Shown one piece after another: positions 1 to 64,000 of a stretch of DNA of 64,000 nucleotides (the stretch's first letter is position 1; each line of letters begins with the position of its first letter). The position numbers were made by a program, and so were the translations under genes. Source of the stretch: Candidatus Aldehydirespiratoraceae bacterium (GTDB taxonomy: Bacteria; Actinomycetota; Acidimicrobiia; Acidimicrobiales; Aldehydirespiratoraceae); the NCBI GenBank assembly GCA_965204595.1, contig CBDBEW010000005.1:742565-806564 (forward strand). The letters run 5' to 3'. The notes beneath the pieces were generated by a model. It ran no database searches, was not told where the DNA came from, and saw only the letters and a list, made by a program, of their open reading frames with translations.

Positions 1-1347
1 TTTGTTGATTCCGTTGTCAGCCGAACCCACGACATGCACCTTGTTTCCGATGTTTGTGATGCCGTTGGCGTGGTCGTTGCGTGCGCCGATGATCGTGCCG
101 ATCGAACCGAATGTTGCGTCCAAAGCTCCGGTCGCCGTGTAGCGTGCCAGCGAGTAATGCGTACCGCCCCCGGTCACCACCAACTTGTCGTCATCTTGTT
201 GCATCATCGCGTTGATGATGTGGTTCCCTGGCCCCAAGTCTGTTGATACTGTACCGTTGGTGCCGAAAGCCGTGTCCAATGCGCCGGTCGCTGTGTAGCC
301 GACTAGAGTGAACGCTCCGAATCCGAAGCTACTGTTTTTGTCGCTCCCGCCGGCCACGACAATTTTGTCGCCGCTGGTGACCACCAGCGCGTTGGCTTCG
401 TCCTGGCCGCTCGTGATGCCGGTGATCACCTTTCCACCAGATCCGAACGTGGCGTCGAGCACGCCGGCCGACGTGTAGCGGGCAACCGCGAAGCTCCCGT
501 TGCTCGTGCCTGCGACAATGATTCTGCCCTGGGAGTCGATCGCAACGGCGTTGCCTTCATCAGTGGTGTTCGAACCGATGTCCGTCGTTAGTTTTCCTCC
601 TGTACCGAAGTCGGTGTCGAGGGCTCCTATAGAGGTGTAGCGAGCTAGGGCGAAATCGGAATTGCTAGTTCCAGCGACCACGATGTTCTTGGAGGAGTCC
701 ACCGCTACGGCATTAGCAGTGTCGTCAGTACTCGAGCCTATGTCTGTGAACACAAAGTCAGATAACTCATCGCCGAAATACGTGTCGACGAAACCGTTTG
801 TTTTTAGCATGACTACGGCGAAATCGCGACTCCCAACGGCACCGCGCGATCCAGCTATTACGAGCCTTTCCTCTACTTCTGTGGTTTGAGGATCTCTATC
901 GGGATCAAACTCGGCAACAACGACCGCGTTGGCGCGTTCGTCAGTTGAAGGGGGTCTGGGGTGCATGATGAAAGTGTTGAGATCAAGTTGCTGTTGACCC
1001 CTATTGGCAAAACCTAACCCTTGCAGCGCGTCCGTTTCGTCGTTAAGCGGATCGCCATTCAAGTCGTAGGCCAAGATCAGCATATCCTCGTCTGTTCCAT
1101 TATGGGTATAGCCGACCGCATACGTGTAAGTCTCGCCGGCCCAGTCTGCGGTGCTGACCGCCATCATCTCCTCGTCGCCCGCGCCGACCCCGAGGATCGT
1201 CATGCCGGCCGGAGCGAAACTAGCGTCGAGAGAACCCGCCGCCGCGCCCTGGGTCTGCGCCGACGCGACGTCGTGGGTGGCCGACGGAACGAGAAGACCC
1301 GCCGTCAACGCCACCACCGACAGCAGACCCGCCCGCGACAGCCTCAT
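1..1347 (-). CDS. Secreted delta-60 / beta-propeller repeat protein (3' end runs off the window)
   Basis: Absent from the ORF track because it leaves the window. Reverse translation from the ATG at 1347-1345 gives MRLSRAGLLSVVALTAGLLVPSATHDVASAQ (signal peptide). Repeated ~55-60 aa units of the form ..Y(T/S)..G.LD..FG..G.. follow, e.g. ARYTSAGVLDATFGSGGKV, GYTATGALDTAFGTNGTV, ARYTATGALDATFGSIGTI. Confidence 0.75.
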   Translation of the reverse strand, partial: MRLSRAGLLSVVALTAGLLVPSATHDVASAQTQGAAAGSLDASFAPAGMTILGVGAGDEEMMAVSTADWAGETYTYAVGYTHNGTDEDMLILAYDLNGDPLNDETDALQGLGFANRGQQQLDLNTFIMHPRPPSTDERANAVVVAEFDPDRDPQTTEVEERLVIAGSRGAVGSRDFAVVMLKTNGFVDTYFGDELSDFVFTDIGSSTDDTANAVAVDSSKNIVVAGTSNSDFALARYTSIGALDTDFGTGGKLTTDIGSNTTDEGNAVAIDSQGRIIVAGTSNGSFAVARYTSAGVLDATFGSGGKVITGITSGQDEANALVVTSGDKIVVAGGSDKNSSFGFGAFTLVGYTATGALDTAFGTNGTVSTDLGPGNHIINAMMQQDDDKLVVTGGGTHYSLARYTATGALDATFGSIGTIIGARNDHANGITNIGNKVHVVGSADNGINK

Positions 1348-1364
1348 GCAACGGACCTAGCTCT

Positions 1365-1380
1365 GGGGGGGGGGGGGGGG
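1365..1380. repeat. G16 homopolymer (C16 on the strand of the downstream gene)
   Basis: Counted directly: G at 1365-1380. It lies 17 nt upstream of the minus-strand ATG at 1347 and just downstream of an AT-rich stretch (1390-1500). Confidence 0.95.
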
Positions 1381-1543
1381 TGGTTCGCAAATCCCTAGCA
1401 GCCACAATTAGGGTATTTATGATTAGAGAACCGTTGCTCATGTTCGCGATCATAATAGAGTATTTGCTGTCTCGCAAGAATCACACTTGCAAATATTCCG
1501 GTGTGTGGGTTGTCGGCTGAACTGCGTGTGTGGGTCTGAGCGT

Positions 1544-3175
1544 CTAGTAGTCGCAGATAGACGGTGCTGGATCGGGGACGAGAACCCCCTCGGCATTGAT
1601 GCGTCCGCCGACAGTACGCGCTGACACCTCGTTGAAGACTAACTTGGCGGTCCGAGGATCGGCAGGAGCAGCGACACCGCCGGGGAGTACCACCGGGATT
1701 AAGCGGATCTGTTCAATCGATTCGCCGATGGTCACTTCAAACACCGCAGAACGAGATCTACGGAATCCGCCGTTCTGGAAGGCCAGGTTCCCGGTTGACC
1801 ACAGCACCGCGGCACCGTCGATCACTTCGACACCTTGCAGTTGATGGGGGTGCGAGATCGAGACGACATCGGCACCGAAATTTATCCAGGTAGTGACGAT
1901 CTGGCGTTGTCGGGTTGTCGGGCAGTCTGTCAACTCCCAACCTGAATGCAGCATCACAACCGTCAGGTCCGCAGCGGCAGCCGCTGTTGTGATCGCTTGC
2001 AAAGCATGCATTGCGAAACGGTCGCATGCCCACGCGACACCGATCCGTTCGGCGGTGGGGGAGTTGGCCCACCCGCAAGGCAGTGTGGTCAGCGACACCA
2101 CGCCGATCACCCAACCCTCCACCTCAACGAATACCGGCTCGTAAGCCTGTTGCTGGGTTTCTCCCGCACCGGTCCCCACTAGCGGCGACTCGTTGATCAA
2201 ACGACTTGTGGAAGCCGCCCCGCGCGGCCCGAAGTCCCAGGTGTGGTTGTTGGCCATGCCCAGCACGTCGATGCCTGAGTCCACTATCTGGTCGATGGCT
2301 TCGGGTGGGGACAGAAAATTGAACCTCTTGTTGATCGGTGGCGGTCCGACCTCCGCTCGGGTCCCTACCACGGTCTCAAGGTTGGCGAACATGAGGTCGG
2401 GGGCTGAGAGGATGTCGGTTATCTTCACGAGCATTCCCCACGGGATCTGATAATCGAGTAGCTGTAGATCACCGCCAAATCCCAGCGTCAACTTCGCTGC
2501 CATGCAGCGTGGACTATTCGGATCCAGCTCAACTGCGGGGCTGCCGTGATAGCGATACAGAAAGCCGGCGACCTGACCGCGCGTCACCTCTTGGTCTGGG
2601 GCGAAGGCAGTGGGGGAGGTGCCCGCTGCGATCGATGCCGCCACCAGCCAGGAAACTGGTTGTTGCTGGTACGGTGCAGTCACATCGGCGAACCGATGCT
2701 GTGGAGCCGGGGGTTGCCCGGCGAGCCGGTGCAGCATCGTTGCTAATTCTCCCTTCGTCACCAACTCGTCGGGTGAGAACGTGGTTGAACTCGTACCTCT
2801 CGTGATGCCGGTGTCTGCCATCCAAGAGACAGGCGACTGCTGCCACGGCGCGGTTACATCGGTGAACTTGTGCGTGGGCGCGAACGGTTTTCGTTGCATC
2901 CGCCACAGCAAAGTCGCCGCCTGACCACGGGTGACCGGCCTGTCAGGAGAGAAACACACTTCGGAAGTTCCTGCGGTGATGTTTTTGTCGACCATCCACT
3001 GCACGGCTTTGGCGAAGTCGCGATCGCGGTCGACATCGCCGAAGCCGGCGACACCGCTCGCTGGTTTCGGGTTGAGCGGCACGACCGCTATCAGCAACGC
3101 TGTCAAGGTGGCAACCGCGATCCATGGAGCGGATCTGCTGCGGCCAGAGTTGTGCGTGGAGCAGCCCAAGGTCAC
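1544..3175 (-). CDS. SLH-domain envelope protein with C-terminal CapA/PGA_cap metallophosphatase-like domain
   Basis: 543-aa ORF. N-terminal hydrophobic signal, then three SLH-like repeats (F.DV....W....V.W....GIT.G.S...F.P...VT(R/K)G..A..L.R). C-terminal CapA-type motifs MANNHTWDFG and SISHPHQLQG. Confidence 0.8.
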   Translation of the reverse strand: MTLGCSTHNSGRSRSAPWIAVATLTALLIAVVPLNPKPASGVAGFGDVDRDRDFAKAVQWMVDKNITAGTSEVCFSPDRPVTRGQAATLLWRMQRKPFAPTHKFTDVTAPWQQSPVSWMADTGITRGTSSTTFSPDELVTKGELATMLHRLAGQPPAPQHRFADVTAPYQQQPVSWLVAASIAAGTSPTAFAPDQEVTRGQVAGFLYRYHGSPAVELDPNSPRCMAAKLTLGFGGDLQLLDYQIPWGMLVKITDILSAPDLMFANLETVVGTRAEVGPPPINKRFNFLSPPEAIDQIVDSGIDVLGMANNHTWDFGPRGAASTSRLINESPLVGTGAGETQQQAYEPVFVEVEGWVIGVVSLTTLPCGWANSPTAERIGVAWACDRFAMHALQAITTAAAAADLTVVMLHSGWELTDCPTTRQRQIVTTWINFGADVVSISHPHQLQGVEVIDGAAVLWSTGNLAFQNGGFRRSRSAVFEVTIGESIEQIRLIPVVLPGGVAAPADPRTAKLVFNEVSARTVGGRINAEGVLVPDPAPSICDY

Positions 3176-3184
3176 AGACGCATC

Positions 3185-4627
3185 CTAGAGTGTTTGAGTG
3201 GTACCCATGTGTGTCTGCGGGGTCGTCGACTGGGACTGGGTTGAACTCCCTGCTCGGTTGGCCTGTGAAGTCGCAGCGGCGAAGCTGTGAAGGAACGCCG
3301 CCGCAGTGCAACGTGTGGTCTTAGTCTCCGGCAAGAATAGGGGCAAAGCACCATCTCGGCCTGCGCTCGCGGTGTCACTCGTGCTGAGAACGGTGATACC
3401 GCTCTCAGCAGCCCAACTAATCGCTTCCGCCGCGAAACTCGATGCCTTCACGTCGCCAAACACTCGCTCGTCGCTCGTCGGTCGTGGCCGCGAAGCGGCC
3501 CTCCACAGCAAGGTCACGAACTCTCCTCTGGAGATCGGCTGAGCGGGATTGAAAGTAGTTCGTGAGGTTCCGGTCGTCACACCCTGTGAGAACATCCACT
3601 GCACTGAGCGAAAGTAGTAGGAGTCCGCTGGCACGTCTCGGAACAAGATGTTGGTTTCAACGGTGGGTTCTCCGAAGTACCGCCAGAGTAGGGTCGCCGC
3701 TTGAGCACGGGTCAGTTGCGCCGTGCCGCAGAAGCGGTTCGGTCCGCATCCGTTGGTGATCCCCTCGGCGTGGAGCCAATCGACATGCTTGCGGAACTGA
3801 GAACCTAGCGTGTCACAGAACGGGTCCTCTGCTGTGGGTTGGTGGGCCGCGCAGACAATGTTAGTGACACCGATCCACACGAACTCCCAAGGTTCGGGGT
3901 TGGGTCCGGTCGGTCTGCTCCCCGCCGGGTAGCTTGGAACCCAGCCGTGAGCTTTGGCGTTGGCGAAATTGTCGGCGGACAGCCAGCGGTAGGAGGCGGT
4001 GCTTCCGAAGTCGTTGAAGTCGCCTCTCCCTTCGGCGATGTCAAGTGTGTAGCCGGTGTGGTGCCGCGAGTAGCCTGGTGGCGCGACCAGCCTCAAAGCC
4101 CCGTTGAGGGCTGCTGTCGAAGTACCCCGGTAGTGCTTGTGAAACACTCGTCGCTGCGAGGCGTGGCTCCGGTAGGAGGATCGTATAGTGATGTCCAATC
4201 CCGCTTGGTGAGCAGCGGTTTTCAACGATTCCCAACCCGCTGCCGCTTCGGGTTGCAGTCTGTGATGTCCGACTGCGACTAAGGGCCGGTTCGGCGTGGG
4301 TTGCCGTCTGTATCCGCGGCTTATCGCAGCCTGTCTGATCCTTGTGTCCGAGGCCGTGTGCGCGGTGATGGTCGGTGCCTCGGTGAGATCGGCTAATCCG
4401 TCGAGGTACGCCTTTTCGATCGCGTCGAGGAACTCATCTGGAGAGAGGACGGTTCCGGTGGCGGCTTCGATCATTGCGTCGTTGTTGGTCGCGGAAGTTG
4501 AGGCCGCTGCCTGTTGTGTCGCATGTGCGATTATTGCACAGAGCACCGCGATCGCGCAGAGAACTCGTCGTCTTTGCGAGTCTCTCAGTCTAAGTTTGGG
4601 CGGATCGTCTAGTAGCACGTGTGCCAA
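3185..4627 (-). CDS. M15B (VanY-like) D-Ala-D-Ala carboxypeptidase fused to C-terminal SLH domains
   Basis: 480-aa ORF. Motifs SSYRSHASQRRVF, PGYSRHHTGYTLDI and HGWVPSYP...EPWEF are typical of the VanY/M15B family. Three SLH-like repeats follow (HVDWLHAEGITNGC.., FRSVQWMFSQGVTTGTS.., AAEAISWAAESGIT). Confidence 0.8.
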   Translation of the reverse strand: MAHVLLDDPPKLRLRDSQRRRVLCAIAVLCAIIAHATQQAAASTSATNNDAMIEAATGTVLSPDEFLDAIEKAYLDGLADLTEAPTITAHTASDTRIRQAAISRGYRRQPTPNRPLVAVGHHRLQPEAAAGWESLKTAAHQAGLDITIRSSYRSHASQRRVFHKHYRGTSTAALNGALRLVAPPGYSRHHTGYTLDIAEGRGDFNDFGSTASYRWLSADNFANAKAHGWVPSYPAGSRPTGPNPEPWEFVWIGVTNIVCAAHQPTAEDPFCDTLGSQFRKHVDWLHAEGITNGCGPNRFCGTAQLTRAQAATLLWRYFGEPTVETNILFRDVPADSYYFRSVQWMFSQGVTTGTSRTTFNPAQPISRGEFVTLLWRAASRPRPTSDERVFGDVKASSFAAEAISWAAESGITVLSTSDTASAGRDGALPLFLPETKTTRCTAAAFLHSFAAATSQANRAGSSTQSQSTTPQTHMGTTQTL

Positions 4628-4686
4628 GGTTACTTGCTTGGTCCATCCCTATAAGGGTGCAGACGCTCAAAGTTGGTGGACTCTCC

Positions 4687-6192
4687 TTAAATTCTGTGAC
4701 TTGCTTGGTGCTTCAGCGAAGTCTCAACGCTGCTGAATGCGTTGGCAGCGTTATACACAGGCGTGTAGTCCCAAGAGTAGTGGTCGTCGATGGTCATTGC
4801 CGTGTGCAGCACGCGGCGGGTGCGTTGGGATTCCAAAACCCGTTGGTGGATGCCTTTGATGTCCCAACGCTGCGCTGTTTCAGCGGCGAAACTAGCGGAC
4901 ATCTTGGTGTGGGCTGGGTCGGCGGCGAGGTTGGTGCGTTCGAGTGGGTCGGTCTCCACATCGTAGAGCAGCGGCGGGTCGGTGTCGCAGTGGATATACT
5001 TGTATCGCCCTCGGCGAATCATGAACATCGGATGCGATGTCATCTCGCCGGTGTACTCGGCGATGGTCTCGTTGACGGGGTCGTGACCTCCGCTTGCGCT
5101 CTCCCAGAGGCTGCGCCCGTCTAGCGGCACCACTGGTTCGACCCGCCCCTTGCCGCAGTAGTCGCCTGCGATGTCGAGCAGCGTGGGCAGCAGGTCAAGC
5201 AAGGAGCAGGCGTTACCCACAGTGCGGTTAGCCACGCCAGGACCAGCGATTACCAGTGGTACCCGCAAGGACCGTTCGAAGAAGTTCATCTTGAACCACA
5301 AGCCGCGGTCACCGAGCATGTCTCCGTGGTCGCTGGTGGCGATGACTATGGTGTTGACGAGTTGGCCGGTCTCTTCGAGGACTGCGAGCATTCGTCCGAG
5401 CAGCGAGTCGAAGTAGCTCGTGTTGGCGTAGTAAGCGTGGCGTGCGTTGAGGCATTGGTCTTCGGTGTAGCCGACGGTGGCGGCGCAGATACCACGGCGG
5501 ATTCGCAGCGTGTGCGGGTCGGGCGAGTCGAGTGTGTCGTCGGGCAAGTCGATGTTGTCGTGGTCGTAGAGGTTCCACCATTCAGGGCGAGCCACATAGG
5601 GGTCGTGCGGATGAATCAGTGCCGCCGCCATAAACCAAGGTCGCTCGTCGCTGCTGCGGGCGAAGTCGTAGAGTTGGCGCGTGGCGGAGAATGCTACTTC
5701 GTTGTCGTAGGCGATATGGTCTGTTGCCAGTGCTTGACCGGCTTCTGCGAGGCTGTTCATGTTGTGGTACCACTTGTTGATATGCATGTCGGGTGCGTCC
5801 CAGTCGGGAGTCCAGGCGAAATCAGCTGGGTAGATGTCGGTGTTGAGCCGATGCGTGAAGCCGTGGAGCTGGTCTGGCCCGATGAAGTGCATCCTGCCTG
5901 CTAGCACGGTGCGGTATCCGGCGAGGTTGAGGTAGTGCGCCAGGGTCGGCACCCGTGCCGGGAACTCCGCGGCGTTGTCCCAGGCCTCTATGTCTGTGGC
6001 CCGCCGGCCTGCCAGCATAGAGAACCTCGACGGGGCGCACAGCGGGACGTGGCAGTACGCTGCGTCGAAGCGGGTCCCCCGTTCGGCGATGGCATCCATC
6101 GCCGGCGTGTGCACCAAGTGATGGCCGTAGGTGCCAGTGAAGTGCGGTGCCAGCTGGTCCGCCATCACCATCAAAATGTTGGGCTGTGCCAT
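4687..6192 (-). CDS. betC: Choline-sulfatase family sulfatase (paralogue 1)
   Basis: 501 aa. NILMVMADQL, sulfatase signature PLCAPSRFSMLAGR (C-x-P-x-R), GPDQLHGF, TDIYPADF.WTPDW, SDHGDMLGDRGLWFKMNFFE and MIRRGRYKY match the choline-sulfatase pattern along the full length. Confidence 0.8.
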   Translation of the reverse strand: MAQPNILMVMADQLAPHFTGTYGHHLVHTPAMDAIAERGTRFDAAYCHVPLCAPSRFSMLAGRRATDIEAWDNAAEFPARVPTLAHYLNLAGYRTVLAGRMHFIGPDQLHGFTHRLNTDIYPADFAWTPDWDAPDMHINKWYHNMNSLAEAGQALATDHIAYDNEVAFSATRQLYDFARSSDERPWFMAAALIHPHDPYVARPEWWNLYDHDNIDLPDDTLDSPDPHTLRIRRGICAATVGYTEDQCLNARHAYYANTSYFDSLLGRMLAVLEETGQLVNTIVIATSDHGDMLGDRGLWFKMNFFERSLRVPLVIAGPGVANRTVGNACSLLDLLPTLLDIAGDYCGKGRVEPVVPLDGRSLWESASGGHDPVNETIAEYTGEMTSHPMFMIRRGRYKYIHCDTDPPLLYDVETDPLERTNLAADPAHTKMSASFAAETAQRWDIKGIHQRVLESQRTRRVLHTAMTIDDHYSWDYTPVYNAANAFSSVETSLKHQASHRI

Positions 6193-6535
6193 AGGTCACA
6201 AGTATAGCGAACGCAGCTCGACAGCTCTCACCAACCGCTGCAAGTTCTGTGAGGTAATAACAATAAACAATTGAGCCTGCGTGTAAACGTGGGGAGCAGG
6301 GTGAGTGTGGGTTTGGCGTGTGAATGTGGGTGGAACAGACTTAGCGAATTGGTATCGATGGCGTGTGGGAATTCGATGGCATCAAGTTCAACAATTCGAA
6401 AAGTGTGCAGTGACCTTCGTGATTCTTGAGTCTAGAGTTGACAGCGTTCTGTTAGATTCGGATAGGTGTAATGCGGGGTTGCCGCACCGACGACAAAGAG
6501 CCGTCGGTGCGTGCGGTGCGTTCGGGTAGGTGGGG

Positions 6536-6940
6536 TTAGGGAGATGTGGTCGCAGCGATCGGTTCGGAGTCTATGTTTCGCCTGCCGAAAACGGCACCTT
6601 CAAGGGTGCTAATGCGCTCGCCATGTTGCATCATGTGCTGGAGTTTGTCGCCGTGTTCTTGTTGTGTCGCGGCCATTGCGGCCACGGTGACTTTCAAGGC
6701 GGTGACCTCCATGCCAAGCTTGTCAACCTTCGCTTCGAGTTTATCGATCCGGTTGGTAAGGTCGGTTTCGAGTTTATCGATCCGGTTGGTAAGGTCGGTT
6801 TCGAGTTTGTCTATTTTGGTGCCTAGGTCGTTGATGAGGTGCTTCATGCCGTCGACTAGGTGCTTCATAAAGTAGCCGAATCCTGCGAGGATGCCGGTTC
6901 CTAGTACGGTGATGATCGTTGCGATCAAGGTTATCTCCAT
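6536..6940 (-). CDS. Small membrane-anchored coiled-coil protein, paralogue 1 (two extra 11-aa repeat units)
   Basis: 134 aa. N-terminal TM helix MEITLIATIITVLGTGILAGFGYF. Then KIDKLE-TDLTNRIDKLE-TDLTNRIDKLE-AKVDKLG heptad/hendecad repeats and a conserved tail ..ERISTLEGAVFGRR... AAAGGA-type RBS upstream. No family recognised. Confidence 0.7.
   Translation of the reverse strand: MEITLIATIITVLGTGILAGFGYFMKHLVDGMKHLINDLGTKIDKLETDLTNRIDKLETDLTNRIDKLEAKVDKLGMEVTALKVTVAAMAATQQEHGDKLQHMMQHGERISTLEGAVFGRRNIDSEPIAATTSP
6735..6800. repeat. Perfect 2 x 33-bp in-frame tandem repeat inside coiled-coil gene 1
   Basis: tcgagtttatcgatccggttggtaaggtcggtt occurs at 6735-6767 and again at 6768-6800. Paralogue 2 has one diverged unit and paralogue 3 has none. 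Confidence 0.95.
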
Positions 6941-7121
6941 TGCTTATCCTTTCGTGATCCTAACACGCCTCCGCCGTGGCGGCACGATTAGGAATTGGTT
7001 TATTTTAATTTAAGATACACCAAATGTTATTAGATAACAACACACAGTTTGTTTAATCGGTGCGAAATCACTTCTCAAACGAGTTTCGAACGAGTGCATC
7101 GTGGTGGCAACGGCACAAAGT

Positions 7122-7325
7122 GCCTCTTCGCGTTTTAGGGTGGGGTGAGGATGTTGAGGAGGTTCCAGTTAGGTTTGCCGGCGTGGAGGAGTGCTCGGAT
7201 TCTGTAGATGCTGAAGTTGATGAATCGCCAAGGCTGCGCGTTTGACGCGTTTGATCAAGTTGTTGGCCGCTTCGGTGGTGGTGTTGGTGACGCGGGCGAC
7301 ATGCCAGTTGGTGATCTGAGTGAGT
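7122..7325 (-). mobile_element. ISL3-family IS remnant (3' end of transposase plus terminal repeat)
   Basis: Reverse translation gives ..ITNWHVARVTNTTTEAANNLIKRVKRAA, then after one frameshift FINFSIYRIRALLHAGKPNWNLLNILTPP* (stop at 7135-7137). This is the characteristic ISL3 transposase C-terminus. gcctcttcgcg just outside the stop resembles an ISL3 terminal repeat. Confidence 0.65.
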
Positions 7326-7330
7326 TAACG

Positions 7331-7575
7331 GTTGATCGACACGAACGTGGTGTTGGAGTTGGACGCGCCCGCTCCAGAGCCTCGCGTTGTTGTGTTTCTT
7401 CGATCCAGTGGCGACCTTTGGATTTCGGTGATCGTCATTCATGAACTGTACTGCGGTCTGAGGCAGTTTCCGTCGGGTCGTCGTCGTGACCAACTCACCG
7501 ACACCTTGTCGGTGTTTTTAGGCGAGTACGCCGATCGTATTCTCCCGGTTGGACTCAGCGAGGCTGACCGGGCTG
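7331..7575 (+). pseudogene. vapC: vapC (PIN toxin) 5' fragment, copy 3
   Basis: Translates LIDTNVVLELDAPAPEPRVVVFLRSSGDLWISVIVIHELYCGLRQFPSGRRRDQLTDTLSVFLGEYADRILPVGLSEADRA. This is collinear with VapC at 18393-18845. It lacks the first codons and the partner antitoxin (ISL3 remnant on the left). It ends abruptly where repeat unit B begins. Confidence 0.8.
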
Positions 7576-7598
7576 TAATGCGTTTGGGTAGGTGGGGG

Positions 7599-7964
7599 TT
7601 AAGGAGTTGTGGTCGCAGCGATCGGTTCGGTGTTTCGCCTGCCGAAAACGGCACCTTCAAGGGTGCTAATGCGCTCGCCATGTTGCATCATGTGCTGGAG
7701 TTTGTCGCCGTGTTCTTGTTGTGTCGCGGCCATTGCGGCCACGCTGACTTTCAAGGCGGTGACCTCCATGCCAAGCTTGTCAACCTTCGCTTCAAGTTTA
7801 TCGATCCGGGTGGTAAGCTCGGTTTCGAGTTTGTCTATTTTGGTGCCTAGGTCGTTGATGAGGTGTTTCATGCCGTCGACTAGGTGCTTCATAAAGTAGC
7901 CGAATCCTGCGAGGATGCCGGTTCCTAGTACGGTGATGATCGTTGCGATCAAGGTTATCTCCAT
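7599..7964 (-). CDS. Small membrane-anchored coiled-coil protein, paralogue 2 (one extra repeat unit)
   Basis: 121 aa. Same N-terminus and tail as 6536-6940 but only KIDKLE-TELTTRIDKLE-AKVDKLG. Confidence 0.7.
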   Translation of the reverse strand: MEITLIATIITVLGTGILAGFGYFMKHLVDGMKHLINDLGTKIDKLETELTTRIDKLEAKVDKLGMEVTALKVSVAAMAATQQEHGDKLQHMMQHGERISTLEGAVFGRRNTEPIAATTTP

Positions 7965-8213
7965 TGCTTATCCTTTCGTGATCCTAACACGCCTCCGCCG
8001 TGGCGGCACGATTAGGAATTGGTTTATTTTAATTTAAGATACACCAAATGTTATTAGATAACAACACACAGTTTGTTTATGAGGTGCGAAATCACTTCTC
8101 AAAGGAGTCTTGAACGAGTGCATCGTGGTGGCAACGGCATCAAGTTCTTTACAAGGAAGGTTCATTTTAAACTCGAACGGTGGCGTTGATGTGCTTTTGT
8201 GATCCAAACACGA

Positions 8214-9164
8214 TCAATTGCGGGCAGGTTGTTTGAACAGATTCTCGTAGTGCCAATCAATGTGTTCGTTGGCGGGTGGTGGGTAGCCGCGTTGGGGGGG
8301 CCGCATCGGCTCGCGTGACAGCGCGAGTAGTGGACGTGACGATGCTTCTTCGAACACGTTGAGGTGTTGACTCACCAGAATTTCGCGCTCGCCGCCGCGC
8401 ACGCCGAGTCCGAGCGCTCCACTATCGAAAAGTCGGTGATGTAATGCACACAGCGCCAAGCCGTTCTCTATCACGCTAGGGCCTTGTTTTGAATGCATGC
8501 GCAAGTGGGCGGCATCAACACTCACCGAACTTCCCCCCAAGAGTGCTCCAAAATCGCAAAATGAACACTTGTATTCGTAGGCCAACAGAATCTTTTCGCG
8601 GAACCGAGAATCACGTCGAGGCGTTTTGATCTCGGTTAGCAATAGCCCAAGTCTGCTCAGGACATCATCGTGTACCGACGCCGGGAACTCAGACTCGAGA
8701 AGAAAGTGAACGATTCGATCACGCTGCCTTGTGTCCTGTAGTGCTGCCACGAACTTGGCCGATACTCGCCCAGTCGCCTCTCGACGTAAGAAGCTGACGG
8801 TTTCACGTTTGGGTGCAGACATGGACGGTTTCAGAGGTTCCGACATCGCAAAGATGTCGGAACCGTTTTGATCCTTTACCTGCCAAAGCTCGGGCCTGCT
8901 ACCCAAGTAAACGAATGGGTGTTCGGGCTTCGGCGACGTATTCCCGACCCGGTGCTCTTCGAGCAGTCGTCTTAGGTCAGACTCAGCGTCTGCGAACCGG
9001 ACCTCAGGACTCTCTCCATTGCTCAGCCGCGCGATCAACCAAAGCAACAGCAGCGGCTTGTATGGCGCACGTTTGCCCATTGCGCTTCTGTGTTGCGGAA
9101 TCGATCGGATCACATCGATCCACGCTTCCGCACAGTTGGCATCGGCTGTCATGCCAAGCATCAT
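8214..9164 (-). CDS. HNH (HNH_2-type) endonuclease, ScoMcrA/SprMcrA-like putative phosphorothioate-DNA-binding type IV restriction enzyme, paralogue 1
   Basis: 316 aa. C-terminal CSFCDF....VDAAHLRMHSKQGPSVIENGLALCALHHRLFDSGALGL is a classic HNH_2 signature. The N-terminal GKRAPYKPLLLLWLIARL ... PEHPFVYLGS.PELWQV matches my recollection of the sulfur-binding-domain-HNH family (..HKPLLLL.., ..YPF..L..DG.W). Domain identity is from memory, not computed. Confidence 0.65.
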   Translation of the reverse strand: MMLGMTADANCAEAWIDVIRSIPQHRSAMGKRAPYKPLLLLWLIARLSNGESPEVRFADAESDLRRLLEEHRVGNTSPKPEHPFVYLGSRPELWQVKDQNGSDIFAMSEPLKPSMSAPKRETVSFLRREATGRVSAKFVAALQDTRQRDRIVHFLLESEFPASVHDDVLSRLGLLLTEIKTPRRDSRFREKILLAYEYKCSFCDFGALLGGSSVSVDAAHLRMHSKQGPSVIENGLALCALHHRLFDSGALGLGVRGGEREILVSQHLNVFEEASSRPLLALSREPMRPPQRGYPPPANEHIDWHYENLFKQPARN

Positions 9165-9618
9165 ACACGCTGCTGAGCAAGGTGTAGAATAGCCATGTCC
9201 ATTATCGGTGAGGAGTGCTTTGAGATGAGATCGGGTAGGAGCAGTTTTGGACGCGCTCCCAGATTGGGATCGACCCGGTCTATCGTGCGATGCCAGCGGT
9301 CAGGGCTTTCAAACCTTGCCGCATTGGTCTCGTCGGGTTCAAACTACACGAGTGGCGCGTGATGATCGAGCACTCTATGACCCGGCGTGACAGCGAGTCG
9401 AGACGATCCGCTCTATCCGAGGTGATCTGCCTGCCGGAGTGGAATGCAGCGTACCACTGTCTGGGGATACAAGTTCCGCCGGAAATCGGGGGAGTCGCGC
9501 AGTTTTTGCCACCACTCCTTGAAACCGCTGAAGGTCGTATCTACGGTGATGCACCGACTCGAATATTCTGGTATAGTTCAATCTAGACCATCAATCGTGT
9601 CATAGGAGGCGATGGAAC

Positions 9619-9897
9619 ATGGTTGAAGTGCTCTCAGACGAGATTTGGACAGTAGCGGCGGCGAAGGCGAGGCTGTCGGAGGTGCTGCGGTTGGCTGAGG
9701 AGGAAGGTCCGCAGCGAATTGGGAAGCGTAAGCGGTTCGTGGTCGTGTCTGAGCACGCGTGGAACGCAAAGACGATTCGCTGCAAGCACATGGGGCAGTG
9801 GTTGGTGGAGAAGATGCCGAGAGGTGCGGATCTCGCGTTGCCCGACCGCAACGAACCAGATCGGGAGACATCCTTCGCTGACTTGGAAGATGCGTGA
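9619..9897 (+). CDS. Phd/YefM-type antitoxin (partner of the decayed vapC, copy A)
   Basis: 92 aa. MVEVLSDEIWTVAAAKARLSEVLRLAEEEGPQRIGKRKRFVVVSEHAW is typical of prevent-host-death family antitoxins. Its stop overlaps the GTG of the downstream PIN gene (GTGA). Confidence 0.8.
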   Translation: MVEVLSDEIWTVAAAKARLSEVLRLAEEEGPQRIGKRKRFVVVSEHAWNAKTIRCKHMGQWLVEKMPRGADLALPDRNEPDRETSFADLEDA

Positions 9898-10325
9898 CTG
9901 GGTGGCTGATCGACACGAACGTGGTGTCGGAGTTGGCCGCGCCCGCTTCAGAGCCTCGCGTTGTCGCGTTTCTTTGATCCAGTGGCGACCTTTGGATTTC
10001 GGTGATCGTCATCCATGAACTGCACTGCGGTCTGAGGTAGCTTCCGTCGGGTCGTCGTCGTGACCAACTCACCGACATCTTGTCGGTGTTTTTAGGCGAG
10101 TACGCCGATCGTATTCTCCCGATTGCACTCAGCGAGGCTGAACGGGCTGCCGATCTGCGCGCCCTGGCACGCAGATCGGGTCGCACCGTGAACCTTGCTG
10201 ACGTTCTGATTGCAGGCACTGCTTTGGTTCACGGCCTGGGTATTGCGTCTCGAAACACGTCTGACTTTGCCGGTCACGGCATCGCACTGACCAACCCTTG
10301 GGATTCCCCGACGGTGTTGATGTAG
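9894..10325 (+). pseudogene. vapC: vapC (PIN toxin) copy A, inactivated by two in-frame nonsense codons
   Basis: In frame from GTG 9894: VTGWLIDTNVVSEL..FL*SSGDLW..GLR*LPSGRRRDQL... TGA at 9975-9977 and TAG at 10038-10040 stand where intact copy B has CGA (Arg) and CAG (Gln). Confidence 0.85.
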
Positions 10326-10823
10326 GTGATGTCACCAACCCAGACACTGTTGGCGTGTCCGACACCGAAGTCGCGGCGCACCGAGAATGGTTTCTTTGCG
10401 ATGCACAGAACCAGAGAGCAGGAACTGCGCCAACGAAGTATGGGTTGTGTCGCGGATTGGGTCGCGCAGAAGGCGTGGACGATAGAGCACTATACGAGCC
10501 TGCACGCAGTTGCAGGGAACTTGTAATGGCATTCTGTCAGAGTCTAATCTTTTCGTGACTAGATTGGGACAGGAGTGGTGGGTGTCTGTGGTTGAAAGCT
10601 TAGAGATCGCTTTTGGTGATCCCGTCTTGAAGTTTGTGACACGCGTGGCACGTCAGAGAGGCCTTTGTAGACGACTTCCACGAGAACAACGACACACAAC
10701 ACGTCGCTGTTGAAGTCGCTCACTCGCTAGGGGAGTCTCAACTGGGGTCGTCCATATCAATCGGTTCTGTATGCCCAGCGTTAAACGACCGCAGTTGCAA
10801 GGCCGGGTTATCTGTAAATGTAG

Positions 10824-10849
10824 ACAGCCCCGGCGTGTGCCGGGGCTGT
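10824..10849. terminator. GC-rich hairpin (11-bp stem, GTGT loop)
   Basis: acagccccggc-gtgt-gccggggctgt. No T-tract follows, so function as an intrinsic terminator is uncertain. Confidence 0.35.
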
Positions 10850-10930
10850 TGGCCCGAGGCTACTCACCCCGGGGGCGTAACAAAATAATATCACACACAA
10901 CCGTAGATCGGTCGACTATTTTGATGAACT

Positions 10931-11554
10931 ATGCAAATTGAACGGTTAATCGCTTACGTTGATGGCTTCAATCTCTATTATGGCCTGCGGACAGCACGCC
11001 TAAACACTTCACGCTGGCTTGATATTCACGGCTTGTGCTTGTCGTTGTTGAATTCCACACAACAACTTGATTTGGTTCGCTACTTCACCACGAGAGTCAA
11101 AGCCGATCCCAAAGCCGCCGATCGCCAGGCGATCTTCATCGACGCATTGTTGGCACGTGGGGGGATTGAGATCGATTACGGCCACTTTCTCTCGAAGAGA
11201 ACGAAATGTCATGAATGTGGTGTTGTCGTTAGGAAGCACGAAGAGAAAAAGACTGATGTCAACATCGCGGTCCGCCTTATTGAAGATGCTTATGACGACC
11301 GTTTCGACACAGCTCTGCTAATCTCAGGTGACAGTGACCTCGTCCCCCTTGTTGAATCGCTGCGAACTCGATTCTCAAGCAAGCAGATCGTCGTGGCGGC
11401 ACCGCCGAACCGTTGGTCCACGCAACTCGCACAGGCTGCGAATGCGGCGTTCCAGATATCGCCTCTTACAATCCGATCAAATCGATTGCCCGACCCTGTG
11501 AAGACTTCTGATGGAGTGATGTTGCGCGCTCCAGTGGGCTGGTTACCGCGATGA
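10931..11554 (+). CDS. NYN (LabA/DUF88-like, PIN-fold) domain protein
   Basis: 207 aa. AYVDGFNLYYG... KKTDVNIAVRLIEDAYDDRFDTALLISGDSDLVPLVESLR is the NYN-domain acidic-residue pattern. It lies in a lower-GC segment. Confidence 0.75.
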   Translation: MQIERLIAYVDGFNLYYGLRTARLNTSRWLDIHGLCLSLLNSTQQLDLVRYFTTRVKADPKAADRQAIFIDALLARGGIEIDYGHFLSKRTKCHECGVVVRKHEEKKTDVNIAVRLIEDAYDDRFDTALLISGDSDLVPLVESLRTRFSSKQIVVAAPPNRWSTQLAQAANAAFQISPLTIRSNRLPDPVKTSDGVMLRAPVGWLPR

Positions 11555-11850
11555 TAGTGGACAGTTGTCCGATTTGCTCGGAGAACACCCTCTCTTGTCG
11601 AGGTGCAGTTATTGAAGGAAGGCATGGTCTAAACCATCAAGAGATTTGAGCTTTATTGTGAATGTAGATGGGGGAGAGAGTTAAGCAGGGGTTGCGTCAC
11701 GGCGACATAGAGCCGTCGGTGTATTGGCATTGATGAACACAAGATGTTCGTGGCGAGCTGGTAGTTACTCGGACTCTCGAGGCTCTAGTGAGACTTCGAT
11801 AGAGCCTGCACTACAAGCGTTTGTGGACGCACCATTCGAAAAGACTGAAT

Positions 11851-12273
11851 TTAGATTGCGTGTGCTTGTTCGGACAACTCGAGTTTCAATGCAACGCCTC
11901 GTTCCTTCGCGTCTCTCATTACAGATACGAAATCACGCCACAGCTCGGTCTCGCGATCATTTGGATTCAACAGGACGTGATCAACCCGGACCTCTTTGTT
12001 CGACAGCAACACTGAGATCCCGCCGAAGTGGTCTGCGTCCGCGTGGGGCAGCAGTACAGTGTCGATCTGCATGATGCCCTGCGCGGCGAGGAATCGAGAA
12101 GGCGTGTCACCGCGGCACCCATCGATCGCGTACACAGTAGGTGGGTCTGCGACTACAGTCGCGGCACCATCAGCGCGGAGACTGTGTACCGCGCTTGAGA
12201 CGCGGAGGACTCCGGCGGCGGACTCGAAGCAGGGTCGCAGAAGAAGTTGCCGAGTCCTGTGGTGTCGTTGCAA
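11851..12273 (-). CDS. Short metallo-beta-lactamase-fold protein (possibly a fragment)
   Basis: ..YAIDGCRGDTPSRFLAAQGIMQIDTVLLPHADADHFGGISVLL contains the MBL H.D.DH.GG motif. At about 140 aa it is much shorter than typical MBL proteins. The start is uncertain, and the IS3 element sits about 80 bp upstream. Confidence 0.4.
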   Translation of the reverse strand: MQRHHRTRQLLLRPCFESAAGVLRVSSAVHSLRADGAATVVADPPTVYAIDGCRGDTPSRFLAAQGIMQIDTVLLPHADADHFGGISVLLSNKEVRVDHVLLNPNDRETELWRDFVSVMRDAKERGVALKLELSEQAHAI

Positions 12274-12355
12274 ACCCCGAAGGTGCTGTGGGCAGGCGAA
12301 ACGCTCACCGCTGGGCCGCTACCGGCCCTTGACACAGAGGGCTCCTCCATAATGA

Positions 12356-13681
12356 TGAATCACACCGGGTTTGGTAGAGACTTGGTTTTGTGTGTGTCTG
12401 TTGGTTTGTGGTTGGGTTTTGATTGTAGTGGGTGTTTTGTGTTCGGTGGGGGTGGTGTATCGGCCACCTAGGAGTTGGCTGTGGCTGCGTCGGTGGTTGT
12501 ACCAGTCGACGTATTCGAGGGTGGCGAACTCGACTTCGCGTAGGTTTTGCCAGGGTTCGTGGGGGTAGATGAGTTCTGATTTGTATAGGCCGTTGAAGCT
12601 TCAGGTCATGGCGTTGTCGTAGCTGTCGCCCACTGAGCCGACCGAGGCGACGATGATGTTGTTGTCGTCGAGTCTGGTGCTGTAGCGGATGGACAGGTAT
12701 TGCGATCCGCGGTCGCTGTGGTGAACCGCTCGGTCGGTTCTGCGGCCGTCGCGACGGCGTGTGGCGATGGCCATGGTCTGACGCGTCGAGGGCCAGTTTG
12801 GTGTGTGGTGTGTGTGATGCCCGCCAGCGGAGAACACGACGCGAGTAGGTGTCGATGACAAACGCCAGATACACCCAACCGCAGCCGGTTCGCACCCGAC
12901 TGAGATCGGCGAGCCGCAACCGGTTTGGGGCGTCGACACCGAAGTGGCGGTTCACCAGGTCGCCGGGTGTGTCGCTGCCGACGGGTGGCGTGGTGGTGAC
13001 CGGTTCTTTGCCTCGGCGGGTGCCGACTAGCCCCATCTTAGACATCAAAGGTTCAACGGTGCAATCCGCCACCACCACGCCGGCGACGCGGTTGAGGTGG
13101 TCCCACATTTTCGCGGCAACATAGGCACTGTAGTTGGCTTCATAAACTCGCGCGATCAACAAAGCGAGCTGCGCGTCGCGCAAAGCACACGCCGACGGCG
13201 CCCGCTTGGTGAACGCGTAGTAGGTGGACGGGGCGATCTGTCGCCGTGCTCTGTGAGCACCGCGCAAAACAGGATCGAAGTCGAACCGGTGCCGGTAAGC
13301 GTCGATGAACGACACTACAACCTTGACTGACCGTCGAGCTCCACCCCGACCAAAGCCGAAGCCGCGGCCAAAATCTCGTTCGCTCGGCGCAGCTCACGGT
13401 TCTCGCGTTCAAGATCCTTACCACGCTCACGCTCGACGCTAGTCACCCCCACACGCACCGTTGTCGATCTCAAAACGATGCACCCACTTGCGCACCGACT
13501 CCACAGACAGACCCAGCTTCAAAGCAACCGAACAAATCGCGTCGGCGAGATCCATAAAGCCTCTCATTATCAAGCACCATCCTCACCGCCCGCTCACAAA
13601 GCTCAGCCAGATATCTTCTGTTGTTTGTAATAACTCCATCCTCTCAAGGAAAAAAGTCTCCACCAAACCCGGGGTGATTCA
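12356..13681 (-). mobile_element. Degenerate IS3-family insertion sequence (1326 bp)
   Basis: Terminal inverted repeats TGAATCACACCGGGTTTGGTAGAGAC (12356-12381) and reverse complement TGAATCACCCCGGGTTTGGTGGAGAC (ending at 13681). OrfA-like ..AELCERAVRMVLDNERLYGS.. and OrfB-like ..WVYLAFVIDTYSRRV.., ..HHSDRGSQYLSIRY..SVGSVGDSYDNAMT*SFNGLYKSELI.. lie in several frames with an in-frame TGA. The transposase is therefore non-functional as sequenced. Confidence 0.85.
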
Positions 13682-13775
13682 ATGCTTTCGGGTAGGTGGG
13701 GTTAGGGAGATGTGGTCGCAGCGATCGGTTCGGAGTCTATGTTTCGCCTGCCGAAAACGGCACCTTCAAGGGTGC

Positions 13776-14039
13776 TTATGCGCTCGCCATGTTGATCATG
13801 TGCTGGAGTTTGTCGCCGTGTTCTTGTTGTGTCGCGGCCATTGCGGCCACGCTGACTTTCAAAGTGCTGACCTCAATACCAAGCTTGTCAACCTTCTCTT
13901 CGAGTTTGTCTATTTTGGTGCCTAGGTCGTTGATGAGGTGCTTCATGCCGTCGACTAGGTGCTTCATAAAGTAGCCGAATCCTGCGAGTATGCCGGTTCC
14001 TAGTACGGTGATGATCGTTGCGATCAAGGTTATCTCCAT
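13776..14039 (-). CDS. Small membrane-anchored coiled-coil protein, paralogue 3 (no extra repeat unit, frameshifted C-terminus)
   Basis: 87 aa. Identical N-terminus, KIDKLE-EKVDKLG only. A 1-nt deletion relative to copies 1 and 2 (catgatcaacatgg versus catgatgcaacatgg on the coding strand) changes ..QHMMQHGERISTLEG.. to ..QHMINMASA*. The lost tail is still readable in the next frame. Confidence 0.6.
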   Translation of the reverse strand: MEITLIATIITVLGTGILAGFGYFMKHLVDGMKHLINDLGTKIDKLEEKVDKLGIEVSTLKVSVAAMAATQQEHGDKLQHMINMASA

Positions 14040-14288
14040 TGTTTATCCTTTCGTGATCTTAACACGCCTCCGCCGTGGCGGCACGATTTGGAATTGGTTT
14101 ATTTTAATTTAGGATACACCAAATGTTATTAGATAACAACACAAAGTTTGTTTAATCGGTGCGAAACCACTTCTCAAACGAGTCTCCAACGAGTGTATCG
14201 TTGCGGCAACCGCACGAAGTATTTTTCAAGGCAGTTCAACTGTATCCTCAAACAGTGGCGTTGATGTACTTTTGTGATCCAAACACGA

Positions 14289-15239
14289 TCAATGTCGTGC
14301 TGGGTGTTTGAAAAGGTTTTTGAAGTGCCAATCAATGTGCTTGGTGGCGGGGGGTGAATAGCCGCGCTGAGGTAGCCGCATGGGTTGGTTTGACAGCGCG
14401 AGAAGTGGACGCGAAGATGCTTGTTCAAAAATGTTTAGGTGTTGACTCACTAATATTTTGGGTCGATCCTCTTGTACTGTAAGCCCGATTGCGCCTCTGT
14501 CGAACAACTGATGATGTAACGCACATAGTGCTACGCCGTTTTCGATCACACTGGGGCCTTGCATTTCCCGTGTGCGAACGTGTGCTGCGGCTACACTCAC
14601 GGGACGGTCTCCTAGATAGGCTCCAAAGTCACAGAATGAACATCGGTATTCGTATGCCAGCAGAACGATTTTGTGAAACGATTCGTCTAACTCAAGCGAT
14701 TTCGTATCAGGTAGGCTGAGTCCAACTCTACCCAACAATTCTTCGTGTCTTGATTCTGGGAACTCCGACTCCAACAGGAAAGTGACGATTTGGTTACGTT
14801 GTATTGGGTCTAGGATCACTTCGGTGAACTCTTCAGAGACCCTGCCGGTTGCCTGTTGTCGTAAGAAGGTCACATTCTCACGTGCTGGGGTTGAGCTTGC
14901 AGAACTGAGAGGTGCTGACATCGCAAAGATGTTTCTCCCTCGAGTGTCTGTTACTTGCCAGAGCTTTGGTTTGCTTGCCAAGTAGACGAATGGATGCTCG
15001 GGCTTTGGACTTGAGTTTCCGACTTTAAATGTATTGAGCAAATCTCTTAGGTCAGTTTCGGCATCTTCAAACCGGAACTCAGGGTCGTGTCCATTGGTCA
15101 AACGACCGATCAACCACAACAGCAGTAGTAGTTTGTAAGGTGCGCGCTTGCCCGACGCATCCGTGTAAACCGTAATTGATCGGATCACGTCTATCCACAC
15201 GTCCGCACTGTTGGCATCGGCTGTCACGCCAATCATCAT
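14289..15239 (-). CDS. HNH (HNH_2-type) endonuclease, putative PT-DNA-binding type IV restriction enzyme, paralogue 2
   Basis: The track ORF (to 15575) has a 112-aa extension with no counterpart in paralogue 1. MMIGVTADANSADVWIDVIRSI.. at 15239 aligns with the paralogue 1 start MMLGMTADANCAEAWIDVIRSI... Same GKRAPYK(L/P)LLLLWLIGRL, PEHPFVYL and CSFCDF...AAHVR...ENGVALCALHHQLFDRGAIGL motifs. Confidence 0.65.
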   Translation of the reverse strand: MMIGVTADANSADVWIDVIRSITVYTDASGKRAPYKLLLLLWLIGRLTNGHDPEFRFEDAETDLRDLLNTFKVGNSSPKPEHPFVYLASKPKLWQVTDTRGRNIFAMSAPLSSASSTPARENVTFLRQQATGRVSEEFTEVILDPIQRNQIVTFLLESEFPESRHEELLGRVGLSLPDTKSLELDESFHKIVLLAYEYRCSFCDFGAYLGDRPVSVAAAHVRTREMQGPSVIENGVALCALHHQLFDRGAIGLTVQEDRPKILVSQHLNIFEQASSRPLLALSNQPMRLPQRGYSPPATKHIDWHFKNLFKHPARH

Positions 15240-15404
15240 AGTCGCCATCGACGGTGGCATGCACATGCTAGCTCCATTATCCACGGGGAGTGCCTTGAAA
15301 TCGGGTAGGAGCAGTTTTGGGCGCGCTCTCAAATCAGGACCGTCTCCGTCTATCGTGCGATGCCAGCAGGCAGGGCTTTCAAGCTTCGCCGCATGGAGTG
15401 GAGT

Positions 15405-15650
15405 TACACCGGTTTCGCCGATGGCGTGGTGTTCAATGAGTCGGTGCTGTTCGGCGACTGGCTTGAGGCGCATGGCATGTCGGTTGCGGATTTGGTGGGT
15501 TTGGCAACTGATTATTGTGTGCGTGTTACGGTTCTCGAAGCGGTGGGTTTTCGCATGAAGGTCTTGTGGGGGCATTGCGCGGGGTAGGCTGTTGAGAGTT
15601 CCGAGGCTGCGCTCACCGAACTCGCCGCCGCTGGTGTCACATTGAAGTAG
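15405..15650 (+). pseudogene. pncA: Nicotinamidase/pyrazinamidase (isochorismatase family) 3' fragment with in-frame stop
   Basis: YTGFADGVVFNESVLFGDWLEAHGMSVADLVGLATDYCVRVTVLEAVGFRMKVLWGHCAG*AVESSEAALTELAAAGVTLK* is collinear with the C-terminal half of PncA proteins (..YSGF...L..WL...GV..VDVVGIATD.CV......A...G....VL.DLTAGV....T..AL.EM..A.V.L). Internal TAG at 15585-15587. The N-terminal half is missing. Confidence 0.7.
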
Positions 15651-16035
15651 TTAGACTATTGACATAATCTTTTGAGTATATTGTGTTGTTACGTGTTACG
15701 TTTCCTTTTGGGTCTGGCTAGGTTTGATGTATGGATGCCGAAACGATAGCGCAACTGGTCTCGTTGATCTTAGCTGTGTTGGGTATTGTGACGCGTCCCG
15801 TATCACGGATTTCGTGACACCACATATGTATACGCGACGTCTTTGCGTGTCGATGTCAGAGCACCGGCTACTTGGCCTTGTCGGGGAGGCCGGAGCGGGT
15901 GGTGACCGCCTCACCGGCGATCTGCGCCTGCTTCGGCCTCGTCCGCAGTCTTGGCGGGGAGAGTTCGAGGTGTACCGGTACGGGTGGGCCTCGGCATCTT
16001 TCTTTCAGACTTGGGCCGTTCAGACGACGACCGGG

Positions 16036-17577
16036 TCAGGTCGGCTCGGGGAAGCGGAGACGTGGGCCGGCTTCGGCCCAGTCCATGTGGTCGCGGATGT
16101 ATTCGTTCGATCCGTCGCGCACGGGTGTGTAGTCCCAGGAGTAGTGGCCGTTGATGGTCATGGCGGTGTGGAGCATCCGTCGGCTTCGCTGTGATTCCAG
16201 GACCCGTCGGCGGATGTCGTCGCTGTTCCAACGCTGCGCGGTCTCTGCGGCGAAGTTCGCGGACAGCTCGGCGTGGGCGGGGTCCTCTGCGAGGTTGGTG
16301 CGTTCCAGCGGGTCGGCTTCGACGTCGTAGAGCAGGGCTGGGTCGCTGTCGCAGTGGATGTACTTGTGCCGGCCCCGGCGGATCATGAACATCGGGTGTG
16401 CCGTCATCTCGCCGGTGTACTCGGCGATGGTCTCGTCTACGGGGTCGTGTCCTCCGGTCGCGCTCTCCCAAAGGCTGCGCCCCGCCGGCGGCACGACCGG
16501 TTCGATGCGTCCGCCGCGGGTGCCGTTGCCGTTGCCGCCGGTGCTGTCTCCTGCGATGTCGAGCATGGTGGGCAGCAGGTCGAGCAGTGAGCAGACGTTG
16601 CTGACGCTGCGGTCGGCCACACCGGGCCCGGCCACGATCAACGGCACCCGCAGTGACCGTTCGAAGAAGTTCATCTTGAACCACAGGCCGCGGTCTCCGA
16701 GCATGTCGCCGTGGTCGCTGGTGGCGATCACGATGGTGTTGTCGAGTTGGCCGGTTTCTTCGAGGACTTTGATCATCCGCCCGAGCAGGGAGTCGAAGTA
16801 GCTGGTGTTGGCGTAGTAGGCGTGGCGGGCGTTGCGGCACTGGTCTTCGGTGTAGCCGATGGTGTCGGCGCAGATGCCGTGGCGGATTCTCAGCGTGTGG
16901 GGGTCGGGCGATTCGAGTGTGTCGTCGGGCAGGTCGATGTCGTCGTGGTTATAGAGGTCCCACCATTCGGGGCGGGCCACGTAGGGGTCGTGGGGGTGGA
17001 TCAGCGCAGCCGCCATGAACCAGGGTCGTTCGTCGGCGTCTCGGGCGAAGTCGTAGAGCTGGCGTGTGGTGGAGAACCCGACTTCGTCGTCGTAGTCGAT
17101 CTGGTAGGTGGCCAGGGCCTGACCGGCCTGTGAGAGGCTGTCCATGTTGTGGTACCACTTGTCGATCCGCTCGTCGGGCGCGTCCCAGTCGGGTGTCCAG
17201 GAGAAGTCGGCGGGGTAGATGTCGGTGTTGAGCCGGCGGGTGAACCCGTGGAGCTGGTCGGGTCCCACGAAGTGCATCTTGCCGGTCAGCACGGTGCGGT
17301 AACCGGCGAGGTTGAGGTAGTGGGCCATGGTCGGGACCCGCGCCGGGAACTCGGCCGCGTTGTCCCAAGCGTCGATGGCGGTGGCCTGCCGGCTTGCCAG
17401 CATCGAGAACCTCGACGGGGCACACAGCGGGACGTGACAGTACGCCGCGTCGAAGCGCGTGCCCCGCTCGGCGAGGGCGTCCATCGCCGGCGTGCGAACC
17501 AGCCGATGGCCGTAAGCACCAGTGAAATGCGGCGCCAACTGATCCGCCATCACCATCAGAATGTTGGGTTGTCTCAC
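16036..17577 (-). CDS. betC: Choline-sulfatase family sulfatase (paralogue 2)
   Basis: 513 aa, collinear and highly similar by eye to 4687-6192. Same CAPSR signature. It has a small G/N-rich insertion (GDSTGGNGNGTRGGRIEP versus GDYCGKGRVEP) and a divergent C-terminus. Confidence 0.8.
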   Translation of the reverse strand: MRQPNILMVMADQLAPHFTGAYGHRLVRTPAMDALAERGTRFDAAYCHVPLCAPSRFSMLASRQATAIDAWDNAAEFPARVPTMAHYLNLAGYRTVLTGKMHFVGPDQLHGFTRRLNTDIYPADFSWTPDWDAPDERIDKWYHNMDSLSQAGQALATYQIDYDDEVGFSTTRQLYDFARDADERPWFMAAALIHPHDPYVARPEWWDLYNHDDIDLPDDTLESPDPHTLRIRHGICADTIGYTEDQCRNARHAYYANTSYFDSLLGRMIKVLEETGQLDNTIVIATSDHGDMLGDRGLWFKMNFFERSLRVPLIVAGPGVADRSVSNVCSLLDLLPTMLDIAGDSTGGNGNGTRGGRIEPVVPPAGRSLWESATGGHDPVDETIAEYTGEMTAHPMFMIRRGRHKYIHCDSDPALLYDVEADPLERTNLAEDPAHAELSANFAAETAQRWNSDDIRRRVLESQRSRRMLHTAMTINGHYSWDYTPVRDGSNEYIRDHMDWAEAGPRLRFPEPT

Positions 17578-17711
17578 AGGTGCGATACTACTAGCCGAAG
17601 CCTTGTCGGGAGCGTCCTAACGGGCCGATTAGACGCTTGTGGACCATCGAGCCACTCACGTCCTACAAGGCAAATCCTGAAATTGCATTGTAGACGCTTG
17701 CCAGTTATGCT

Positions 17712-17990
17712 TTGGCAATGTCTGCTAGTGAGTCGTCTGATCGTGGAACGGTTGCGATCGTGGATGTCCGAGTCTCTGAAAGAGGCCAGATGAGCCTTCC
17801 AGCGGCCGCCCGACACCGCTGGGGCCTCACCGACGGTGGGACAGTCGGCTGCCTCGACCTGGGAGACGGGATGCTGCTCATCCCCAAGAACCTGGACGCC
17901 TTTCGTCGGGAGCTCTTGGAAGCTGTTTCTGAAGAGGACTGGGACGAAGCCCGAGCTGGGTTCGGAGACCCGGATCTGGCCACAGAGTGA
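17712..17990 (+). CDS. AbrB/MazE/SpoVT-family antitoxin-like protein (no adjacent toxin)
   Basis: 92 aa. VSERGQMSLPAAARHRWGLTDGGTVGCLDLGDGMLLIPK is a SpoVT-AbrB looped-hinge-helix pattern. No toxin ORF follows before the vapBC copy B module. Confidence 0.65.
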   Translation: MAMSASESSDRGTVAIVDVRVSERGQMSLPAAARHRWGLTDGGTVGCLDLGDGMLLIPKNLDAFRRELLEAVSEEDWDEARAGFGDPDLATE

Positions 17991-18117
17991 CAAGCGGAGT
18001 GACGCAGTTAGTCGACGACCGCATCCTGTCATCTCCCAATGCTAAATCTGATATAGTCCAATTTAGATGATATAGTCTAATCTAGACCATTATCCACGAC
18101 ATGGGAGGCAATGGAAT

Positions 18118-18396
18118 ATGGCTGAAGTGCTCTCAGACGAGATTTGGACAATCGCGGCGGCGAAGGCGAGGCTGTCGGAGGTGCTACGGTTGGCTGAGGA
18201 GGAAGGTCCGCAGCGAATTGGGAAGCGTAAGCGGTTCGTGGTCGTGCCTGAGCACGCGTGGAACGCAAAGACGATCCGCCGCGAGCACATGGGGCAGTGG
18301 TTGGTGGAGAATATGCCGAGAAGTGTGGAGCTCGAGCTACCAGACCGCAACGAACCAGATCGGGAGACATCCTTTGTAGCCTTGGAAGATGTGTGA
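18118..18396 (+). CDS. Phd/YefM-type antitoxin (copy B)
   Basis: 92 aa, near-identical to 9619-9897. Stop TGA 18394-18396 overlaps the vapC GTG. Confidence 0.8.
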   Translation: MAEVLSDEIWTIAAAKARLSEVLRLAEEEGPQRIGKRKRFVVVPEHAWNAKTIRREHMGQWLVENMPRSVELELPDRNEPDRETSFVALEDV

Positions 18397-18845
18397 CTGG
18401 GTGGCTGGTCGACACTAATGTGGTGTCGGAGTTGGTTGCGCCGGCACCAGAGCCTCGTGTTGTCGCGTTTTTGCGATCCAGTGGTGACCTTTGGATGTCG
18501 GTGATCGTCATCCATGAACTGCACTGCGGTCTGAGGCAGCTTCCGGTAGGTCGTCGCCGTGACCAACTCACCGACACCTTGTCGGTGTTCGTTGGTGAGT
18601 ACGCCGGTCGTATTCTCCCGGTCAGTCTCAGCGTCGCCGACCGGGCCGCTGATCTGCGCGCCCAGGCACGCAGATCGGGTCGCACCGTGAACCTCGCTGA
18701 CGCTCTGATTGCAGGCACCGCCCTAGTTCACAGACTGGGGGTTGCGACTCGAAACACATCTGACTTTGAGGATCACGGCATTGCGCTTACCAACCCTTGG
18801 CATTCACCTCCAGAACTGACTGGCCACTCAGAAAGCGGGGTTTGA
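18393..18845 (+). CDS. vapC: VapC PIN-domain toxin (copy B, intact)
   Basis: GTG at 18393 (GTGA overlap). VTGWLVDTNVVSEL...IVIHELHCGL...NLADALIAGTALVHRLGVATRNTSDF shows the PIN acidic residues D..E..D..(N)..D. The track ORF start at 18258 is an upstream extension inside the antitoxin gene. Confidence 0.8.
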   Translation: MTGWLVDTNVVSELVAPAPEPRVVAFLRSSGDLWMSVIVIHELHCGLRQLPVGRRRDQLTDTLSVFVGEYAGRILPVSLSVADRAADLRAQARRSGRTVNLADALIAGTALVHRLGVATRNTSDFEDHGIALTNPWHSPPELTGHSESGV

Positions 18846-18896
18846 ACTGAGTTGTTGTTGGTATGCGTCAACTGAATCGGCGCAACACAAGTTTCA

Positions 18897-19844
18897 TCAC
18901 TGTCGAGCCGGCTGTTTGAATAGATTCTCGTAGTGCCAGTCAATGTGTTCTTTGGCGGGCGGCGAATAGCCGCGTAGAGGGGGGCGCATGGGTTCGCGTG
19001 ACAGCGCGAGCAGAGGGGGTGACGATGGTTCGTCGAAAACGTTCAGATGTTGGCTCACAAGAATCTCACGCTTGCCATCGGTCACGCCGAGACCGATGGC
19101 ACCACTGTCGAACAGTCGGTGATGGAATGTACATAGCGCGATACCGTTCTCGATCCTGCTTGGTCCCTGCTTGGCGTGCATGCGCAGGTGCGCTGCATCT
19201 ACCCCCACCGAACGCCCGCGCAGATAGGCACTGAAGTCACAGAATGAACACTTGTTTTCGTAGGCGAGCAGAACTTTCTCGCGAAAAGCTGGGTCGCGTC
19301 CGACCGTTTTGTTTTCAGTTAAACAGAGTCCAACGCTATTCAACACATCCTCATGTGTTGATTCTGGAAATTCTGCGTTCAAGAGGAAGCGAACAATCTC
19401 GTCACGTAGTATCGGATCCTTGAGTGCCGCTGCAAACTCGTTAGAAACTCGTCCATTTGCTTGCTCCCGCAAGAAGCTGACTGTCTCGCGCGCGGGAGTG
19501 GATCTCGAAGGATCGATTGGGCCTGACATTTTGAAAATGTCCTGTCCATCCTTGTCGGTCACTTGCCACAGTTCAGGTTTGCTACCGAGGTATACAAAAG
19601 GATGTTCAGGTCTAGGTTTTGCGCGTCCATATCCGAACTCGTCGAGCAGCTTCTTCAAGTTAGATTCGATATCCTTGTAGCGAAATTCAGGCTCGGCTCC
19701 ATTAGCCAATCTTCCGTCAGCCACAAAAGAAGCAACGGCTTATAGGGTGCGCGTTTGCCTGCTGAATCTTGATATCGGCGCATCGATTGGATGATGTTGT
19801 ATCTATTCGCTTACGTCGTTGGACTCGGCTTGCACGCCAATCAA
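18897..19844 (-). pseudogene. HNH endonuclease paralogue 3 (operon-linked), N-terminal region broken by two frameshifts
   Basis: Intact from GTG 19724 downstream (..GRLANGAEPEFRY...PEHPFVYLGSKPELWQV...CSFCDF...AAHLRMHAKQGPSRIENGIALCTFHHRLFDSGAIGL). Upstream, LIGVQAESNDVSE (frame 1) switches to NIIQSMRRYQDSAGKRAPYKPLLLLWL (frame 2) and back to frame 1. The TTG at 19844-19842 lies 1 nt after the SNF2 stop. Confidence 0.75.
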
Positions 19845-19845
19845 C

Positions 19846-21570
19846 TTACTCTCTAACGCGAGTGCTGCAAAGAATTCCCAACCAATTCATCAAGCGCCCA
19901 TTAGGTGCCAACACCCGAGATTGACCTAAGTAGGCTTTGGTAGAGTCTCCCGATGAGTGAACGCGACATCTCATTCTTTCTAATTTGATGTCGGGTTGTA
20001 AGAGTTTGCTGGCGAAATCGGGACGGTGCTGGAGCGCGTCGATGAGTTGCGCGAACGTTAACTCCTTGCGGTCGAGCAGGGGTTGAAGTCGGTCTTCTAC
20101 CGTATTTGTGCAGGTCAAGTTATAAATCGTGACGGGCTTGTGCTGCCCGATGCGCACGATGCGGTCTATCGCCTGAGAGTTGGTGGACGGATTCCACCAT
20201 CGGTTGATGAAAATTGCATGGTTCGCCTCGGTCAGAGTGAGGCCCTCAGACGCGACGCGCATGGATGCGAGCAGCACCGAACACTGGGCATCGGTTCGGA
20301 ACCTCCGGATGATCCGGCCGCGCTGATCGAGTTCAAGTTCGCCGGTAAGTAGAGCGGCATTGTCACCCATCTCGGCTCGCAACCGCCGCGCAAGTTCTCT
20401 CAGCGGACCGAGTGTGTAGGAGAACACAACGCACTTCTCGCCTCGATCAGTGATCTCTTTTAGCAACTCCACTGCGCGGTTGAGCTTTGAACTATCGCCC
20501 GTCGTCGGGTCCATATCGCAAATGGTGCGGAGATCGTTGAACAGTGCCAGCCACTCTCCTTGGCGCACTCCCTGTGAAGCTGACGAGTATGCCGATCGCT
20601 GCGCTGGTGAGAGCACCACCACTTCAGTTCGTTCGGTAACCGGCGGGAGTTCTGGAAGCACCGATTCCTTGAGGCGTCTCAGAATGTAGGGTCGCGCTCG
20701 AGCCCGCAAAATCTCAGGCCCAAGCCTCGCGTCGTCGACGGCGAAACGGATCGGCTCCAACAGGGACAGCAGCCCGGCCAGATCGTCAGCGTCGCGTTCG
20801 ACCGGTGTACCGGTTAGTGCCCAGAGTCTCTTCGTCTTGATTCGTCTCAGGCCTTTGTGGGCCAGCGAATCCGATTTGCGAAGTCGATGCGCCTCGTCAG
20901 CAACGATGACATCGGGAGGGTGTTGCAGAAGGCTGGACGGTGGGTCTCTGACATCCTCATAGCTCGCTATAAGCACGTGACATTGAGCAGCTGCCTGCTT
21001 CCAGTTCAATACACGGCCGCGCCCTGCACTACTTGTGTAGTGCCCGACGACGAGTTCAGGTGCCCATCGGCGCGCTTCCGCCTCCCAGTTCGCGCGTAGC
21101 GTCTTCGGAGCGACGACGAGGCAGAAACTGATCCTGCCAGCGCGGAACAACCGTCGAAGCGCCGCAATCACTTGGATCGTCTTGCCGAGTCCCATGTCAT
21201 CAGCGAGGATAGCGCAATCGCGACGCAACAGCCAAGCCACTCCTGTGCGCTGGAACGGGTAGAGTTGGTCGTTCACTCGACGCGGCAATAATAGCGGAAG
21301 CACCAAATCCAACGCACGATCGCGATCGCGCTCGTGACCTGGCCTTGGATCAAAAGACCACGAAAGTGTACATGGTGCAACTTGCTTGAGCTTCCAGACG
21401 ATACCAGCATCGAGCGAAAGCAATAGTTCTACAGCCCGAGCCAAACGCGCCGGAACTGTGTGATCGCTGCCATTCAACGCAACCTCAAGGATAGTCCGCT
21501 CACCCGCTAGCGTCAGTTTCGCCGAGAGCCCTTTCTTATCAAGCGCAAGCGACCATAGCGGGACACACAC
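19846..21570 (-). CDS. SNF2-family helicase
   Basis: 574 aa. LADDMGLGKT (motif I), VADEAHRLRK (DEAH), ALTGTP, and C-terminal helicase motifs LLASMRVASEGLTLTEANHAIFINRWWNPSTNSQAIDRIVRIGQ. Confidence 0.85.
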   Translation of the reverse strand: MCVPLWSLALDKKGLSAKLTLAGERTILEVALNGSDHTVPARLARAVELLLSLDAGIVWKLKQVAPCTLSWSFDPRPGHERDRDRALDLVLPLLLPRRVNDQLYPFQRTGVAWLLRRDCAILADDMGLGKTIQVIAALRRLFRAGRISFCLVVAPKTLRANWEAEARRWAPELVVGHYTSSAGRGRVLNWKQAAAQCHVLIASYEDVRDPPSSLLQHPPDVIVADEAHRLRKSDSLAHKGLRRIKTKRLWALTGTPVERDADDLAGLLSLLEPIRFAVDDARLGPEILRARARPYILRRLKESVLPELPPVTERTEVVVLSPAQRSAYSSASQGVRQGEWLALFNDLRTICDMDPTTGDSSKLNRAVELLKEITDRGEKCVVFSYTLGPLRELARRLRAEMGDNAALLTGELELDQRGRIIRRFRTDAQCSVLLASMRVASEGLTLTEANHAIFINRWWNPSTNSQAIDRIVRIGQHKPVTIYNLTCTNTVEDRLQPLLDRKELTFAQLIDALQHRPDFASKLLQPDIKLERMRCRVHSSGDSTKAYLGQSRVLAPNGRLMNWLGILCSTRVRE

Positions 21571-21618
21571 GGTAGAGATCCTGATGTCTGCTGGGGTTGG
21601 CTGTGCCCGCCAAACCAG

Positions 21619-23037
21619 TTACCGTTGCAACCCAGACACAATCTGTTGCCACATGTCGGTTGCTTCGTCCTCAGCGGACAACGGCAGATAACTCTTCCAT
21701 AGGTTGTGAAGGCTGTTTTCTTCTGAACCGGAGATCTCGTCGTCACTGAGTTGATCGAGGCCGATTTGCCAGCGGACGATCCGCTCGACAAGACGAAGTC
21801 TAGGATCTCGATTTTCGTTAGCAATTCGCCAACTACCAGTTTCCGACATCACGAGGAGAATGTGTCTCCAAGGTGGAGAGTGAGCATCCCAGGTGACTTG
21901 CGCTAGCGGTGACAGTACCAGCGAAGCGTCCGTTTGAGTAAAAGCGGCACCGTGGGCCATTGATCTCGCTTGCGCGTCGTCTAAGATTGCTCTGACTAGA
22001 TCAGCAAAGAGGATTTGAACTATCGGCCAAAATAGCACACAGTCTTGTGATGTTTCAGCGTTCCCCTCATCTTTCGGAGCTGGGTTGTGGATACGGCTCG
22101 TGCTTGGCTTATCGTACAAGACCGGTAATGCTTCCAATATCGCGTCCCAACAGAACATCAACTCCGCTTCCAATGCATCTATTTCTTCCTCAGGTGGTCG
22201 AAACTTCACGTACTCTTTGATCCGAGTCTTCTCAGAACCCCAACCTTCATTCCGCCTCTGCGCTGTTGACAACAAGCGGGTGTTGAGAACGTAGAGTATC
22301 TCGAGGGTTGTGAAATGATTAGAACCAGGAGAGAGGTTCTTGCCGCTGGACATCTTGACTTTGGACGAATCAAATTCCGAACCCGGCTCAGCGAAAAACG
22401 AGTGGTTCGAGATAAGTCGACGCGTTATTATCGCAATCGCATCATCTTCATCCATGACGATATTGTCGTATTGTGACATCGGTTTTGCGTATCGGTTGAG
22501 GTTCCCGAACAGACGGCGGTATCTCAATAAGAATTCGCTCTCGGATTCCATCTCCGTAGGTAATACACAAATCACACTGACTTCCTCGTTGCCAAAGTCC
22601 TGCGGTATGCTGAAATCTGTCTCCTTGTCAAGAAGGAGTCGGATTGCTGCTAGGCGATGCTGACCATCGAGAGCATAATAGTTCTGTTCACCATTGAAGG
22701 TCAGGATTCCGAACGATTCTGAAAGACGGCGATCATCTCTGAACAGTCTCAGTTCAGGGTTGTCCTCAAGACTGACTGGGCGCCATTGAGGTTCTCCATG
22801 CAACACTGCTACTACAATGGACGAGAAGAACCGATCGTCTTGCCTAACGAGGTATTTGGCGATCTCGTTCGTGGCGCGATTCTTGTTCAATTGGCGTTGA
22901 ATTGCATCAGATAGTTGAGTCGGACCGTGTATCTCTTCTGCGTACCGAATGTTCTGCGCTAATTCACGCATTGACATTCGCACCATAAAGTACTCCCAAC
23001 GTCCCATCTTTGCTTTGATTGCTGGATAGATTTGCAT
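21619..23037 (-). CDS. DGQHR-domain (DndB/ParB-like) protein
   Basis: 472 aa. ..QRQLNKNRATNEIAKYL.. and ..YYALDGQHRLAAIRLL.. are the diagnostic DGQHR/DndB-family motifs. Long unassigned C-terminal half. Confidence 0.8.
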   Translation of the reverse strand: MQIYPAIKAKMGRWEYFMVRMSMRELAQNIRYAEEIHGPTQLSDAIQRQLNKNRATNEIAKYLVRQDDRFFSSIVVAVLHGEPQWRPVSLEDNPELRLFRDDRRLSESFGILTFNGEQNYYALDGQHRLAAIRLLLDKETDFSIPQDFGNEEVSVICVLPTEMESESEFLLRYRRLFGNLNRYAKPMSQYDNIVMDEDDAIAIITRRLISNHSFFAEPGSEFDSSKVKMSSGKNLSPGSNHFTTLEILYVLNTRLLSTAQRRNEGWGSEKTRIKEYVKFRPPEEEIDALEAELMFCWDAILEALPVLYDKPSTSRIHNPAPKDEGNAETSQDCVLFWPIVQILFADLVRAILDDAQARSMAHGAAFTQTDASLVLSPLAQVTWDAHSPPWRHILLVMSETGSWRIANENRDPRLRLVERIVRWQIGLDQLSDDEISGSEENSLHNLWKSYLPLSAEDEATDMWQQIVSGLQR

Positions 23038-23052
23038 CGTATTTCCTCTTCT

Positions 23053-23538
23053 CTATTTGATTGATTGAGCTGGTCCAACTTTTCCGGTAAGCACCATGCC
23101 TCTGGGAACTGTTCGATTTGCAGGTGGATCGAAAGCTATTATTAGCTGGCGTTCGGCTTCCCTAAGCCATCTGTCAAGTTGGTGGATATTCCCTGACGGC
23201 ACTCGCGTGAATGCGAAACGTAGTGTGCCGAAGTTTGACTTACATTTTTGAACGATTGGATTGGTGTTATTTGAACTGTGTTGCTTGAATCGACGGTGAA
23301 GGTTCGAAGACTTGCCAACATAAATTACGGTGCTGATAAGCTCTGGAAGATTGTATTTGTTCGACAACTGGAAGCGATCAGTGACGAGCAGATAGATTCC
23401 AGAGTACTTCGGAATTGATTGCTGAAAGGTAATGTCGAGCTTCGTATAGTACCATTCTGTGCGTCTCAGTATCTCCATCAGTTGTAACCAAACATTTTGT
23501 CTGGTCGAAAGGCCATTTGACGACACAGCCATCAGCAC
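23053..23538 (-). CDS. GIY-YIG nuclease-domain protein
   Basis: 161 aa. SGIYLLV...VIYVGKSSNLHRRFKQH...EAERQLIIAFDPPAN follows the GIY-(x10-11)-YIG...R...H...E...N pattern. Confidence 0.75.
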   Translation of the reverse strand: MLMAVSSNGLSTRQNVWLQLMEILRRTEWYYTKLDITFQQSIPKYSGIYLLVTDRFQLSNKYNLPELISTVIYVGKSSNLHRRFKQHSSNNTNPIVQKCKSNFGTLRFAFTRVPSGNIHQLDRWLREAERQLIIAFDPPANRTVPRGMVLTGKVGPAQSIK

Positions 23539-24899
23539 TCCTCGGAATGGGGTCTCGCTAGGGCGCGCGTGCTCGTATCGCTCGTCGTTGGCACCCCGTC
23601 TTTGGCGGTGTTCTTCAACATGCCCTTTACCGGTTTGCCTAGTTTGACACCTCGGTAGAATCGTTCTGATGTAGTTGATGTAGGGATGAATGACTTTGGT
23701 GGAGTACGCTTTTGCGGATTTCTGCGATCTGGTGGAAGTTCAGGTTTCAAGACTATTGAGACATCACCATCCTCATGGAGAACTAGACAAGCAGTTTTGC
23801 CGTCACAGGCCGAGATAGCCTTCAGTGGAGAACTTACGCGTCCCATCTCTGGACCCGCCGGAGAGGTTGGGCGCCAGATGACGGAGACATCAGGGGATGG
23901 ATGGGGATTTCGCACCGCAGCAGTCGTCTTCTGACCCCATTCACATCCTAGCGACACTGCGATTTCGGCAGGAATGCCCCTGATGCTGTGTCCTCGTAGA
24001 TTTCGTTCATGCACTTCGAATATCCAGTATGGATCGCCGTGGATGTCTCGTCCGTCCACAACATCGTCAAGTTCGCCGATAACCACATCGTGGTGGGTGA
24101 CTTGACTGACCCAGCCATTTTCCAATCTGAAGGCGTTGGAAGCAATACACGCGCGAACGCTCGTCTCACTTACTCCGAACAGGCGAGGGAGCTCGTCGAG
24201 CAGTCGGTTGAGGCGAGTGCTGCCTCCATCCTCCACTATGCGTTGAACGATCTCCGCAGGGATTCCTTCGTATTCGTCCTCGATCCAGACTGCAAAGCCC
24301 CAGCGCGTCTTGTCTGCCCGTACCACGTCAGGTAACGCCCAGAAGCATGTTCCTACACGCTCAGGCGACAACCCGCTTAGCTCTGCGATCTCATCCTTTG
24401 TCGCTGGGCGGCCCAGTGCCTGCAGCGCGACTAACGTTCGCGTTTCGGCACTTCCGATGAAGTCGGCGGATCCCTCTTCAGGCCTTGCTAATCGTTCATC
24501 ACCAGTGCCTTGCTGGAGACTCAGGAGATTGCTAGCACTGGAAGAAATCGGCTCAACTTTGTTGTAAGCGAGCAACTCATCGAGCTCCTCGTCGAATGCT
24601 TCGCCAATGTCGTCGATGAACTTGGCATCGTTGAATTCGTCGTCGGCAAACACGTCGAACTCAACACCCCATTGAGTCACCCGTGCCAGGCTACGAAGTT
24701 TCGAATCTAATCTCGCTTCGCTGCCGAATTCGGAAATGTCCCAAGGAACGACATCCTCATTCGTAGAGTCAGAAAAATCGGCAGGGTTGCACTCATTATG
24801 CTGTTCGAGTTCAGCATCCCAAGCCAGGACGTGATCTGGATGGAGAACCGGGTCTCTTTCCTCGTAGTGGATCGGTTCTGTTGGGTTTATAGGGCGCAT
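23532..24899 (-). CDS. Hypothetical protein: acidic N-terminus, possible winged-helix segment
   Basis: 455 aa. Start overlaps the sspD stop by 13 nt and the stop overlaps the GIY-YIG start by 7 nt. The segment TLVALQALGRPATKDEIAELSGLSPERV looks like a wHTH (HARE-HTH-like), but this is a guess. No family recognised. Confidence 0.5.
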   Translation of the reverse strand: MRPINPTEPIHYEERDPVLHPDHVLAWDAELEQHNECNPADFSDSTNEDVVPWDISEFGSEARLDSKLRSLARVTQWGVEFDVFADDEFNDAKFIDDIGEAFDEELDELLAYNKVEPISSSASNLLSLQQGTGDERLARPEEGSADFIGSAETRTLVALQALGRPATKDEIAELSGLSPERVGTCFWALPDVVRADKTRWGFAVWIEDEYEGIPAEIVQRIVEDGGSTRLNRLLDELPRLFGVSETSVRACIASNAFRLENGWVSQVTHHDVVIGELDDVVDGRDIHGDPYWIFEVHERNLRGHSIRGIPAEIAVSLGCEWGQKTTAAVRNPHPSPDVSVIWRPTSPAGPEMGRVSSPLKAISACDGKTACLVLHEDGDVSIVLKPELPPDRRNPQKRTPPKSFIPTSTTSERFYRGVKLGKPVKGMLKNTAKDGVPTTSDTSTRALARPHSEEC

Positions 24900-25735
24900 A
24901 TGGTGCAGGGGAGGGTGTCGTCGTCTTCGTCTAGGACGTCGGCGAGGGCTTCTATTAAGGGGATATTCGATCGGGTTTTGGTGGCTCGGGCTAGGGATGC
25001 CTCGTGGCGTTCGAGTATCTGTTCGCGGCGAGATCGGAGTTGCAGCAGGGTCTCGCCACCGGACCAGGTGTACTGTCGGCCGCGCATGGCCTGGTCGCCG
25101 AAATCGGCGTCGCCGTCGACCCCGGCATCTTGTAGAACTTTCTGCTCAATCGCGACCGCCCGCTCGAACAATTCGGGATGACGCTCCGAAAGGCCGATCC
25201 ACTCGGCTTTGCGCTGGTAGAAGCAGAAATAGCAACCTGACCTTGTGCGCCACTCGTAATACGCGGGCAGCCCGATGCCGGCATCGTCGAGGATGCACAT
25301 GACACCGTCGTGGTCAATGCCGTCTTCAATGAACGGGAACCGAGTTTCGATGTTGGGCTTGGTCGATATGTAGCCCTTGCGGTTGGCCTCATCGGCGCGG
25401 ATCGCAACATAAGACACAGCAGGCGCGTCGCCTATCCACTCCTCAATCGGCTTGATCTTCATGTTCGTGGTACACCAGCGCATCTGCGGTGACGGCAGCG
25501 CGCCACGAAACACCTCGAACCAGTGATCGAAACCTCGTGAAGCGTTGAGCGTAGCGATGGGCTTGCCGAGAATCGCCTCCAGTCTCGTCAAATACTCGTA
25601 AGTCTCGGGCAACTCTGCGCCGGTGTCGCAGAAGAAATATTCCATCTGAGGAATCTCGCCACGCAGATACACAGCTAGGGCACTTGAATCCTTACCCCCA
25701 GAGATTCCGCAAATGTGCCGCAGTGCCTCAGCCAT
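24887..25735 (-). CDS. sspD: PAPS-reductase/DndC-like PP-loop ATP pyrophosphatase (SspD-type)
   Basis: 282 aa. N-terminal PP-loop GISGGKDSSALAVYL, then RWCTTNMKIKP and CYFCFYQ motifs of the PAPS-reductase/DndC superfamily. Position follows the DUF4007 and ATPase genes, as in SspABCD. Confidence 0.75.
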   Translation of the reverse strand: MAEALRHICGISGGKDSSALAVYLRGEIPQMEYFFCDTGAELPETYEYLTRLEAILGKPIATLNASRGFDHWFEVFRGALPSPQMRWCTTNMKIKPIEEWIGDAPAVSYVAIRADEANRKGYISTKPNIETRFPFIEDGIDHDGVMCILDDAGIGLPAYYEWRTRSGCYFCFYQRKAEWIGLSERHPELFERAVAIEQKVLQDAGVDGDADFGDQAMRGRQYTWSGGETLLQLRSRREQILERHEASLARATKTRSNIPLIEALADVLDEDDDTLPCTICAL

Positions 25736-28700
25736 GATGCGCTGACCTGCCGATCTCGACTACCGAACCCGCTTTGCTTGTGCAGGTCGCGCTGGTGATA
25801 GTTGCGGTGGCGTTTACACTCCCAACTTCCGGCACAGAGCCAGTTTGGGTTGCGCGTCCGGCCTCGGATACTAGTCCAATTTCGTCACCATTATCCCGCC
25901 GCTCAGTGACGCTTGGGCCAGAGTCGGTGCCCTCGACAGATTGGTTTGGCAGAAGGCGTTCGCACAGCAACGCCAGCAGAGCGTGCTCTGCTCGCTGAGA
26001 TGAACCCGTGAGGTCTGCCATATCCCCAAGAACACGGTCAAGTGATTTATTGAGATCGTCTCGCTGAGCTTGGTCTAAAGCAAGCAAGCGAATGTGTTCA
26101 CTACCATCGGGGCGGGTGACGGTAACCCGAAGAGCGTCAAAAGCACCCGGGCCGTGGGCGCGTCGCTCGGCGTGAAGAGCCAACAACCGTTGGAACGCGG
26201 CGACTTGCTCGGGCAATTCACGCTTGAACCTATGGTGGTCGTCATCACGCCACTCCGCAGGTGCCTTTTTTGCCACAACAGTAGCGATGCCCTTGATCCA
26301 GTCGGTGTCGCTGTCGACACTGTCGTTGGCGAGTGCGTACACGAACGCTTTCACATCTGGGTTGAGCACTTCGTCTGCTAGGGAAGCCGCTTGCCCACAA
26401 ACTGCCAGACGGTTCTTTTCAGCACTGGTATCAAGCAACAACTTTGTGAGGTTCCCCAATAGTGCCGAGTAGCAAACCTCAAGTTCGTTCAGTGCCACAC
26501 TCACCGATTCGGTAAACGAAGCAGCGGCAGGGTAGGATTTGTCGCTAGCCTCCACAGGCATGAAAGCGAGTGCTTCGGGCAATGCACGAAACAGCAAATC
26601 GTCTGGCTCTACCGCTCCAAGCAGGGCTGCGCGCACAAGCCTTGTTTGTTCGGAAAGGCTCGAAGTTCGCAACGTGTAGTTGTCGAGCACTCGAATTCGT
26701 GCCACGAGGTGTGAGACGATAGCAAGGACATTGGCCACTCTGCGCTTACCACGAACCGGGCGGACATCAAGCCGATTGGCGAGTTCACCGATAACCTCGC
26801 GGCGGGCACCTCTGGTATTGGCGAAATGCTTGATGTCGAAATGGCCGGGATTGCGGACCATGCGCTCGGAAATCTCAGTTGTGAGCAGGGGCTTGAAAGT
26901 GCCGTGCTCATAAAGAGCAACATTGTCGGAGGCCGCGAGCAGACCAGCGGTCACAAAAACGGGCACCACAGCCGCCTTCATCCCCACAGGCGGACACAAC
27001 AGCACAGCGTAAACATCGCGCAGGTTCATGCGGCGAACCCTCGCCCGGTCAAACGAATCTTGCATCAAGTCCCAAGCCACAGCCAGAGACTCGTCAGATG
27101 GCCGGCCAAACGCATCTGCACCCGCGCTTTCCTTCACGTGGATGTGTGTGCGCTTCAGGAACGCTCGGTACATTGCAACCTCAGGACCGTGACCCTCGAA
27201 ACCCAGGTCGGGTTGATCAGAATGTTCGATCATTCCCTTGAGCAGAAGACGGCGGGCTTTAGACCCCTGGGTTGTGAGGTCTGAGCGGTTGAGCATCTCG
27301 TTGCCAACAAGGGGAGTGTGTGGATAAACCTCATCACAAGCCTGCGAAAGAGCCGAACTACCCCTACCCGCCGCCAGTTCCACACCGTTTTCGCCTTTGA
27401 GCAGCACCCACCTACAAGTTGCTGAGTTGAAAGCGTCAGAAACGGCCCGGTCAAAGACAGCTCGCGCCGAGGCGAGCCGTTCACCTAGTTCGCTACGAGC
27501 TACCCGATCCTCGACTACAGAGGGGTCTTCAAGAGCGGCAAGTAGTGCATGAACTTCCCGGGCGGAGCCAGCGAACTCGCCAATGTTTGCGGGGAGAGCG
27601 ACCAAGACGGGTTTGGCACCGTTCCCCGAGGAATCCATCTGGGGTACCTGCGGCTCGTTGTCCACAGCGAGTAACACCGTGCCGTCGTAACAAGAGAACG
27701 CATCGGGGGGGGGGGGGGGGGGCATATTCCATTGCATTACTATCGAAGTAGCGCACAGAGAACATCCTGAGCGTGTCGTTTTGTGAACTGTGACGAGCGG
27801 CGACCAGCGGCCGAGGGGCATGCACAGAAGACAAAACTTGCACCAGCGGTTGTTGCTCGGCTTGTTTACGCGCCGCGTCCACGAGACGATTCAGGTCAAC
27901 ATCGGTGCCTTGCCAAACCCGGTACTCGTCTGCGAACTCCCGATAGGTGACTAAACCACCTGCCTCAAGTAAGGCGAGGACATCGTCTGTCTTGGTGTCG
28001 ACTAATCGCAGGAGTTCCCTTGAAGCTCTGAGGACACCAGAAGTTGCCACCAGATTGAGCAGTGCCACCGACTTGATGACACGCTGTTGGGAAGCCGTCA
28101 ACCCGTGAGTATCGCGTAGCCTGACAACAATCTCGATCCAACGGCTTATGTCACCACCCTTAGCTGAGGTGGTAAGCGAGAAAGCGTCGCTCGCAACAAA
28201 ATAATCGTACACGCCGTCAAGACCCAACGAAGGCAGCGAACCGGTTGGCGGAAAAGAGGTCTCAGCCAAGAAAGTTGCTGCGCTGTTCGGGGCTGACCCG
28301 GCGAGGAAAGAAAAGAGAGTGCGTTCCTGTTGTCCATAGCGACTGCACAACTCAGGTAAAACTAGAGCTGCGAGTGGGTGTAGCGGATAGTTAGCCGCCA
28401 CCACCTTCGCATCGGCGAGTTCAGCGATGCCAAGCGAGCGCATCTTTTCGGCCTCAGATTCCGCCCACCGTGAAATTTCGGCGCGCAGGTTCCGATCATG
28501 CACATCAAAGACTGTGCCAATCAAAGCGCGTGTCTGCGCGGGCGACTCCACGAAGGCAACATCTTCAAAGCGTCCCTGCACTTTAGCCCACTCACGGCGT
28601 TGGGTGCGAGTCGCCCCAACCAGGCAGTCATCAAACGACAAATGCTGAAGTGTCAGCAAAAAGATCGGCAGTCCAGAACCCTGACCAGCCTCCGCGAGTT

Positions 28701-29373
28701 GTTGCAGCAGATAGGGGTCTGTGTTGGTGGCACCATCTGCGATCGCTTCAAGATTCTTGCCAAACTCGTCGATGATTAGCAGAAGCGGAGCATCCTGTGC
28801 GAGACAGCGGGCAATGTCAAGTAACGCTGCAGGTGACGGCCCCGAACTTCGGGGGTCGCCCCTGCGGACATCTTCAAGAGCCCCCCGCAAGGCAGGTGCC
28901 GCCGCAAACTTAGACTTCGGTGGAATCTTCCCAAAACGCTGGCGCACAGCCGTTTCAAGGGCGCGAAGTATGGTGTGAGTCAACGGCTCACGTTGGGCGG
29001 TCACCAAACCCCGGTTGAAACAGGACTCGACAGTGGCGTGGCGAGAGTGGGCTTGTCGAGCCAAGTCTGTAACAGATGGTGACACCTCCGATAGCAACGA
29101 CAACGCTTTTGAGCGGGTTGCACCAGGTGGACCTAGCACGGCATCAAGGAGTAAGGCCAGTGAAGACTTTCCAGAACCGTATGGGCCTGTCAACGACCAA
29201 GCCCCGCCCGCCTCGTCTGTGGCTGCCGCGCCGATCACTCGCTCCACAACATCGAGGGTTCGAGCCGTGACCACATACCCCTCAAGAGGTTCGAGACGGG
29301 ATGCATCGCGTTCAAGGTTGGCCGACCTCGCATAACGGCCGACAACTGCGATGGAATCCGAAAGCATCGCCAT
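25728..29373 (-). CDS. sspC: Large P-loop ATPase (SspC-type), split into two ORFs by a frame error in a C18 tract
   Basis: ORF 29373-27529 carries Walker A TGPYGSGKSSLALLL and Walker B LLLIIDEFGKN. Its sense reading ends at ..NAMEYAPPPPP. ORF 27821-25728 makes sense only from PPPPPPDAFSCYDGTVLLAV.. onward. Both cross the same poly-C run, and 17 or 20 C would give one ~1215-aa protein. Confidence 0.7.
27705..27722. repeat. G18 homopolymer (C18 / poly-Pro on the coding strand) inside sspC
   Basis: Counted directly: G at 27705-27722. Confidence 0.95.
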
Positions 29374-29394
29374 CAGGTTACCCCAGACTCGCCA

Positions 29395-30471
29395 TCAGAC
29401 TGCCCCGAGCGAGAGCGCAGGTGGCTCGTTTAGCCTGCGCATAACCGAACCACGATCACGACCAAAACCGAGTGCCTCTATAACCTCGTCGTCCACCGCA
29501 CAGTCGCCTCGGCTACCGGCGAGCATTCCCTCTTGCACCGAATCGAAGTAGCGATCGAGCAGCTTTGGGGCGACCTCCGCCGGGTCTTTTGACCAAACAA
29601 GTTGTTTCACACCAGTCACTGTAGTCAAATTTAGTGCGCTCTCACAGCTAACACAAGACTCAAGTAGCACGCCCAATTCAGCTTCGCTCAACTTGAAGGC
29701 TCGACCGGGTGACCCGGGATCATTAGCTAACCGTCCGATGGTAACAGTACTGCTCGCCGTGTGGGTTCGAGCGATCCAATCGAGCACCGCATAGGTTGCG
29801 ATCTCTGCTGGCAGCGTAGGTTTGTTACCCAACGTGAAGCGGTGCCGACCAACCTCAGCGGAACTACTAATCAGGTTCAGTTCCCGCAACGGGCAGTTCA
29901 AAACGTCGTCTATAGCTGACCGAGTTGATGGGGGAGAGGGTGCATAAGTGCGCAGCAGGACTCCAAGGTCTTTTTTGATAGACGACTGACTCGGGGAGGG
30001 CCAAGGCGAAGTCCCGCCCACAACCCCGCCTAAAAGTGTGGAAATCGACATCTCAAGGTCTGCCTCTCTGAACTCAACTGCACTGAACTCGTTGAAGGCG
30101 AGCCACCAGACAGGTAAGCGTGAGCGAGGAGCGAGCAGTAGCCAATGCAGCAACCAGAGAGTCCCTGGGTCTTCCATGTATGGGTCCCACCCCGAATCAC
30201 CGAAAAGCGCATTGCCGAAGCGGGTAGGCACACAACCCCGAGACCTGCCGCTTGAGCGCGAATCCTCAACGATGACTTTGGCAGCGAGACCCCAAAAACG
30301 AATCGATCGGACCATGTTTTTGCCAACGCCCATAGTCACTGGTGCATCGGGTTGAGTGAAAATATAGGGGTCTTGCGCGCACGCCGCAAACGCTTTACGG
30401 AACCATCCATAACGTGGGTGGAAGGTCTCGTGGCGTGCGAATGTGGGCAAAGCAGCGTCTATCAAGCGCAT
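29395..30471 (-). CDS. sspB: DUF4007-family protein (SspB-type)
   Basis: 358 aa. N-terminal FARHETFHPRYGWFRKAF is the DUF4007 hallmark. The start codon directly abuts the stop of the cysteine desulfurase gene. Confidence 0.75.
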   Translation of the reverse strand: MRLIDAALPTFARHETFHPRYGWFRKAFAACAQDPYIFTQPDAPVTMGVGKNMVRSIRFWGLAAKVIVEDSRSSGRSRGCVPTRFGNALFGDSGWDPYMEDPGTLWLLHWLLLAPRSRLPVWWLAFNEFSAVEFREADLEMSISTLLGGVVGGTSPWPSPSQSSIKKDLGVLLRTYAPSPPSTRSAIDDVLNCPLRELNLISSSAEVGRHRFTLGNKPTLPAEIATYAVLDWIARTHTASSTVTIGRLANDPGSPGRAFKLSEAELGVLLESCVSCESALNLTTVTGVKQLVWSKDPAEVAPKLLDRYFDSVQEGMLAGSRGDCAVDDEVIEALGFGRDRGSVMRRLNEPPALSLGAV

Positions 30472-31641
30472 TCAGTGTGTCTCCTGAGTCATATCTCTAA
30501 CATAGCGAACGGCTGTGACAGTCGCTTCGACCGCAGCGTCAATCTCTTGTGCGGTTGTGAAACGGCCGAGGCTGAAACGGACCGTCTCAAAGGCAGCATC
30601 ACGGCTCAGACCCATCGCAATCAGAACCGCGGAGGGGTCGATAGAGCCGGCACTACAAGCACTACCTGTTGACACCGCCACAGGGTCCATCTGTGCAACC
30701 ACGGCCTCGGCAACAGCATCCACGAAACGGATGCTCGCAGTGTTGGGGAGTCGCCGCTCAACATCACCGTTCTCTGAGACATTGGGCAGTTTCGCCCTAA
30801 TCCCAGAGACTAGACGATCCCGCAGCCCGCCCACTCGCTGCGCCTCAACCACCCACTCACTCTCGGCGAGTTCTGCAGCCCTACCGAAACCAACGATCCC
30901 TGCGACATTTAACGACCCCGACCGCAGCCCTCGTTCCTGCCCACCCCCATGAATGATCGGCTGAAGTTGGCGCAAGCTACGGCGAGTTCCAATCAGCGCA
31001 CCAACCCCGCCCGGCCCACAAATCTTATGGCCACTAATCGACACAAGGTCGGCCCCAATCTGTTGCATGTCAAAAGGCAATCGCCCCACAAGTTGAGTGG
31101 CATCACAATGGAAGAGCGCACCGCAAGCATGAACTCGCTCTGCGATCGCAGCCACATCGTTGAGCACACCGGTCTCACTGTTTGCCGCCATCACCGACAC
31201 CAAACCCACATCGTCTTCGAGCAATGCTTCCACATCATTGGGATCAACAAAACCACCCTTAGTGGCTGGGATCACATCGGACTTAGCGATCCCGCGGTCA
31301 CTGAGCCAACTTGTTGTCTGATGCACCGAGGCGTGCTCCACAGCAGAGACGAGAATGCGCCGCCGATTGTTGCCACCACCCTCAACCACGCCACGAAGAG
31401 CCAGATTATTGGCTTCGGTCGCACCTGCAGTGAACACCACATCGCCACCTCGTCCGCCAACAAGGGCTGCCACCTGCTCACGAGCTTGCTCCACCGCAGC
31501 AGCTTGGAAGCGTCCGAAGCGATGGCTTGCCGAAGCGTTGCCCACCCCCTCGCTTAGCACAGGCAACATCGCTTCCACCACCCGCGTATCGACAGGTGCC
31601 GACCCGTTGTAGTCAAGATATATCTTCTGCCTGTCTTTCAC
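30472..31641 (-). CDS. sspA: Class V aminotransferase / cysteine desulfurase (SspA/DndA/IscS-type)
   Basis: 389 aa. IYLDYNGSAP, FTAGATEANN, HKICGPGGVGAL (PLP-lysine region) and active-site STGSACSAGS are typical of NifS/IscS. Confidence 0.85.
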   Translation of the reverse strand: MKDRQKIYLDYNGSAPVDTRVVEAMLPVLSEGVGNASASHRFGRFQAAAVEQAREQVAALVGGRGGDVVFTAGATEANNLALRGVVEGGGNNRRRILVSAVEHASVHQTTSWLSDRGIAKSDVIPATKGGFVDPNDVEALLEDDVGLVSVMAANSETGVLNDVAAIAERVHACGALFHCDATQLVGRLPFDMQQIGADLVSISGHKICGPGGVGALIGTRRSLRQLQPIIHGGGQERGLRSGSLNVAGIVGFGRAAELAESEWVVEAQRVGGLRDRLVSGIRAKLPNVSENGDVERRLPNTASIRFVDAVAEAVVAQMDPVAVSTGSACSAGSIDPSAVLIAMGLSRDAAFETVRFSLGRFTTAQEIDAAVEATVTAVRYVRDMTQETH

Positions 31642-31940
31642 GGCTTAGTTAACCTTGCGCTGCATCTTTGAAAATGGAATATCACCTGTGTCAAACACAC
31701 GACCCAGATCATAGTACAAGTCATTCTTGGTGCTTTCTGTTACGAAGATTTGGGCTAGATGGTTCGTTAGTCAACTGTTCAAATTGCTGCACGAGTTGTT
31801 GCACTTGATGGAAGGGTATGCATCTGTTGGGTTGTGAGCATCTCCCCGAAATGCTACTCGGGCTATTGCGTTGCCTGATACACTTACCAACGCTAAAGTA
31901 TAACTGATATCGCGCCGTCGAGCACGAAAACGGAGGTCAG

Positions 31941-33965
31941 ATGACAAGTGCTACAAACGGTAGTGTGATCGAACAGTTGACTCTTCCCGATGAACTCGTT
32001 CTAACCCTGCTGAATGAAGAGAGCGGGTACTTTCGCCAAGTATCGGGGTGGAAGCTGAACTGCGCGGTCGTCGGCTCGGTACTCGCGGAGTTGTCGCTCA
32101 TCGACCGCCTCGACACCGACATGGAGTCCTTGATCCTCTTGGACCAGACACCTACCGGTGATCCCTGCCTCGACCCGTGCCTAGCGGAGATCGCTGCCGA
32201 ACCCCGCAAGCGCAACGCCCAGTACTGGGTCGAGCGTCTCGCTCCGAGGAGCGAGGAGATCATCGACACGGTGCTCGATCGCATGGCCCGACGCAACATC
32301 TTGCAACACCACGAAGGGGACTACTGGTCGCTCGCGCACGGTGCCTGGAAGTCCGGATTCGCCGCGAGTTCCGAGGTCGGCACTCCGGTCGAGTTCGTCA
32401 AGACCCGCATCAGCCGGGCCATCTTCTACAACGAGATTCCCGACCCGAGAGACATCATCATCATCTGTCTAGTCGACGTCTGCGACGTCCTGCGCGACAT
32501 CTTCGACATCGAGGAGGAGTTCGAGGAACGAGTAGCGCAGATCTGCAAGATGGATCTGATCGGTCGTGCGATCGCCGACGCGGTGGGCGAGAACATCTCC
32601 AGGCCCGCGAGTCGAACAGCCCTGGCCAAACCGATTCCCGTGGTCAAGCGGAGCAAGCTTCTGCGCAGCGAAGCGTTCCGCGGTCGCAACATCCCGGCGA
32701 TCTTCGCCGCACTCTTCGAGGAGTACGGGCCGGTGTTCCAGGTCAAGGTGCCTTTCCAGGGACCTATGTTCTTCCTCGCAGGACCCGCAGTGAACCATTG
32801 GATGCACCGTGAGGGCCGCACGTATCTCAGGGCCCGGGACTACTTCGAGAGCTTCGAGAAGGTCTACGGTGGAGTCGCTTTGCTGCCCGCCCTCGACGGT
32901 GCCGACCATTTCAGGTACCGTAAGACCGTCCAACCCGGATACTCACGCGCCAGACTAGCCGAGCAGCTCGACGAGAGCCTGGCTTACGCGCGCAACCACA
33001 TGGCCACGCTTGCAGTCGGAGAGAAGATCCCGGCGATACTGATGAGCCGGCACATGATCAACTCGCAGTTGTCCCCCCTGCTGGTGAGCATCGAGTCGAA
33101 CGACATCATCGACGACCTGTGCATCTTCAAGAAACGAGCACTCAAAGCGCATCTCGCCCGCGTCGTCCCCAAGTTCACGCTGAAGACACCGGGCATGAGA
33201 CGCCGGGCGAAGATCATCGACGACGTGGTGCAGCAGGTACAAAGGGTCCACACACCCGCTCAGCGGGTCGGTTGTCCACGGAATCTCGCCGACGAGCTGT
33301 TGAGCATGCATGCCAACGACCGACAGTTCCTGCCGGAGTCGAACCTGCCGTTCGTGTTGTCGTCCCCGCTGCTCGCGGCGATGTACTCAGGCGACCAGTT
33401 CAGTTTCATCCTGTACCACCTGCTGTCACAGCCGGAACTCTACGACAAGATCCGTAGCGAGGCCGACGCCGTCTTCGCCGACGGCGACCCCGACATGGAG
33501 ACGCTCACCGGGCCCGCGACCAGCGTCTCTAGGTGCTTCATCATGGAATGCCTGCGCCTGCATCCCATCATTCCGATGTCGATCCGCAATGTGATGAACG
33601 CCTGCGTGGTCGAGGGCTACGAACTGCCCGAGGGGGTGCGGGTTCACATCGCCACCACCGCGACGCACTACCTGAGCGAAGTTTTCCCCGATCCTCACAC
33701 GTTCGATGTCGATCGCTACGAGGCACCGCGCAAGGAGCACTTGGGTACCGGGTACGCGCCCTACGGCCTGGGCACCCACTCCTGCCTCGGCTCGCGACTG
33801 GCCGAGACGCAGATCCTGTTGAGCATGCTGCTACTCGCTCACTACTTCACGATGGAGATCGCGCAGAAGAGTCCCAAGCTGAAGATCAGCGCGCTGCCGA
33901 CCATGTCTCCTAGCAAGAAGCTGAAGTTCCGCATCACCGAGCAGAGGCGCGAGCTGCCCGTCTGA
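31941..33965 (+). CDS. GPP34/GOLPH3-like N-terminal domain fused to a cytochrome P450
   Basis: 674 aa with a GGAGG RBS. Residues ~10-200 (LPDELVLTLLNEESGYF...AVVGSVLAELSLIDRLD) match the GPP34 pattern. The C-terminal ~430 aa carry the P450 ExxR (MECLRLHP) and heme loop YAPYGLGTHSCLGSRLA (F/YxxGxHxCxG). Confidence 0.75.
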   Translation: MTSATNGSVIEQLTLPDELVLTLLNEESGYFRQVSGWKLNCAVVGSVLAELSLIDRLDTDMESLILLDQTPTGDPCLDPCLAEIAAEPRKRNAQYWVERLAPRSEEIIDTVLDRMARRNILQHHEGDYWSLAHGAWKSGFAASSEVGTPVEFVKTRISRAIFYNEIPDPRDIIIICLVDVCDVLRDIFDIEEEFEERVAQICKMDLIGRAIADAVGENISRPASRTALAKPIPVVKRSKLLRSEAFRGRNIPAIFAALFEEYGPVFQVKVPFQGPMFFLAGPAVNHWMHREGRTYLRARDYFESFEKVYGGVALLPALDGADHFRYRKTVQPGYSRARLAEQLDESLAYARNHMATLAVGEKIPAILMSRHMINSQLSPLLVSIESNDIIDDLCIFKKRALKAHLARVVPKFTLKTPGMRRRAKIIDDVVQQVQRVHTPAQRVGCPRNLADELLSMHANDRQFLPESNLPFVLSSPLLAAMYSGDQFSFILYHLLSQPELYDKIRSEADAVFADGDPDMETLTGPATSVSRCFIMECLRLHPIIPMSIRNVMNACVVEGYELPEGVRVHIATTATHYLSEVFPDPHTFDVDRYEAPRKEHLGTGYAPYGLGTHSCLGSRLAETQILLSMLLLAHYFTMEIAQKSPKLKISALPTMSPSKKLKFRITEQRRELPV

Positions 33966-34256
33966 GGTCCCACGCTCCCGCACGTCGAGTTCGCCGTGGC
34001 AACGACCCGGCAACGAACAAACCAACGGACTGCTCCCCGCTGGCTGCCTAAAGGCACCAACGTCGGCACCATACGCCTGCCATCAGCCCAGACAACATCA
34101 ACCACATACCCCGCAAACTACACAACTGGAAATCAGCACAAACCATATACACTCACCTAAACTGCAACCAGCAATAGAGTCCGCCCGCGCTTGGAATGGC
34201 GCGCATGGGCCGGATTCGCGAGTAATGGGTATTGAAGCGTTTATTTACCGCTTAGA

Positions 34257-36749
34257 ATGGCGCGCATGGGCCGGATACTTGATGGGTGGAGTCGACTGGT
34301 GACGGCCCGCCCGTACATCCTGCTCCTCGTGCTACTGCTCATCACCGCTGCGCTGGCCTCGGGAACGACCCGGCGGGCACCTCCAATTGAGAGGGCGTCG
34401 GTGTCGTACCTGCCCCCCGGCAACGCCATTGCTGATGCAATGGACGAGATCGATGAACTGTTCGGAGAGTCCAGCGATATCACCGTCGTGACGCTGATCT
34501 TGCGCGGTGCGGCCCTTACGCCCGACGGACTGTCCCAGATGGACACGCTCCTCGACGACATCGTGAGCGACCCGAGCGTGACAGAACTGTTGGCACCGGT
34601 GGATCCGGTTATCGCTCCCGCGCCTTTCATCGGAGCCGCTCTAGGTGTGACCAGCTTTGAATCGGTCACCCCGAGTCAGATCGAACAGGCTCTCAGCACC
34701 CCGGAGATCAACGCTGCGGTTGCCGCGATGACCGGAAGCGACACAGACGGCGAACCCGTGGCGATCGCCAACATCCGCCTAGTCGACACCGGTGACGAGA
34801 AGGTTGCCGAGGCTGAACGGAGGATCAACGAACTGGCCGTCGGTGCTGGGGGACCGCTGCGTGTGAGCAGCGTGTCGCCTGTGATCATCGAGGACGAGTA
34901 CAGGGAAGCCACAGAGACAGGGATAGCGCAGCTGCTGGGGCTGGCCCTGCTGCTGATCGCGGCGCTGATCCTGCTATTTTTGCGCACACTGACCGATCTA
35001 CTTCTCACGCTCGCTGGGCTGATCGTCTCAGTGACGTGGGTCGTCGGCGCAGAGGGCTGGCTCGGGCCGGGTGCTCTGGGTGTTATCGGCCCTCCGACCG
35101 GACTCACCTCGATGGTACCGATCATCGTGATCAGCCTCACGGTGGACTATGCGATCCAGACTATCTCGCACTACCGCGAGCAACGAGCCGAGGGTGGGCC
35201 GGTTCTGGAAGCGATCCGGACGGGACTGCGGCATGTCACCATCCCGCTCGTGCTGGCAGCGGTCACGACGATCGTGAGCATGTTCGCGGGTCTTCTCTCT
35301 CCGATCGAGGCTATCGGCGACTTCGGCATCCTCGCGGGTCTCGGCGTTGGGATGAGCCTGATCGTGATGCTGACGTTGGTTCCGGCTGGTCGGACGATCA
35401 TCGACCGGCGTCGCGAAGCACGCGGCACGCTCAAGGAGCCGCGCCCCGTCTCGGGAGCGTTGCCCGGTGTCGAGCGGGCAGCACACCTGCTGGGAGCGTC
35501 AGTGGCTCGCCGGCCGTTACCCTACATTGTCGCCGTCGTCGGCGTGACCGTCGGGTTCGGGTTCGCGGCCACGGGAATCAAGTCCGAATTCAGCGTTCGC
35601 GACATCCTGCCCGACGGTGGGGGTGTGCTGAATGATCTGGAGACCCTCGAAACAGCCGTCGGCGGCTTCACGGAGATGGCCAGTGTTCTCGTGAGGGCTG
35701 AGGCCACGGACATCCGCACACTCCTGAACATGCAGGATCTCACAACCGCCTTCGAGGACGAAAGGCGCCGCCCGCGGACGGCAGCGGGACCGCTGAGTGC
35801 GCCCCTTCTGTCGCTTGTGCTCGACTGGGCCGACGAAAGCGGCGAACCCGGCGACAACTATGACCCTGATCTCGCAGAACTCCTCCAAGCAGCCTCTGGA
35901 GGGGTGCATCTCGATTCAGAGTTGATGCAGGAATTCCTCGACAAACTCGAGCAGAGGGATCCCGCGGTGGCACACAGTCTGGTCAACGATCCCGGCGGTA
36001 TCGACACCATGCTGATGCAGTTCCCGTTCTTTACCGATGATCCCAGCCGAACGAGGTTGATCCAAGAAGAACTCGAAGGACTCTGGCCGCTGGGCGAAGG
36101 CGAGGACATCACGGCGACTTCACTGGCCATCGTCGAGGTCGCTGTCGAGGACGAGATCACGAGTCGGCAGCTAGAGGCGATCGTCACGACCATCGTCGTG
36201 GCCCTCAGCATCCTCACCATCTTCTTCTGGGTGACGCTTCGCCAACCCGCGTTGGCATTCATCGCTGTGGGACCGATCGTGCTCGTTCTCATCTGGGTGC
36301 TAGGCACGATGGCACTGCTCGACATTCCCTACTCTCTGATCACCTCGATCATCACCGCGCTCTCGATCGGGATCGGGGTGGACTACAGCATCCATGTGAT
36401 TCATCGCTACCGGGAGGAGTTCTACCGCGTGCGCAACCCGGAGAAGGCGGCGATCCAGACACTCACGACCACGGGATCGGCACTGCTCGGCTCCGCGCTG
36501 ACGACGGTGCTCGGCTTCGGTGTGCTGGTCTTCTCGTCGTTGCTCGGGTTCCGGCAGTTCGCTATAACCACGGCTGTCATGATCGGCTACTCGCTGATCG
36601 TCTCCATCCTGCTGGTACCGCCGGCCATGACAGTCTGGGGCGCGTACCAGAACATGCGTTTGCGCTCGACGATGCAGCGTATGTGGGACGAGATCGATGT
36701 GGTGGCCGATGCAATGGACGGGCGCCACGCTCGAGAACAGAGTGGTTGA
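34257..36749 (+). CDS. MMPL/RND-superfamily membrane transporter
   Basis: 830 aa with two 6-TM bundles, each preceded by a large soluble loop. Typical MMPL segments SMVPIIVISLTVDYAIQ and ITALSIGIGVDYSIHVIHRYREE. Confidence 0.85.
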   Translation: MARMGRILDGWSRLVTARPYILLLVLLLITAALASGTTRRAPPIERASVSYLPPGNAIADAMDEIDELFGESSDITVVTLILRGAALTPDGLSQMDTLLDDIVSDPSVTELLAPVDPVIAPAPFIGAALGVTSFESVTPSQIEQALSTPEINAAVAAMTGSDTDGEPVAIANIRLVDTGDEKVAEAERRINELAVGAGGPLRVSSVSPVIIEDEYREATETGIAQLLGLALLLIAALILLFLRTLTDLLLTLAGLIVSVTWVVGAEGWLGPGALGVIGPPTGLTSMVPIIVISLTVDYAIQTISHYREQRAEGGPVLEAIRTGLRHVTIPLVLAAVTTIVSMFAGLLSPIEAIGDFGILAGLGVGMSLIVMLTLVPAGRTIIDRRREARGTLKEPRPVSGALPGVERAAHLLGASVARRPLPYIVAVVGVTVGFGFAATGIKSEFSVRDILPDGGGVLNDLETLETAVGGFTEMASVLVRAEATDIRTLLNMQDLTTAFEDERRRPRTAAGPLSAPLLSLVLDWADESGEPGDNYDPDLAELLQAASGGVHLDSELMQEFLDKLEQRDPAVAHSLVNDPGGIDTMLMQFPFFTDDPSRTRLIQEELEGLWPLGEGEDITATSLAIVEVAVEDEITSRQLEAIVTTIVVALSILTIFFWVTLRQPALAFIAVGPIVLVLIWVLGTMALLDIPYSLITSIITALSIGIGVDYSIHVIHRYREEFYRVRNPEKAAIQTLTTTGSALLGSALTTVLGFGVLVFSSLLGFRQFAITTAVMIGYSLIVSILLVPPAMTVWGAYQNMRLRSTMQRMWDEIDVVADAMDGRHAREQSG

Positions 36750-36795
36750 TCCTGCTCAAGCGTCAAACTGTCTTCCCTGAGCCGCAGATCCGAGG

Positions 36796-37761
36796 TCAGG
36801 ACGAGTCCAGTCCTGCCACCCATTCCTCAGCGTGGTCCCAGAGGCGCTTCGACATTGAGGCGTCGATCGCCTCGGGTGATGGCCGCGACGGTGTGCATGC
36901 TTCGTAGTATTTGCCGCCTTGGAAAGGGACTGCGGACGCGCAGGCTATTGTGGTCTGAGCACCGTCAAACTGGCTGAGAAAGAACGGGGCCATCAGCGGC
37001 TTGCCCAGCCGGAACAGCATTTTCAGTATCGGTTGAGCATCAAGGCCCGACTGCGTCAGGTTGCTGCGCACGTCCCCAGGATGAAGGGCCGCGGACTGCA
37101 GGCCGTGTTCAGCGGCAAAACGGCGCTGCATCTCGAAAGCGAAATGCACAAGAGCCAGCTTCGACTGCGCGTACGACTCCCACGAGTCATAGCGGCCAGG
37201 TGCCTTGGTGAAGAAGCGGTCGTTGCTGCCCTTCTCGTGGATGACGGACGAGGTGATGACGACCCGGGCGTCTCCGGTGCGTTGACCCGCACTCTTCAAT
37301 AGGGGTAGCAGCAATCCGGTCAGATGGAAGGTGCCGAGAAAATTGACTCGCCAGTGGATCTCCTCACCGTCGCTTGCCAAGATCGGAGACACGCTGCGTT
37401 TCGCGATGTCCTTGAACAAGCCGGCATTGTTGACCAGAACATGCAGTTCGTCGCTGTGATGTTCCCGATACCAGTGCGCGAAACGGATGACGCTCGCGGA
37501 ATCTGAGAGATCCATAGACTGCGCCGTGATTCCACCTCCGGCCGAGCCACGTTCCGGAAGTTCGTCACGCAATGCTTGCTGCAGGTCTTCGACGTCGCCG
37601 AGCGAGGTGACGACGACGTCTGCTCCCCAAGCCGCGAGCACCCTTGCGACTTGGTAGCCGATCGAGTTGAAGGCGCAGCCGGTCACAATCACGTTCCGAC
37701 CCGAGAGGTCGACACGTTTCGCTCTTGGTTTGGATTTCATGAATGGGCGACGTGTCACCAT
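36796..37761 (-). CDS. Short-chain dehydrogenase/reductase (SDR)
   Basis: 321 aa. VIVTGCAFNSIGYQVA (TGxxxGxG), NNAG and YAQSKLA (YxxxK). Confidence 0.85.
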   Translation of the reverse strand: MVTRRPFMKSKPRAKRVDLSGRNVIVTGCAFNSIGYQVARVLAAWGADVVVTSLGDVEDLQQALRDELPERGSAGGGITAQSMDLSDSASVIRFAHWYREHHSDELHVLVNNAGLFKDIAKRSVSPILASDGEEIHWRVNFLGTFHLTGLLLPLLKSAGQRTGDARVVITSSVIHEKGSNDRFFTKAPGRYDSWESYAQSKLALVHFAFEMQRRFAAEHGLQSAALHPGDVRSNLTQSGLDAQPILKMLFRLGKPLMAPFFLSQFDGAQTTIACASAVPFQGGKYYEACTPSRPSPEAIDASMSKRLWDHAEEWVAGLDSS

Positions 37762-37816
37762 TAGCCCCGCATATTCAGTAGGGAGTCTGTGTGGGGGTGG
37801 TTGAGACCGCGAAATG

Positions 37817-37961
37817 CCCTCTTGGTGTGGCGTTGTCGGGTTTCGGGAAACGTTCCCGAGACCACACCAAGAGGAGCACTCACATGGTGGAGCATACGGT
37901 ACCAGAAACCGACTGTTGATATGAATAGATGAGGAGCACTCACATAGTGGAGCATACAGTA
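37817..37961. promoter_or_regulatory. Structured intergenic element: 13-bp inverted repeat plus two 31-bp direct repeats 60 bp apart
   Basis: cctcttggtgtgg (37818-37830) pairs with ccacaccaagagg (37862-37874) around a loop holding the near-palindrome cgggaaacgttcccg. gaggagcactcacatRgtggagcatacRgta occurs at 37871-37901 and 37931-37961. Confidence 0.4.
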
Positions 37962-38203
37962 AAGATGCCTTATGATTACGTCATGGATCACATCGTGGCG
38001 TTGGAACCACAGACGATCCGTTCATTATCGGTGCTCTCAGCTTCGGTGGCAGGAATGCCAGTCCCTGGTTCTTGCGCTTAGGCCGGAGTATCTCTCGCAC
38101 CTGTGAGACGATCGACATGTCGATGAGCCTGCCGTCCACCGGAGTGATTCAATCTTGTTGTTTCGTGTTGTGCGTGGAGTGGAAGTCGGGTAGTGTTGCG
38201 TTT

Positions 38204-38464
38204 ATGGATGTAGAGGCTGTAGCACAACTGGTCGTGTTTGTCATGGCCGCGTTGGGGATCGTTTGGCACCAACAGCACAGTAGTGACAAGATCCGAGACG
38301 AACTTCACGAGTCTAACCGCGAGCACCGTGAGGACTTCAACGGACTGCGTGAAGGCATTGTTGAGAACGGGATGCGACTGGCGCGGATCGAGGGTCATTT
38401 GGGGATTGGCTTTATAGTGCCCTCCGACGAGACTGCCGAGTCCAGTGGAGAGGATCTCGGCTAG
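38204..38464 (+). CDS. Small membrane protein with charged coiled segment
   Basis: Inner ATG at 38204 gives MDVEAVAQLVVFVMAALGIVW (TM helix), then ..DKIRDELHESNREHREDFNGLREGIVENGMRLARIEGHLG... The architecture resembles the three coiled-coil paralogues. The upstream 44 codons of the track ORF look non-coding. Confidence 0.4.
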   Translation: MDVEAVAQLVVFVMAALGIVWHQQHSSDKIRDELHESNREHREDFNGLREGIVENGMRLARIEGHLGIGFIVPSDETAESSGEDLG

Positions 38465-38675
38465 AGGGCTGTGCATCCCGAGAGTTTCAAGGTTGCCGGC
38501 TCGGTCTACGTGGCGAAGCTTGTGGGCGTGTCGGTGAGCACTGTCTCCTACACTCTCAGCAGGGTGAAACCGGCCTCGGAATGGCGAAACTTACTCGCCG
38601 ACACTGCCGCCTGGCTGTCGCTGTCGACGAGTGCGACCAGTCAGACAAGCTCGCCTGATAAGGAGACCTGAGAAG

Positions 38676-39845
38676 ATGTCCACCATCACCTTAGAGAAGA
38701 TCAACAAGGTGTACGAGAACGGGTTCCACGCCATCCACGACCTCGACTTGGAGATCGCCGACACCGAGTTCCTCGTGCTGGTGGGTCCATCGGGCTGCGG
38801 GAAGTCGACGGCGCTTCGGATGGTGGCGGGCCTAGAGGCGATCACCGACGGCGAAATGCGCATCGGCGACCGAGTCGTGAACGGTGTCGTGCCCAAGGAC
38901 CGCGACATCGCCATGGTCTTTCAGAACTACGCTCTCTACCCCCACATGTCGGTGTACGCCAACATCGGCTTCCCTCTCAAGCTGGCGAAGATCCCCAAAG
39001 AAGAGAAAGACCGACGCGTCAGAGAAGCAGCCGCGATCCTGGAACTCGACGAGCAGCTCGACCGAAAGCCGGCGCAACTCTCGGGTGGCCAGCGTCAGCG
39101 CGTGGCCATGGGACGGGCGATCGTGCGCCAGCCGGCCGCCTTCTTGATGGACGAACCCCTCTCCAACCTCGACGCCAAGCTGCGGGTGCAGATGCGCGCC
39201 GAGATCGCCGCGCTGCAACGCAAGCTGGGAGTCACCACGTTGTACGTGACCCACGACCAGGTGGAGGCCATGACCATGGGCGACCGGGTGGCGGTGTTGA
39301 AGGACGGTTTCCTCCAACAGGTGGACACGCCCCAGCGTCTCTACGACCGTCCCGAGAACGTGTTCGTCGCCGCCTTCATCGGCTCGCCCTCGATGAACCT
39401 GTTCGAGGGCATCTTGCACGTCGACAGCGAGGGCGGTGGCGGGAGCCTGTCTTTCGGCAGCCAGAGCGTTTCGCTTCCGCCCGAGGTCTTCGCGGCTAGA
39501 CCCGCGCTCTTAGCCTACGACGGTAAACCGTTGATCTTCGGCATCCGCCCCGAAGACATGGAGGATGCGTCGCTCATAACGCGCCCCGACGATCAATGCA
39601 TCCGCGGGGAAGTCAGCCTCGTCGAAGCGCTTGGGGCGGAGATACTGGTACATTTCGGACTCGACTCCGTGCCTGTCGACTCTGGGGATCCCGACGCGGT
39701 GGCCGAACTCGGCAACACCGCCGTGGTGGTCGGCAGGTTCAACCCGAGGAGTCGGCTGCGCCTGCGCGACACTGCCACGGTGGCGGTCCAGACAGAGTTC
39801 ATCAGCTTCTTCGATGCCTCGACACGCTTGGCGATCTGGGGTTGA
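38676..39845 (+). CDS. Sugar ABC transporter ATP-binding protein (MalK/UgpC/MsiK type)
   Basis: Start at ATG 38676 with an AAGGAGA RBS. Walker [10 protein letters not shown], signature [14 protein letters not shown], Walker [12 protein letters not shown], and a C-terminal TOBE-like regulatory domain. Confidence 0.9.
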
Positions 39846-39905
39846 GTGCCGCAGGCGAACCTGAAGCTGCGCCTCGGTGTCGGGGGCACTCCGCGGCGAC
39901 GCGGC

Positions 39906-40340
39906 TCAGATCGGGGTGACTCCCTTGCGGAGCAGGACGTTGGCGTACGTGGCGGTTTCCCCTGTGGCGACAACGACTTGGGCTTGCGCCGCCTCCGCAT
40001 AGAAGTTCTGCCGGCTCAGGAGCCGTACGTCTGACCCGGTGGGCGACCATGGGTTGATCGTCTCAATGAGCTGCTTGCGGAAGGCTTGGTCGATTTCGTC
40101 GCCGGGTTCGGGAGCCATGAGGGCAACCGGCGGTGGCCCGTAGGTGTCGAGGGCGAGGAGTGTGACAACGGCTGCGGTCAGCGGCACGATGCCTGCGGCA
40201 TCGAGCCTGTGCTCTCGCTGTTCGGAGAGGGCTGCGGCGGGAAAGTGGCCGTCGCACAGGACGATCGTGTCGCCGTGGCCCATACGCCACATCGCGGCGA
40301 TCAGGTCTGGGGTCAGAAGTGGTGGGATTCCCCTCAGCAT
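39906..40340 (-). CDS. fucU: L-fucose mutarotase (RbsD/FucU family)
   Basis: 144 aa, collinear with E. coli FucU: ..L.P.L...L..MGHGD.I...D.HFPA.......DSY.PP........FYE.A......V.TGE...Y.N.LL.KGVTP. Confidence 0.8.
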   Translation of the reverse strand: MLRGIPPLLTPDLIAAMWRMGHGDTIVLCDGHFPAAALSEQREHRLDAAGIVPLTAAVVTLLALDTYGPPPVALMAPEPGDEIDQAFRKQLIETINPWSPTGSDVRLLSRQNFYAEAAQAQVVVATGETATYANVLLRKGVTPI

Positions 40341-40648
40341 GGCAGCGACGGCGGCTGCGGGACTGGAGAGGGCACCGCAGCACGTAGAGCACAGAACATA
40401 TGATCTTTATACCACGATTGTGCCCATTCCGAGCGGATAATCCTCAAAAATGTTCCTAATTATCTAATCATTAATTTGACAGTGGATGTCGCGCCGTGTA
40501 TCCTTAGCCTATGGAGGAGGTACCACTACGAGCGGGGTAACGTTCAGGTTGCCTTGGATCAGGTCGGTCGGAGGCGACTCGGTAGCGAAAGCCCAATGGT
40601 CAGTGCACAAAATCCAGATCCCAAAAACAACCTATTGGTAAGGAGAAA

Positions 40649-42226
40649 ATGATGAATTCAAAGCAACGTGGAGCCACAACGACGTGCTATTTGCTCGCTG
40701 TGCTCGCTGCGTTCGCGGTGTTGGCCGCGGCTTGCGGCGGCGACGGGGACGACGCGGCACCGACGACAACTGTCCAGGCAACCCCAACGACGGCTTCCGG
40801 TACCACGGCTCCCGAACCCGCTTCGTTGCCGTTCGAGGGCGTGAACGTGGAGCTGCTGACCCACACGGGTCCGACGATCGCCGAGCCGCTGCAGCGCCGG
40901 GCACCTGACTTCAACGCGCTTACCGGCGCGAACGTGCAGGTCACCACGGTTCCGTTCGGTGAGCTGTACAACAACATCTTGACTGATGCGGCCACCGGCA
41001 CCAACAGCTTCGACGCATGGGTCTTCGCTCCTCAGTGGATAGTGGACTTCGCGGTCCCGGGCTACATCGAGAACCTGACGAGCCGGATAGCCGCCGACAA
41101 CGCCCTCGAATGGAACGACGTGGCACCGTTCTTCCGCGACTTCTCGTCCACTTTCGAGGGTTCGGTCTACAGCATCCCGCTAGACGGCGACTTCCACATG
41201 GTCTACTACCGCAGCGACGTGCTCGAAGAGGCTGGTCTGGAGCCGCCGAGGACCTGGGACGACTACCTCGCGGTGGCTGAGGCGGTCCACGGAACAGACA
41301 TGAACGGCGACGGCGAGGCCGACTACGGCAGCTGCATCTCCAAGGCGCGGGGTCAGCAGTCGTACTGGTGGATCACCTCCATAGCGGCACCCTATGTCCA
41401 GAGCCAGGGAACCTCCTCCGGGGCGTTCTTTGACTTGGACTCATTCACGCCGCTAGTGGACAACGAAGGCTTCATCCGGGCACTGGAGGTCTATGCGGCC
41501 ACGGGTGAGTTCGGACCCCCCGAAGAGAACAACCACGGCGTCGGCGACTCGCGGGGACTGTTCACCTCAGGCCGCTGTGCCCTGACCCTAGACTGGGGCG
41601 ACATCGGCACCCTGGCCGCCGACACTGAGAACTCCGAAGTTGTCGACCTGGTCGGCTCGCTGGTGACACCCGGCAGCCGGCAAGTCATCGATGCCAACGG
41701 ACAGCTAGTCCCGTGCGATGCCAGCACATGCCCCCATGCCGTGGACGGCGTGAACTTCGCGCCGTTCGCTTCCTTTGGAGGCTGGTCGGGTGGCATCAAC
41801 GCCAACAGCGACGATCGCGTGAAGGATGCCGCGTATGCGTTCCTGTCCTACATGGCGCAGACTGCACAAGCAAATGTCGATGTCACCATCGGTGCGACCG
41901 GGTTCAACCCGTACCGGACCTCACAGTTCGAGAACCTCGACCTGTGGGTGGACGGCGGCATGAGCCGGGCCGCGGCGCAGGACTACCTAGGTGCGATAGG
42001 CGATAGCCTCAGCAGCCCCAACATGGTTCTTGACCTGCGCGTGCCGCAGAACCAGCGGTACCAGCAGAACGTCCTCGACACCGTGCTGGCACAGTTCATT
42101 GCAGGAGAACTCACCGCGCCGGACGCCGCCTCGGAGATCTACGACCAGTGGGAGGAGATCACCGACGAACTGGGGCGCGACGACCAGCTGACCGCCTACC
42201 GCAGCACGCTCAACGTCACCCGCTAA
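40649..42226 (+). CDS. ABC transporter extracellular solute-binding lipoprotein (sugar family)
   Basis: 525 aa. AGGAGA RBS, signal plus lipobox LAAACGG. The size and pattern fit family-1 solute-binding proteins, and two permease genes follow. Confidence 0.8.
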   Translation: MMNSKQRGATTTCYLLAVLAAFAVLAAACGGDGDDAAPTTTVQATPTTASGTTAPEPASLPFEGVNVELLTHTGPTIAEPLQRRAPDFNALTGANVQVTTVPFGELYNNILTDAATGTNSFDAWVFAPQWIVDFAVPGYIENLTSRIAADNALEWNDVAPFFRDFSSTFEGSVYSIPLDGDFHMVYYRSDVLEEAGLEPPRTWDDYLAVAEAVHGTDMNGDGEADYGSCISKARGQQSYWWITSIAAPYVQSQGTSSGAFFDLDSFTPLVDNEGFIRALEVYAATGEFGPPEENNHGVGDSRGLFTSGRCALTLDWGDIGTLAADTENSEVVDLVGSLVTPGSRQVIDANGQLVPCDASTCPHAVDGVNFAPFASFGGWSGGINANSDDRVKDAAYAFLSYMAQTAQANVDVTIGATGFNPYRTSQFENLDLWVDGGMSRAAAQDYLGAIGDSLSSPNMVLDLRVPQNQRYQQNVLDTVLAQFIAGELTAPDAASEIYDQWEEITDELGRDDQLTAYRSTLNVTR

Positions 42227-42455
42227 CCTCTGGTCATGCGCGTCCCGCCTGGGCGACAGCCTCAAAGGCCCCACGACACGGGGACTGCCGGTCGAATGTG
42301 CTGGCAGCCCCGGGTCTGGTGTCTGAACCCTTCACCACACGAGGGCTGCTGCCCAGGCGGCGCGAGGCCGCCCAAGCCCAAGCGGGCGATCGCGCGCATT
42401 GCCGGCCGCGTAGTCTTCGGCTGCTCGGTCGTCATCGCCCACCAGAGGTACTGCC

Positions 42456-43604
42456 TTGGCAGAGCCTGAGGACGTCACAACTCGATCAGTCCCGCGGCGG
42501 CGCACCGTCGAGCTGTTCCCGCACGAGGCACTGTCCAAGCGGTTGCTGCTCAGCCCGACAGTGCTGCTCGTCGTGTTGCTGAGCATCGTGCCGCTGATCT
42601 TCTCGGGCTATCTCGCCCTCTCCCGCTTCCGCTTCGTGCAGGGGGGATTCGAGATCAAGTTTCTCGGACTCGACAACTTCGAGAAGCTGATAGTCGGCAG
42701 TCAGCAGCGCAGGTTCATCGGCGACCTGGGCCAGACACCTTGGTGGGCTTGGGCCGCTTTGGCAGTGTTCGTGGCGATCCAGGCGCGTTTGGCGGTGCGG
42801 GCCGTGCGCGCCTCGCGGCGGCGTATCCTGGTCGGCACTACCCGCATCATTGTGCTAGCGGTGACGACGGTGCTGGCGTTGTTGGTCGTTCGGACCCTGA
42901 CCGGGGGCGGGATCCCGGGCACGCTGGTGGTGACGTTGGTGTTCGTGGCGCTGGGTGTGGTGCTGCAGTACATCCTCGGCCTCGGCCTCGCCATGGCGGC
43001 ATCGCAGCAGTTGCGGGGTCGGCGGCTGTTCCGCACCGTTTTTTTGATCCCGATGATAATCACACCCGTGGGTGCAGCTTTCCTGTTCAGGATGGTTACC
43101 GACACCGGCAAGGGGCCGCTCGCGCCGGTTTGGGATCTGATTTTCAGCGGCAGCGAGTACACCTGGATCGACGACCCCTGGCCGGCTCGCATTGCAATCG
43201 TGCTGGCCGACACCTGGCAGTGGACGCCGTTCATGTTCATCATCTTGCTGGCCGCGGTCCAAAGTCTCTCGCCGGAACTCAACGAGGCTGCGAAAGTGGA
43301 CGGTGCCCGGGCCTGGAGCTTATTCCGCTACGTGACCTTTCCTCAACTTGTCCCGGTTTCGCTGACCCTCGTGCTGATCCGCTGCATAGAGGCGTTCAAG
43401 ATCGTCGACCTGCCCCAGGTCCTCACCGGCGGCGGTCCCGGCACCGCCACTGAGTCTCTGTCTTTGCATGCGCTGCTGGAGTGGAGGACACTCAACCTCG
43501 GTGGCTCGGCTGCGCTGTCTTATGTGCTGCTGTTCGTCACCACGTTCGTGGCGCTGCTCATCGTCAACTACGGACGACGCCGGGCCGTAGCGAGGTTAGC
43601 GTGA
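42456..43604 (+). CDS. Sugar ABC transporter permease (MalF/UgpA-like)
   Basis: 382 aa, multi-TM, with EAA-loop-like LNEAAKVDGARAWSLFRYVTFP. The exact start is uncertain. Confidence 0.8.
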   Translation: MAEPEDVTTRSVPRRRTVELFPHEALSKRLLLSPTVLLVVLLSIVPLIFSGYLALSRFRFVQGGFEIKFLGLDNFEKLIVGSQQRRFIGDLGQTPWWAWAALAVFVAIQARLAVRAVRASRRRILVGTTRIIVLAVTTVLALLVVRTLTGGGIPGTLVVTLVFVALGVVLQYILGLGLAMAASQQLRGRRLFRTVFLIPMIITPVGAAFLFRMVTDTGKGPLAPVWDLIFSGSEYTWIDDPWPARIAIVLADTWQWTPFMFIILLAAVQSLSPELNEAAKVDGARAWSLFRYVTFPQLVPVSLTLVLIRCIEAFKIVDLPQVLTGGGPGTATESLSLHALLEWRTLNLGGSAALSYVLLFVTTFVALLIVNYGRRRAVARLA

Positions 43605-44635
43605 GCGTCCGCACCCTCTCCCGCTCCCGGGAGCGCGGCCCGCTTGACCTGAGCTTGCGTGCGCGCACAGGCGCGTACGCGGTACTGGTAGTTTGGGCGG
43701 TGATCGTGCTGTTTCCCGTCTTCTGGATGGTGACGACCTCCTTCAAGACGCCACTCGACGTCAACGCCGGCCCCGTCTATTTGCCCGGTGTCGATTACGA
43801 AGGGTCGACCGACGCCTGGAACTACATCATCAACGAGGAGCCCCAGACCGCCAGGGCATTTTTCAACACGGTGATCGTGGGCGTGGTCAGCTCGCTTTTG
43901 ACCCTGCTGCTGGCAGCGGCGGCCTCCTACGGCCTGTCACGCCTCGAGTACCGACCTCGCCTGGCGTCGGTGGCGGCCTTCATCGGGGGCATCGCGGTGG
44001 CCGCGGCGGCGGCCTTCGCGGGACTCGCTTGGCAGCTTGGTATCCTGCTCGGCCTGGCCTTCTTCGCGGCATCGGTGGCGACTTGGTCCAGGCGATTCGA
44101 AACGAGGCTGTCCAACGACGACATCGCCTTTTGGCTTATCTCCCAGCGCATCCTGCCGCCGATCGCCATCGTGTTGCCTCTGTACGTGTTCTTCCAGCAG
44201 CTCGACCTTCTCGACACGAGACAGGCCCTGATCATCACCTATGTCGGGGCGAACCTGCCGATCGCCATCTGGCTGCTGCGGGACTTCTTCGCCAGCATTC
44301 CCGTGGAGCTTGAGGAGGCCGCCGCGATTGACGGGGCGTCGAGGTTGCAGACCTTGCGCCACGTAGTGCTGCCGGCCGCGGTCCCAGGCCTTGTGGCCAC
44401 GTTCTTGTTCATCTTGGTCTTCGCATGGAACGAGTTCATCATCGCCAGCGTGCTTACCTCCGCTGACGCGCAGACGATGCCGATGCTGGTGGTGGCTCAG
44501 AACGCCACTCGCGGCCCGCAGTGGTGGAACATGTCGGTGCTGATCCTGATCATGTCGGTGCCGGTGGTGCTGATGGCCGGTGTCCTCGAGAGGTTCATCG
44601 CCCGCGGGCTGCTCGTCGGGGCCGTCAAGGGCTAG
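43601..44635 (+). CDS. Sugar ABC transporter permease (MalG/UgpE-like)
   Basis: GTG at 43601 overlaps the previous stop (GTGA). LFPVFWMVTTSFK and the EAA loop LEEAAAIDGASRLQTLRHVVLP are typical. Confidence 0.8.
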   Translation: MSVRTLSRSRERGPLDLSLRARTGAYAVLVVWAVIVLFPVFWMVTTSFKTPLDVNAGPVYLPGVDYEGSTDAWNYIINEEPQTARAFFNTVIVGVVSSLLTLLLAAAASYGLSRLEYRPRLASVAAFIGGIAVAAAAAFAGLAWQLGILLGLAFFAASVATWSRRFETRLSNDDIAFWLISQRILPPIAIVLPLYVFFQQLDLLDTRQALIITYVGANLPIAIWLLRDFFASIPVELEEAAAIDGASRLQTLRHVVLPAAVPGLVATFLFILVFAWNEFIIASVLTSADAQTMPMLVVAQNATRGPQWWNMSVLILIMSVPVVLMAGVLERFIARGLLVGAVKG

Positions 44636-44673
44636 CCCGGCTCGACGAGGTCCTAACCCGGCCAGGCAGGGTC

Positions 44674-45462
44674 CTAGCCCGGCCCGAGGGGTTCGCCGCT
44701 GTCGACTGGCTCCTGATCGGGGTCCTCGGCACGCATATCAAACTCCTGTCGCAGCCAATGTTCGACGTTGGCGATGTGTGAGGCCACGGCGGCCGCGGCC
44801 AGCACGGGCTCACGGTTCTTGATGTGGCGGAAGATGTCCTCGTGCTCGGTGCTGGACCTCGCCAGTATGTCCCTGACGTGGCGTCCCCGTAGGAGTCGGG
44901 TCCGCTGGGTTCCCGCCGAGAACGACGCGCACAGCATCCGCAGCGACGCGTTGCCGGCCGCGGTCGCGATCAGGTCGTGGAATCGCATGTCGAGAATCAC
45001 GAACCTCTCACTGTCGGTCTCGGCACTCAGCACGGCCAGGTGCTCTTCGAGCTCGCAGAGTTGTTCATCGGTGATCCTTGAAGCGGCCATGGCCGCCGCG
45101 GCCGACTCCATGACCCGTCGTATCTCGAAGATCTCAAGCGCGGTCCGCTCGTTGGCGACCTCTCCGAGCAGACCGAAACCTCGCAGCAGGCTCGTGCCGT
45201 CGAGTTCGGTCACATAGGTGCCGTCGCCTACCCGGACGTCGACGATGCCTAAGAAGGCGAGCACTCGAATGGCCTCGCGCAGCGGTCCGCGTGACACGTC
45301 CATCATCTCTGCGAGCTGGCTCTCGGGTGGGAGCCGTGTCATCGGCATCAATTCGCCCGAGCCGATCAGTGCTACGATCTTGTCGATGGTCCGGTCGGTG
45401 GCTGAGCGATTGGCCTCGATATGGGTCGGTGCCGTTCGGCCGTAGTAGGCATTTGCTGACAC
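44674..45462 (-). CDS. GntR/FadR-family transcriptional regulator (FCD domain)
   Basis: 262 aa. wHTH LPPESQLAEMMDVSRGPLREAIRVLAFLGIVDVRVGDGTYV plus an all-helical FCD-type C-terminal domain. Confidence 0.85.
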   Translation of the reverse strand: MSANAYYGRTAPTHIEANRSATDRTIDKIVALIGSGELMPMTRLPPESQLAEMMDVSRGPLREAIRVLAFLGIVDVRVGDGTYVTELDGTSLLRGFGLLGEVANERTALEIFEIRRVMESAAAAMAASRITDEQLCELEEHLAVLSAETDSERFVILDMRFHDLIATAAGNASLRMLCASFSAGTQRTRLLRGRHVRDILARSSTEHEDIFRHIKNREPVLAAAAVASHIANVEHWLRQEFDMRAEDPDQEPVDSGEPLGPG

Positions 45463-45471
45463 GTAGGCAGT

Positions 45472-46452
45472 CTAGCTGTGCTCGCCCGACCGTCTCACGG
45501 CGGGCTCCCAGTGCTCGGGCCGGCCCGAAGCCCAGGCAAGGTTGAGATTCTCGGGTCCGATAACGCCCTCGACCTCGGTGAGCAGGCCGTCATCGATCGG
45601 TTCCTCTGCGGCGGCCAGTGCCGCGTCGAGCGTGGCGATCCTGCTCGAGCCGAGCAGTGTCGTCGAAACATCGTCGTTCGCTAGCGCGAACTGGATTGCC
45701 AGAGCGGAGACAGAGACTCCCGCGTCGCGGCAGTGCTGGCGCACCCGCGCCGCCACATGCTGGGCGCGGTCGGTCGCGGGATGCCAATCCTGGGGACCTC
45801 GCTCGCTAAGGAGACCCATGTGCAGGATGCTGCCGTTGATTAAGGTTGTGCCGCGCCGTCGGGCTACCGGTGCCAAGTTCTCCTGCAACGACCGGTCCAT
45901 GAGGTTGTAGCGGCAGTATGAGAGCACGACGTCGAGCGGGAAGGTTTCGACAGCCTCGGCCAGCAGAGGCAGCGGGTAGCCCGTGACACCGATGTGGCGC
46001 ACCTTGCCCGCATTCTTGAGGTCGATGAGGGCACGCATCGCCTCGTCGAACACTTGTGCCTTGTCCCCGAACTCGATGTCGTGGAGCTGGTAGACATCGA
46101 GGAAGTCGGTCCTGAGTCTTCGCAGGCTAGTCTCGCACATTCCGATGATGCTGTCGTAGCTGAAGTCGAACCCCGTCTCGAGCGGCGCGTCGAAGCGCCC
46201 CCCCTTTGTGGCCAGCACGATCTGATCCCGATGGCCGGTCAGTGCTTTGCCGAGCCGCTCCTCGGACAGCCCGCGGCCGTAGTAGGCGGACGTGTCGAAG
46301 TAGGTGATCCCCCTGTCGATCGCGTGATGCACCACCGCGGCCGCGTCGTCGTCGGTGAGGCCACCGTACTCGTTGCCCAGCCCGGCACAGCCGAACCCGA
46401 TCCGCGAGACCTTCACGCCGGTCCCTGAAAGTGTGGTTCGCTCAATCGACAT
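45472..46452 (-). CDS. Aldo/keto reductase
   Basis: 326 aa. GFGCAGLGNEYG, FDTSAYYGRGLSEERLGKAL, YQLHD, and the overall AKR pattern. Confidence 0.85.
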   Translation of the reverse strand: MSIERTTLSGTGVKVSRIGFGCAGLGNEYGGLTDDDAAAVVHHAIDRGITYFDTSAYYGRGLSEERLGKALTGHRDQIVLATKGGRFDAPLETGFDFSYDSIIGMCETSLRRLRTDFLDVYQLHDIEFGDKAQVFDEAMRALIDLKNAGKVRHIGVTGYPLPLLAEAVETFPLDVVLSYCRYNLMDRSLQENLAPVARRRGTTLINGSILHMGLLSERGPQDWHPATDRAQHVAARVRQHCRDAGVSVSALAIQFALANDDVSTTLLGSSRIATLDAALAAAEEPIDDGLLTEVEGVIGPENLNLAWASGRPEHWEPAVRRSGEHS

Positions 46453-47098
46453 GGTTGCCCTCCTGCGAGGCGGCTTCTGATCCGAGGATAGCCAAAGATA
46501 AGATCTTTAGGTCAAGTTTATGCAGGGTTATTCAACTTGACATAACCCAGTTCCGCCTAGACATCATAGTGTTGATGGTGATCAGAGTGGAGTCACCTTA
46601 CTTGCTTCTGCTCAGGCTTGCCCCCCTAACCCGGCCCCATTAGGGACGGAGGAGGGCGTGACAGACTTGGCCGTTGATGAGGCTGTTTATCGGGTTGCTG
46701 CCCCAGTCCGACTCACAGAGGGATTTGCCATGTCGTCGGTACAGTGGATCACCCTCAACAGCGAAGGCCCTGTATCGGGTCCAACTTCATGGACTACCTG
46801 ATCACCACCGTATGGAAGATGTCCTGCTTAGAACGGCTGGAGACTGTGTCACTGTCGCCCGAGCAATCGATCGGGCTAAAGGAATCGGCGAGTCGGCCAC
46901 CGTCAGATCAACTGCCACCATCGTCACGGTGGCACCGCTGTTGAAGAGCTCCCTAAGGTGTGTTGAGCATGCGGAGGGCGACGCGGCTCGGGACAGCGAC
47001 CACTAAACTTGGAGAGGTGGCGGAATCTTGGTTCCACTGCCGTTTGCACTGTTGTGTTGTCTGTGCTAATATGACTTGGATGCTAGAAGGAGCCATCG

Positions 47099-47329
47099 AT
47101 GACTGACCACGCAATCACTAAGCTCGCCGACGCGCTTGAACAGGACGGCCAGGAAACCCTTCCTATGTCTATCGACGCAATGGCGACTAGGTGGGTGCCT
47201 GAAATGAGCACGACCCATCCATGCTGTCCATTGACCCGCACTACTAATGCCAACTGTCCGCCCCCGAGACAGCCTACTAACGTTCAGAGGTGTCCTCTCC
47301 AGAAACCACCCGACCCTCTGTCCACATGA
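47099..47329 (+). CDS. Candidate lanthipeptide precursor (LanA-like), Pro/Thr/Cys-rich C-terminus
   Basis: 76 aa. AAGGAG RBS 7 nt upstream, and the ORF ends 38 nt before lanM. The putative core TTHPCCPLTRTTNANCPPPRQPTNVQRCPLQKPPDPLST has 4 Cys and many Thr/Ser. There is no GG/GA leader cleavage motif. Confidence 0.45.
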   Translation: MTDHAITKLADALEQDGQETLPMSIDAMATRWVPEMSTTHPCCPLTRTTNANCPPPRQPTNVQRCPLQKPPDPLST

Positions 47330-47367
47330 TGGACTGCACTATATAACACCACGCTGGGGCAAATCAC

Positions 47368-50109
47368 GTGGTGTTCTGGACTCCAGTCACAGAAGATGGT
47401 GCCCCGGTCTTTGAACAGATACTAGAGCCACTCGCTCAACGTGTTTGGGATTCAATTGCTGAAGCTTCGAGCGATCTTGCACTAAATCGATCGGATGTCT
47501 TCAAGGACACGATCCTTCGATTATCGGCCGTGTTGGCTGACCCGATCTATCGTCGGTTTTCGTCGATGCGAGAAGCTCACGTTCGATTATCTCATACGTT
47601 TCACTACAGCAGCTTCGAAGATGAACTCCTAAATGGAGGACTCGATGCGCTCTTGGCGAAGCGACCCTCCCTTAGACACTTGCTTGAACGTGTTTTAATC
47701 AACGCGGCTGACGCTTGGAAGGAGCTTGCACATGCCATCACAGATGATCGGGTGCCACTAGCGAACGGCGGATTCATCAGCTCTTCCACTGAGCCAATAG
47801 AGAGTTTGACTCCTAGGGAAAGTGACTTTCACGACGGTGGTCGATCGGCCACTAGGGTGCATTTCTCCTCTGGTGAGTTGTACTACAAGCCGCGGTCCGG
47901 TGCCGCAGATCAGATCTGGAATGCACTGCTAGACGAAGTCGGTTCAATCCTCGGTATCAATCTACCAACAACGAACACTCTTGATCGTGGAAGTCACTAC
48001 TGGTCGACCGTCATAGAACCGTTCAAAGAACACGGTTCTCTCAATGACTACTACACGCAACTGGGAATCCTAGCCTTTCTCGTGTATATATTTCAGGGGA
48101 TTGACTTCCACTGTGAGAACCTAATTGCGTCGCGCTACGGACCGATATTAGTCGATCTTGAAGGTCTATTGCACCCAAGCGCACTTCCAGATGCAGCATT
48201 GGATCCCGCAACATCAATGACCTTTATGCGTCTCACACAATCAGTGGTTAGCACTGGCCTTTTGCCGTGTTCGTTGGAACGCGCTGGCCAAAACGCCTCA
48301 TTCGGCGGGATGAATCCGCCGATTCCGGTCCAATCTCAGCGGGTGTCACCAGTTGACGCTCACACAAGTGAAATGACGTTCCAACCTCAACAAATCACCG
48401 CCTATTGGATGGATCATACACCGTTGGTCGAGGTTGACGAGTTCGAATGCAACCATATTGACGCAATCCTCGGCGGATTCCGACGAGCATACGAAGCGTG
48501 TTATCGTGGCAGCATTGATAGTGCTATCAGCAGAGCGTTCGAAGCCTTCGAAGATGTAGAGCTTAGGTTCATAGCGCGTCCTACAGCATTCTATTTCAAT
48601 GCACTACACGAGTTGCTTACTGCCGTTTACGATAATCATGAAATAGACATACGCGGACTCTTGACGAGACATTTGAAGTCTTTACCAGACATCGGGGTGA
48701 GTGATGAGTTCGTCGAGGCGGAGGTTGCAGCACTAGCGCAGTTCGATATTCCGCGATTCGTGAGGGCCGGCGGTGATCGATTTGCGCGATCTGCTGGCAC
48801 GTTGATTTCTGACATTGGCAGAATTGAGGCTCCGCTTGCGACGGCGCGAGAGCGGCTAAGTCGGCTGTCAGCAACCGATCTGGAGTTTCAGGAATCAGTA
48901 ATCTACGCGTCGTTCGGCAATCTTCGAAAAGTTGAACCACGCGATCCCTCAGCAGGCGCGTACCTGAGTGACTCGGAGATGCTTGAGGCTTCTGTTGACT
49001 GCGGTCGAACTGTCCTTGCGGCGAGCGTCCACAGCGAGAAGGAGATCGCATGGCTCGCTGCGACGGCCACGGCTCAACGTAGCACGTCAATGATCGTATG
49101 TGGACTCGACCTGTACGAAGGGCTGAGTGGGATCGCTGTCTTCCTTGGCGAACTCTATGAGGTGACTGGAGAGAAGGAATTCAAGGAGGGAGCCATCCGG
49201 TGCGTAGATACCATCAGATGCCGACTCCAGAACGAGCGCTCAGGTTTGGGAGTTGGTGGGGGAACAGGTGTCGGAGGAATATTGTATGCAATGTCGCGTC
49301 TTTCGGCGAGCCTCCCAGAGTCATGCGCTCCCGAGGTTGGATCGTTGCTATGTGGCGAACTGACAACTGAGATGATTGTAGCGGACAAGTCTTTTGATCT
49401 CATCGAAGGTTGTGCCGGCCTCCTGCTTGGCCTCATTTCCTTTCGACGGATTCAGAGACATGATGCTCACGAGGAGGCTTGCATTGAGACTTTGTTGTTG
49501 GCACTGAGGGATGCTAAGAGACAAGGGCTCCCGTCATGGCAGACTTTCGATTCGGGTCGCAGTCAGTCGGGTATGGCGCACGGCTCCAGCGGAATAGCGA
49601 TGGCGCTTGCACGCCGTTACTCGTTGTCGAGTAGCAAACGTGTACTTCAAGCTATAGAAAATGCTCTGTCCTTCGACAATTGTTCCGACTTTACTTGCGG
49701 CTCAGTACCCGTTCAATGGTGTTATGGAGCACCCGGGATTGCCCTAGCTCATTGGTCGATTGGACAAGACGTACCTGACTTGCAAAGACGAGTACGTGCT
49801 TCAGTTGATCGCGCGCAGAATCACACAGGTTCAGTAGTCGGCAATGTGACAGATGGCCTTTGCTGTGGTGATCTGGGACGAGCAGCGGCACTGTTTCACA
49901 CTGGCGACCGCAGCGGAACAACTGAACCGGGGTGGCGGACGATCATTGCCAACGTCTGCCGAGGACAACAGAAGAAAGGGACATTTCGTTGGAGCGCGGG
50001 AAATGACTCACTCAACCCAGGCTTGTACGTAGGAATTAGCGGAATAGGATTAGAACTCCTGAGAATGAGTATGTCAAGGGGAGGAGTCTCACCGCTGATC
50101 TTTAGGTAA
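47368..50109 (+). CDS. lanM: Class II lanthipeptide synthetase (LanM), CCG zinc-site variant
   Basis: 913 aa. Dehydratase-domain motif GIDFHCENLIASRYGPILVDLE. C-terminal LanC-like motifs SGMAHGSSGIAMAL, QWCYGAPGIALA and GLCCGDLG (Cys-Cys instead of Cys-His, codons at 49861-49869). Confidence 0.85.
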   Translation: MVFWTPVTEDGAPVFEQILEPLAQRVWDSIAEASSDLALNRSDVFKDTILRLSAVLADPIYRRFSSMREAHVRLSHTFHYSSFEDELLNGGLDALLAKRPSLRHLLERVLINAADAWKELAHAITDDRVPLANGGFISSSTEPIESLTPRESDFHDGGRSATRVHFSSGELYYKPRSGAADQIWNALLDEVGSILGINLPTTNTLDRGSHYWSTVIEPFKEHGSLNDYYTQLGILAFLVYIFQGIDFHCENLIASRYGPILVDLEGLLHPSALPDAALDPATSMTFMRLTQSVVSTGLLPCSLERAGQNASFGGMNPPIPVQSQRVSPVDAHTSEMTFQPQQITAYWMDHTPLVEVDEFECNHIDAILGGFRRAYEACYRGSIDSAISRAFEAFEDVELRFIARPTAFYFNALHELLTAVYDNHEIDIRGLLTRHLKSLPDIGVSDEFVEAEVAALAQFDIPRFVRAGGDRFARSAGTLISDIGRIEAPLATARERLSRLSATDLEFQESVIYASFGNLRKVEPRDPSAGAYLSDSEMLEASVDCGRTVLAASVHSEKEIAWLAATATAQRSTSMIVCGLDLYEGLSGIAVFLGELYEVTGEKEFKEGAIRCVDTIRCRLQNERSGLGVGGGTGVGGILYAMSRLSASLPESCAPEVGSLLCGELTTEMIVADKSFDLIEGCAGLLLGLISFRRIQRHDAHEEACIETLLLALRDAKRQGLPSWQTFDSGRSQSGMAHGSSGIAMALARRYSLSSSKRVLQAIENALSFDNCSDFTCGSVPVQWCYGAPGIALAHWSIGQDVPDLQRRVRASVDRAQNHTGSVVGNVTDGLCCGDLGRAAALFHTGDRSGTTEPGWRTIIANVCRGQQKKGTFRWSAGNDSLNPGLYVGISGIGLELLRMSMSRGGVSPLIFR

Positions 50110-50559
50110 TTGGGTCAAGTGGGAACGCATCTGTGCGTCAACGTCCGCGACCAAGACACCATCAGCTTAGTTTACGTGCGGAACCCGAACCTCGACAACA
50201 ACGACACCGACAACGACTGGGTCAATGTTGCGGTCACCAAAGACACGGCCGTCACCGCCGCGTCAGCCCCGAATGATGGACCGCAACAAACTCGTCCACT
50301 TGAATTGGGGTCTCCCACGGGCATCGGAGCTGCTCGTGTCCTCGACAAGACAGTCGACGAGCTCGGACATCTCGGCGCGGACCTCAGTGGTCTCCAAATC
50401 AGTCCCGCAGACTGGGACGCTCATCGTCAATTACCCTTCGTTATCCAGATCAAAGGTCAACCGCTAACACTGATCCCGCTCACAGGCCACAATGTCGTCT
50501 GTTTGGCTGCTTACAGCACCAATTCTGGGGATCCCTTTAGGCTTGTTGTATGTCTGTAA
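50110..50559 (+). CDS. Hypothetical protein
   Basis: 149-aa ORF (TTG start in the track) immediately after lanM. No recognisable motif. The start is uncertain. Confidence 0.3.
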   Translation: MGQVGTHLCVNVRDQDTISLVYVRNPNLDNNDTDNDWVNVAVTKDTAVTAASAPNDGPQQTRPLELGSPTGIGAARVLDKTVDELGHLGADLSGLQISPADWDAHRQLPFVIQIKGQPLTLIPLTGHNVVCLAAYSTNSGDPFRLVVCL

Positions 50560-50687
50560 ATGTTCAACAGATTACTGGCGTTGCGCGATCGATGTCAGAG
50601 TTGTTGTCGAATACGCGGTTTGGACTTGATTTTTCCCAACACGAATATAGTTGGGGTGAGGCACAGGTTGGTGAGTTGCTTGATGAT
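50550..50687 (+). pseudogene. DUF262 (GmrSD/SspE-type N-terminal domain) gene, 5' 46 codons only, cut by the IS1182-like element
   Basis: MSVNVQQITGVARSMSELLSNTRFGLDFSQHEYSWGEAQVGELLDD resembles the start of DUF262 domains (..IP.YQR.Y.W....V..LL.D). The reading frame stops exactly at the IS left end (50688). Confidence 0.45.
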
Positions 50688-52581
50688 CTAGGAGACTGTT
50701 GAGCAAACGGGTTGTGGGGGTTGTGTTGGGGGTTGTTGGGTTGCGGCGGGTGTGCTGGGGTGTGGGCGCGGCGTTTGGTTGGGGTTGCTCACGCCGACGA
50801 TTCGTCGCCGGGGTGTGCTGGTGTGTGGGCGCGGTGTCTGGTTGGGGGTTAGTGGGCGGCTGGGAGGGTGAATTGGTGGCCGTTGTGGCTGATTTTGAGG
50901 TTGGTGAGGCGTACGAGGTTGACGGTGGCGGCTCTGTTGGTGAGCCATAGATGGTTGGCGGCGGTGCCGCGGTAGGGGACGCGTCTGGCTTTGCCTCGGG
51001 CGAGCCAGGCGATGCTTCTTTCGACCATGGGCCGGTGGCGGCGGTAGGCGGCTTGGGTGGCGGGGCTGCGCCAGCGGGCCTTGTTGGTCTGGCGGTGGGG
51101 TTCGTGGGCGTCCACGGCGACGTTGCGGCCCCGTTTCGAGGTGGTGCAGCGGGTGCGCAGCGGGCAGGCGGCGCATAGTTTGCCGAAGCGGGCCGCGCCC
51201 GAGGTGACTGGGCGGGTGTGGCCGGCGGGGCAGGTCACGGTCTGGGAGTCGGTGTCGATGCTGAATTCGTCTCGGGTGAAGCCTCCCGCTATGGGTGCTC
51301 TGCGCTCGATGGGTTTGATGGCGGTGTCCCACCCGGCGCCGGTGAAGGATTCGAGCGCCGCGCCCGACGCGTACGCCGAGTCCGCCAACACCAGCCAGCC
51401 GTCGCTGGTGGTGTCGGTGTTGTCGGTGTCGGTGCTGGTGGCGTCGCTGTTGGTGGTGTCGGTGCTGGTGGCGTCGCTGTCGGTGTCGGTGTTGTCGCCG
51501 GTGTTGGTGGTGTTGGTGTTGTCGTTGGTGGTGTGGTGGGTGGGGTCGCTGTGGAGTAGCCGGGCACCGACTTGGGCGTCTGAGGCTTCGGCTGTTGTGA
51601 GTTCTGCGGCGGTGATGATGCCGGTGTCGGGCTCTGCGACGATGTGGGCCTTGTAGCCGTCGACGCGGCGGCTGCGGGTCTTGCGGGCGTGGCGGGCGTC
51701 GGGATCCACCGTGGAGATCACCCGGCCCGCAGCGACACCGCGCGCGATGCGCCAGCGTCCCGGCACCTCGGGGTCGGCCTCGACGTCTTGGCCCGCCACC
51801 GCCGCGAGCAGCCCCACAGCGTCGGCTTGCGCGTCTGTGAGGTCCAAGCCACCAACGGCGGCCAGCACCGCGGCCGCGTCGTGGACCAGCTCATCGACGA
51901 GCCGGGCCCGCTCGGCGGGGTCAGACCAATCACACGACAGCCCTGCTGTGCCGCTGTCGTAGTCGTGTGTCAACTCCACCGCAGCGGCCGCATCGATCAA
52001 CCGCCGGCAGCGCCGTATCGCCGCGGCGATCATCGTGTAGGTGTCCTGAGTCGCCACCGCGTCGCACAGCACCGTGGAGTCCAACGCCCTTCGGCGGCCA
52101 GACAACGCCCCGCACTCAGCGGCCAGCTCGCGCACCGCGTCGAACACCCGCTCGGGACGAGTGCTGGCACGCAGCCGCGCCCGCCACAACGACAGCACAC
52201 TGTAATGGAACCCCCCATCGTCGACCGCCAGACCCGCCGCGGCCTTCCAACGCAGATCACACCGCAGCCGCTCCACCGCCTCACGATCAGAACACCCCTC
52301 CAAAGCCTGCAACACCAGCACCGTCGCCACCACCGACCCAGGAACCTACCGACGGCCCCGACCACCGAACAGATCGGCGAACAACCCGTCACCAAACAGC
52401 CTCAGCCGATGCTCAGCCAAAAACCGGTACACCGACCCCTCCCGCACCAAACCCCAACACAAGCCCAACACATCCAACAACTCCCGATCCATACTCTCAG
52501 TACCCTGCATAACCCCCATCATCCCACACCCACCACACAAACGCGAGCACCCCAAACCCGAATTACTCAACACACTCCTAG
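50688..52581 (-). mobile_element. IS1182-family-like insertion sequence (1894 bp)
   Basis: Imperfect terminal inverted repeats CTAGGAGACTGTTGAGCAAACGGGTTGTGGGG (from 50688) and reverse complement CTAGGAGTGTGTTGAGTAATTCGGGTTTGGGG (ending at 52581) enclose one long DDE-transposase reading frame. Confidence 0.8.
50849..52510 (-). pseudogene. IS1182-family transposase with in-frame TAG and a T/D/N-rich repeat insert
   Basis: MQGTESMDRELLDVLGLCWGLVREGSVYRFLAEHRLRLFGDGLFADLFGGRGRR*VPGSVVATVLVLQALEGCSDREAVERLRCDLRWKAAAGL... The TAG at 52346-52348 is in frame. The insert ..TNDNTNTTNTGDNTDTDSDATSTDTTNSDATSTDTDNTDTTSDG.. is encoded by 30-bp tandem units at 51425-51484. Confidence 0.75.
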
Positions 52582-52894
52582 GTGCAGTAACCGGAAGCGT
52601 CACGGGCATCTCGTGGACAATCCAGCCGTCCATGTCCAGTGCACAGGATTCGCGCTCGCCATCGTGAACATGCGCTCGATGGTAGATCGCTGACTGTCGC
52701 GAGGCCGGTCTAGCGAACATGATCGGGTTCGGATGGACATCACTGGCAATAACTACCGGTCGCCCGCTCCCTCCGGTGTGCTCCGAGAAGAGTCGACCAT
52801 CGGGCCTGCTCACATCCTCGTGTGGCAGGCAGAACCAGCACTCGGGGCCGTATTCGAAGCCAGCCCCTAGCTCTCGCCGTAGCTGATCCCACAC
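52582..52894 (-). pseudogene. 5' fragment of an unknown gene truncated by the IS (weak MazF/PemK-like resemblance)
   Basis: MWDQLRRELGAGFEYGPECWFCLPHEDVSRPDGRLFSEHTGGSGRPVVIASDVHPNPIMFARPASRQ...CALDMDGWIVHE runs straight into the IS right end. The G.RPVVI.S...N.....ARP.S pattern only loosely recalls PemK-family toxins. Confidence 0.3.
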
Positions 52895-53089
52895 CGTTAA
52901 AGAGAGCCGTTCTTTGACACGACATTACATTTCAGATTGATAGTTGTCACCCTCTCACACTATTGCGCTTAGACGTAAATAACTCTCGCGCTAGCACTCG
53001 CTATCTCGCCCGACTACAGCGGAATGCTTTGGGTCGAATTGTGATGTCGCAATTTGTTATGAAGTGGTGGAATTGTGGCATAATGTGGC

Positions 53090-53362
53090 GTGGCCAAAGA
53101 TCGGGTGCTTGACAAACTTGAAGGTGCTTTCTTAAAGAGTCGGGCGAGGTTGTTGGCGACCGAAAGGGGTCGTTGGGCTTTGTTTGTGCAACCTAATGAT
53201 GGGCGCCGCAAACCCGAATACGTAGGGTGTTTTGATGACGAACAGCAAGCCTGCGATGCTGGTTTTCGCAACAGTGTTGGCAAACGGTTTCTAGTGCAAG
53301 AAGTGGTGGAAAATGAGCGAGTCGTCAGTGTCCCGTGGGCGGTTTTGGCCGACGACCGCTGA
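53090..53362 (+). CDS. Small hypothetical protein (DUF5678-like pattern), partner of the aspartic protease
   Basis: 90 aa. ..ERGRWALFVQPNDGRRKPEYVGCFDDEQQACDAGFRNSVGKRFLVQEV.. resembles the small proteins (G.WVA....... G.F....A...G.......FL...V) that commonly precede retropepsin-like genes. Confidence 0.4.
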   Translation: MAKDRVLDKLEGAFLKSRARLLATERGRWALFVQPNDGRRKPEYVGCFDDEQQACDAGFRNSVGKRFLVQEVVENERVVSVPWAVLADDR

Positions 53363-53810
53363 CGCGGACGACCGTTGCTGTGTCTCTGGTTCAATAGGGG
53401 GCAGGGGACCAGTTCTTGACGTTGAGATTCGGTTACCCGTTAGCGAACTAGAGCGCTATCGAGTTGAAGGTAAAGGGCGCATCGAACCACTCCCATACCG
53501 AGCACGCGCCATCATCGATACGGGAGCAGAACGCACCTGCATTCGTGCGCGCACTGCTGCGACCCTGCTTGTTGACCCCGTAAGTCGTTCTCTAATGTCA
53601 AGCGCATTTGGCTTGGCTGAACGGGATGTTTTTTGCTTGAGTTTGCAGCTCGGACTGACTTTGGAGCGTCTGCCAGCACCTATCGAAGTGTTCGCTCATT
53701 CTGTGCCAGAAATCTTGGGTGCGGAGTTGTTGATCGGTCTCGATGTGCTCTCACAATGCGAGCTAACTCTTTTTGGCCCCGAAAGACGGTTCGAATTGCT
53801 CCTCCCATGA
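53313..53810 (+). CDS. Retropepsin-like (clan AA) aspartic protease
   Basis: Catalytic AIIDTGAERTCI (DTGA) and flap/dimer segment LIGLDVLSQCELTL. The true start is probably downstream of 53313, since the track start overlaps the preceding gene by 50 nt. Confidence 0.6.
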   Translation: MSESSVSRGRFWPTTADADDRCCVSGSIGGRGPVLDVEIRLPVSELERYRVEGKGRIEPLPYRARAIIDTGAERTCIRARTAATLLVDPVSRSLMSSAFGLAERDVFCLSLQLGLTLERLPAPIEVFAHSVPEILGAELLIGLDVLSQCELTLFGPERRFELLLP

Positions 53811-54045
53811 TCTGAGCCACGGCTGCGGCGGGCATACTCTACTACTATCGGCTATCCTGAATGATTTTACTCAAGTATCCGCTAGCCACGTAATAGCTGC
53901 ATTTTGGCCGCTAGCAGTTCTACACCCACTGCAACAATCAGGCAAGAGATCAACTTCGAAAGGCAGATGGTGCGGGTGCCATATGTGAAGCAACGCAGGA
54001 GGCGTTGATTGGAGCAGCAACCAGAGTGCGGATATGCGCTCTGAC

Positions 54046-55473
54046 TCACCAGTCGGTGGCGATGTACTGAGTTTCGCAGAACTCGTAGATCCCCTCGCCG
54101 GCCCCCTCGCGGCCCAGACCCGACTGTTTCATGCCTCCGAAGGGAGCGGCCGGGTCGGAGACTGCGCCGCGATTGAGACCGATCATCCCAGCGTGGATGC
54201 GTTCGCTGACCCGCAGTCCGCGGGCTAAGTCACGCGTGTAGACGTAACCGGTGAGTCCCATCTCGGTGTCGTTGGCCTGATCGATCATCGCGTCGATGTC
54301 GTCGAACGGGATTATCGGCGCCACCGGCCCGAAGATCTCCTCACGGGCGATCGGGAAACCATGGTCGACCCGTTCCAGTACCGTCGGCTCGTAGAAGAAG
54401 CCGGGACCGTCGACCGGCGCACCCCCGATCACCGCGTTGGCGCCGGCCGCGACCGCGCCCTTCACCAGCCCGTCGATGTCTTCAATCGCACGTGCGTTGA
54501 TCATCGGCCCGCAGGTGACCGACTCGTCAAAGCCGCTTCCGACCTTCACGGCGGCCATCGCCTCAGCGAGAGCGGCCGTGAACTCAGCGGCGATACCGGA
54601 CTCCACGTAGAAGCGGTTCGCGGCCGTGCAAGTCTCCGCCGAGTGCCTCATCTTGGCGACCATGGCACCGTCGACTGCGGCCTCGAGATCGGCATCGTTG
54701 AACACGACGAACGGGGCGTTGCCCCCGAGTTCCATCACGGTCTTGAGCACCCGGTCCGCGCAGCGGCGCAGCAGCATTCTGCCGACCTCGGTGGAACCTG
54801 TGAACGAGACCATCCGGGTGTGCGTGTTGTCGACCGCGGCATCGAACCATGCCCCGGAATCCGTTGTCGCCACGATGTTGACCAGCCCCGGGGGCAGCCC
54901 CGCCTCCTCTAGGAGTTCGCCGACCCGAAGTGCCGTGAGGGGCGTCTCGCGTGGAGGCTTGACGACCACCGCGTTGCCGGCGCCGAGTGCGGGCGCCAGT
55001 TTCCGGGTGATCATGGCAGCCGGGAAGTTCCAGGGGGTCACCATGACCACCACGCCCATCGGCGGGTGATGCACGATCATCTTCTTGTCGCCGCCCGGAG
55101 ACGTGCTCAGCGACCCGGCGATGCGCACCGTCTCCTCAGCGTTCCATCGGAAGAACTCCGCGGCGTAGGCGACTTCGCCCTTGGCATCCGCGAGCGGCTT
55201 GCCGTGCTCCTCGACGATCAATGCGGCCAGTTCCTCAGTGTGGTCGACCAGCGACTGCCAGGCTGCCCGCAGGATCTCGGACCGCACACGCGGCGCGGTC
55301 TCGGCCCAGCCCCGTTGAGCCTCGGCCGCCACATCCACGGCGCGTGAGGCATCGCCCGCGGTCCCCGCGGCCACGTCGGTGATCGGCTCACCCGTGGCTG
55401 GGTTGAGCACCACGATCCGTTCGCCGTCAGTGCCGTCGACCCGCTCGCCCCCGATCAGCAGTCCCGTATCCAT
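54046..55473 (-). CDS. gabD: NAD(P)-dependent succinate-semialdehyde / aldehyde dehydrogenase
   Basis: 475 aa. VTPWNFP, VMELGGNAP (catalytic Glu), FANRFYVE-like CTAANRFYV (catalytic Cys), EEIFGPV and GGMKQSGLGREG are standard ALDH/GabD motifs. Confidence 0.8.
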   Translation of the reverse strand: MDTGLLIGGERVDGTDGERIVVLNPATGEPITDVAAGTAGDASRAVDVAAEAQRGWAETAPRVRSEILRAAWQSLVDHTEELAALIVEEHGKPLADAKGEVAYAAEFFRWNAEETVRIAGSLSTSPGGDKKMIVHHPPMGVVVMVTPWNFPAAMITRKLAPALGAGNAVVVKPPRETPLTALRVGELLEEAGLPPGLVNIVATTDSGAWFDAAVDNTHTRMVSFTGSTEVGRMLLRRCADRVLKTVMELGGNAPFVVFNDADLEAAVDGAMVAKMRHSAETCTAANRFYVESGIAAEFTAALAEAMAAVKVGSGFDESVTCGPMINARAIEDIDGLVKGAVAAGANAVIGGAPVDGPGFFYEPTVLERVDHGFPIAREEIFGPVAPIIPFDDIDAMIDQANDTEMGLTGYVYTRDLARGLRVSERIHAGMIGLNRGAVSDPAAPFGGMKQSGLGREGAGEGIYEFCETQYIATDW

Positions 55474-55514
55474 TCCGTCTCCCTTATCGCCAGAGTCCCC
55501 GTTGCTAGAGAAGT

Positions 55515-55770
55515 CTAGGAGATTGTTGACTAATTTGGTGATGAGTTCGTGTCGGCGTTGCGGGCGGTGGGCGGTGCTAGAGAATGCTAGGACAGTGTTG
55601 CGCTATCCGCTTGGGGTGCTCGCGATTGTGGTGGTGCGTGAGTGTTGGGGGTATGCATGGAACCGAGAGTCCAGTTCGGGAGTTGTTGGATGTGTTGGAT
55701 TTTTGTGGGTGTTGGTGCGGTAGGGTTCGGTGTATTGGTGTTGGTGGAGAAGCGGTTACAGATTTGAACG
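55515..55770 (+). mobile_element. Solo end remnant(s) of the IS1182-like element
   Basis: CTAGGAGATTGTTGACTAATTTGG at 55515 and CTAGGACAGTGTTGCGCTATCCGCTTGGGGTGCTCGCG at 55587 both mimic the IS terminal repeat. A decayed copy of the transposase start follows (MHGTESPVRELLDVLDFCG.. versus MQGTESMDRELLDVLGLCW..). Confidence 0.7.
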
Positions 55771-55785
55771 GTTAACCTTCCTACG

Positions 55786-56349
55786 ATGACTGTGCCTGAG
55801 GCCCTACTGTTGACGCACGGTGCTGGCAGCGACTCCTCGCACCGCATCTTGGTGGCGTTGTCGGAGCGACTGGATTTGCCGGTGTGGCGCATGGACTTCC
55901 CATACCGCAGGCAGGGTCGCAGGTTCCCCGACCGTGCCCCGAAACTGATCGAGGCTCTGCTGGCGGAGGTTTCGGTGGCAGCTGAGACGCTCGGCGTGGA
56001 CCCCGAGGCAATGGCTTTTGGTGGGCGTTCGATGGGTGGTCGTATCTGCTCAATGGCGATAGCCCAATCAATGGCGGCGGTTGGCTTGGTGGTACTCAGC
56101 TACCCTCTGCATCCTGTTGGCAAGCCGGACCGTCTCCGTGTTGAACATTTCGGAGATTTGGCTGTACCGACGCTGTTTGTGAACGGTGACCGCGACCCCT
56201 TCGGCAGCCCAGAGGAAGTCGAGGCGCATGTCGGTGCCATTGCCGGCCCGGTCACGGTGTACTGGCTCGCCGGTCAGGGACACGACCCAGCTCCGCAGTG
56301 CGACGACGAAATCGTCGCGGTTGTGGGTAAGTTCCTTGCGTCACTGTAA
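55786..56349 (+). CDS. Alpha/beta hydrolase (KANL3/Tex30-like, dienelactone-hydrolase fold)
   Basis: 187 aa. LLTHGAGS, nucleophile elbow GGRSMGGR, and ..NGDRDPFG...GQGHD. Confidence 0.7.
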   Translation: MTVPEALLLTHGAGSDSSHRILVALSERLDLPVWRMDFPYRRQGRRFPDRAPKLIEALLAEVSVAAETLGVDPEAMAFGGRSMGGRICSMAIAQSMAAVGLVVLSYPLHPVGKPDRLRVEHFGDLAVPTLFVNGDRDPFGSPEEVEAHVGAIAGPVTVYWLAGQGHDPAPQCDDEIVAVVGKFLASL

Positions 56350-57242
56350 CCCTCCTTGCGTCAAAGCCTCTGAACAGGTGTTGGTAACTGAGAATGGTTG
56401 ATCCTCCACGATGAAGATGCGGCGGAGGGTGTCGAGATAAGTCGCCACAGTATTTCGGCTAGGCGGATCGCCGCTTCGCATCTCCGCAGCTAGTTTTGTC
56501 ATCTTGGTTTCGGTGGCGGTGTTCCTCGCCAACGTCAACATCAGTTGTCTTAACATGGTCGGGTTGTGACGCACCTCGCTAGCACTGCGAATGTCCACTC
56601 TGATGATCTCGTTCACGTAGTCTCGGGCGGACGCGAGCGCGTCTGCTTCACTCTGGTTCAGGCTCGGGGCCAACCACCACGGCAGACAGCCGAGGCGATC
56701 TGTCTCAAACCCATAGCATCGTTGGGTTGCGATGAGATGGTTTCCCCAGCTAGGAGCTTTCTCAGCGACACCGTTCCTTTGGATTCAGAGGTTTCAAACA
56801 GTGACATCGGGCGCAGCAGCACGCGACTGACGCGGCCTGTGCCGGTGTGGCGAGTTGTGTCGTCTTGTGGGGTGGTTGAGCCGGTGAGAATGAATTGGCC
56901 TGGTTCGGTTCGATCGTCGCACTCCCGCCGTACTCGGTTCCATATTTGTGGTGCGTTCTGCCATTCGTCGAGCAAGCGGGGCGTGGGGCCTTTCAGCACT
57001 TCGGTGGGATCTGAGGAGGCAAGCAGCAGGGTTGCCTCGTCGTCGAGTCGGGCTTCGCTGCGGGCGAAATGGCGTGCGAGCCATGTCTTACCGCAACCGC
57101 GAGTCCCTTCGATGAGCACAGCACCACGTCTTCTGAGCGCACTTTTGACGCTGCGGTCTTCTACACGAGGCAGGTAGCCGGGCATTGTGAGAGTTCGGTT
57201 CCTCTCGTTCATGGTATGCCCTCCTAAGGTTGTTGGTCGCAC
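56341..57242 (-). pseudogene. AAA ATPase with DUF4143-type C-terminal region, frameshifted and 3'-truncated
   Basis: ORF 57242-56658 has Walker A EGTRGCGKTW and ..LLDEWQ... It ends ..ICRGGWPRA* where ORF 56673-56341 (..SLNQSEADALASARDYVNEIIRVDI..TVATYLDTLRRIFIVEDQP) continues in another frame. The shift lies in a C4 run (tggccccgagcc). The usual last ~150 aa are absent. Confidence 0.65.
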
Positions 57243-57256
57243 TCTCAGCGTAGCAG

Positions 57257-57312
57257 CATTGCGCGTTCTGTAGATAAGTCATTGCGCGTTCTGTAGATAA
57301 GTCATTGCGCGT
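57257..57312. repeat. 2.4 x 23-bp tandem repeat immediately upstream of the ATPase pseudogene
   Basis: cattgcgcgttctgtagataagt occurs at 57257-57279 and 57280-57302, with partial cattgcgcgt at 57303-57312. It lies 15 nt from the minus-strand start at 57242. Confidence 0.9.
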
Positions 57313-57381
57313 ATCGCCGTCATAACACACTCATTATTGAAATTATGAGAATATTTTTGGATTAGGGTGGGGGAGAGGTGC

Positions 57382-58668
57382 TCACTTATTGTCGGGTGGA
57401 GGTTCGGTGCGGACGATTTTCTCAATTAGTGTAGGTTGTTCGATTGACTTGGCACCGGAACCGACTCCTAGTTTCTCGAAGCGTTGCGCTCGAGGCAATA
57501 CCCGTTGATTCAGCGATCCAACACTTTTGTTGTAGGCATCGACGGCACGGCTTAATCCTTTGCCGACACCTTCAGCGTGCTCAGCGTATACCCTCAGGCT
57601 GTCATACAAATCAGCGGCACTGTCGGCAATTTTTTGGGCGTTCTCCTGGATGTCTTGCCGCTGCCACGCTAGAGCGACCGTCTTCAGGAACGCTAGCAGC
57701 AGACCTGGTGTGGCGATCAGTACTCGGTGAGTGCGCCAAGCTTCCTCCCATAACAGCGGTCGTGCCTCCATGGCCTCGTCTAGTATTGGATCTGCCGGTA
57801 CGAACATCACCACGAAGTCAGGCGATCCTTTCACAGCGGAGGCGTAGTCGCGTCTCCCCAGAGCTTTGGCGTGACCCAGCAGTGTGTCGGCGTGCGCTTC
57901 CAGCGACTGTTTCCTAGTTTCGTAGTCCTCAGCTTCGTGCGCTGTAAGGTAGGAGTCCATTGGTGTCTTGGCATCAATGATCACCTTCACGTTGCCGGGT
58001 ATACTAACCACCGCATCGGGACGCCCTTGCCCACGCTCACTGTCGACGGTGATCTGTTCTTTATAGTCGATGTGTTCACTGAGCCCCGAGAGTTCGAGGA
58101 TGTTGCGTAGTTGCTGCTCTCCCCACTTGCCTCGCACAGACGACGACCGCAGTGCTTCGCTAAGGCTCTTGGTGGTGGTTCGTAGTTGCCCCACCTGCTC
58201 TTTCAAACTCTCATAGGCACCCCTTCGGTCCTTTTCGATTTCGCCTACTTGCTGTTCAAACTTCGCAAGGTTTTCCTTTACAGGCTTGACGAGTGCGTCG
58301 ATCGCTTGGTGGCGCTGCTCAAGGCCGGCATCATTGAGCTTTTGCTGGTCTTCAAACTGTGCTCGAGCTTGTTTGAGGAACGCTTCGCTGTTGGCCTTCG
58401 TTATGTCGTCTGCGATGCCTTTAAATTTGGTCTCTAGGTCTTGGTTCGCCTTGGCCACTTCCTCGATTCGTGCCGCGTGGTCGGCTTCAACTTTCGCGAG
58501 CGTCACCCTTGCCTCGTCACGCTCGGCAGCAACGATTTTCAGTTCCGAACGCGCCGAATCTCTCTCTTGCGTTGTGGCTGCCAAGTGCTTTGCTAGTTCT
58601 TTCAGCCTTACCTGTTGCGCGGCGATCCACCCCCCCGCAACCAACGAGCACGACCCCAGCGATGACAA
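57382..58668 (-). CDS. rmuC: DNA recombination protein RmuC
   Basis: 428 aa. Long N-terminal coiled coil, then the RmuC nuclease-like C-terminal domain (..PDAVVSIPGNVKVIIDAKTP...VVMFVPADP...VLIATPGLLLAFLKTVALAW..). A better N-terminus (METLILVIAGVVLVGCGG, TM helix, ATG 58684) lies one frame away. It would join at the G7 run (58630-58636) if the run were G6. Confidence 0.85.
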   Translation of the reverse strand: MSSLGSCSLVAGGWIAAQQVRLKELAKHLAATTQERDSARSELKIVAAERDEARVTLAKVEADHAARIEEVAKANQDLETKFKGIADDITKANSEAFLKQARAQFEDQQKLNDAGLEQRHQAIDALVKPVKENLAKFEQQVGEIEKDRRGAYESLKEQVGQLRTTTKSLSEALRSSSVRGKWGEQQLRNILELSGLSEHIDYKEQITVDSERGQGRPDAVVSIPGNVKVIIDAKTPMDSYLTAHEAEDYETRKQSLEAHADTLLGHAKALGRRDYASAVKGSPDFVVMFVPADPILDEAMEARPLLWEEAWRTHRVLIATPGLLLAFLKTVALAWQRQDIQENAQKIADSAADLYDSLRVYAEHAEGVGKGLSRAVDAYNKSVGSLNQRVLPRAQRFEKLGVGSGAKSIEQPTLIEKIVRTEPPPDNK

Positions 58669-59093
58669 GTATTAGTGTTTCCATAGCCATCACGCTAGCG
58701 ACAGGGTGTGACACTCCCGCGACAGCATTCAAACATGCGACCCTGCGGATGGTTGTTGTGCTAGACAACTCAGCGTTCACTACTCACTGCGCTGCTCTTC
58801 CATCCCCGCAAACAATCCCACACACAATCCCACCCAAGTTTCGGATTACATTTCTGCGTTTCGCATAAATCGTCTGTTGCTAATGTTTCAAAATTAAACG
58901 AATACTAGAAGAAGTCGGACTACAAGAGCAAGTTGTACATCCCGGCCGAGAAGATTTATGCCGACGGGTCTGAGGCGGAAGGTCGCGTCTCGCGCTTCAG
59001 TGCGAAGGAGCAAATCGCCCCGGTCGAATTAGGTGGTTGCCGTTTGAAATAATTTGCGGTAGTTTAAGTTTGACTTCCCCACTTTAGAAACAG

Positions 59094-62000
59094 ATGCGGG
59101 AAGTTATGTTGTTAAACCACACGGTAGCAGAACGGCGCCGTATACAGTTGAGGTCGGTGAACGCCGACGATCTGCTCAACCGGCTGATGGGGCTGGGTAT
59201 TGCCAGGGAGATGCCCGACCGCCCCGGCATCCGGCGGTCGGTGCGGGTCAACAAGATCGAGGTGGCCATCGCCGCCAAGCCCGGCGAGCGCAGCCTCCGG
59301 GCCCGCTGGCGGGAGCACGCCGACAAGATGGACTTCCGCTATCTGCTGGTGATCGACGACCCGGACCATCCTGAGAGCGTCCGCACTCTCGGACCCCGCA
59401 CGTACAACGAGCCCATACGCTCGGTTGACTGCGCCCAGTTGTCCACGGCCATCGAGGCCACAGCCCCCATGCACAACCTCGACGCGGTGAGGCATCTGGC
59501 CGGTGAGGTCATTCGGCTTGCCGGCCGGGGCAAGGTGGTTCACGGGCTGCTGACCCACCACACGCTGGAGGCTCGATTCCGCGACCACCCCGAGCGCTGG
59601 GCAGGGGCCTGCGAGGCCACCGAAGGTCTATCGGTGATCGGCGACTGGAAGACGCTGTTGGCCGGCATGGGCTATGAGATCGAGCAGCTTCCCCAGCGCG
59701 GCTACCTCGCCCGTTGCGACGGCCAGCCGGTGGCCATGGTCCACCCTTGGGCCACACCCGGCCATTTTGTCCGAGTAGACGAAATGGGACGCCCGGCTGA
59801 GGGGCTGCTTGCCTCCGACTGCCGTCGTCATGGGGCCCGCTACGGCATCATGGCGTGCCGCAACCGCTACCGGTTGTTCGACTGCGACCCCTCGGCCACC
59901 ACCGGTGAGTGGCTCGACCTCGACGCCGACCTTTTGGGCACGCAGAACCGCCCCTATCTGGCCGTGCTGGCGCCCGCCTATCTGGCCGAGGGCGGCCTGA
60001 TCGAACTACAGGCCGAGGCCAGAGCATTCGGGGCCGAACTGCGCAAGCGGCTCGACCAGACGATCCGTCAAGAGGCCCTGCCTGCGCTGGCTGAGGGGCT
60101 CGACCACTGGACTCGCCGGAACGACTTCGACGCCGCAGACGACGATGGGCGGCTGGAGTTGGAGCGGGCCGCGCTGACCCTGCCTGTTCCGGCTGCTGTT
60201 CGTGCTCTACGCCGAGAGCTCCCGTTTCCTGCCTGTGGACAACGAGACCTACCGGCGCAAGTCGCTCACAGAGTTGGTGGCTGAGGCCCACAAGACCCGA
60301 AGCAGGCTGAGCATGCGGTCGAATGCGCTCTGGAAGAGCTTCATGATCCTGGTGGGCGCCCTGCGCGACGGCAATCCGGCCTGGGGTGTGCCCGCCTACA
60401 ACGGGGCGCTGTTCGCGGCGACGGATTTCGAGGGCGCCGAGTTGCTGGAGCGCCTTGAGCTCGCTGATCCCCACTTCGCCCGAGTGCTGTTGGCTGTCGG
60501 GCGGGACTCGGCTTCGGGGCACGGTATCGACTACCTCGTCGTTGGAGGTCGGTCACTTGGGCCACATCTACGAGGCGCTGCTCAGTCTGCGTCTTTCGGT
60601 TGCCGACCGTCCGCTGCGCTACGACGCGGGCAGGGACCGCTACGTGCCCGATCAATCCCAGCCCGACGTCGTCGACGGGTCGTTGCTGTGGCTCACCAAC
60701 GAGGGGGGCCGCAAGGTGGGGGGCGTGTACTACACACCGGCCTCGCTGGTGGAGCACCTGGTGCACCACACCGTGAGGCCCGCATTCGAGGAGCATCTGG
60801 GGCGCGTGCGTGAGCGGACCATGACCGACCCGCAGCAGGCCGCGCGTGACCTGTTCGACTTCGCGGTGCTGGACCCGGCCTGTGGCAGCGCGCATTTTCT
60901 GGTTCAGGTGACCGAGGAGTTGGCGGACCAGACCGTGGCCTTCCTGGCCACCAATCCGCTCCCGGTGGTGCGCCAGGCCGTCGACCGGCTGCGTTCCCGT
61001 ACCCTCGGCGGCGCTCAGGTGACCGATGTGGCACTTCTGCGACGACTGGTGCTCAAGCACTGCGTGTTCGGTGTGGACCGCAGCCCCATGGGAGCGGAGA
61101 TCGCCACCCTGTCGCTGTGGCTGGCGTCGTTCGTGCCCGGCCTGTCGCTCGCATACCTGGACCGCAACGTGGTCGTGGGCAATTCTCTGATCGGGGTGGC
61201 CGACTCCGGTTCGGTGGTTCGGGAGGGCACGATGCAGGCCGAGTCATTGCAGACGGCCTTGGAGAGCAGTGCTGAGGCGGCCGCCCCGGCTCGCCGACAT
61301 AGACGACCTCACCCCCGCCGAGGTGAAGGCGAGCAGGGCCGCCGACTTTGAAGCCCGGCAAGCTACTGAGGGCCTGCGGCGACTGTTCGATCTTTGGACC
61401 GCGGAGGGATTCGGTCTGACAGGCGCTCGGGACCATGCCGAGACTCATGGCCCGGAGGTGATCGCCGGCGCCAATGGTAGGAACGGCCAGACTCTGGTGG
61501 GTCAAGCTGCCGCGCTGAGCGAGACTCATGCCTTTCTGCACTGGCCGCTCCAATTCCCTCGGGTGTTCTCGCGCGACCGTCCCGGCTTCGACGTGGTGGT
61601 GGGCAACCCTCCGTGGGAGGAGGTGGTGGTGGAGGAGCTGTCGCACTACGGACTGCATCTTCCCGGCCTGCACGGCTTGTCGGCCGGCGAGCGCAGCACG
61701 GCGATGGCCGAACTCAAGGTTGAGCGGCCCGAGTTGGCCGCACGTTTCAACAGCGAGCAGGAGCGTGCACAAGCGGAACGGGAGGCTTTGGCATCGGGGG
61801 AGTACGAGTCCACCAAGGGCGACCCCGACCTTTACAAGTACTTCTGCCAGCGGTATCGGGCTTTGGTGCGCGTCGGCGGTTCCATCGGGGTGGTGCTGCC
61901 CCGAGGTGCGTTCGTGAATCAGGGGTCAGAAGGATTCCGGGAGTGGCTCTTCACGCAGAACACAGCAAGACGTATCGATTTTTTGATCAACAGACGACTC

Positions 62001-63047
62001 TGGATGTTCGAAACCCATCCCCAGTATGGGGTTGCCCTGTTGTCAGCCGATCGGGGCAACGCGGACAACGTCCATCGGGTGGCGCTCGCTGCGACGGCCG
62101 ACTCGGTCGAGTCGTGGGCCGCCCAGTCTGCATCTTCTGGAATCTTGCTGGCTCCGAGTCTGTTCGGCGCGGGATGGACGACACCACGGCTCCGCTCCCA
62201 AGGCGAGGCCGACTTGCTGGCCAAACTCCGGGCCGGATCACCGTTCCCGCACGGTTCCAGGGGACGGTGGCGTTGCTTCCCGGTCCGTGAACTGGATGAG
62301 ACCAACGACAAGCGTTTGTGGCAAGATGCGGCTGATGGTTGGCCTCTGTGGAAGGGCGAGAGTTTCGACCAGTACAACCCTCATGGAGCCGAGGCCCGAG
62401 TCTGCCCAACCAGCGACGAGGTGTGGAAGAAGGTCCGCAAACCTCGTCCCGGATCGAAGTCAATGCTCAAGGAATCCACCCCTGACAAGGATCGCCGCCG
62501 AGCCGTTTTGGCCGAGTTGGACCGTGCCCGCGTGGCGTTTCGAGACGTTACCAACGCGACAAACAGTCGAACAGTGCTCTCTTGTCTGGTTCCCCCCGAA
62601 GTGTTCTTGACCAACAAAGCACCGTACCTGGCCTTCATCGATGGTGATGAGCATGCCCAAGCTGCCTGTCTTGGAATCATGAACAGCCTGCCGTTCGACT
62701 GGCAGAGTCGCCGGTTCATTGAGATCAACCTCAACTTCTTCATCCTGGAATCTCTGACCGTCCCAGACCTCGACGACGAGGACTTCGACGAGATCGCACG
62801 CGCCGCGGCCCGCCTTTCGGCCGTCGATGACCGCTACGCCGACTTCGCGGTTGCGACCGGAGTCGAGTGCGGCCCGCTGTCCGATCCTGAGCGCATGCAA
62901 CTGAGGGTAGAGATCGATGCTCGGGTGGCGCGCGCGTGGAGACTGACCGCCGACGACCTTGGGGTCATTTTCGATGACTTCACTGCCGACGCAGTACCGC
63001 CTGCCTACCGATCAGACCTCATTGACCGTCTCAGCGAGCTGGTCTGA
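59094..63047 (+). pseudogene. Large PglX / type IIG-like N6-adenine DNA methyltransferase, broken into four frames
   Basis: Collinear pieces in different frames. N-terminal domain (..RYGIMACRNRYRLFD..). LFRLLFVLYAESSRFLPVD.. from about 60195. ..SSLEVGHLGHIYEALLSL..GGVYYTPASLVEHLV..FAVLDPACGSAHFLV (motif I)..GVDRSPMGAEIATLSLW. ..FDVVVGNPPWEE (motif IV) and a C-terminal specificity region. Shifts near 60190, 60535 and 61285. Confidence 0.75.
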
Positions 63048-64000
63048 TGCCCGGCCGCCCCTAATCTGCTCGACAATCTCGGCGACGGCACCCTCCATGC
63101 CGACGCGCTCACCTACCTGCTCGACGACATCGCCTCACGCCACGGCTCTCCATCGCCACCGGCTACGTGAATCTCGGCGGAATCCATCATGTCGCAACCG
63201 CAGTAGCGACGAACGCGCGGTACGCGTGCTGCTGGGGGTGGCGCCCGCGCCGGGGCTGGGCATCGAGGTACCCGTCTCCCGCTTCGAACTGGCGCTGCAG
63301 GGGCTCGGGCTGACCGTGACCTCTCGCGCTTCCCTCCCAGCCGCGCTGCCGCCAAGCTCGCCGACCTCGACGTTTGGCTCGACCGGCCCGAAGTGCAGGT
63401 GCGGCGCTACACCGACCGGTTCCTACACGGCAAGGCCTACTTGTTCGGCAGCCAGGACGACGCCCGGGCTGCGCTGGTCACGTCGGCCAACCTCACCGGA
63501 GCCGGCCTGTTCTCCAACCTGGAACTGGGGCTGGTCCAGTACGACCCTCCGGTGGCTCAGCAGGCCGTGGCCTGGTTCGACCATCTGTGGGAGCAGGCCC
63601 GAGACTTCAAACCAGATCTTCAGGGGCTGCTCTTCCCAGACGTCGGACTGCTCAGTCCTCGCGACATATACCTGCGTGCGCTGCTGGAACTTCTGGGCCA
63701 CCAAGACGATGTGCCCGAAGGCCCGACCCCTAGCGCAGTGGAGTTGACCGGCTTCCAGCGCGACGGCTTCGCGCGTGCACTGCGGGTCATCGAGGCGCAT
63801 TCACGGAGTCGTCTATGCCGACGGCGTGGGCACCGGCAAGACCGAGATCGGCCTCGCCCTGATCGAGGAGTACGCCAGCGCCGCGGCCTCCACGCCTTAG
63901 TGGTGGCACCGGCCCAATTGGTGAGCTACTGGCGGGAGCGCTTGGACCAGACCCGCCTGCCCGCCCAGGTCATCAGCTACCATCAGCTTGCCGCCGACGA
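63047..64000 (+). pseudogene. PLD-nuclease / SNF2-type helicase fusion, multiply frameshifted (3' end outside window)
   Basis: ATG overlaps the methyltransferase stop. Readable pieces lie in alternating frames: NLLDNLGDGTLHADALTYLLDDI, SIATGYVNLGG, VRVLLGVAPAPG, RRYTDRFLHGKAYLFGSQDDARAALVTSANLTGAGL (PLD HxK..SANLT), ELTGFQRDGF, GVVYADGVGTGKTEIGLALIEEY (helicase motif I), LVVAPAQLVSYWRERL. Confidence 0.65.

Follow-up and report, generated by a model that had tools for sequence, protein, structure and literature searches.

The region examined here is probably a rearranged and partly decayed defence island, in which units of an HNH gene and a small coiled-coil (CC) gene arose by ordinary DNA rearrangement and not by copying of the end of an SNF2-HNH-CC operon, and in which the HNH cores are old and their flanks younger. 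The repeated unit would consist of a stand-alone SBD-HNH gene, a non-coding upstream leader of ~160 nt and a separately promoted small CC gene, the product of which is predicted to be a coiled-coil protein that is anchored in the membrane and carries 11-residue repeats in varying number. The host genome belongs to the Acidimicrobiia, and the closest relatives of the region are found in metagenome-assembled Acidimicrobiaceae and Candidatus Poriferisodalis.

Layout of the repeats and their neighbours

Self-BLASTN and a repeat finder, applied to the window (the whole 64-kb stretch of DNA that was analysed), aligned unit 1 (7577-9324) with unit 2 (13681-15394) at 76% identity over 1769 nt. Self-BLASTN of the window also matched a solo CC module (6517-7121) to the CC modules of both full units, with 91% identity to 7579-8145 and 95% identity to 13683-14220, and the stretch 8213-8807 of HNH-1 to 18896-19490 of HNH-3 with 73% identity. 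The repeats are genuine and their ends are sharp; they comprise two collinear units of ~1.75 kb, the solo CC module and a third, probably older HNH paralogue, HNH-3 (Table 1). At the right end of the units, similarity is absent beyond 9324 and 15394, where the score of the real sequences is matched or surpassed by 1368 of 2000 shuffles. The first-pass annotation had described a segmental multiplication of an HNH, leader and CC unit, with 7580-9340 collinear with 13684-15400 and a third unit at 6518-7115 that retains only the CC gene and its leader, and this part of its description is borne out by the repeat map.

Additional genes of the region, overlooked in the first-pass annotation, occur in more than one copy. 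Self-BLASTN indicates that the sulfatase gene is also duplicated (4756-6196 versus 16120-17581, 83%), as is vapBC (9569-10309 versus 18068-18808, 88%), and both the repeat finder and self-BLASTN locate an extra 5' fragment of vapC at 7330-7575. The vapC gene of vapBC-1 (9894-10325) has two in-frame stop codons. Frameshifts in the region may be assembly errors. The IS3-family element lies directly against the left end of unit 2; the sequence on its far side is unrelated, and inspection of its flanks revealed no target-site duplication. The transposase remnant at 7122-7329 is assigned to the ISL3 family by a C-terminal motif that we take to be typical of that family.

Table 1. Features of the repeat region and its surroundings (window coordinates)
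Feature	Position	Strand	Remarks
Choline-sulfatase paralogue 1	4687-6192	-	83% nucleotide identity to sulfatase-2
Hairpin	6481-6514	-	directly past CC-module 3' boundary; -16 kcal/mol, z = -3.2
Solo CC module	6517-7121	-	CC-a gene and 180-nt AT-rich leader with promoter-like site
CC-a gene	6536-6940	-	134 aa; N-terminal TM helix, 11-residue repeats
ISL3-family transposase, C-terminal end	7122-7329	-	frameshifted remnant, seen in translation
vapC 5' fragment	7317-7575	+	codons 1 to ~82; 92-94% identical to 9891-10149
Unit 1	7577-9324	-	CC-b, CC promoter/leader, HNH-1 and upstream leader; from repeat map
CC-b gene	7599-7964	-	unit 1
CC promoter/leader	7965-8213	-	unit 1
HNH-1	8214-9164	-	unit 1; SBD-HNH gene, 316 aa
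Upstream leader, tail-1	9165-9324	-	unit 1; 5' of HNH-1
vapBC-1	9569-10325	+	vapB 9619-9897 intact
Palindromic hairpin in vapC	10150-10179	+	just after breakpoint 10149; -17.1 kcal/mol, z = -2.5
IS3-family element	12356-13681	-	28-nt terminal inverted repeats, broken transposase
Unit 2	13683-15394	-	CC-c, leader, HNH-2 and upstream leader; from repeat map
CC-c ORF	13776-14039	-	unit 2; frameshifted near 3' end, homology extends to ~13705
HNH-2	14289-15239	-	unit 2; 316 aa, ORF open as far as 15575
Upstream leader, tail-2	15240-15394	-	unit 2; 5' of HNH-2
pncA (nicotinamidase/isochorismatase) 3'-half remnant	15378-15647	+	profile positions 97-186; starts at unit 2 right edge
Amidohydrolase gene scar	~15855-15930		downstream of sulfatase-2
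NYN gene scar	~15950-16021		downstream of sulfatase-2
Choline-sulfatase paralogue 2	16036-17577	-	syntenic copy
vapBC-2	18068-18845	+	intact; convergent with HNH-3
HNH-3	18897-19847	-	SBD-HNH paralogue directly after SNF2
SNF2 helicase	19846-21570	-	last conserved gene of ssp-linked module

The HNH genes and the ssp operon

All three HNH genes are assigned by their sequences to the SBD-HNH family, restriction endonucleases that bind phosphorothioate (PT) DNA (NF045808; SprMcrA-like). Whole-protein scores against NF045808 are 210.4 bits for HNH-1, 199.6 bits for HNH-2 and 194.1 bits for the HNH-3 ORF, all above the curated NCBIfam cutoff of 180 bits. The SprMcrA SBD structures 7CC9, 7CCD and 7CCJ match residues 8-101 in a phmmer search of the PDB (E = 3e-8), PF26340 (DNA-SBD_ScoMcrA) is annotated on the window's own HNH proteins and on all of their relatives, and PF13391 (HNH_2) is found on the three proteins with E = 5e-7, 1e-5 and 4e-7. 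All three translations contain the HNH motif CSFCDF...AAH...ENG..LC..HH with its zinc-binding cysteines. An N-terminal sulfur-binding winged-helix domain followed by a C-terminal HNH_2 nuclease (PF26340 plus PF13391) is the organization of the SprMcrA/ScoMcrA family; the first domain would read PT in DNA and the second would cut, as in a type IV restriction endonuclease of this kind. Unlike ScoMcrA, the HNH proteins here are without an SRA domain, and a further difference from both SprMcrA and ScoMcrA is that three paralogues lie in one island beside the PT-writing ssp operon of the host.

The sulfur-cavity residues of SprMcrA are Y31, Q32, Y78, P79 and A82 (PMC7470945), and in a phmmer alignment these correspond to Y, K, H, P and Y of HNH-1. 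By this alignment HNH-1 keeps the first tyrosine and the proline of the cavity (PMC6224610, PMC7470945) but differs in two of the five residues, with His for Tyr78 and Tyr for Ala82; lysine is what most homologues carry at the position equivalent to Q32 (PMC6224610). From homology, HNH-1 and HNH-2 are predicted to be active enzymes that restrict foreign DNA carrying PT modifications. HNH-3, which adjoins the host's own ssp PT-modification operon, appears to be inactivated at its 5' end. The first ~125 nt of this gene are decayed, with both ATG codons changed (AAG, TTG), a TGG-to-TAG change at 19805-19803 and two or more frameshifts before 19724, and its longest ORF, which begins at a GTG at 19724, is without the Y/K residues of the sulfur cavity.

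The ssp genes sspA, sspB, sspC and sspD are all present in the usual order in one operon. PADLOC identifies SspB (DUF4007; E = 1e-98), the PAPS reductase-like SspD (E = 2e-107) and, in two parts, the ATPase SspC (N-terminal half, E = 1e-168; C-terminal half, E = 2e-141), and the cysteine desulfurase SspA is recognised as an Aminotran_5 protein (E = 7e-71). A C18 run divides sspC into two ORFs. Downstream are genes for a 455-aa protein, a GIY-YIG protein, a DndB-like DGQHR protein and the SNF2 helicase. Of these four proteins PADLOC recognises only two, the DGQHR protein as DndB and SNF2 as a member of ZorD/DpdE/DrmD-type helicase families. Neither the 455-aa protein nor the GIY-YIG protein has a PADLOC match, and no SspE or SspFGH partner for sspBCD was detected among the four. 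The locus resembles the SspABCD-SspE and SspABCD-SspFGH systems (PMC8092258) in having sspA-D in their usual order with defence-type genes downstream, but those genes are neither SspE nor SspFGH and their domain content is unlike that of the published SspFGH, in which a Walker A motif occurs in SspF and SspH is FtsK-like (PMC8092258).

Comparative genomics has placed genes for HNH nucleases with SBD/wHTH reader domains directly after Dnd PT-modification genes (PMC10853773). HNH-3 and the HNH gene of a distant ssp locus (L018) likewise close the 3' end of a PT-modification neighbourhood, a placement that fits this reported pattern of a reader nuclease beside a writer. The systems differ in that the writers here are SspABCD and not DndABCDE, that the HNH gene here follows SNF2 in a conserved unknown/GIY-YIG/DGQHR/SNF2 module, and that the Dnd-linked readers (PMC10853773) also have an SRA domain.

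Origin of the upstream leader

The ~160 nt located 5' of HNH-1 and HNH-2 had been read in the first-pass annotation as the dead 3' end of an SNF2 gene, with an ancestral SNF2-HNH-CC module copied three times and the CC gene lost from the copy next to SNF2. Several features that suggested this reading do occur in the sequence. HNH-3 comes directly after SNF2, an ATGA overlap at 9164-9161 in copy 1 suggests former translational coupling, the upstream frame of copy 2 is fused in frame with HNH in a 428-codon ORF (14289-15575), and the codon strings quoted for the tails and for the SNF2 end can be located and have in common a short motif, KLL(L/Q)PD, with PD(L/F) before it. The leader nevertheless has no detectable relationship to SNF2. 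As an SNF2 3' remnant, the leader (9165-9340 and 15240-15400) fails five tests. In nucleotide local alignments, the real tails are equalled or exceeded by 642 and 411 of 1000 dinucleotide shuffles. In the protein frame chosen in the first-pass annotation, scores of 34 and 31 compare with a shuffle mean of 25 (sd 4.6) and are reached by 28 and 53 of 500 shuffles, before correction for 12 frames. Among 1368 unrelated 90-aa six-frame segments of the window, 3.3% and 8.3% score as well; a profile of 13 SNF2 C-termini gives zero matches to the tails; and global alignment with the SNF2 3' end yields 38-43% identity. A similarity no higher than that of shuffled controls had been named in the first-pass annotation as grounds for refutation, and on this count the claim of SNF2-tail identity is largely refuted.

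Other observations also render an SNF2 origin very improbable. In copies 1 and 2 the motif is ~65-85 nt away from the start codon, versus ~140-160 nt at HNH-3, and it falls in the unconserved extreme C-terminus of the SNF2 family; relatives of SNF2 end 12-20 residues past an L(I/V)xA(L/M) motif, about where the window protein reads KLLQPD, and the window ORF continues for 48 codons to the HNH-3 start. Sequence past 15394 in copy 2 is antisense to pncA and is not SNF2, and a neutral remnant that was duplicated together with dS-saturated HNH cores could not have remained 84-85% identical. Differences between tail-1 and tail-2 number 7/4/4 at codon positions 1/2/3 of the SNF2-sense frame, which does not favour the third position, and a dN/dS comparison, proposed earlier as a check of which strand had been coding, gives 0.64 in that frame versus 0.29 on the + strand. 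Finally, SNF2 is absent upstream of SBD-HNH in all 12 loci compared (among L003-L015, with HNH relatives at 53-77% amino acid identity), where the upstream position is held instead by a gene for a Rieske oxygenase, for XdhC or for a GmrSD_N protein (the last with a 50-aa ORF after it), or by a divergent CC gene. The order SNF2 then SBD-HNH is found in the one distant locus L018, in which an SBD-HNH gene whose product is 32% identical lies 80 nt after the orthologous SNF2. This shows that an operonic link between SNF2 and SBD-HNH exists somewhere, and thus the position of HNH-3 may be genuine. As the leader shows no detectable relationship to SNF2, an ancestral SNF2-HNH-CC module is unsupported. 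The proposed tie of the CC gene to the PT system is also weak; the CC family is lineage-specific, and in locus L017 five CC genes are arranged in tandem with no SBD-HNH gene nearby.

An opposite-strand pncA gene, the alternative named in the first-pass annotation, accounts for part of what lies upstream of HNH-2. The leader of copy 2 abuts a pncA remnant on the opposite strand, and the long open frame 5' of HNH-2 is explained as the antisense shadow of this remnant, with codon boundaries of the two coinciding. The interval 15378-15647 matches a profile of 15 pncA homologues (E = 1.8e-20), PDB entry 3PL1 over PncA residues 101-150 (E = 3e-5) and Pfam PF00857 (E = 0.006, below the curated cutoff). 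The body of the leader, on the other hand, is not pncA-like above shuffles. It is unlikely that the whole leader is the decayed middle of pncA (codons ~50-96) on the + strand, with HNH-CC inserted into or fused to pncA and the pncA part copied along with the unit. Such an origin would agree with the start of recognisable pncA at 15378, within the last 17 nt of the common leader and in the same codon phase, with residues 101-150 coming immediately after; with tail differences of 4/4/7 by + frame codon position, a slight third-position excess; with the lower dN/dS of the + frame; and with an in-frame stop of that frame that is common to both copies. However, a sub-profile of these codons (WPxHC...K) performs no better than shuffles (354/500 and 412/500), the 5' half of pncA is found nowhere in the 64-kb window, the flank of copy 1 past 9324 is not pncA, and the codon-position signal is not significant since there are only 15 differences. 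The leader body (~9165-9307 and 15240-15377) could be a gene remnant that has decayed past recognition.

Ages of the parts and routes of rearrangement

Purifying selection has acted on the HNH cores, which are ancient paralogues with 64-71% amino acid identity among the three, dS values from 1.7 to saturated and dN/dS of 0.10-0.15; HNH-1 shares 79% identity with P0002, a homologue from another sample, and 92.5% with its orthologue in locus L016 of a close relative. The dS between CC-a and CC-b is 0.06. Within the window the CC modules share 94-97.5% identity, versus 90-92% with their positional orthologues in L016. The upstream leader has 84-85% identity between copies, which is about equal to its identity with the L016 orthologue, and identity drops progressively on passing from the CC leader into the 3' end of HNH. 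Because the HNH cores are ancient, their flanks far younger and the CC modules closer within the genome than to orthologues, the units are mosaic. Such a structure suggests either gene conversion or allelic exchange, the latter meaning that a foreign allele of the HNH core would have been swapped in between conserved flanks; the two routes fit these data equally well.

The solo CC copy would have come from a 2.57-kb tandem duplication (7577-10149) with both endpoints at hairpin bases. The vapC 5' copies located by the repeat finder are spaced 2574 nt apart and the expected length of the upstream copy agrees with such an event, of which the vapC fragment at 7317-7575 would be the novel joint. 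Insertion of an ISL3 element followed by deletion would then have removed HNH, the leader and vapB from the upstream copy; the ISL3 remnant fills the site expected for HNH, tail and vapB. Additionally, the IS3 element beside unit 2 would have caused an adjacent rearrangement. The 3' boundaries of the three CC modules in the window fall within ~2 nt of one another, two junctions in L016 lie 7-20 nt inside, and all five flanks differ. Hairpin-associated breakage is a plausible source of these recurrent boundaries.

The same boundaries could be read as the ends of a discrete mobile cassette, be it the 1.75-kb leader-HNH-CC unit or the CC module on its own, with hairpins as its insertion sites and vapC and pncA as the genes it has entered. 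HNH nucleases are known as drivers of homing elsewhere, the unit ends are sharp on both sides in two contexts, and each of the two junctions truncates a host gene, pncA near residue 97 and vapC near residue 82. The near-coincidence of the five CC 3' ends amid different flanks, the CC tandem array of L017 and a 5-nt terminal inverted repeat at the unit ends (ATGCG...CGCAT) would also be in keeping with mobility. We nevertheless give this explanation a low probability. The inverted repeat is not significant, the unit has no recombinase or transposase, its ORFs being HNH and CC only, and target-site duplications were not found at the junctions. Furthermore, the vapC junction is fully accounted for by the tandem duplication, and the HNH cores differ far too much from one another for a single element to have transposed recently.

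Tandem duplication, gene conversion and IS-mediated deletion, as favoured here, are processes known from other bacterial islands, where likewise a direct repeat of a flanking gene fragment marks the joint, breakpoints lie at hairpins, IS remnants occur at junctions and paralogous flanks are closer within a genome than to orthologues. The duplication overall would represent ordinary island rearrangement, its only oddity being that several breakpoints lie within ~25 nt of the CC stop codon.

Repeats and junctions of the island

The HNH and coiled-coil genes under study lie on the minus strand downstream of the ssp operon, and self-comparison of positions 4000-23000 together with a repeat finder places them in a set of multiplied segments (see table). 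Units 1 and 2, each of which carries an SBD-HNH nuclease gene (HNH-1 and HNH-2) and a small membrane coiled-coil gene (CC-b and CC-c), are collinear with 76% identity over 1769 nt. A solo coiled-coil module (CC-a) is 91% identical to 7579-8145 in unit 1 and 95% identical to 13683-14220 in unit 2, and a third HNH copy (HNH-3) exhibits 67-73% identity. The first-pass annotation was thus correct in reporting multiplied units, with an extent larger than it stated since it did not contain the two choline-sulfatase paralogues, the two vapBC loci or the vapC 5' fragment. An ordinary defence island that has undergone heavy rearrangement is the best reading of the region; its broken genes comprise vapC-1, HNH-3, CC-c, pncA, IS remnants and a split sspC, and some of the frameshifts may be errors if the assembly comes from long reads. 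Between the units lie a metallo-beta-lactamase-fold fragment and an apparently intact NYN-domain gene. Downstream of sulfatase-2, the 3'-end scars of an amidohydrolase gene and of a NYN gene mark deletions of a syntenic NYN-TauD-amidohydrolase block.

Positions of features in the window and, where a locus is named, in related metagenomic loci
Feature	Position	Strand	Remarks
Choline-sulfatase paralogues	4756-6196; 16120-17581		83% identity
Hairpin	6481-6514		-16 kcal/mol, z = -3.2
Solo module (CC-a)	6517-7121		
vapC 5' fragment	7330-7575		94% to 9904-10149
Unit 1 (HNH-1, CC-b)	7577-9324	minus	
vapBC loci	9569-10309; 18068-18808		88% identity; vapBC-2 intact
vapC-1	9894-10325		two in-frame stop codons; partner vapB-1 intact
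Hairpin	10150-10179		-17.1 kcal/mol, z = -2.5
NYN-domain gene	10931-11554	plus	
Metallo-beta-lactamase-fold fragment	11851-12273	minus	
IS3-family element	12356-13681		
Unit 2 (HNH-2, CC-c)	13681/13683-15394	minus	
13-codon upstream ORF	9201-9164; 15276-15237; L016 ~1466-1505		
pncA (nicotinamidase) 3' half	15378-15647	plus	profile of 15 homologues, E = 1.8e-20, positions 97-186
Amidohydrolase gene 3'-end scar	15855-15930		93% to L012
NYN gene 3'-end scar	15950-16021		75% to L009-11
Third HNH copy (HNH-3)	18896-19490/19759	minus	
455-aa unknown, GIY-YIG, DGQHR and SNF2 module	19846-24899		follows sspD; compared loci L018-L031
sspC	25728-29373	minus	two overlapping ORFs, 614 aa and 697 aa
Tandem repeat, ~80 nt	51400-51552		outside the studied region
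Inverted pair, 160 nt	52420-52581; 55587-55742		78% identity; outside the studied region
SNF2 and SBD-HNH adjacency	L018 4694-7469		
CC paralogue array	L017 8105-10844		
Divergent coiled-coil neighbour of HNH	L005 7216-7758; L006 7267-7758; L007 7288-7758; L009 6308-6820; L013 6257-6757		

The solo CC module would have arisen by tandem duplication of 7577-10149. The vapC 5' fragment (7317-7575) and its twin (9891-10149) are spaced 2574 nt apart, and the 3' end of the CC-b module directly adjoins the fragment, the joint expected from such a duplication. In the upstream copy, the place of HNH, leader and vapB is taken by 7122-7316/7329, which translates as the frameshifted C-terminal end of a transposase that we take, from a motif, to be of the ISL3 type; the component lengths (605 + 195 + 259 = 1059 nt) equal the observed spacing. 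Both duplication endpoints lie at the base of strong hairpins. Additionally, an IS3-family element adjoins unit 2 at the same CC-module boundary. The lack of a target duplication and the unrelated far flank of this element, across which no homology continues, suggest an IS-mediated rearrangement at unit 2. The three CC 3' boundaries in the window agree within about 2 nt, two more junctions in L016, a locus from a close relative, lie 7-20 nt inside the CC 3' boundary, and the flanks of all five junctions differ. Hairpin-associated breakage may explain this recurring boundary.

Sequence upstream of the HNH genes

The approximately 160 nt upstream of HNH-1 and HNH-2 had been regarded as remnants of the 3' end of SNF2, from which an ancestral SNF2-HNH-coiled-coil module was deduced. 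The codon and peptide strings quoted for this are present in the sequence; their similarity to SNF2 is not above chance. In nucleotide local alignments of the two tails with the SNF2 3' end, 642 and 411 of 1000 dinucleotide shuffles scored at least as high. The tail scores in the proposed protein frame are 34 and 31 where shuffles average 25 (sd 4.6), with 28 and 53 of 500 shuffles as good before correction for twelve frames, and among 1368 unrelated 90-residue six-frame segments of the window, 3.3% and 8.3% reach or exceed these scores with that SNF2 tail. Neither tail was detected by a profile built from thirteen SNF2 C-termini of related loci (174/500 and 500/500 shuffles scored as high or higher), and MAFFT did not reproduce the proposed alignment, giving tail/SNF2 global identities of 38-43%. 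SNF2 relatives end 12-20 residues past a conserved L(I/V)xA(L/M) motif (for example, "...HRPNTVQQLLTP" in L007 and "...HDRQLAADLLH" in L018), so the KLLQPD stretch belongs to the unconserved extreme C-terminus. The SNF2 ORF in the window runs 48 codons further, to the HNH-3 start, and the distance from the shared motif to the start codon is 65-85 nt in copies 1 and 2 vs 140-160 nt at HNH-3. The 15 differences between the two tails are distributed 7/4/4 over codon positions 1/2/3 of the proposed frame, in which dN/dS is 0.64. A co-duplicated neutral remnant is excluded because the tails are 84-85% identical while the HNH cores are far more diverged. Consequently, neither the remnant nor the ancestral module deduced from it is supported, and the same holds for the attractive placement of the small membrane protein in an ancestral SNF2-HNH operon for phosphorothioate (PT) defence.

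The open frame described as fused to HNH-2 has a different source. Across this region lies the 3' half of pncA on the opposite strand, whose family was identified by exhaustive protein search, a word-index protein search having returned no candidates, and to which residues 101-150 of M. tuberculosis PncA match (E = 3e-5). The codon boundaries of the pncA remnant are those of the minus-strand frame upstream of HNH-2, and thus the 112-codon extension is an antisense shadow ORF of pncA rather than a piece of SNF2. Such shadow ORFs are common in GC-rich DNA. The start of the pncA remnant falls within the final 17 nt of the leader common to both units, and homology between the two copies does not continue beyond 9324/15394, where they are unrelated.

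Scoring against pncA codons 50-96 gave no signal for the leader body (~125 nt), which also has no match in Pfam, Rfam or the related loci. Pfam at permissive thresholds gave nothing for both translated tails or for translated 9325-9568, 6305-6529, 10298-10558, 11724-12074 and 15696-15914; over 6000-20500, the sole Rfam match at E <= 1 was a weak ALIL one inside the IS3 element, with none in the leaders; and when the tails and every inter-repeat gap were compared with 15 related loci by BLASTN and TBLASTX, no tail match appeared. Two specific sources were rejected, namely the Rieske oxygenase preceding the closest HNH homologue (L008), which had no tblastn match, and a TaqI_C-type methylase fragment proposed from a motif, which Pfam did not support. 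Copy 1, copy 2 and L016 share a 13-codon ORF that extends from a conserved ATG (GATAATGGA) to an ATGA overlap with the HNH start. It is equal in length in all three with unrelated peptides, and could be either a coupling device or a chance occurrence.

Mosaic units and comparative context

The HNH cores are old and their flanks young. Amino acid identity among the HNH paralogues is 64-71%, with synonymous divergence of 1.7 to saturated and dN/dS of 0.10-0.15; HNH-1 is 79% identical to P0002, a homologue from another sample, and 92.5% identical to its L016 orthologue. For CC-a vs CC-b, dS is 0.06. The CC modules are 94-97.5% identical among themselves vs only 90-92% to their positional orthologues in L016, a signature of concerted evolution. 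Leader-1 is 84-85% identical to leader-2 and about equally so to its L016 orthologue. In a sliding window, identity is 97-98% over most of the CC gene and leader and lower where repeat number differs, falls from 80% to 72% at the HNH 3' end, stays at 55-68% in most of the HNH core, and reaches 80% at the HNH 5' end and 85% in the upstream leader. Two histories are compatible with these data: the flanks may have been homogenised by gene conversion, or the unit may have been duplicated recently, after which the HNH core would have been replaced by a diverged allele. In place of the proposed SNF2-HNH-coiled-coil module stands a documented case of mosaic paralogue evolution, with ancient nuclease cores between young homogenised flanks.

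In twelve loci with HNH relatives (53-77% amino acid identity), the gene occupies a variable island that extends from a glyoxalase gene to the sulfatase-NYN-TauD block, and SNF2 never precedes it (0/12). The preceding gene encodes a Rieske oxygenase (L008, L012), XdhC (L014), a GmrSD_N protein with a small 50-aa ORF after it (L003), or an unrelated coiled-coil transmembrane protein in divergent orientation (L005-7, L009-11, L013). The L016 order is CC, vapB fragment, leader, HNH, CC, so both CC positions predate the split of the two lineages. The one further case of SNF2 next to SBD-HNH among the loci examined comes from L018, a distant ssp locus, where 80 nt separate the orthologous SNF2 gene from a downstream SBD-HNH gene with 32% identity to HNH-1. 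It indicates that the position of HNH-3 may be a genuine, if occasional, operon arrangement. Location after the ssp module also fits the Dnd pattern, where reader-HNH genes lie downstream of the writers (PMC10853773).

Nucleases, coiled-coil proteins and the ssp operon

All three HNH proteins exceed the curated cutoff (180 bits) of NCBIfam NF045808, "phosphorothioated DNA-binding restriction endonuclease" (HNH-1, 210; HNH-2, 200; HNH-3, 194 bits), and contain PF13391 (HNH_2), while their N-terminal ~100 residues match the SprMcrA sulfur-binding domain (7CC9, E = 3e-8). PF26340 (DNA-SBD_ScoMcrA) and PF13391 occur on all HNH relatives in the protein database, which derive from Acidimicrobiaceae and Candidatus Poriferisodalis metagenome-assembled genomes and from metagenome contigs. 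An exact-sequence look-up with HNH-1 matched no record, and a genome-contig scan found two distant loci only (30-35% identity), uninformative for context. At the SprMcrA cavity residues Y31, Q32, Y78, P79 and A82 (PMC7470945), HNH-1 has Y, K, H, P and Y, which makes PT binding plausible. HNH-3 is damaged at its 5' end, with both ATG codons changed, TGG converted to TAG at 19805-19803 and at least two frameshifts upstream of a GTG at 19724, and its longest ORF does not include the Y/K part of the sulfur cavity.

The CC product has an N-terminal transmembrane helix, 11-residue repeats (KIDKLETDLTNR) in variable number and, at its C-terminus, a conserved motif. Its matches in Pfam and PHROGs are generic, of coiled-coil or spanin-like kind, and all fall below the cutoffs, and the family comprises only 35 members, the few with a source name being from Acidimicrobiaceae MAGs. 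A promoter-like site (ATAACA-17-TAAAAT) in the AT-rich leader upstream of CC-a and CC-b points to a promoter that the gene probably has of its own. The family multiplies independently, as in L017, where five CC paralogues stand in tandem and an SBD-HNH gene is absent within 10 kb, and a link of the CC gene to PT defence rests on one lineage. Each L017 paralogue has a ~175-nt leader, and the paralogues vary chiefly in how many TKIDKLDEKVN repeats they contain. The divergent neighbour of the SBD-HNH gene in more distant relatives is a different small coiled-coil protein with a C-terminal transmembrane helix, whose repeat number (GEVKEVR units) differs between strains. Two unrelated membrane coiled-coil families therefore adjoin orthologous nucleases.

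The ssp operon has the order sspA, sspB, sspC (split), sspD, 455-aa unknown, GIY-YIG, DndB-like DGQHR and SNF2. The split in sspC falls at a run of 18 C (poly-proline, 27705-27722) in the linker between its N- and C-terminal halves, and a tract of 17 or 20 would restore a single ORF. The run represents one of two things, an assembly error in a homopolymer or a slipped-strand mechanism that switches PT modification on and off; the latter, if real, would deserve attention, since the same genome encodes three homologues of PT-dependent nucleases. With these homologues beside a PT-writing Ssp operon, one may ask how the cell escapes self-restriction; differing sequence specificity, inactivation of the operon-adjacent copy or an sspC off-state are possible answers. 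A far broader scheme, in which SBD-HNH and CC would together be a PT-sensing defence cassette of two genes, copied and moved as one unit at hairpins and serving as an exchangeable accessory of an uncharacterised Ssp-linked 455-aa/GIY-YIG/DGQHR/SNF2 restriction module, with the PT writer switched by the sspC poly-C tract, appears to us quite improbable. This module is neither SspE nor SspFGH, and no description of it was found in the searched literature. GIY-YIG, DGQHR and SNF2 occur together beside sspC/sspD in at least 11 metagenomic loci, with the 455-aa protein matched only in L018 among the compared loci, and this conserved Ssp-linked module may merit separate study.

Follow-up and report, generated by a model that had tools for sequence, protein, structure and literature searches.

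In the present study, three genes encoding proteins with a sulfur-binding domain (SBD) and an HNH nuclease domain were found inside 12 kb of a 64,000-nt stretch of DNA (the window) from a Candidatus Aldehydirespiratoraceae bacterium, beside an Ssp-type phosphorothioate (PT) writer operon. Two of the genes are intact, the copy linked to the operon is a pseudogene, and the writer gene sspC loses its reading frame within a long poly-C tract. On balance, we lean towards the view that the intact genes encode autonomous type IV restriction enzymes, that the copies were accumulated by recombination, that the host's own Ssp marks are tolerated and that the writer is off; as a whole, this reading is held with slightly better than even confidence.

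Results

HNH1 (8214..9164, minus strand) and HNH2 (14289..15239, minus strand), the most divergent of the three copies, were translated as unbroken 316-aa SBD-HNH proteins of the PT-dependent type IV restriction family, whereas HNH3 (18897..19844, minus strand) is an SBD-HNH pseudogene. For HNH2, a 428-aa ORF extending up to 15575 was rejected as a mere upstream extension, as the start matching that of HNH1 lies at 15239. At the protein level, HNH2 and HNH3 are 65% and 71% identical to HNH1, well above chance level. DNA alignment of HNH3 revealed a TGG-to-TAG nonsense mutation (19803-19805), a one-base insertion at approximately 19800 and the loss of one base between 19717 and 19716; the insertion and the deletion are compensating +1 and -1 frameshifts. 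The preliminary description had correctly reported two intact genes and a third that was frameshifted twice, and had missed the TAG stop. None of the three lesions falls in a homopolymer, and they are therefore probably true mutations. The residual ORF of HNH3, from a GTG at 19724, comprises 275 aa and has lost half of the sulfur pocket (Y35/K36). The TTG start at 19844 is separated by one base from the TAA stop codon (19846-19848) of an SNF2 helicase gene. The reader gene linked to the operon is indeed the dead one, as had been proposed.

By profile score, all three copies are members of NCBIfam NF045808, "phosphorothioated DNA-binding restriction endonuclease" (HNH1, 210 bits; HNH2, 200 bits; HNH3, 194 bits for the residual ORF; curated cut-off, 180 bits). 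Pfam PF26340 (DNA-SBD_ScoMcrA) and HNH_2 are the precomputed annotation of the window proteins and their homologues; HNH_2 matches all three copies, and the common motifs previously noted are present in all of them with slight deviations in HNH2, where they read GKRAPYKLLLLLWL and PEHPFVYLASKPKLWQV. HNH1 matched the SprMcrA SBD (7cc9/7ccd/7ccj) in a phmmer search (E=3e-8). Over the N-terminal 170 residues, the AF2 model of HNH1 has a pLDDT of 90.8, and its top Foldseek matches in the PDB are the SBDs of SprMcrA, ScoMcrA and Hga, with a probability of 1.0 and target-normalised TM-scores of 0.70-0.77 for those of SprMcrA and ScoMcrA; the structural check suggested earlier thus returned an SBD for the N-terminal domain. 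The SRA domain is absent from the window proteins, whose architecture is SBD-HNH only, which places them with the SprMcrA/EcoWI type and not the ScoMcrA type. The former assignment to ScoMcrA/SprMcrA-like, PT-dependent type IV enzymes consequently stands as far as the family and the SBD are concerned, but the architecture as a whole is not that of ScoMcrA.

The predicted sulfur pocket of HNH1 comprises R32, Y35, K36, H82, P83 and Y86, and the HNH and zinc residues are C200, C203, H220, N234, C239, H242 and H243. The HNH/CCCH residues do not vary across 73 sequences and are found in all three window copies. P83 is conserved in 113/113 homologues and K36 in 112 of them, and position 35 holds either Y or H. 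In common with SprMcrA (Streptomyces pristinaespiralis) and the EcoWI-type enzymes of NF045808, the window proteins have two domains in about 300 aa and an HNH_2 catalytic core with a CCCH zinc site. They also share with SprMcrA the SBD fold (target-normalised TM-score 0.70-0.74 to 7cc9/7ccd/7ccj) and pocket positions P83 (P79), the aromatic Y35 (Y31) and the basic phosphate contact R32 (R29). However, their SBD is only about 20% identical to that of SprMcrA, His replaces Tyr at the lid position, the equivalent of A82 is Tyr, as across most of the subfamily, and Q32 corresponds to Lys, the residue found in most SBDs; moreover, there are three copies, linked to an Ssp writer. ScoMcrA (Streptomyces coelicolor; SBD-SRA-HNH) is similar in SBD fold (5zmo; target-normalised TM-score 0.77, rmsd 3.5 A), in pocket residues (P165, R117 and Y164 corresponding to P83, K36 and H82) and in its HNH motif and zinc finger, but full-length ScoMcrA chains are about 460-530 aa (5zmm) compared with about 316 aa, and in enzymes without an SRA domain 5mC/5hmC reading would not be expected.

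The replacement of the Tyr of the Y-P-F pocket by His, originally aligned by eye, was correctly placed, with H82-P83 aligning to SprMcrA Y78-P79, yet it is not unusual. His occurs here in 17/113 homologues, the pocket Tyr is present in just 7/23 SBDs (Liu et al. 2018, PMC6224610), and the residue equivalent to Y164 differs with sequence context (PMC6224610); judged from these alignments, His is a common variant. About 10 characterised SBDs are sequence-specific, and Hga alone has been shown to recognise CpsCA (PMC10602919). The PT dependence and sequence specificity of the window enzymes are predicted from their homology to solved SBDs, with which they share about 20% identity.

The dN/dS ratio was 0.15 between HNH1 and HNH2 (pS 0.67) and 0.09-0.15 between HNH3 and the other copies, and pS was 0.67-0.77 among the three, with synonymous sites saturated. 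By these substitution patterns, the copies are the product of an old divergence under purifying selection, and the inactivation of HNH3 is recent, because its dN/dS against the other copies is still 0.09-0.15. In a neighbour-joining tree, homologues from other metagenomes interleave among HNH1, HNH2 and a conceptually repaired HNH3, and HNH2 is basal within the window clade. Sliding-window comparison of HNH1 and HNH2 gave 96-98% identity downstream and 80-85% upstream, but merely 55-70% in the gene core. The copies are embedded in a recombination mosaic of vapBC modules, small coiled-coil genes, duplicated sulfatases and an IS fragment. Downstream of HNH1 is a B element (7579..8145, minus strand), with further copies at 6517-7121 and, downstream of HNH2, at 13683-14220 (91-95% by self-BLAST; 96-98% in sliding windows); its ORF at 7599-7964 translates as a small membrane-anchored coiled-coil protein with a TM helix and 11-residue repeats. 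Convergent on HNH3 is a vapBC module (18118..18845, plus strand; Phd-like antitoxin vapB at 18118-18396, PIN toxin vapC at approximately 18393-18845). A 213-aa minus-strand ORF over the same interval was dismissed as spurious, as inter-copy substitutions cluster at the third codon position of the plus frame. Upstream of HNH1, a second vapBC copy (9619..10325, plus strand), 88% identical in nucleotides to 18068-18808, has an intact vapB and a vapC with two in-frame stop codons.

The writer operon lies on the minus strand. The genes sspA (30472..31641; class-V aminotransferase/cysteine desulfurase; Pfam Aminotran_5, 240 bits), sspB (29395..30471; PADLOC SspB, 328 bits; Pfam DUF4007, 267 bits) and sspD (24887..25735; PAPS-reductase-like; PADLOC SspD, 357 bits; 282 aa, as in all relatives) are intact, whereas sspC (25728..29373) is split into overlapping ORFs in different frames at 27529-29373 and 25728-27821, covering positions 2-535 and 546-1104 of the PADLOC SspC profile, respectively; SspC also matches the BrxC/PglY profiles. 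The genes that follow are orfX (23532..24899), encoding a 455-aa protein with a sigma-70 r3/r4-like HTH, a small GIY-YIG nuclease-domain gene (23053..23538; Pfam GIY-YIG, 25.8 bits), which keeps its position in relatives, a DGQHR/DndB-like gene of the ParB superfamily (21619..23037; Pfam DndB, 105 bits; TIGR03187 DGQHR; 1090 homologues at E<=1e-20) and the SNF2-family helicase gene (19846..21570; Pfam SNF2-rel_dom and Helicase_C; PADLOC ZorD/DpdE/DrmD-like helicase core), which closes the intact part of the Ssp-linked effector module. The SNF2 gene also follows the DGQHR gene in six relatives (L011, L013, L086, L088, L090 and L091). The N-terminal part of OrfX is strain-variable (455 to 1076 aa), and homology between the window and the close strain L097 ends at the sspD/orfX junction. 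With its SspA, SspB, SspC and SspD, all strongly matched in PADLOC or Pfam, the adjacent operon resembles SspABCD-SspE and SspABCD-SspFGH, but PADLOC found neither SspE nor SspFGH in the window, and orfX, GIY-YIG, DGQHR, SNF2 and often SBD-HNH genes follow the writer genes here, of which sspC is interrupted at a homopolymer.

The break in sspC, already described as out of frame, is located precisely in a poly-C18 tract of Pro codons (27705..27722, minus strand; G18 on the plus strand), and the window writer is therefore considered to be off. Lengths of 17 or 20 (3k+2) would restore the frame, and relatives have just P-[LP]-[DE] at this position. L097 carries C12 at the orthologous site, also out of frame, and sspC of L090 is broken by a G12 tract elsewhere in the gene. 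The tract is hypermutable and a concrete candidate mechanism for switching. Phase variation by a G-tract in pglX of Streptomyces Pgl/BREX is known, and type III R-M mod genes are phase-variable in Neisseria, Haemophilus and Helicobacter. Likewise, sspC is a defence-modification ORF with a long G/C homopolymer of strain-variable length, but only out-of-frame alleles (window, L097) and no in-frame allele were seen, and no report of phase-variable PT writers was found in the literature search.

In related Acidimicrobiia MAGs, the distal end of one and the same Ssp variant (SspABCD, orfX, GIY-YIG, DGQHR, SNF2) is occupied by SBD-HNH genes from no fewer than four divergent clades (30-50% mutual identity). 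This recurrence exceeds what defence-island coincidence would lead one to expect and hints at functional coupling beyond simple tolerance, an observation that runs against the reading favoured here. An intact SBD-HNH gene stands beside an apparently intact Ssp system in L011, L012, L013, L086 and L096, which argues against strict incompatibility; the earlier view of reader and writer as normally incompatible is not borne out in this lineage. Conversely, the enzyme is intact at the syntenic site with Ssp absent or decayed in L001, L003-L005 and L093/L094, which argues against an obligate dependence on the writer. Relative to Ssp, the SBD-HNH gene reads in the same direction in the window and L086, and the arrangement is convergent in L011, L013 and L096.

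Discussion

Herein, we propose that the winged-helix SBD would dock the Rp sulfur of the phosphorothioate link in a pocket formed by Y35, K36, H82, P83 and Y86, as suggested by homology, while the long loop 98-122, by analogy with loop A5 of SprMcrA, may serve as the major-groove loop that reads the neighbouring bases; the zinc-stabilised C-terminal HNH domain would then cut nearby. HNH1 and HNH2 most likely mediate autonomous, modification-dependent type IV restriction of incoming DNA with foreign PT patterns, and Ssp marks of the host itself, taken to be of the hemi-modified CpsCA type, are probably tolerated through sequence-context specificity. The enzymes are encoded distally to the Ssp system, and the surrounding defence island of this Acidimicrobiia-like genome is prone to recombination. 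The copies were probably gained or exchanged by recombination at conserved flanks and not by recent duplication; purifying selection keeps two of them, and inactivation of the operon-linked one was recent. The genes described here are linked to an Ssp writer, whereas fewer than 3.6% of PT-dependent enzymes are near dnd clusters, with mutated writers one explanation offered (Lutz et al. 2020, PMC7461809).

That last figure would suit a write-or-read switch, in which the enzymes cut the host's own Ssp-type PT, the poly-C tract toggles between PT-writing and PT-restricting, and the loss of HNH3 helped to resolve the conflict. This alternative, raised in the preliminary description, gained a candidate mechanism, as the sspC break falls exactly in the C18 tract, the tract is polymorphic (C12 in L097), a different G12 tract breaks sspC in L090, and, within the HNH clade of the window, the writer is broken or absent in the window, L001 and L003-L005. 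A silent writer together with a dead operon-linked copy is likewise what writer-reader antagonism predicts, a point that also counts against the favoured reading. Nevertheless, we regard switching as unlikely: C18 and C12 are both divisible by 3 and both out of frame, so that every allele observed to date is OFF; apparently intact writers abut intact SBD-HNH genes in five relatives, including L096, whose enzyme has the His-82 pocket of the window; and with HNH1 and HNH2 intact, the ON state would be suicidal, so that a reversible switch would not be maintained.

Alternatively, the SBD-HNH proteins might read PT marks on host DNA, be licensed or positioned by them and, in concert with the DGQHR, SNF2 and GIY-YIG proteins, cleave invader DNA that is unmodified, by analogy with PT-stimulated SspE. 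This role was also suggested earlier, and it corresponds to the model of Aravind and co-workers (NAR 2024, PMC10853773) for wHTH(SBD)-SRA-HNH genes directly downstream of Dnd modification genes, with a proposed function in self/non-self discrimination. Both arrangements have a PT-reading HNH nuclease distal to a PT-writer cluster, but the window writer is Ssp-type, its nuclease has no SRA domain, and this nuclease varies in orientation and outlives the writer in several genomes. The conservation of the neighbourhood across deep divergence, in at least four clades, the single base between the SNF2 stop codon and the HNH3 start, and the two SBD-HNH genes near Ssp in L013 are consistent with such an effector. 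Against it, convergent orientation is as frequent as co-directional, the enzyme is intact despite deletion of the writer in L004, L005 and L093/L094, the Ssp variant is often without the enzyme within 10 kb (L090, L091, L092), and the SBD-nuclease fusions with biochemical characterisation in the literature examined (PMC6224610, PMC7461809, PMC10602919) all cut PT-DNA, none being licensed by PT. The suggestion is thus weakened, above all as to writer dependence, and appears still more doubtful.

Least probable is an assembly artefact with a true tract in frame (17 or 20) and a functional writer: although G/C homopolymers of such length are hard to size, the break is a single-base register error within an 18-nt homopolymer, the source contig is 809,574 bp long and several related contigs are named as in long-read assemblies, L097, an independent scaffold from another sample with a short-read-style name, is out of frame with C12 at the same site, L090 is out of frame at a G12 elsewhere in sspC, a coding homopolymer of 12-18 nt is intrinsically unstable whatever its true length, and the HNH3 lesions lie outside homopolymers, one being a base substitution.

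In conclusion, the enzyme family itself is ordinary, and the interest of this locus lies in the repeated linkage of these enzymes to a PT writer and in the unstable C-run that breaks the writer gene.

Predicted PT-dependent endonucleases beside an Ssp operon

In the present study, three genes encoding diverged endonucleases with a sulfur-binding domain (SBD) and an HNH domain were analyzed on the minus strand of the window: HNH1 (8214-9164), HNH2 (14289-15239) and HNH3 (18897-19844), the last adjoining the SspABCD operon, a phosphorothioate (PT) writer. As judged from sequence, the three genes are further members of the known SBD-HNH PT-dependent restriction family, and their PT dependence is predicted. 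First, HNH1 (210.4 bits), HNH2 (199.6 bits) and the residual ORF of HNH3 (194.1 bits) were matched end to end by the NCBIfam model NF045808, "phosphorothioated DNA-binding restriction endonuclease" (curated cut-off, 180 bits). HNH_2 was the sole domain from the Pfam search run on the three copies, and PF26340 (DNA-SBD_ScoMcrA) accompanied it in one source, the precomputed Pfam annotation available for these proteins and for homologues. Second, the SprMcrA SBD (7cc9/7ccd/7ccj) was found by phmmer against PDB sequences (E=3e-8, residues 8-101). Third, the best Foldseek matches among solved structures to an AlphaFold2 model built on 73 homologues (mean pLDDT 90.8) were all SBDs bound to PT-DNA, including those of SprMcrA (7ccd/7cc9/7ccj; probability 1.0, target-normalised TM-score 0.70-0.74), ScoMcrA (5zmo; target-normalised TM-score 0.77) and Hga (8h0l), followed by TagI, VcaM4I and McrA, which were matched via the HNH half. 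In other words, the N-terminal domain does model as an SBD, and the PT-dependent restriction family named in the preliminary description was the right one. The label ScoMcrA-like used there suits the SBD and not the whole architecture, as no Pfam match to an SRA (SAD) domain was obtained in the 316-aa protein, in which the SBD ends at ~175 and the HNH domain starts at ~186, and the Foldseek alignment to ScoMcrA 5zmn and 5zmm covers the SBD part alone. The architecture is SBD-HNH, as in SprMcrA and EcoWI, and differs from the SBD-SRA-HNH order of ScoMcrA.

The pocket residues were mapped onto the published contacts of SprMcrA (PMC7470945) and ScoMcrA (PMC6224610). R32 corresponds to the phosphate-contacting R29 of SprMcrA, Y35 to SprMcrA Y31 and ScoMcrA H116, and K36 to SprMcrA Q32 and ScoMcrA R117, a position occupied by Lys in most SBDs (PMC7470945, PMC6224610). 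H82, at the lid position, corresponds to SprMcrA Y78 and ScoMcrA Y164, P83 to SprMcrA P79 and ScoMcrA P165, Y86 to SprMcrA A82 and ScoMcrA A168, and R/K90 to SprMcrA R85. P83, K36 and Y35 occur in every copy. Of 113 homologues, 113 have P83 and 112 have K36, and position 35 is Tyr in 75 and His in 37. The lid position is occupied by Tyr in 62 of these homologues, Asn in 19, His in 17 and Phe in 10, and Liu et al. found Y164 kept in 7 of 23 SBDs and tied this position to sequence context (PMC6224610). Therefore, His-82 is a normal variant. The HNH/CCCH zinc residues C200, C203, H220, N234, C239, H242 and H243 do not vary across the 73-sequence alignment, and HNH1, HNH2 and HNH3 all keep them.

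HNH1 and HNH2 are intact, as the preliminary description had stated, and encode 316 aa each; the sequence motifs quoted in it were found in the copies, with minor substitutions in HNH2, and at the protein level HNH2 is 65% and HNH3 71% identical to HNH1. Its report of two frameshifts in HNH3 was borne out by a three-way DNA alignment, which revealed a nonsense codon (TGG to TAG, 19803-19805), an extra base at ~19800, three nucleotides past the TAG codon, and a missing base between 19717 and 19716, 84 nt downstream of the extra base. The two indels cancel, which restores the original frame for the final 275 codons, all stop-free, and since no lesion lies in a homopolymer, the lesions are most simply real mutations. 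HNH3 starts one base past the stop of the SNF2 helicase gene (TAA-G-TTG).

Diverged copies in a repeat mosaic

Pairwise pS among the three copies was saturated (0.67-0.77, Nei-Gojobori), and dN/dS was 0.10-0.15 with the HNH3 comparisons included, indicating long purifying selection on all three copies and a recent death of HNH3. In a neighbour-joining tree, one clade holds all three, interleaved with P0002-P0004, homologous proteins from other metagenomes. The saturated synonymous sites and the interleaved homologues rule out a recent tandem duplication; the copies are ancient paralogues, or alleles collected from separate lineages. Protein variation peaks in the loop 68-81 and the long loop 98-122, which by position would be the counterparts of SprMcrA loops 34 (DNA backbone) and A5 (base reading). 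SBD loop dN was 0.34-0.57 versus ~0.25 overall; no positive selection was detected on the SBD loops of the HNH copies, for which dS is saturated and loop dN/dS ratios are therefore uninformative.

Self-comparison of the window revealed that the DNA around the HNH genes is a repeat mosaic. The HNH1 and HNH2 regions are 96-98% identical in the element downstream of the gene. Identity falls to ~80% over the final 150 nt of the gene and to 55-70% in its core, and rises again to 80-85% over the first 100 nt of the gene and the 100 nt that precede it, a gradient such as is produced by recombination or gene conversion at conserved flanks of a divergent core. Two sulfatase genes (4687-6192 and 16036-17577, 83% nucleotide identity) flank the repeat region, and since relatives likewise have a sulfatase flanking their Ssp locus, this arrangement suggests a recombination anchor. 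An NYN-domain gene (10931-11554) and an IS3-like integrase fragment (12305-13315) lie between HNH1 and HNH2. Three small coiled-coil genes on the minus strand (6536-6940, 7599-7964 and 13776-14039; 91-98% DNA identity), two of them directly downstream of HNH1 and HNH2, are carried on a 0.6-kb element and differ by repeat-number indels; the protein has an N-terminal transmembrane helix followed by 11-residue repeats (DKLETDLTNRI), and no homologue was present in the related loci retrieved for comparison. A vapBC toxin-antitoxin module is present in two and a half copies, 88-94% identical: an intact plus-strand copy by HNH3 (18118-18845; Phd-like vapB of 92 aa, PIN-domain vapC), a plus-strand copy by HNH1 (9619-10325) with two nonsense codons in vapC, and a vapC fragment (7330-7575). 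Two 213-aa minus-strand ORFs (9578-10219 and 18077-18718), considered as a conserved partner gene, proved to be spurious Arg/Ser/Pro-rich nonsense, because the inter-copy substitutions sit at third positions of the opposite-strand frame, in which vapB and vapC are the real genes. Scans for island borders or regulation found nothing with tRNA and Rfam models and gave uninformative matches only with promoter/terminator consensus sequences. Elsewhere in the window, a class II lanthipeptide synthetase-like gene (DUF4135 and LANC_like, 47368-50109), RmuC (57382-58668) and a gene with an Eco57I-type methylase domain (61269-63047) were observed.

The writer operon and its sspC homopolymer

Upstream of HNH3 on the minus strand, all four SspABCD components are encoded in one cluster, namely sspA (30472-31641), sspB (29395-30471), sspC (25728-29373, frame interrupted) and sspD (24887-25735). 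PADLOC identified SspB (328 bits), SspC in two pieces (561 and 471 bits) and SspD (357 bits), and Aminotran_5, DUF4007 and PAPS_reduct were the Pfam domains of the cluster. Between sspD and HNH3, on the same strand, lie orfX (455 aa, HTH), a small GIY-YIG gene, a DGQHR/DndB-like gene and the SNF2 helicase gene. Among the four proteins downstream of sspD, PADLOC found no match to SspE, SspF, SspG or SspH; its matches there were DndB-like and SNF2 (ZorD/DpdE/DrmD-like) only. Nucleotide homology with the corresponding locus of a close strain from another sample (L097) ends at the sspD/orfX junction (24887-24899 versus L097:7214-7226); the C-terminal part of orfX is only ~46% identical to L097, and its N-terminal part differs, the protein being 455 aa here and at least 673 to 1076 elsewhere. 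The effector module 3' of sspD appears to have been swapped as a cassette.

The out-of-frame state of sspC noted previously was reproduced, and the gene is split in two frames exactly at a C18 run (G18 on the plus strand, 27705-27722). With 17 or 20 C, the reading frame would run through EYAPPPPPDAFSCYDG into the C-terminal half of sspC; only P-[LP]-[DE] is found at this site in relatives. L097, which is 88-91% identical in nucleotides across sspABCD, carries C12 at the orthologous site (L097:4253-4264), again out of frame, with sspC called in two parts of 612 and 607 aa; tract length at the same site is therefore polymorphic, 18 versus 12. In the close relative L090, a G12 at a different codon (~405; L090:5015-5026) likewise breaks sspC out of frame, and seven other loci (L088, L091, L092, L096 and L011-L013) read through both sites without a tract. 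An in-frame (ON) allele was not seen at the C18 site, where the two lengths seen, 18 and 12, are multiples of 3 that leave sspC out of frame, and a search with the reconstructed junction protein recovered mainly fragments and no full-length close homologue. The tract has the hallmarks of a contingency locus, of which out-of-frame alleles alone were seen.

Only one other homopolymer of at least 8 nt occurs in the 64-kb window, a G16 at 1365-1380 (minus-strand C16). A minus-strand gene begins ~15 nt downstream of this tract and continues past the window start; it encodes a signal peptide followed by DTxFGxxG repeats (a secreted repeat protein). A tract so placed is typical of surface or secreted proteins whose expression is switched. 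In two further loci, sspC (L098:9560-9720) and sspB with sspC (L003:14128-18219) are split by frameshifts or stops outside homopolymers; the names of both contigs are typical of long-read assemblies, so that real decay and indel error look alike there.

Nucleases with and without writers in related genomes

The closest homologues are encoded in MAGs of Acidimicrobiia (Candidatus Aldehydirespirator, Candidatus Poriferisodalis and Acidimicrobiaceae); names such as Candidatus Poriferisodalis are the only hint that this lineage may be sponge-associated. In five related loci, an SBD-HNH gene accompanies an apparently intact Ssp operon: it is co-directional and directly 3' of SNF2 in L086, convergent and abutting the SNF2 end in L011 and L013, convergent at a distance of 5 kb in L012, and convergent on DGQHR-GIY-YIG-SspDCBA in L096. 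Decayed Ssp operons were also found beside SBD-HNH genes, with sspB and sspC broken in L003, sspA fragments only in L001 and L010, and an SNF2 fragment in L005. In L004 and L093/L094, the SBD-HNH gene occupies the syntenic glyoxalase-to-sulfatase site with no Ssp at all, and in L090, L091 and L092 this Ssp variant is present with no SBD-HNH gene within 10 kb. The Ssp-linked nucleases fall into at least four clades with mutual identity of only 30-50%; all pass NF045808, are stop-free and keep the catalytic and pocket residues. L013 has two SBD-HNH genes near its Ssp operon (6186-7160 and 8912-10876), with pocket types Q82 and F82; one of these ORFs runs upstream into a DUF222-like region, which may be a fusion or merely an open upstream frame. 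A metagenome scan with the DGQHR alignment yielded 4 loci only. His-82 was considered as a mark of writer-incompatible enzymes and fitted the window, L001 and L003-L005, and was ruled out by L096, in which a His-82 enzyme stands beside intact SspABCD.

Discussion

Several findings bear on how these nucleases coexist with a PT writer. The premise of the preliminary description, that a PT reader and a PT writer are normally incompatible in one cell, does not hold in this lineage, in which both are apparently intact at five loci. Lutz et al. found <3.6% of PT-dependent enzymes near dnd clusters and proposed broken writers, inactive nucleases or different specificities as causes (PMC7461809); no other neighbourhood survey of PT-dependent enzymes was found in the literature searched. 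The Aravind laboratory described wHTH(SBD)-SRA-HNH genes immediately 3' of Dnd writer genes and suggested that they constitute the restriction arm (PMC10853773). According to Hu et al., no PT-dependent enzyme before Hga had been shown to recognise the Ssp-type CpsCA site, and the other SBDs tested were sequence-selective (PMC10602919). We consider it somewhat probable that the present enzymes act autonomously on foreign-type PT DNA and spare host marks via context specificity, which would account for both the coexistence with intact writers and the survival of the enzymes after writer loss.

The main rival is antagonism, in which writer and reader nucleases are in conflict and the sspC tract acts as a switch. 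The state of the window itself and the sspC homopolymers fit such a conflict; however, the five loci with both partners apparently intact speak against it, and we regard it as rather unlikely. The switching idea raised in the preliminary description has gained a candidate mechanism in the sspC homopolymer and is unproven, only out-of-frame alleles having been seen. Somewhat less probable again is that the SBD-HNH protein serves as an Ssp effector: the deep conservation of the gene neighbourhood would be expected of such a role, but the enzyme survives without the writer and its orientation is variable.

Herein, we also outline a decidedly speculative scheme, to which we give little credence, in which Ssp writer and SBD-HNH readers are coupled in a single "write-or-read" defence that operates at the population level in this Acidimicrobiia lineage. 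Slippage in sspC would leave some cells PT-marked and guarded by the DGQHR/SNF2/GIY-YIG module against unmarked phage. Other cells would be PT-free and guarded by the SBD-HNH battery against phage PT-marked in sibling or neighbouring cells, so that the classic escape route of modified phage would be closed. The conserved position of the SBD-HNH genes at the Ssp operon end would reflect this coupling, and the several diverged copies would serve different PT sequence contexts. Finally, a homopolymer miscall in the window assembly is an unlikely source of the sspC frame break, and such an artefact would change the state of the writer and leave the tract instability as it is.

Usually, PT writers are regarded as the antagonists of PT-dependent nucleases. 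In the present study, their linkage was observed across a whole Acidimicrobiia lineage, with several divergent nuclease clades and with writers both intact and decayed. If confirmed in reads, the sspC homopolymers of three strains (C18, C12 and G12) would be an example of phase-variable DNA phosphorothioation, of which a limited literature search found no report. Moreover, the three naturally diverged SBDs, with their different loops, are candidates for new PT-context specificities that would be useful for PT mapping tools. The lineage thus offers a natural comparative series for asking whether SBD-HNH enzymes ignore the Ssp-type hemi-modified CpsCA sites, cooperate with the writer, or drive its loss.

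Follow-up and report, generated by a model that had tools for sequence, protein, structure and literature searches.

We think it reasonably probable that an sspABCD operon in a Candidatus Aldehydirespiratoraceae bacterium (GCA_965204595.1 CBDBEW010000005.1:742565-806564; 64,000 nucleotides, the whole of which is called the window below) is followed in one direction by an undescribed GIY-YIG/DGQHR/SNF2 effector cassette, and that it combines a homopolymer-switchable sspC with separate HNH enzymes. A restriction function of the cassette is proposed by analogy with known phosphorothioate (PT) systems; no description of a GIY-YIG/DndB-like/SNF2 trio was found in the literature. The nine minus-strand ORFs of the original prediction, sspA, sspB, sspC (split), sspD, orf455, GIY-YIG, DGQHR/DndB-like, SNF2 and HNH, were all recovered at their coordinates, and two further HNH paralogs lie beyond them:

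30472-31641, minus strand: sspA, cysteine desulfurase (PADLOC SspA 2.6e-127; Pfam Aminotran_5 7e-71)
29395-30471, minus strand: sspB, DUF4007 (PADLOC SspB 1.3e-98; Pfam DUF4007 1.9e-79)
25728-29373, minus strand: sspC, Orc/Cdc6-BrxC-like ATPase, in two frames (27529-29373 and 25728-27821; PADLOC SspC PDLC02781)
27705-27722, no strand assigned: G18 homopolymer, read as poly-C in the coding sense and translated into a run of prolines, candidate switch by strand slippage (tract length against frame)
24887-25735, minus strand: sspD, PAPS-reductase-like sulfurtransferase (PADLOC SspD 2.1e-107)
23532-24899, minus strand: orf455, predicted DNA-binding subunit or regulator (AlphaFold core, Foldseek, family in 80 loci)
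23053-23538, minus strand: GIY-YIG nuclease, 161 aa (Pfam GIY-YIG 1.3e-5; conserved catalytic residues)
21619-23037, minus strand: DndB-like DGQHR (ParB-superfamily) protein, 472 aa (Pfam DndB 5e-30; TIGR03187)
19846-21570, minus strand: SNF2-family ATPase/translocase with a C-terminal read-through extension of about 47 aa (Pfam SNF2-rel_dom 1.9e-44, Helicase_C 2.4e-17)
18897-19783, minus strand: predicted SBD-HNH PT-dependent endonuclease, paralog 1, frameshifted (NCBIfam NF045808, 194 bits)
14289-15239, minus strand: SBD-HNH paralog 2, ORF open to 15575 with homology from near 15239 (NF045808, 199.6 bits)
8214-9164, minus strand: SBD-HNH paralog 3, intact (NF045808, 210.4 bits)

The identification of the first four genes as SspABCD was borne out by PADLOC matches to SspA, SspB, SspC and SspD (1e-98 to 1e-168) as well as by Pfam. 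Re-examination of the coordinates reproduced the abutting of sspA and sspB at 30472/30471 and the overlaps of sspC with sspD (25728-25735), sspD with orf455 (24887-24899) and orf455 with the GIY-YIG gene (23532-23538), whereas sspB and sspC, the GIY-YIG and DndB-like genes, and the DndB-like and SNF2 genes are separated by gaps of 21, 15 and 48 nt, respectively. From sspC through GIY-YIG, neighbouring genes overlap or nearly abut. The tail had been described as lower in GC than the ssp genes (0.56-0.58), which applies to GIY-YIG (0.45), DndB (0.49), orf455 (0.54) and HNH (0.53) but not to SNF2 (0.57). The island around the operon is a mosaic containing three SBD-HNH genes, a transposase fragment and an NYN protein, and its GC lies below that of the flanks. 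A promoter and terminator scan returned counts at shuffle level, and the window held no tRNA or Rfam feature marking an integration site.

The original prediction treated the five genes downstream of sspD as a single module. Surveys of related loci narrowed this to GIY-YIG, DGQHR and SNF2 as the widely conserved Ssp-linked cassette, with orf455 and HNH as separate elements; by sequence comparison, the GIY-YIG, DndB-like (472 aa) and SNF2 genes are a conserved cassette. The main survey was anchored on the family of the 472-aa DndB-like protein (492 clusters at E<=1e-30) and covered 82 independent metagenome loci from non-sponge habitats. SNF2 accompanied the DndB-like gene in 43 of the 46 testable loci and GIY-YIG in 54 of 69 (tblastn). 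A check named beforehand as able to overturn the proposal, co-occurrence with ssp, came out in its favour, with GIY-YIG/DGQHR/SNF2 found together with sspBCD in almost every sufficiently flanked locus: where both flanks were covered, ssp genes lay near the cassette in every one of 11 loci, and where one flank was covered, in 29 of 33. The two units were arranged in tandem as well as convergently, and tight operons with overlapping stops and starts occurred, such as sspC-sspD-orf219-GIY-DndB-SNF2 in locus L143. A second survey, anchored on orf455, contained ssp in all 18 trio loci wherever the contig allows. The 472-aa DndB-like family was absent from viral contigs, and the plasmid collection yielded only distant DGQHR relatives (<=32% identity), with a GIY-YIG + DndB pair-type module present and the trio not.

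These distributions bear on whether the trio might be an independent defence system that stands beside ssp merely through accumulation in a defence island. The mosaic make-up of the island (SBD-HNH genes, transposase fragment, NYN protein, low GC) would fit such an origin; however, the presence of ssp in nearly all covered loci from unrelated habitats and the overlap of start and stop codons involving sspD or the next gene downstream argue against it. So does the orf455 survey, in which the trio never occurred with an alternative modification module while Pbe occurred with that module in 20 loci. We regard this explanation as very improbable.

Analysis of the individual proteins supported the domain assignments. 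In an alignment of 45 GIY-YIG family members, G47, Y49, Y73, G75, R83, E129 and P138 were invariant and N141 was 93% conserved, so that the GIY...YIG...R...E...N catalytic set of the nuclease family is present. The DGQHR protein, with DGQHR at residues 124-128, scored 105 bits against PF14072 (cutoff 29.1) and 95.2 bits against TIGR03187 (cutoff 58.85), but 67.4 bits against the DndB equivalog TIGR03233, for which 328 are required. A Foldseek search of its AlphaFold model against the PDB gave nothing significant, SspE included (best match, a ParB N-domain, E 0.8), and the DndB profile gave chance matches only against PDB sequences. Since the model had no significant match, a structural link to SspE is not demonstrable and the analogy with SspE is one of superfamily membership only. 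The SNF2 protein carries GLGKT127, DEAH225, TGTP253 and QAIDRIVRIGQ466, comprising the Walker A, DEAH and motif VI set.

The relationship to DndB raises a different role, in which the trio would be a modification accessory: ssp transcription or the density of PT would be under the control of the DndB-like protein, much as dnd is under that of DndB, while SNF2 would remodel DNA and GIY-YIG would nick it for single-strand access by SspBCD. DndB of Dnd systems is a negative transcriptional regulator, not an effector (PMC4507180), and in an Aravind-group review DndB is suggested to act as an NTPase or nuclease in limiting PT. Pairs of GIY-YIG and DndB (~420 aa) without SNF2 directly follow sspD in four survey loci (L001, L024, L038, L067) and on the Roseobacter plasmid pROLI83, and such a pair adjoins dndBCDE on a Rhizobium plasmid, as this role would have it. 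Against it, published systems make PT with SspABCD alone (PMC8092258), and a dedicated nuclease combined with an SNF2 motor is the usual composition of a restriction module. The cassette also occurs convergent to sspBCD, in an orientation of its own that is typical of restriction partners, and in orf455 loci the trio holds the slot of PbeABCD. An accessory role therefore appears unlikely, and the effector role is retained below.

orf455 is, judging from its predicted structure, a lineage-restricted DNA-binding protein. It has a disordered acidic N-terminus and a conserved core (about residues 150-385; AlphaFold pLDDT >90) made up of a winged-helix pair and a beta domain of B3-like type; Foldseek matched the core to tandem wHTH folds (E ~3e-3) and weakly to B3/LlaJI.R1-like folds (E 0.02-0.07). 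The family occurs in 80 loci, almost confined to sponge-symbiont MAGs, upstream of the trio in 18 and of PbeABCD in 58, and its longer relatives carry Sigma70_r4. Comparison by hhalign of the orf455 profile with the first gene (250 aa) of the cassettes from non-sponge habitats revealed no similarity, and with a 797-aa Sigma70_r4 protein (locus L124) a match confined to the HTH. The variable first gene, orf455 in sponge symbionts and an unrelated protein of ~250 aa elsewhere, would give DNA binding or specificity, or regulate the cassette.

The two halves of sspC matched PADLOC SspC PDLC02781 at positions 2-535 (1.2e-168) and 546-1104 (2e-141), and an intact frame is absent in the window, the shift falling exactly at G18 (27705-27722). 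The frame would be open again with 17 or 20 nt in the tract; the window tract is off by one base. Among relatives, 22 of 38 homopolymer tracts were located within sspC, which accounts for 10.8% of the bases (p=2e-12), and they occupied at least four sites in the gene, in and out of frame. Categorizing the 21 assessable tracts gave 11 frameshifted, 7 inside a contiguous match and 3 with same-frame flanks (all in locus L015); these on/off calls come from metagenome assemblies, in which consensus errors are possible at long tracts. Tract lengths differed between near-identical flanks of relatives (G16/G17, C12/C9 and C10/C13). The sequences suggest that sspC, and with it phosphorothioation, is phase-variable, with sequencing error possible for the window tract. 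In this lineage, PT writing would then be turned on or off as the G/C homopolymer changes in length, and the window would represent the off state, one base from on. Phasevarions show the same features: the ORF of a gene for a modification pathway contains a homopolymer, the tract varies in length among close relatives, and either frame state is seen. They differ in that their switch lies in a methyltransferase or specificity gene, whereas here it lies in the ATPase gene of a phosphorothioation system, seen in sequence from uncultured sponge symbionts. If this is true, we know of no earlier sign of phase variation in a phosphorothioate epigenome.

Three genes of the window carry lesions within 9 kb, namely the sspC frameshift, a 1-nt deletion in the HNH gene outside any long homopolymer and a lost SNF2 stop, and the window copy may be decaying. 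Carried further, they would make it a dead remnant with no present function, its sspC frameshift being due either to a fixed inactivating mutation or to an assembly error. However, the four central tail ORFs (orf455, GIY-YIG, DndB-like and SNF2) are full length, and the catalytic motifs of the GIY-YIG, DGQHR and SNF2 proteins are intact. The sspC lesion falls exactly in the 18-nt tract, one slip from an open frame, and sspC tracts stand at different sites in more than 20 relatives, about half of them in frame, as predicted under selection for switching and not under random decay. We consider the remnant improbable and prefer a switchable sspC.

The original prediction put the candidate HNH start 1 nt past the stop of SNF2, a placement that could not be upheld because the TTG at 19844 opens just 13 codons before a TAG. 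The true N-terminus, MRRYQDSAGKRAPYKPLLLLWL, begins at the ATG at 19783 in another frame, and only by bridging a 1-nt deletion (between 19718 and 19717) is it connected with the ORF at 18897-19724; with its halves in different frames, the gene is frameshifted. Compared with 17 relatives, the SNF2 protein has a 47-aa C-terminal extension after stop loss, so that HNH, now ~60 nt from the SNF2 stop, would lie ~200 nt away if SNF2 ended at its usual place. Translational coupling of HNH to SNF2 was rejected.

All three HNH paralogs passed the NF045808 cutoff of 180 (194.1, 199.6 and 210.4 bits for paralogs 1, 2 and 3), and the Pfam/NCBIfam call on the HNH protein was HNH_2; a comparison with PDB sequences gave no match. 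Paralogs 2 and 3 are 61% and 71% identical to paralog 1, respectively. Paralog 1 retains the catalytic residues AAH177, ENG192 and FHH200, but its ORF is not intact, the N-terminal KPxxLL sulfur-binding-domain motif (KPLLLLW) being in the other frame. SBD-HNH genes were found near relatives' loci on either strand, within 10 kb in 11 of the 18 related trio loci. By sequence, HNH is predicted to be a separate EcoWI-like phosphorothioate-dependent (type IV-like) endonuclease of family NF045808. The three paralogs share with EcoWI/SprMcrA-type SBD-HNH enzymes (PMC7461809) the KPxxLL...PF...L...W motif and the HNH catalytic residues; however, PT-dependent SBD-HNH enzymes adjoin dnd clusters in <3.6% of cases (PMC7461809), whereas three copies are located beside the ssp operon here, the SNF2-side copy being frameshifted. 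Such enzymes beside a PT writer run against the published expectation of a rare neighbourhood. They would probably restrict foreign DNA bearing other PT motifs, with the copy adjoining SNF2 broken.

For the cassette itself, the analogy with SspE leads us to propose the DGQHR protein as a sensor or switch, which would act in a nucleotide-dependent manner. The GIY-YIG protein would nick or cleave DNA in trans, and the SNF2 motor would translocate on DNA, scanning or driving the nuclease on unmarked invader DNA. For ~84% of sspBCD clusters no restriction partner is recognised (PMC8092258), and a December 2025 review names SspE and SspFGH as the sole Ssp partners; part of this gap would be explained by a conserved cassette that travels with sspBCD in metagenomes of freshwater, marine, soil and host-associated origin. 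The cassette forms a testable four-gene unit, and with sensor, nuclease and motor as separate proteins, its PT-sensing logic would be more accessible to dissection than that of SspE, in which the parts are fused. More speculatively, the cassette could be a third, widespread Ssp restriction partner, a split SspE-like DndB-type ParB NTPase with GIY-YIG, SNF2 and a swappable DNA-binding subunit. Together with a phase-variable sspC, a PT-activated effector and SBD-HNH enzymes directed against neighbours' PT motifs, it would take part in a community-level PT arms race. Within this scheme, which we put forward tentatively and would not favour over its negation, frequent sspC-off alleles beside intact effectors would mean that the effector is activated by PT and not inhibited by it.

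Comparison with known PT systems supported the view that the tail is distinct. DndFGH consists of a kinase-like DndF, a DndG with triple wHTH and a DndH of >1500 aa; the tail had no PADLOC DndF, DndG or DndH match and no protein of DndH size. Its similarity to PbeABCD was at helicase level, PbeA matching SNF2 at 3.9e-14 against 3.9e-70 for ZorD, with no Pbe components, although true PbeA and PbeC are present in sister loci. An identity with DndFGH or Pbe was rejected on the PADLOC and Pfam results. PbeABCD, known as the CxC-ABC-ATPase system (PMC6459918; annotation revised in PMC10853773), resembles the trio in taking the slot after orf455 (58 related loci) and in combining a helicase with a nuclease, but it has an HKD nuclease-SF2 helicase fusion (PbeA), a CxC ABC ATPase (PbeC) and a DndE-like PbeD, all absent from the window.

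SspF has a Walker A motif only and SspH an FtsK/SpoIIIE-like C-terminus (PMC8092258). The tail differs from SspFGH, compared here by its published description: Pfam and PADLOC detected no Walker-A SspF and no SspH with an FtsK-like C-terminus. SspFGH is likewise a multi-gene cassette adjoining sspBCD, whereas the domains here are GIY-YIG, DGQHR and SNF2, with nothing FtsK-like; an identity of the tail with SspFGH was rejected on this domain content. DndB of DndABCDE shares the Pfam family and the DGQHR motif with the DGQHR protein, which is far under the equivalog cutoff, ~100 aa longer and linked to ssp, SNF2 and GIY-YIG, not to dndCDE.

The closest parallel is SspABCD-SspE, which has the same sspA-D and an effector with a ParB-superfamily domain, a DGQ(H/Q)R-type motif and a nuclease (here predicted). 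As Xiong et al. 2020 are reported in PMC8092258 and PMC9646914, the ParB-like DUF262 NTPase domain of SspE senses PT and gates the fused nuclease. The prediction that the tail is not built like SspE held, with no PF03235, PF07510 or PADLOC SspE match on any tail protein (E<=0.01). SspE is a single polypeptide of DUF262 (DGQQR NTPase) and DUF1524 that had no sequence or Foldseek match here, whereas the operon in the window has a DndB-family (PF14072) sensor candidate and a separate GIY-YIG protein, plus an SNF2 motor and a predicted DNA-binding first gene.

All listed ORFs were present on the minus strand (window 18897-31641), and the sspA/sspB, sspC/sspD, sspD/orf455 and orf455/GIY-YIG junctions overlap or abut exactly as claimed. 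Matches in PADLOC confirmed that the first four genes are SspABCD (SspA, 2.6e-127; SspB, 1.3e-98; SspD, 2.1e-107; SspC also recognised), and Pfam and NCBIfam recognised the GIY-YIG, DndB/DGQHR, SNF2 ATPase and HNH_2 proteins, leaving orf455 with no significant family match in PADLOC, Pfam or NCBIfam. The lower GC content ascribed to the five genes after sspD (the tail) was found for GIY-YIG (0.45), DndB (0.49), HNH (0.53) and orf455 (0.54), but not for SNF2 (0.57), compared with 0.56-0.58 in ssp genes and 0.61-0.66 in flanking core genes. The original prediction was largely correct in these observations; its reading of the tail as a single five-gene unit was not borne out, since related loci contain a three-gene core (GIY-YIG, DndB-like, SNF2) with a variable first gene, and HNH stands apart. 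The island further includes, at 10931-13315 and 18258-18845, a gene with an NYN domain, a rve/HTH_21 transposase that is truncated, and, on the plus strand, an ORF whose sequence, judged by eye, resembles a PIN (VapC-type) toxin. The sulfatase and SLH-domain genes on its flanks fit a bacterium associated with sponges.

The 472-aa DndB-like protein belongs to a distinct family, with 492 clusters (50% identity) at E<=1e-30 among 1.84 billion, about 80 full-length, and none in the viral contigs searched. A survey anchored on this protein covered 80 metagenome-scan loci (freshwater, marine, peat, soil and subsurface) and 2 from look-ups. SNF2 was present in 43 of the 46 loci with sufficient downstream sequence, and GIY-YIG was detected upstream in 54/69, an underestimate because the protein is small and divergent. 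All 11 loci covered on both sides, and 29 of 33 covered on one side, contained ssp genes, arranged with the cassette either in tandem (sspD, then cassette) or convergently; mere co-location of the trio with ssp in a defence island is very improbable. Only two of these loci contained orf455 and only one SBD-HNH, an EcoWI-like endonuclease dependent on phosphorothioation (PT). A fourth conserved gene (~250 aa) precedes GIY-YIG in 34 loci and takes the slot of orf455 as first gene outside sponge symbionts; it matched nothing in Pfam or NCBIfam, and hhalign detected no resemblance to orf455. One such operon, in L143, is fully packed (sspC-sspD-orf219-GIY-DndB-SNF2). As a simpler relative of the trio, found in cultured bacteria, a small GIY-YIG-like gene and a ~420-aa DndB directly follow sspD in four loci (L001, L024, L038, L067); this pair also follows sspD in Roseobacter litoralis plasmid pROLI83 and precedes dndBCDE in a Rhizobium plasmid.

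First-gene family and simpler pair in related loci
L143:8875-9534, L083:8755-9549 and 32 other loci, uncharacterised ~250-aa first-gene family
L001:8298-9944, L164 (pROLI83):8453-10233 and L165:7387-9263, GIY-YIG-like + DndB pair

The orf455 family gave 138 database matches, mostly ~700 aa with an N-terminal Sigma70_r4 HTH. Among 80 loci taken from species-representative genomes, nearly all from sponge-associated MAGs of many phyla, tblastn mapping and ORF clustering revealed orf455 as the constant element. Downstream lies either PbeA-PbeC-(DndE-like) (58 loci; PbeA 5.6e-150 and PbeC 3.7e-48 in PADLOC) or GIY-YIG-DndB-SNF2 (18 loci, with ssp in all where the contig allows). Upstream, about 50 loci carry sspABCD. 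The different module found there in 20 loci is possibly a further sulfur-modification system: besides a 485-aa protein bearing a PAPS-reductase-like motif, it encodes a cysteine desulfurase, PDC-M33A/B-like proteins, DUF6339 and a PT-associated putative methyltransferase (TIGR04096).

Alternative module upstream of orf455
L060:922-8795 and 19 other loci, located before orf455-Pbe

The order sspABCD-orf455 family-PbeA-PbeC-(~165-aa protein) was observed in L042:2029-16036 and 34 other loci, in which the orf455-family protein couples Ssp to the Pbe/CxC ABC ATPase system; in the literature searched, Pbe partners were dnd or methylases only. In the AlphaFold model, the first 150 residues of orf455 are disordered and the core (residues 150-385, pLDDT >90) is made up of two winged helices together with a beta domain; the folds nearest to the latter, with weak scores only, were B3-type DNA-binding pseudobarrels, among them the N-domain of LlaJI.R1. 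From this fold, orf455 is predicted to bind DNA, as a subunit or regulator, rather than to act as an enzyme.

The HNH gene does not start 1 nt after the SNF2 stop, as had been proposed: TTG 19844 opens just 13 codons before TAG, and the genuine N-terminus (MRRYQDSAGKRAPYKPLLLLWL) is encoded from ATG 19783 in a different frame. Set against the paralog at 8214-9164, the gene proves to be frameshifted, having lost 1 nt between 19718 and 19717. The SNF2 C-terminus is extended by ~47 aa (19846-19987), and this extension was absent in all 17 relatives compared, indicating loss of the original stop codon. The SNF2-HNH junction looks decayed, and the window copy of the locus could be a decaying remnant, a rather unlikely reading that is compatible with the others. 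The three SBD-HNH genes, 61-71% identical between HNH and its paralogs, lie within 11.5 kb adjoining the PT-writing operon and score above the cutoff (180 bits) of NCBIfam NF045808, "phosphorothioated DNA-binding restriction endonuclease":

8214-9164, minus strand, SBD-HNH paralog, 210 bits
14289-15239, minus strand, SBD-HNH paralog, 200 bits
18897-19783, minus strand, SBD-HNH copy nearest ssp, frameshifted, 194 bits

The paralogs contain the EcoWI-type motif KPxxLL...PF...L...W; EcoWI-type enzymes cut PT-modified DNA and were reported to lie beside dnd clusters in <3.6% of cases (PMC7461809). In the orf455 survey, 11/18 trio loci versus 7/58 Pbe loci had an SBD-HNH within 10 kb (Fisher p=8e-5), on either strand; thus HNH is a separate, lineage-specific neighbour outside the conserved cassette. 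The gene next to SNF2 is a different kind of enzyme, in a broken copy.

sspC is split into two ORFs (PADLOC SspC profile positions 2-535 and 546-1104), and its frame shifts precisely at a G18 run (27705-27722), which is poly-C on the coding strand and codes for prolines; a length of 17 or 20 would place sspC in frame, and the tract-free homolog in L002 reads uninterrupted there. Across 81 related loci, sspC accounts for 10.8% of the sequence and contains 22 of the 38 homopolymers >=9 nt (binomial p=2e-12), at no fewer than four distinct gene positions. Eleven tracts lie at frameshifts, seven within a contiguous match, and three, all in L015, between same-frame matches. Tracts of 9-34 nt, about half out of frame, occur in the sponge-symbiont relatives L004-L019, L027, L029, L035, L052 and L080, in assemblies by different projects and assemblers; no such tracts were found in sspC of non-sponge loci. 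Lengths differ despite near-identical flanks (L018 G16 vs L019 G17; L006 C12 vs L011 C9; L004 C10 vs L008 C13). Such a pattern is characteristic of slipped-strand phase variation, and sspC is accordingly a phase-variable candidate, although the on/off state in any one consensus, including the window, may reflect an error of assembly. Another long homopolymer (G16, 1365-1380) precedes, by 9-24 nt, the start of an ORF on the minus strand (1-1356, extending beyond the window edge); this ORF, whose product has a signal-peptide-like N-terminus, may likewise be controlled by slippage.

The catalytic motifs of the trio are intact. Among 45 GIY-YIG members, residues G47, Y49, Y73, G75, R83, E129 and P138 show no variation and N141 is retained in 93%; DGQHR spans residues 124-128, and SNF2 retains GLGKT127, DEAH225, TGTP253 and QAIDRIVRIGQ466. 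Aravind-group analyses treat SspE as the DndB equivalent of Ssp (ParB superfamily), and by this analogy the DGQHR protein would be an NTP-dependent sensor or switch, with GIY-YIG as putative nuclease, SNF2 as putative translocase and the first gene supplying a DNA-recognition or regulatory subunit; together with PT marks written by SspABCD, the cassette may tell self DNA from that of invaders. It is possible but improbable that the trio instead has a regulatory role or serves as an accessory to modification. In many relatives sspC is out of frame beside an intact cassette; if real, this would suggest that the effector tolerates unmarked self DNA, which weakly favours PT-activated, SspE-like logic over PT-inhibited logic.

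The atypical Ssp partner originally proposed stands as the trio with a variable first gene, not as a five-gene unit. We could not find this cassette described in the Dnd/Ssp and BREX analyses of the Aravind group, and literature on DGQHR, DUF4007 and SspB/SspD/SNF2/DndB, mostly non-subscription papers, contained nothing closer; an earlier description is possible in subscription literature. The candidate sspC homopolymer switch and the three PT-dependent nuclease genes in the window are further points of interest. A December 2025 review gives SspBCDE and SspBCDFGH as the only Ssp arrangements. By domain content, the tail does not fit SspE (DUF262 and DUF1524), Pbe (PbeA HKD-SF2, PbeC CxC ABC ATPase, PbeD DndE-like) or SspFGH, which its description sets apart by the Walker A motif of SspF and the FtsK-like C-terminus of SspH (PMC8092258).
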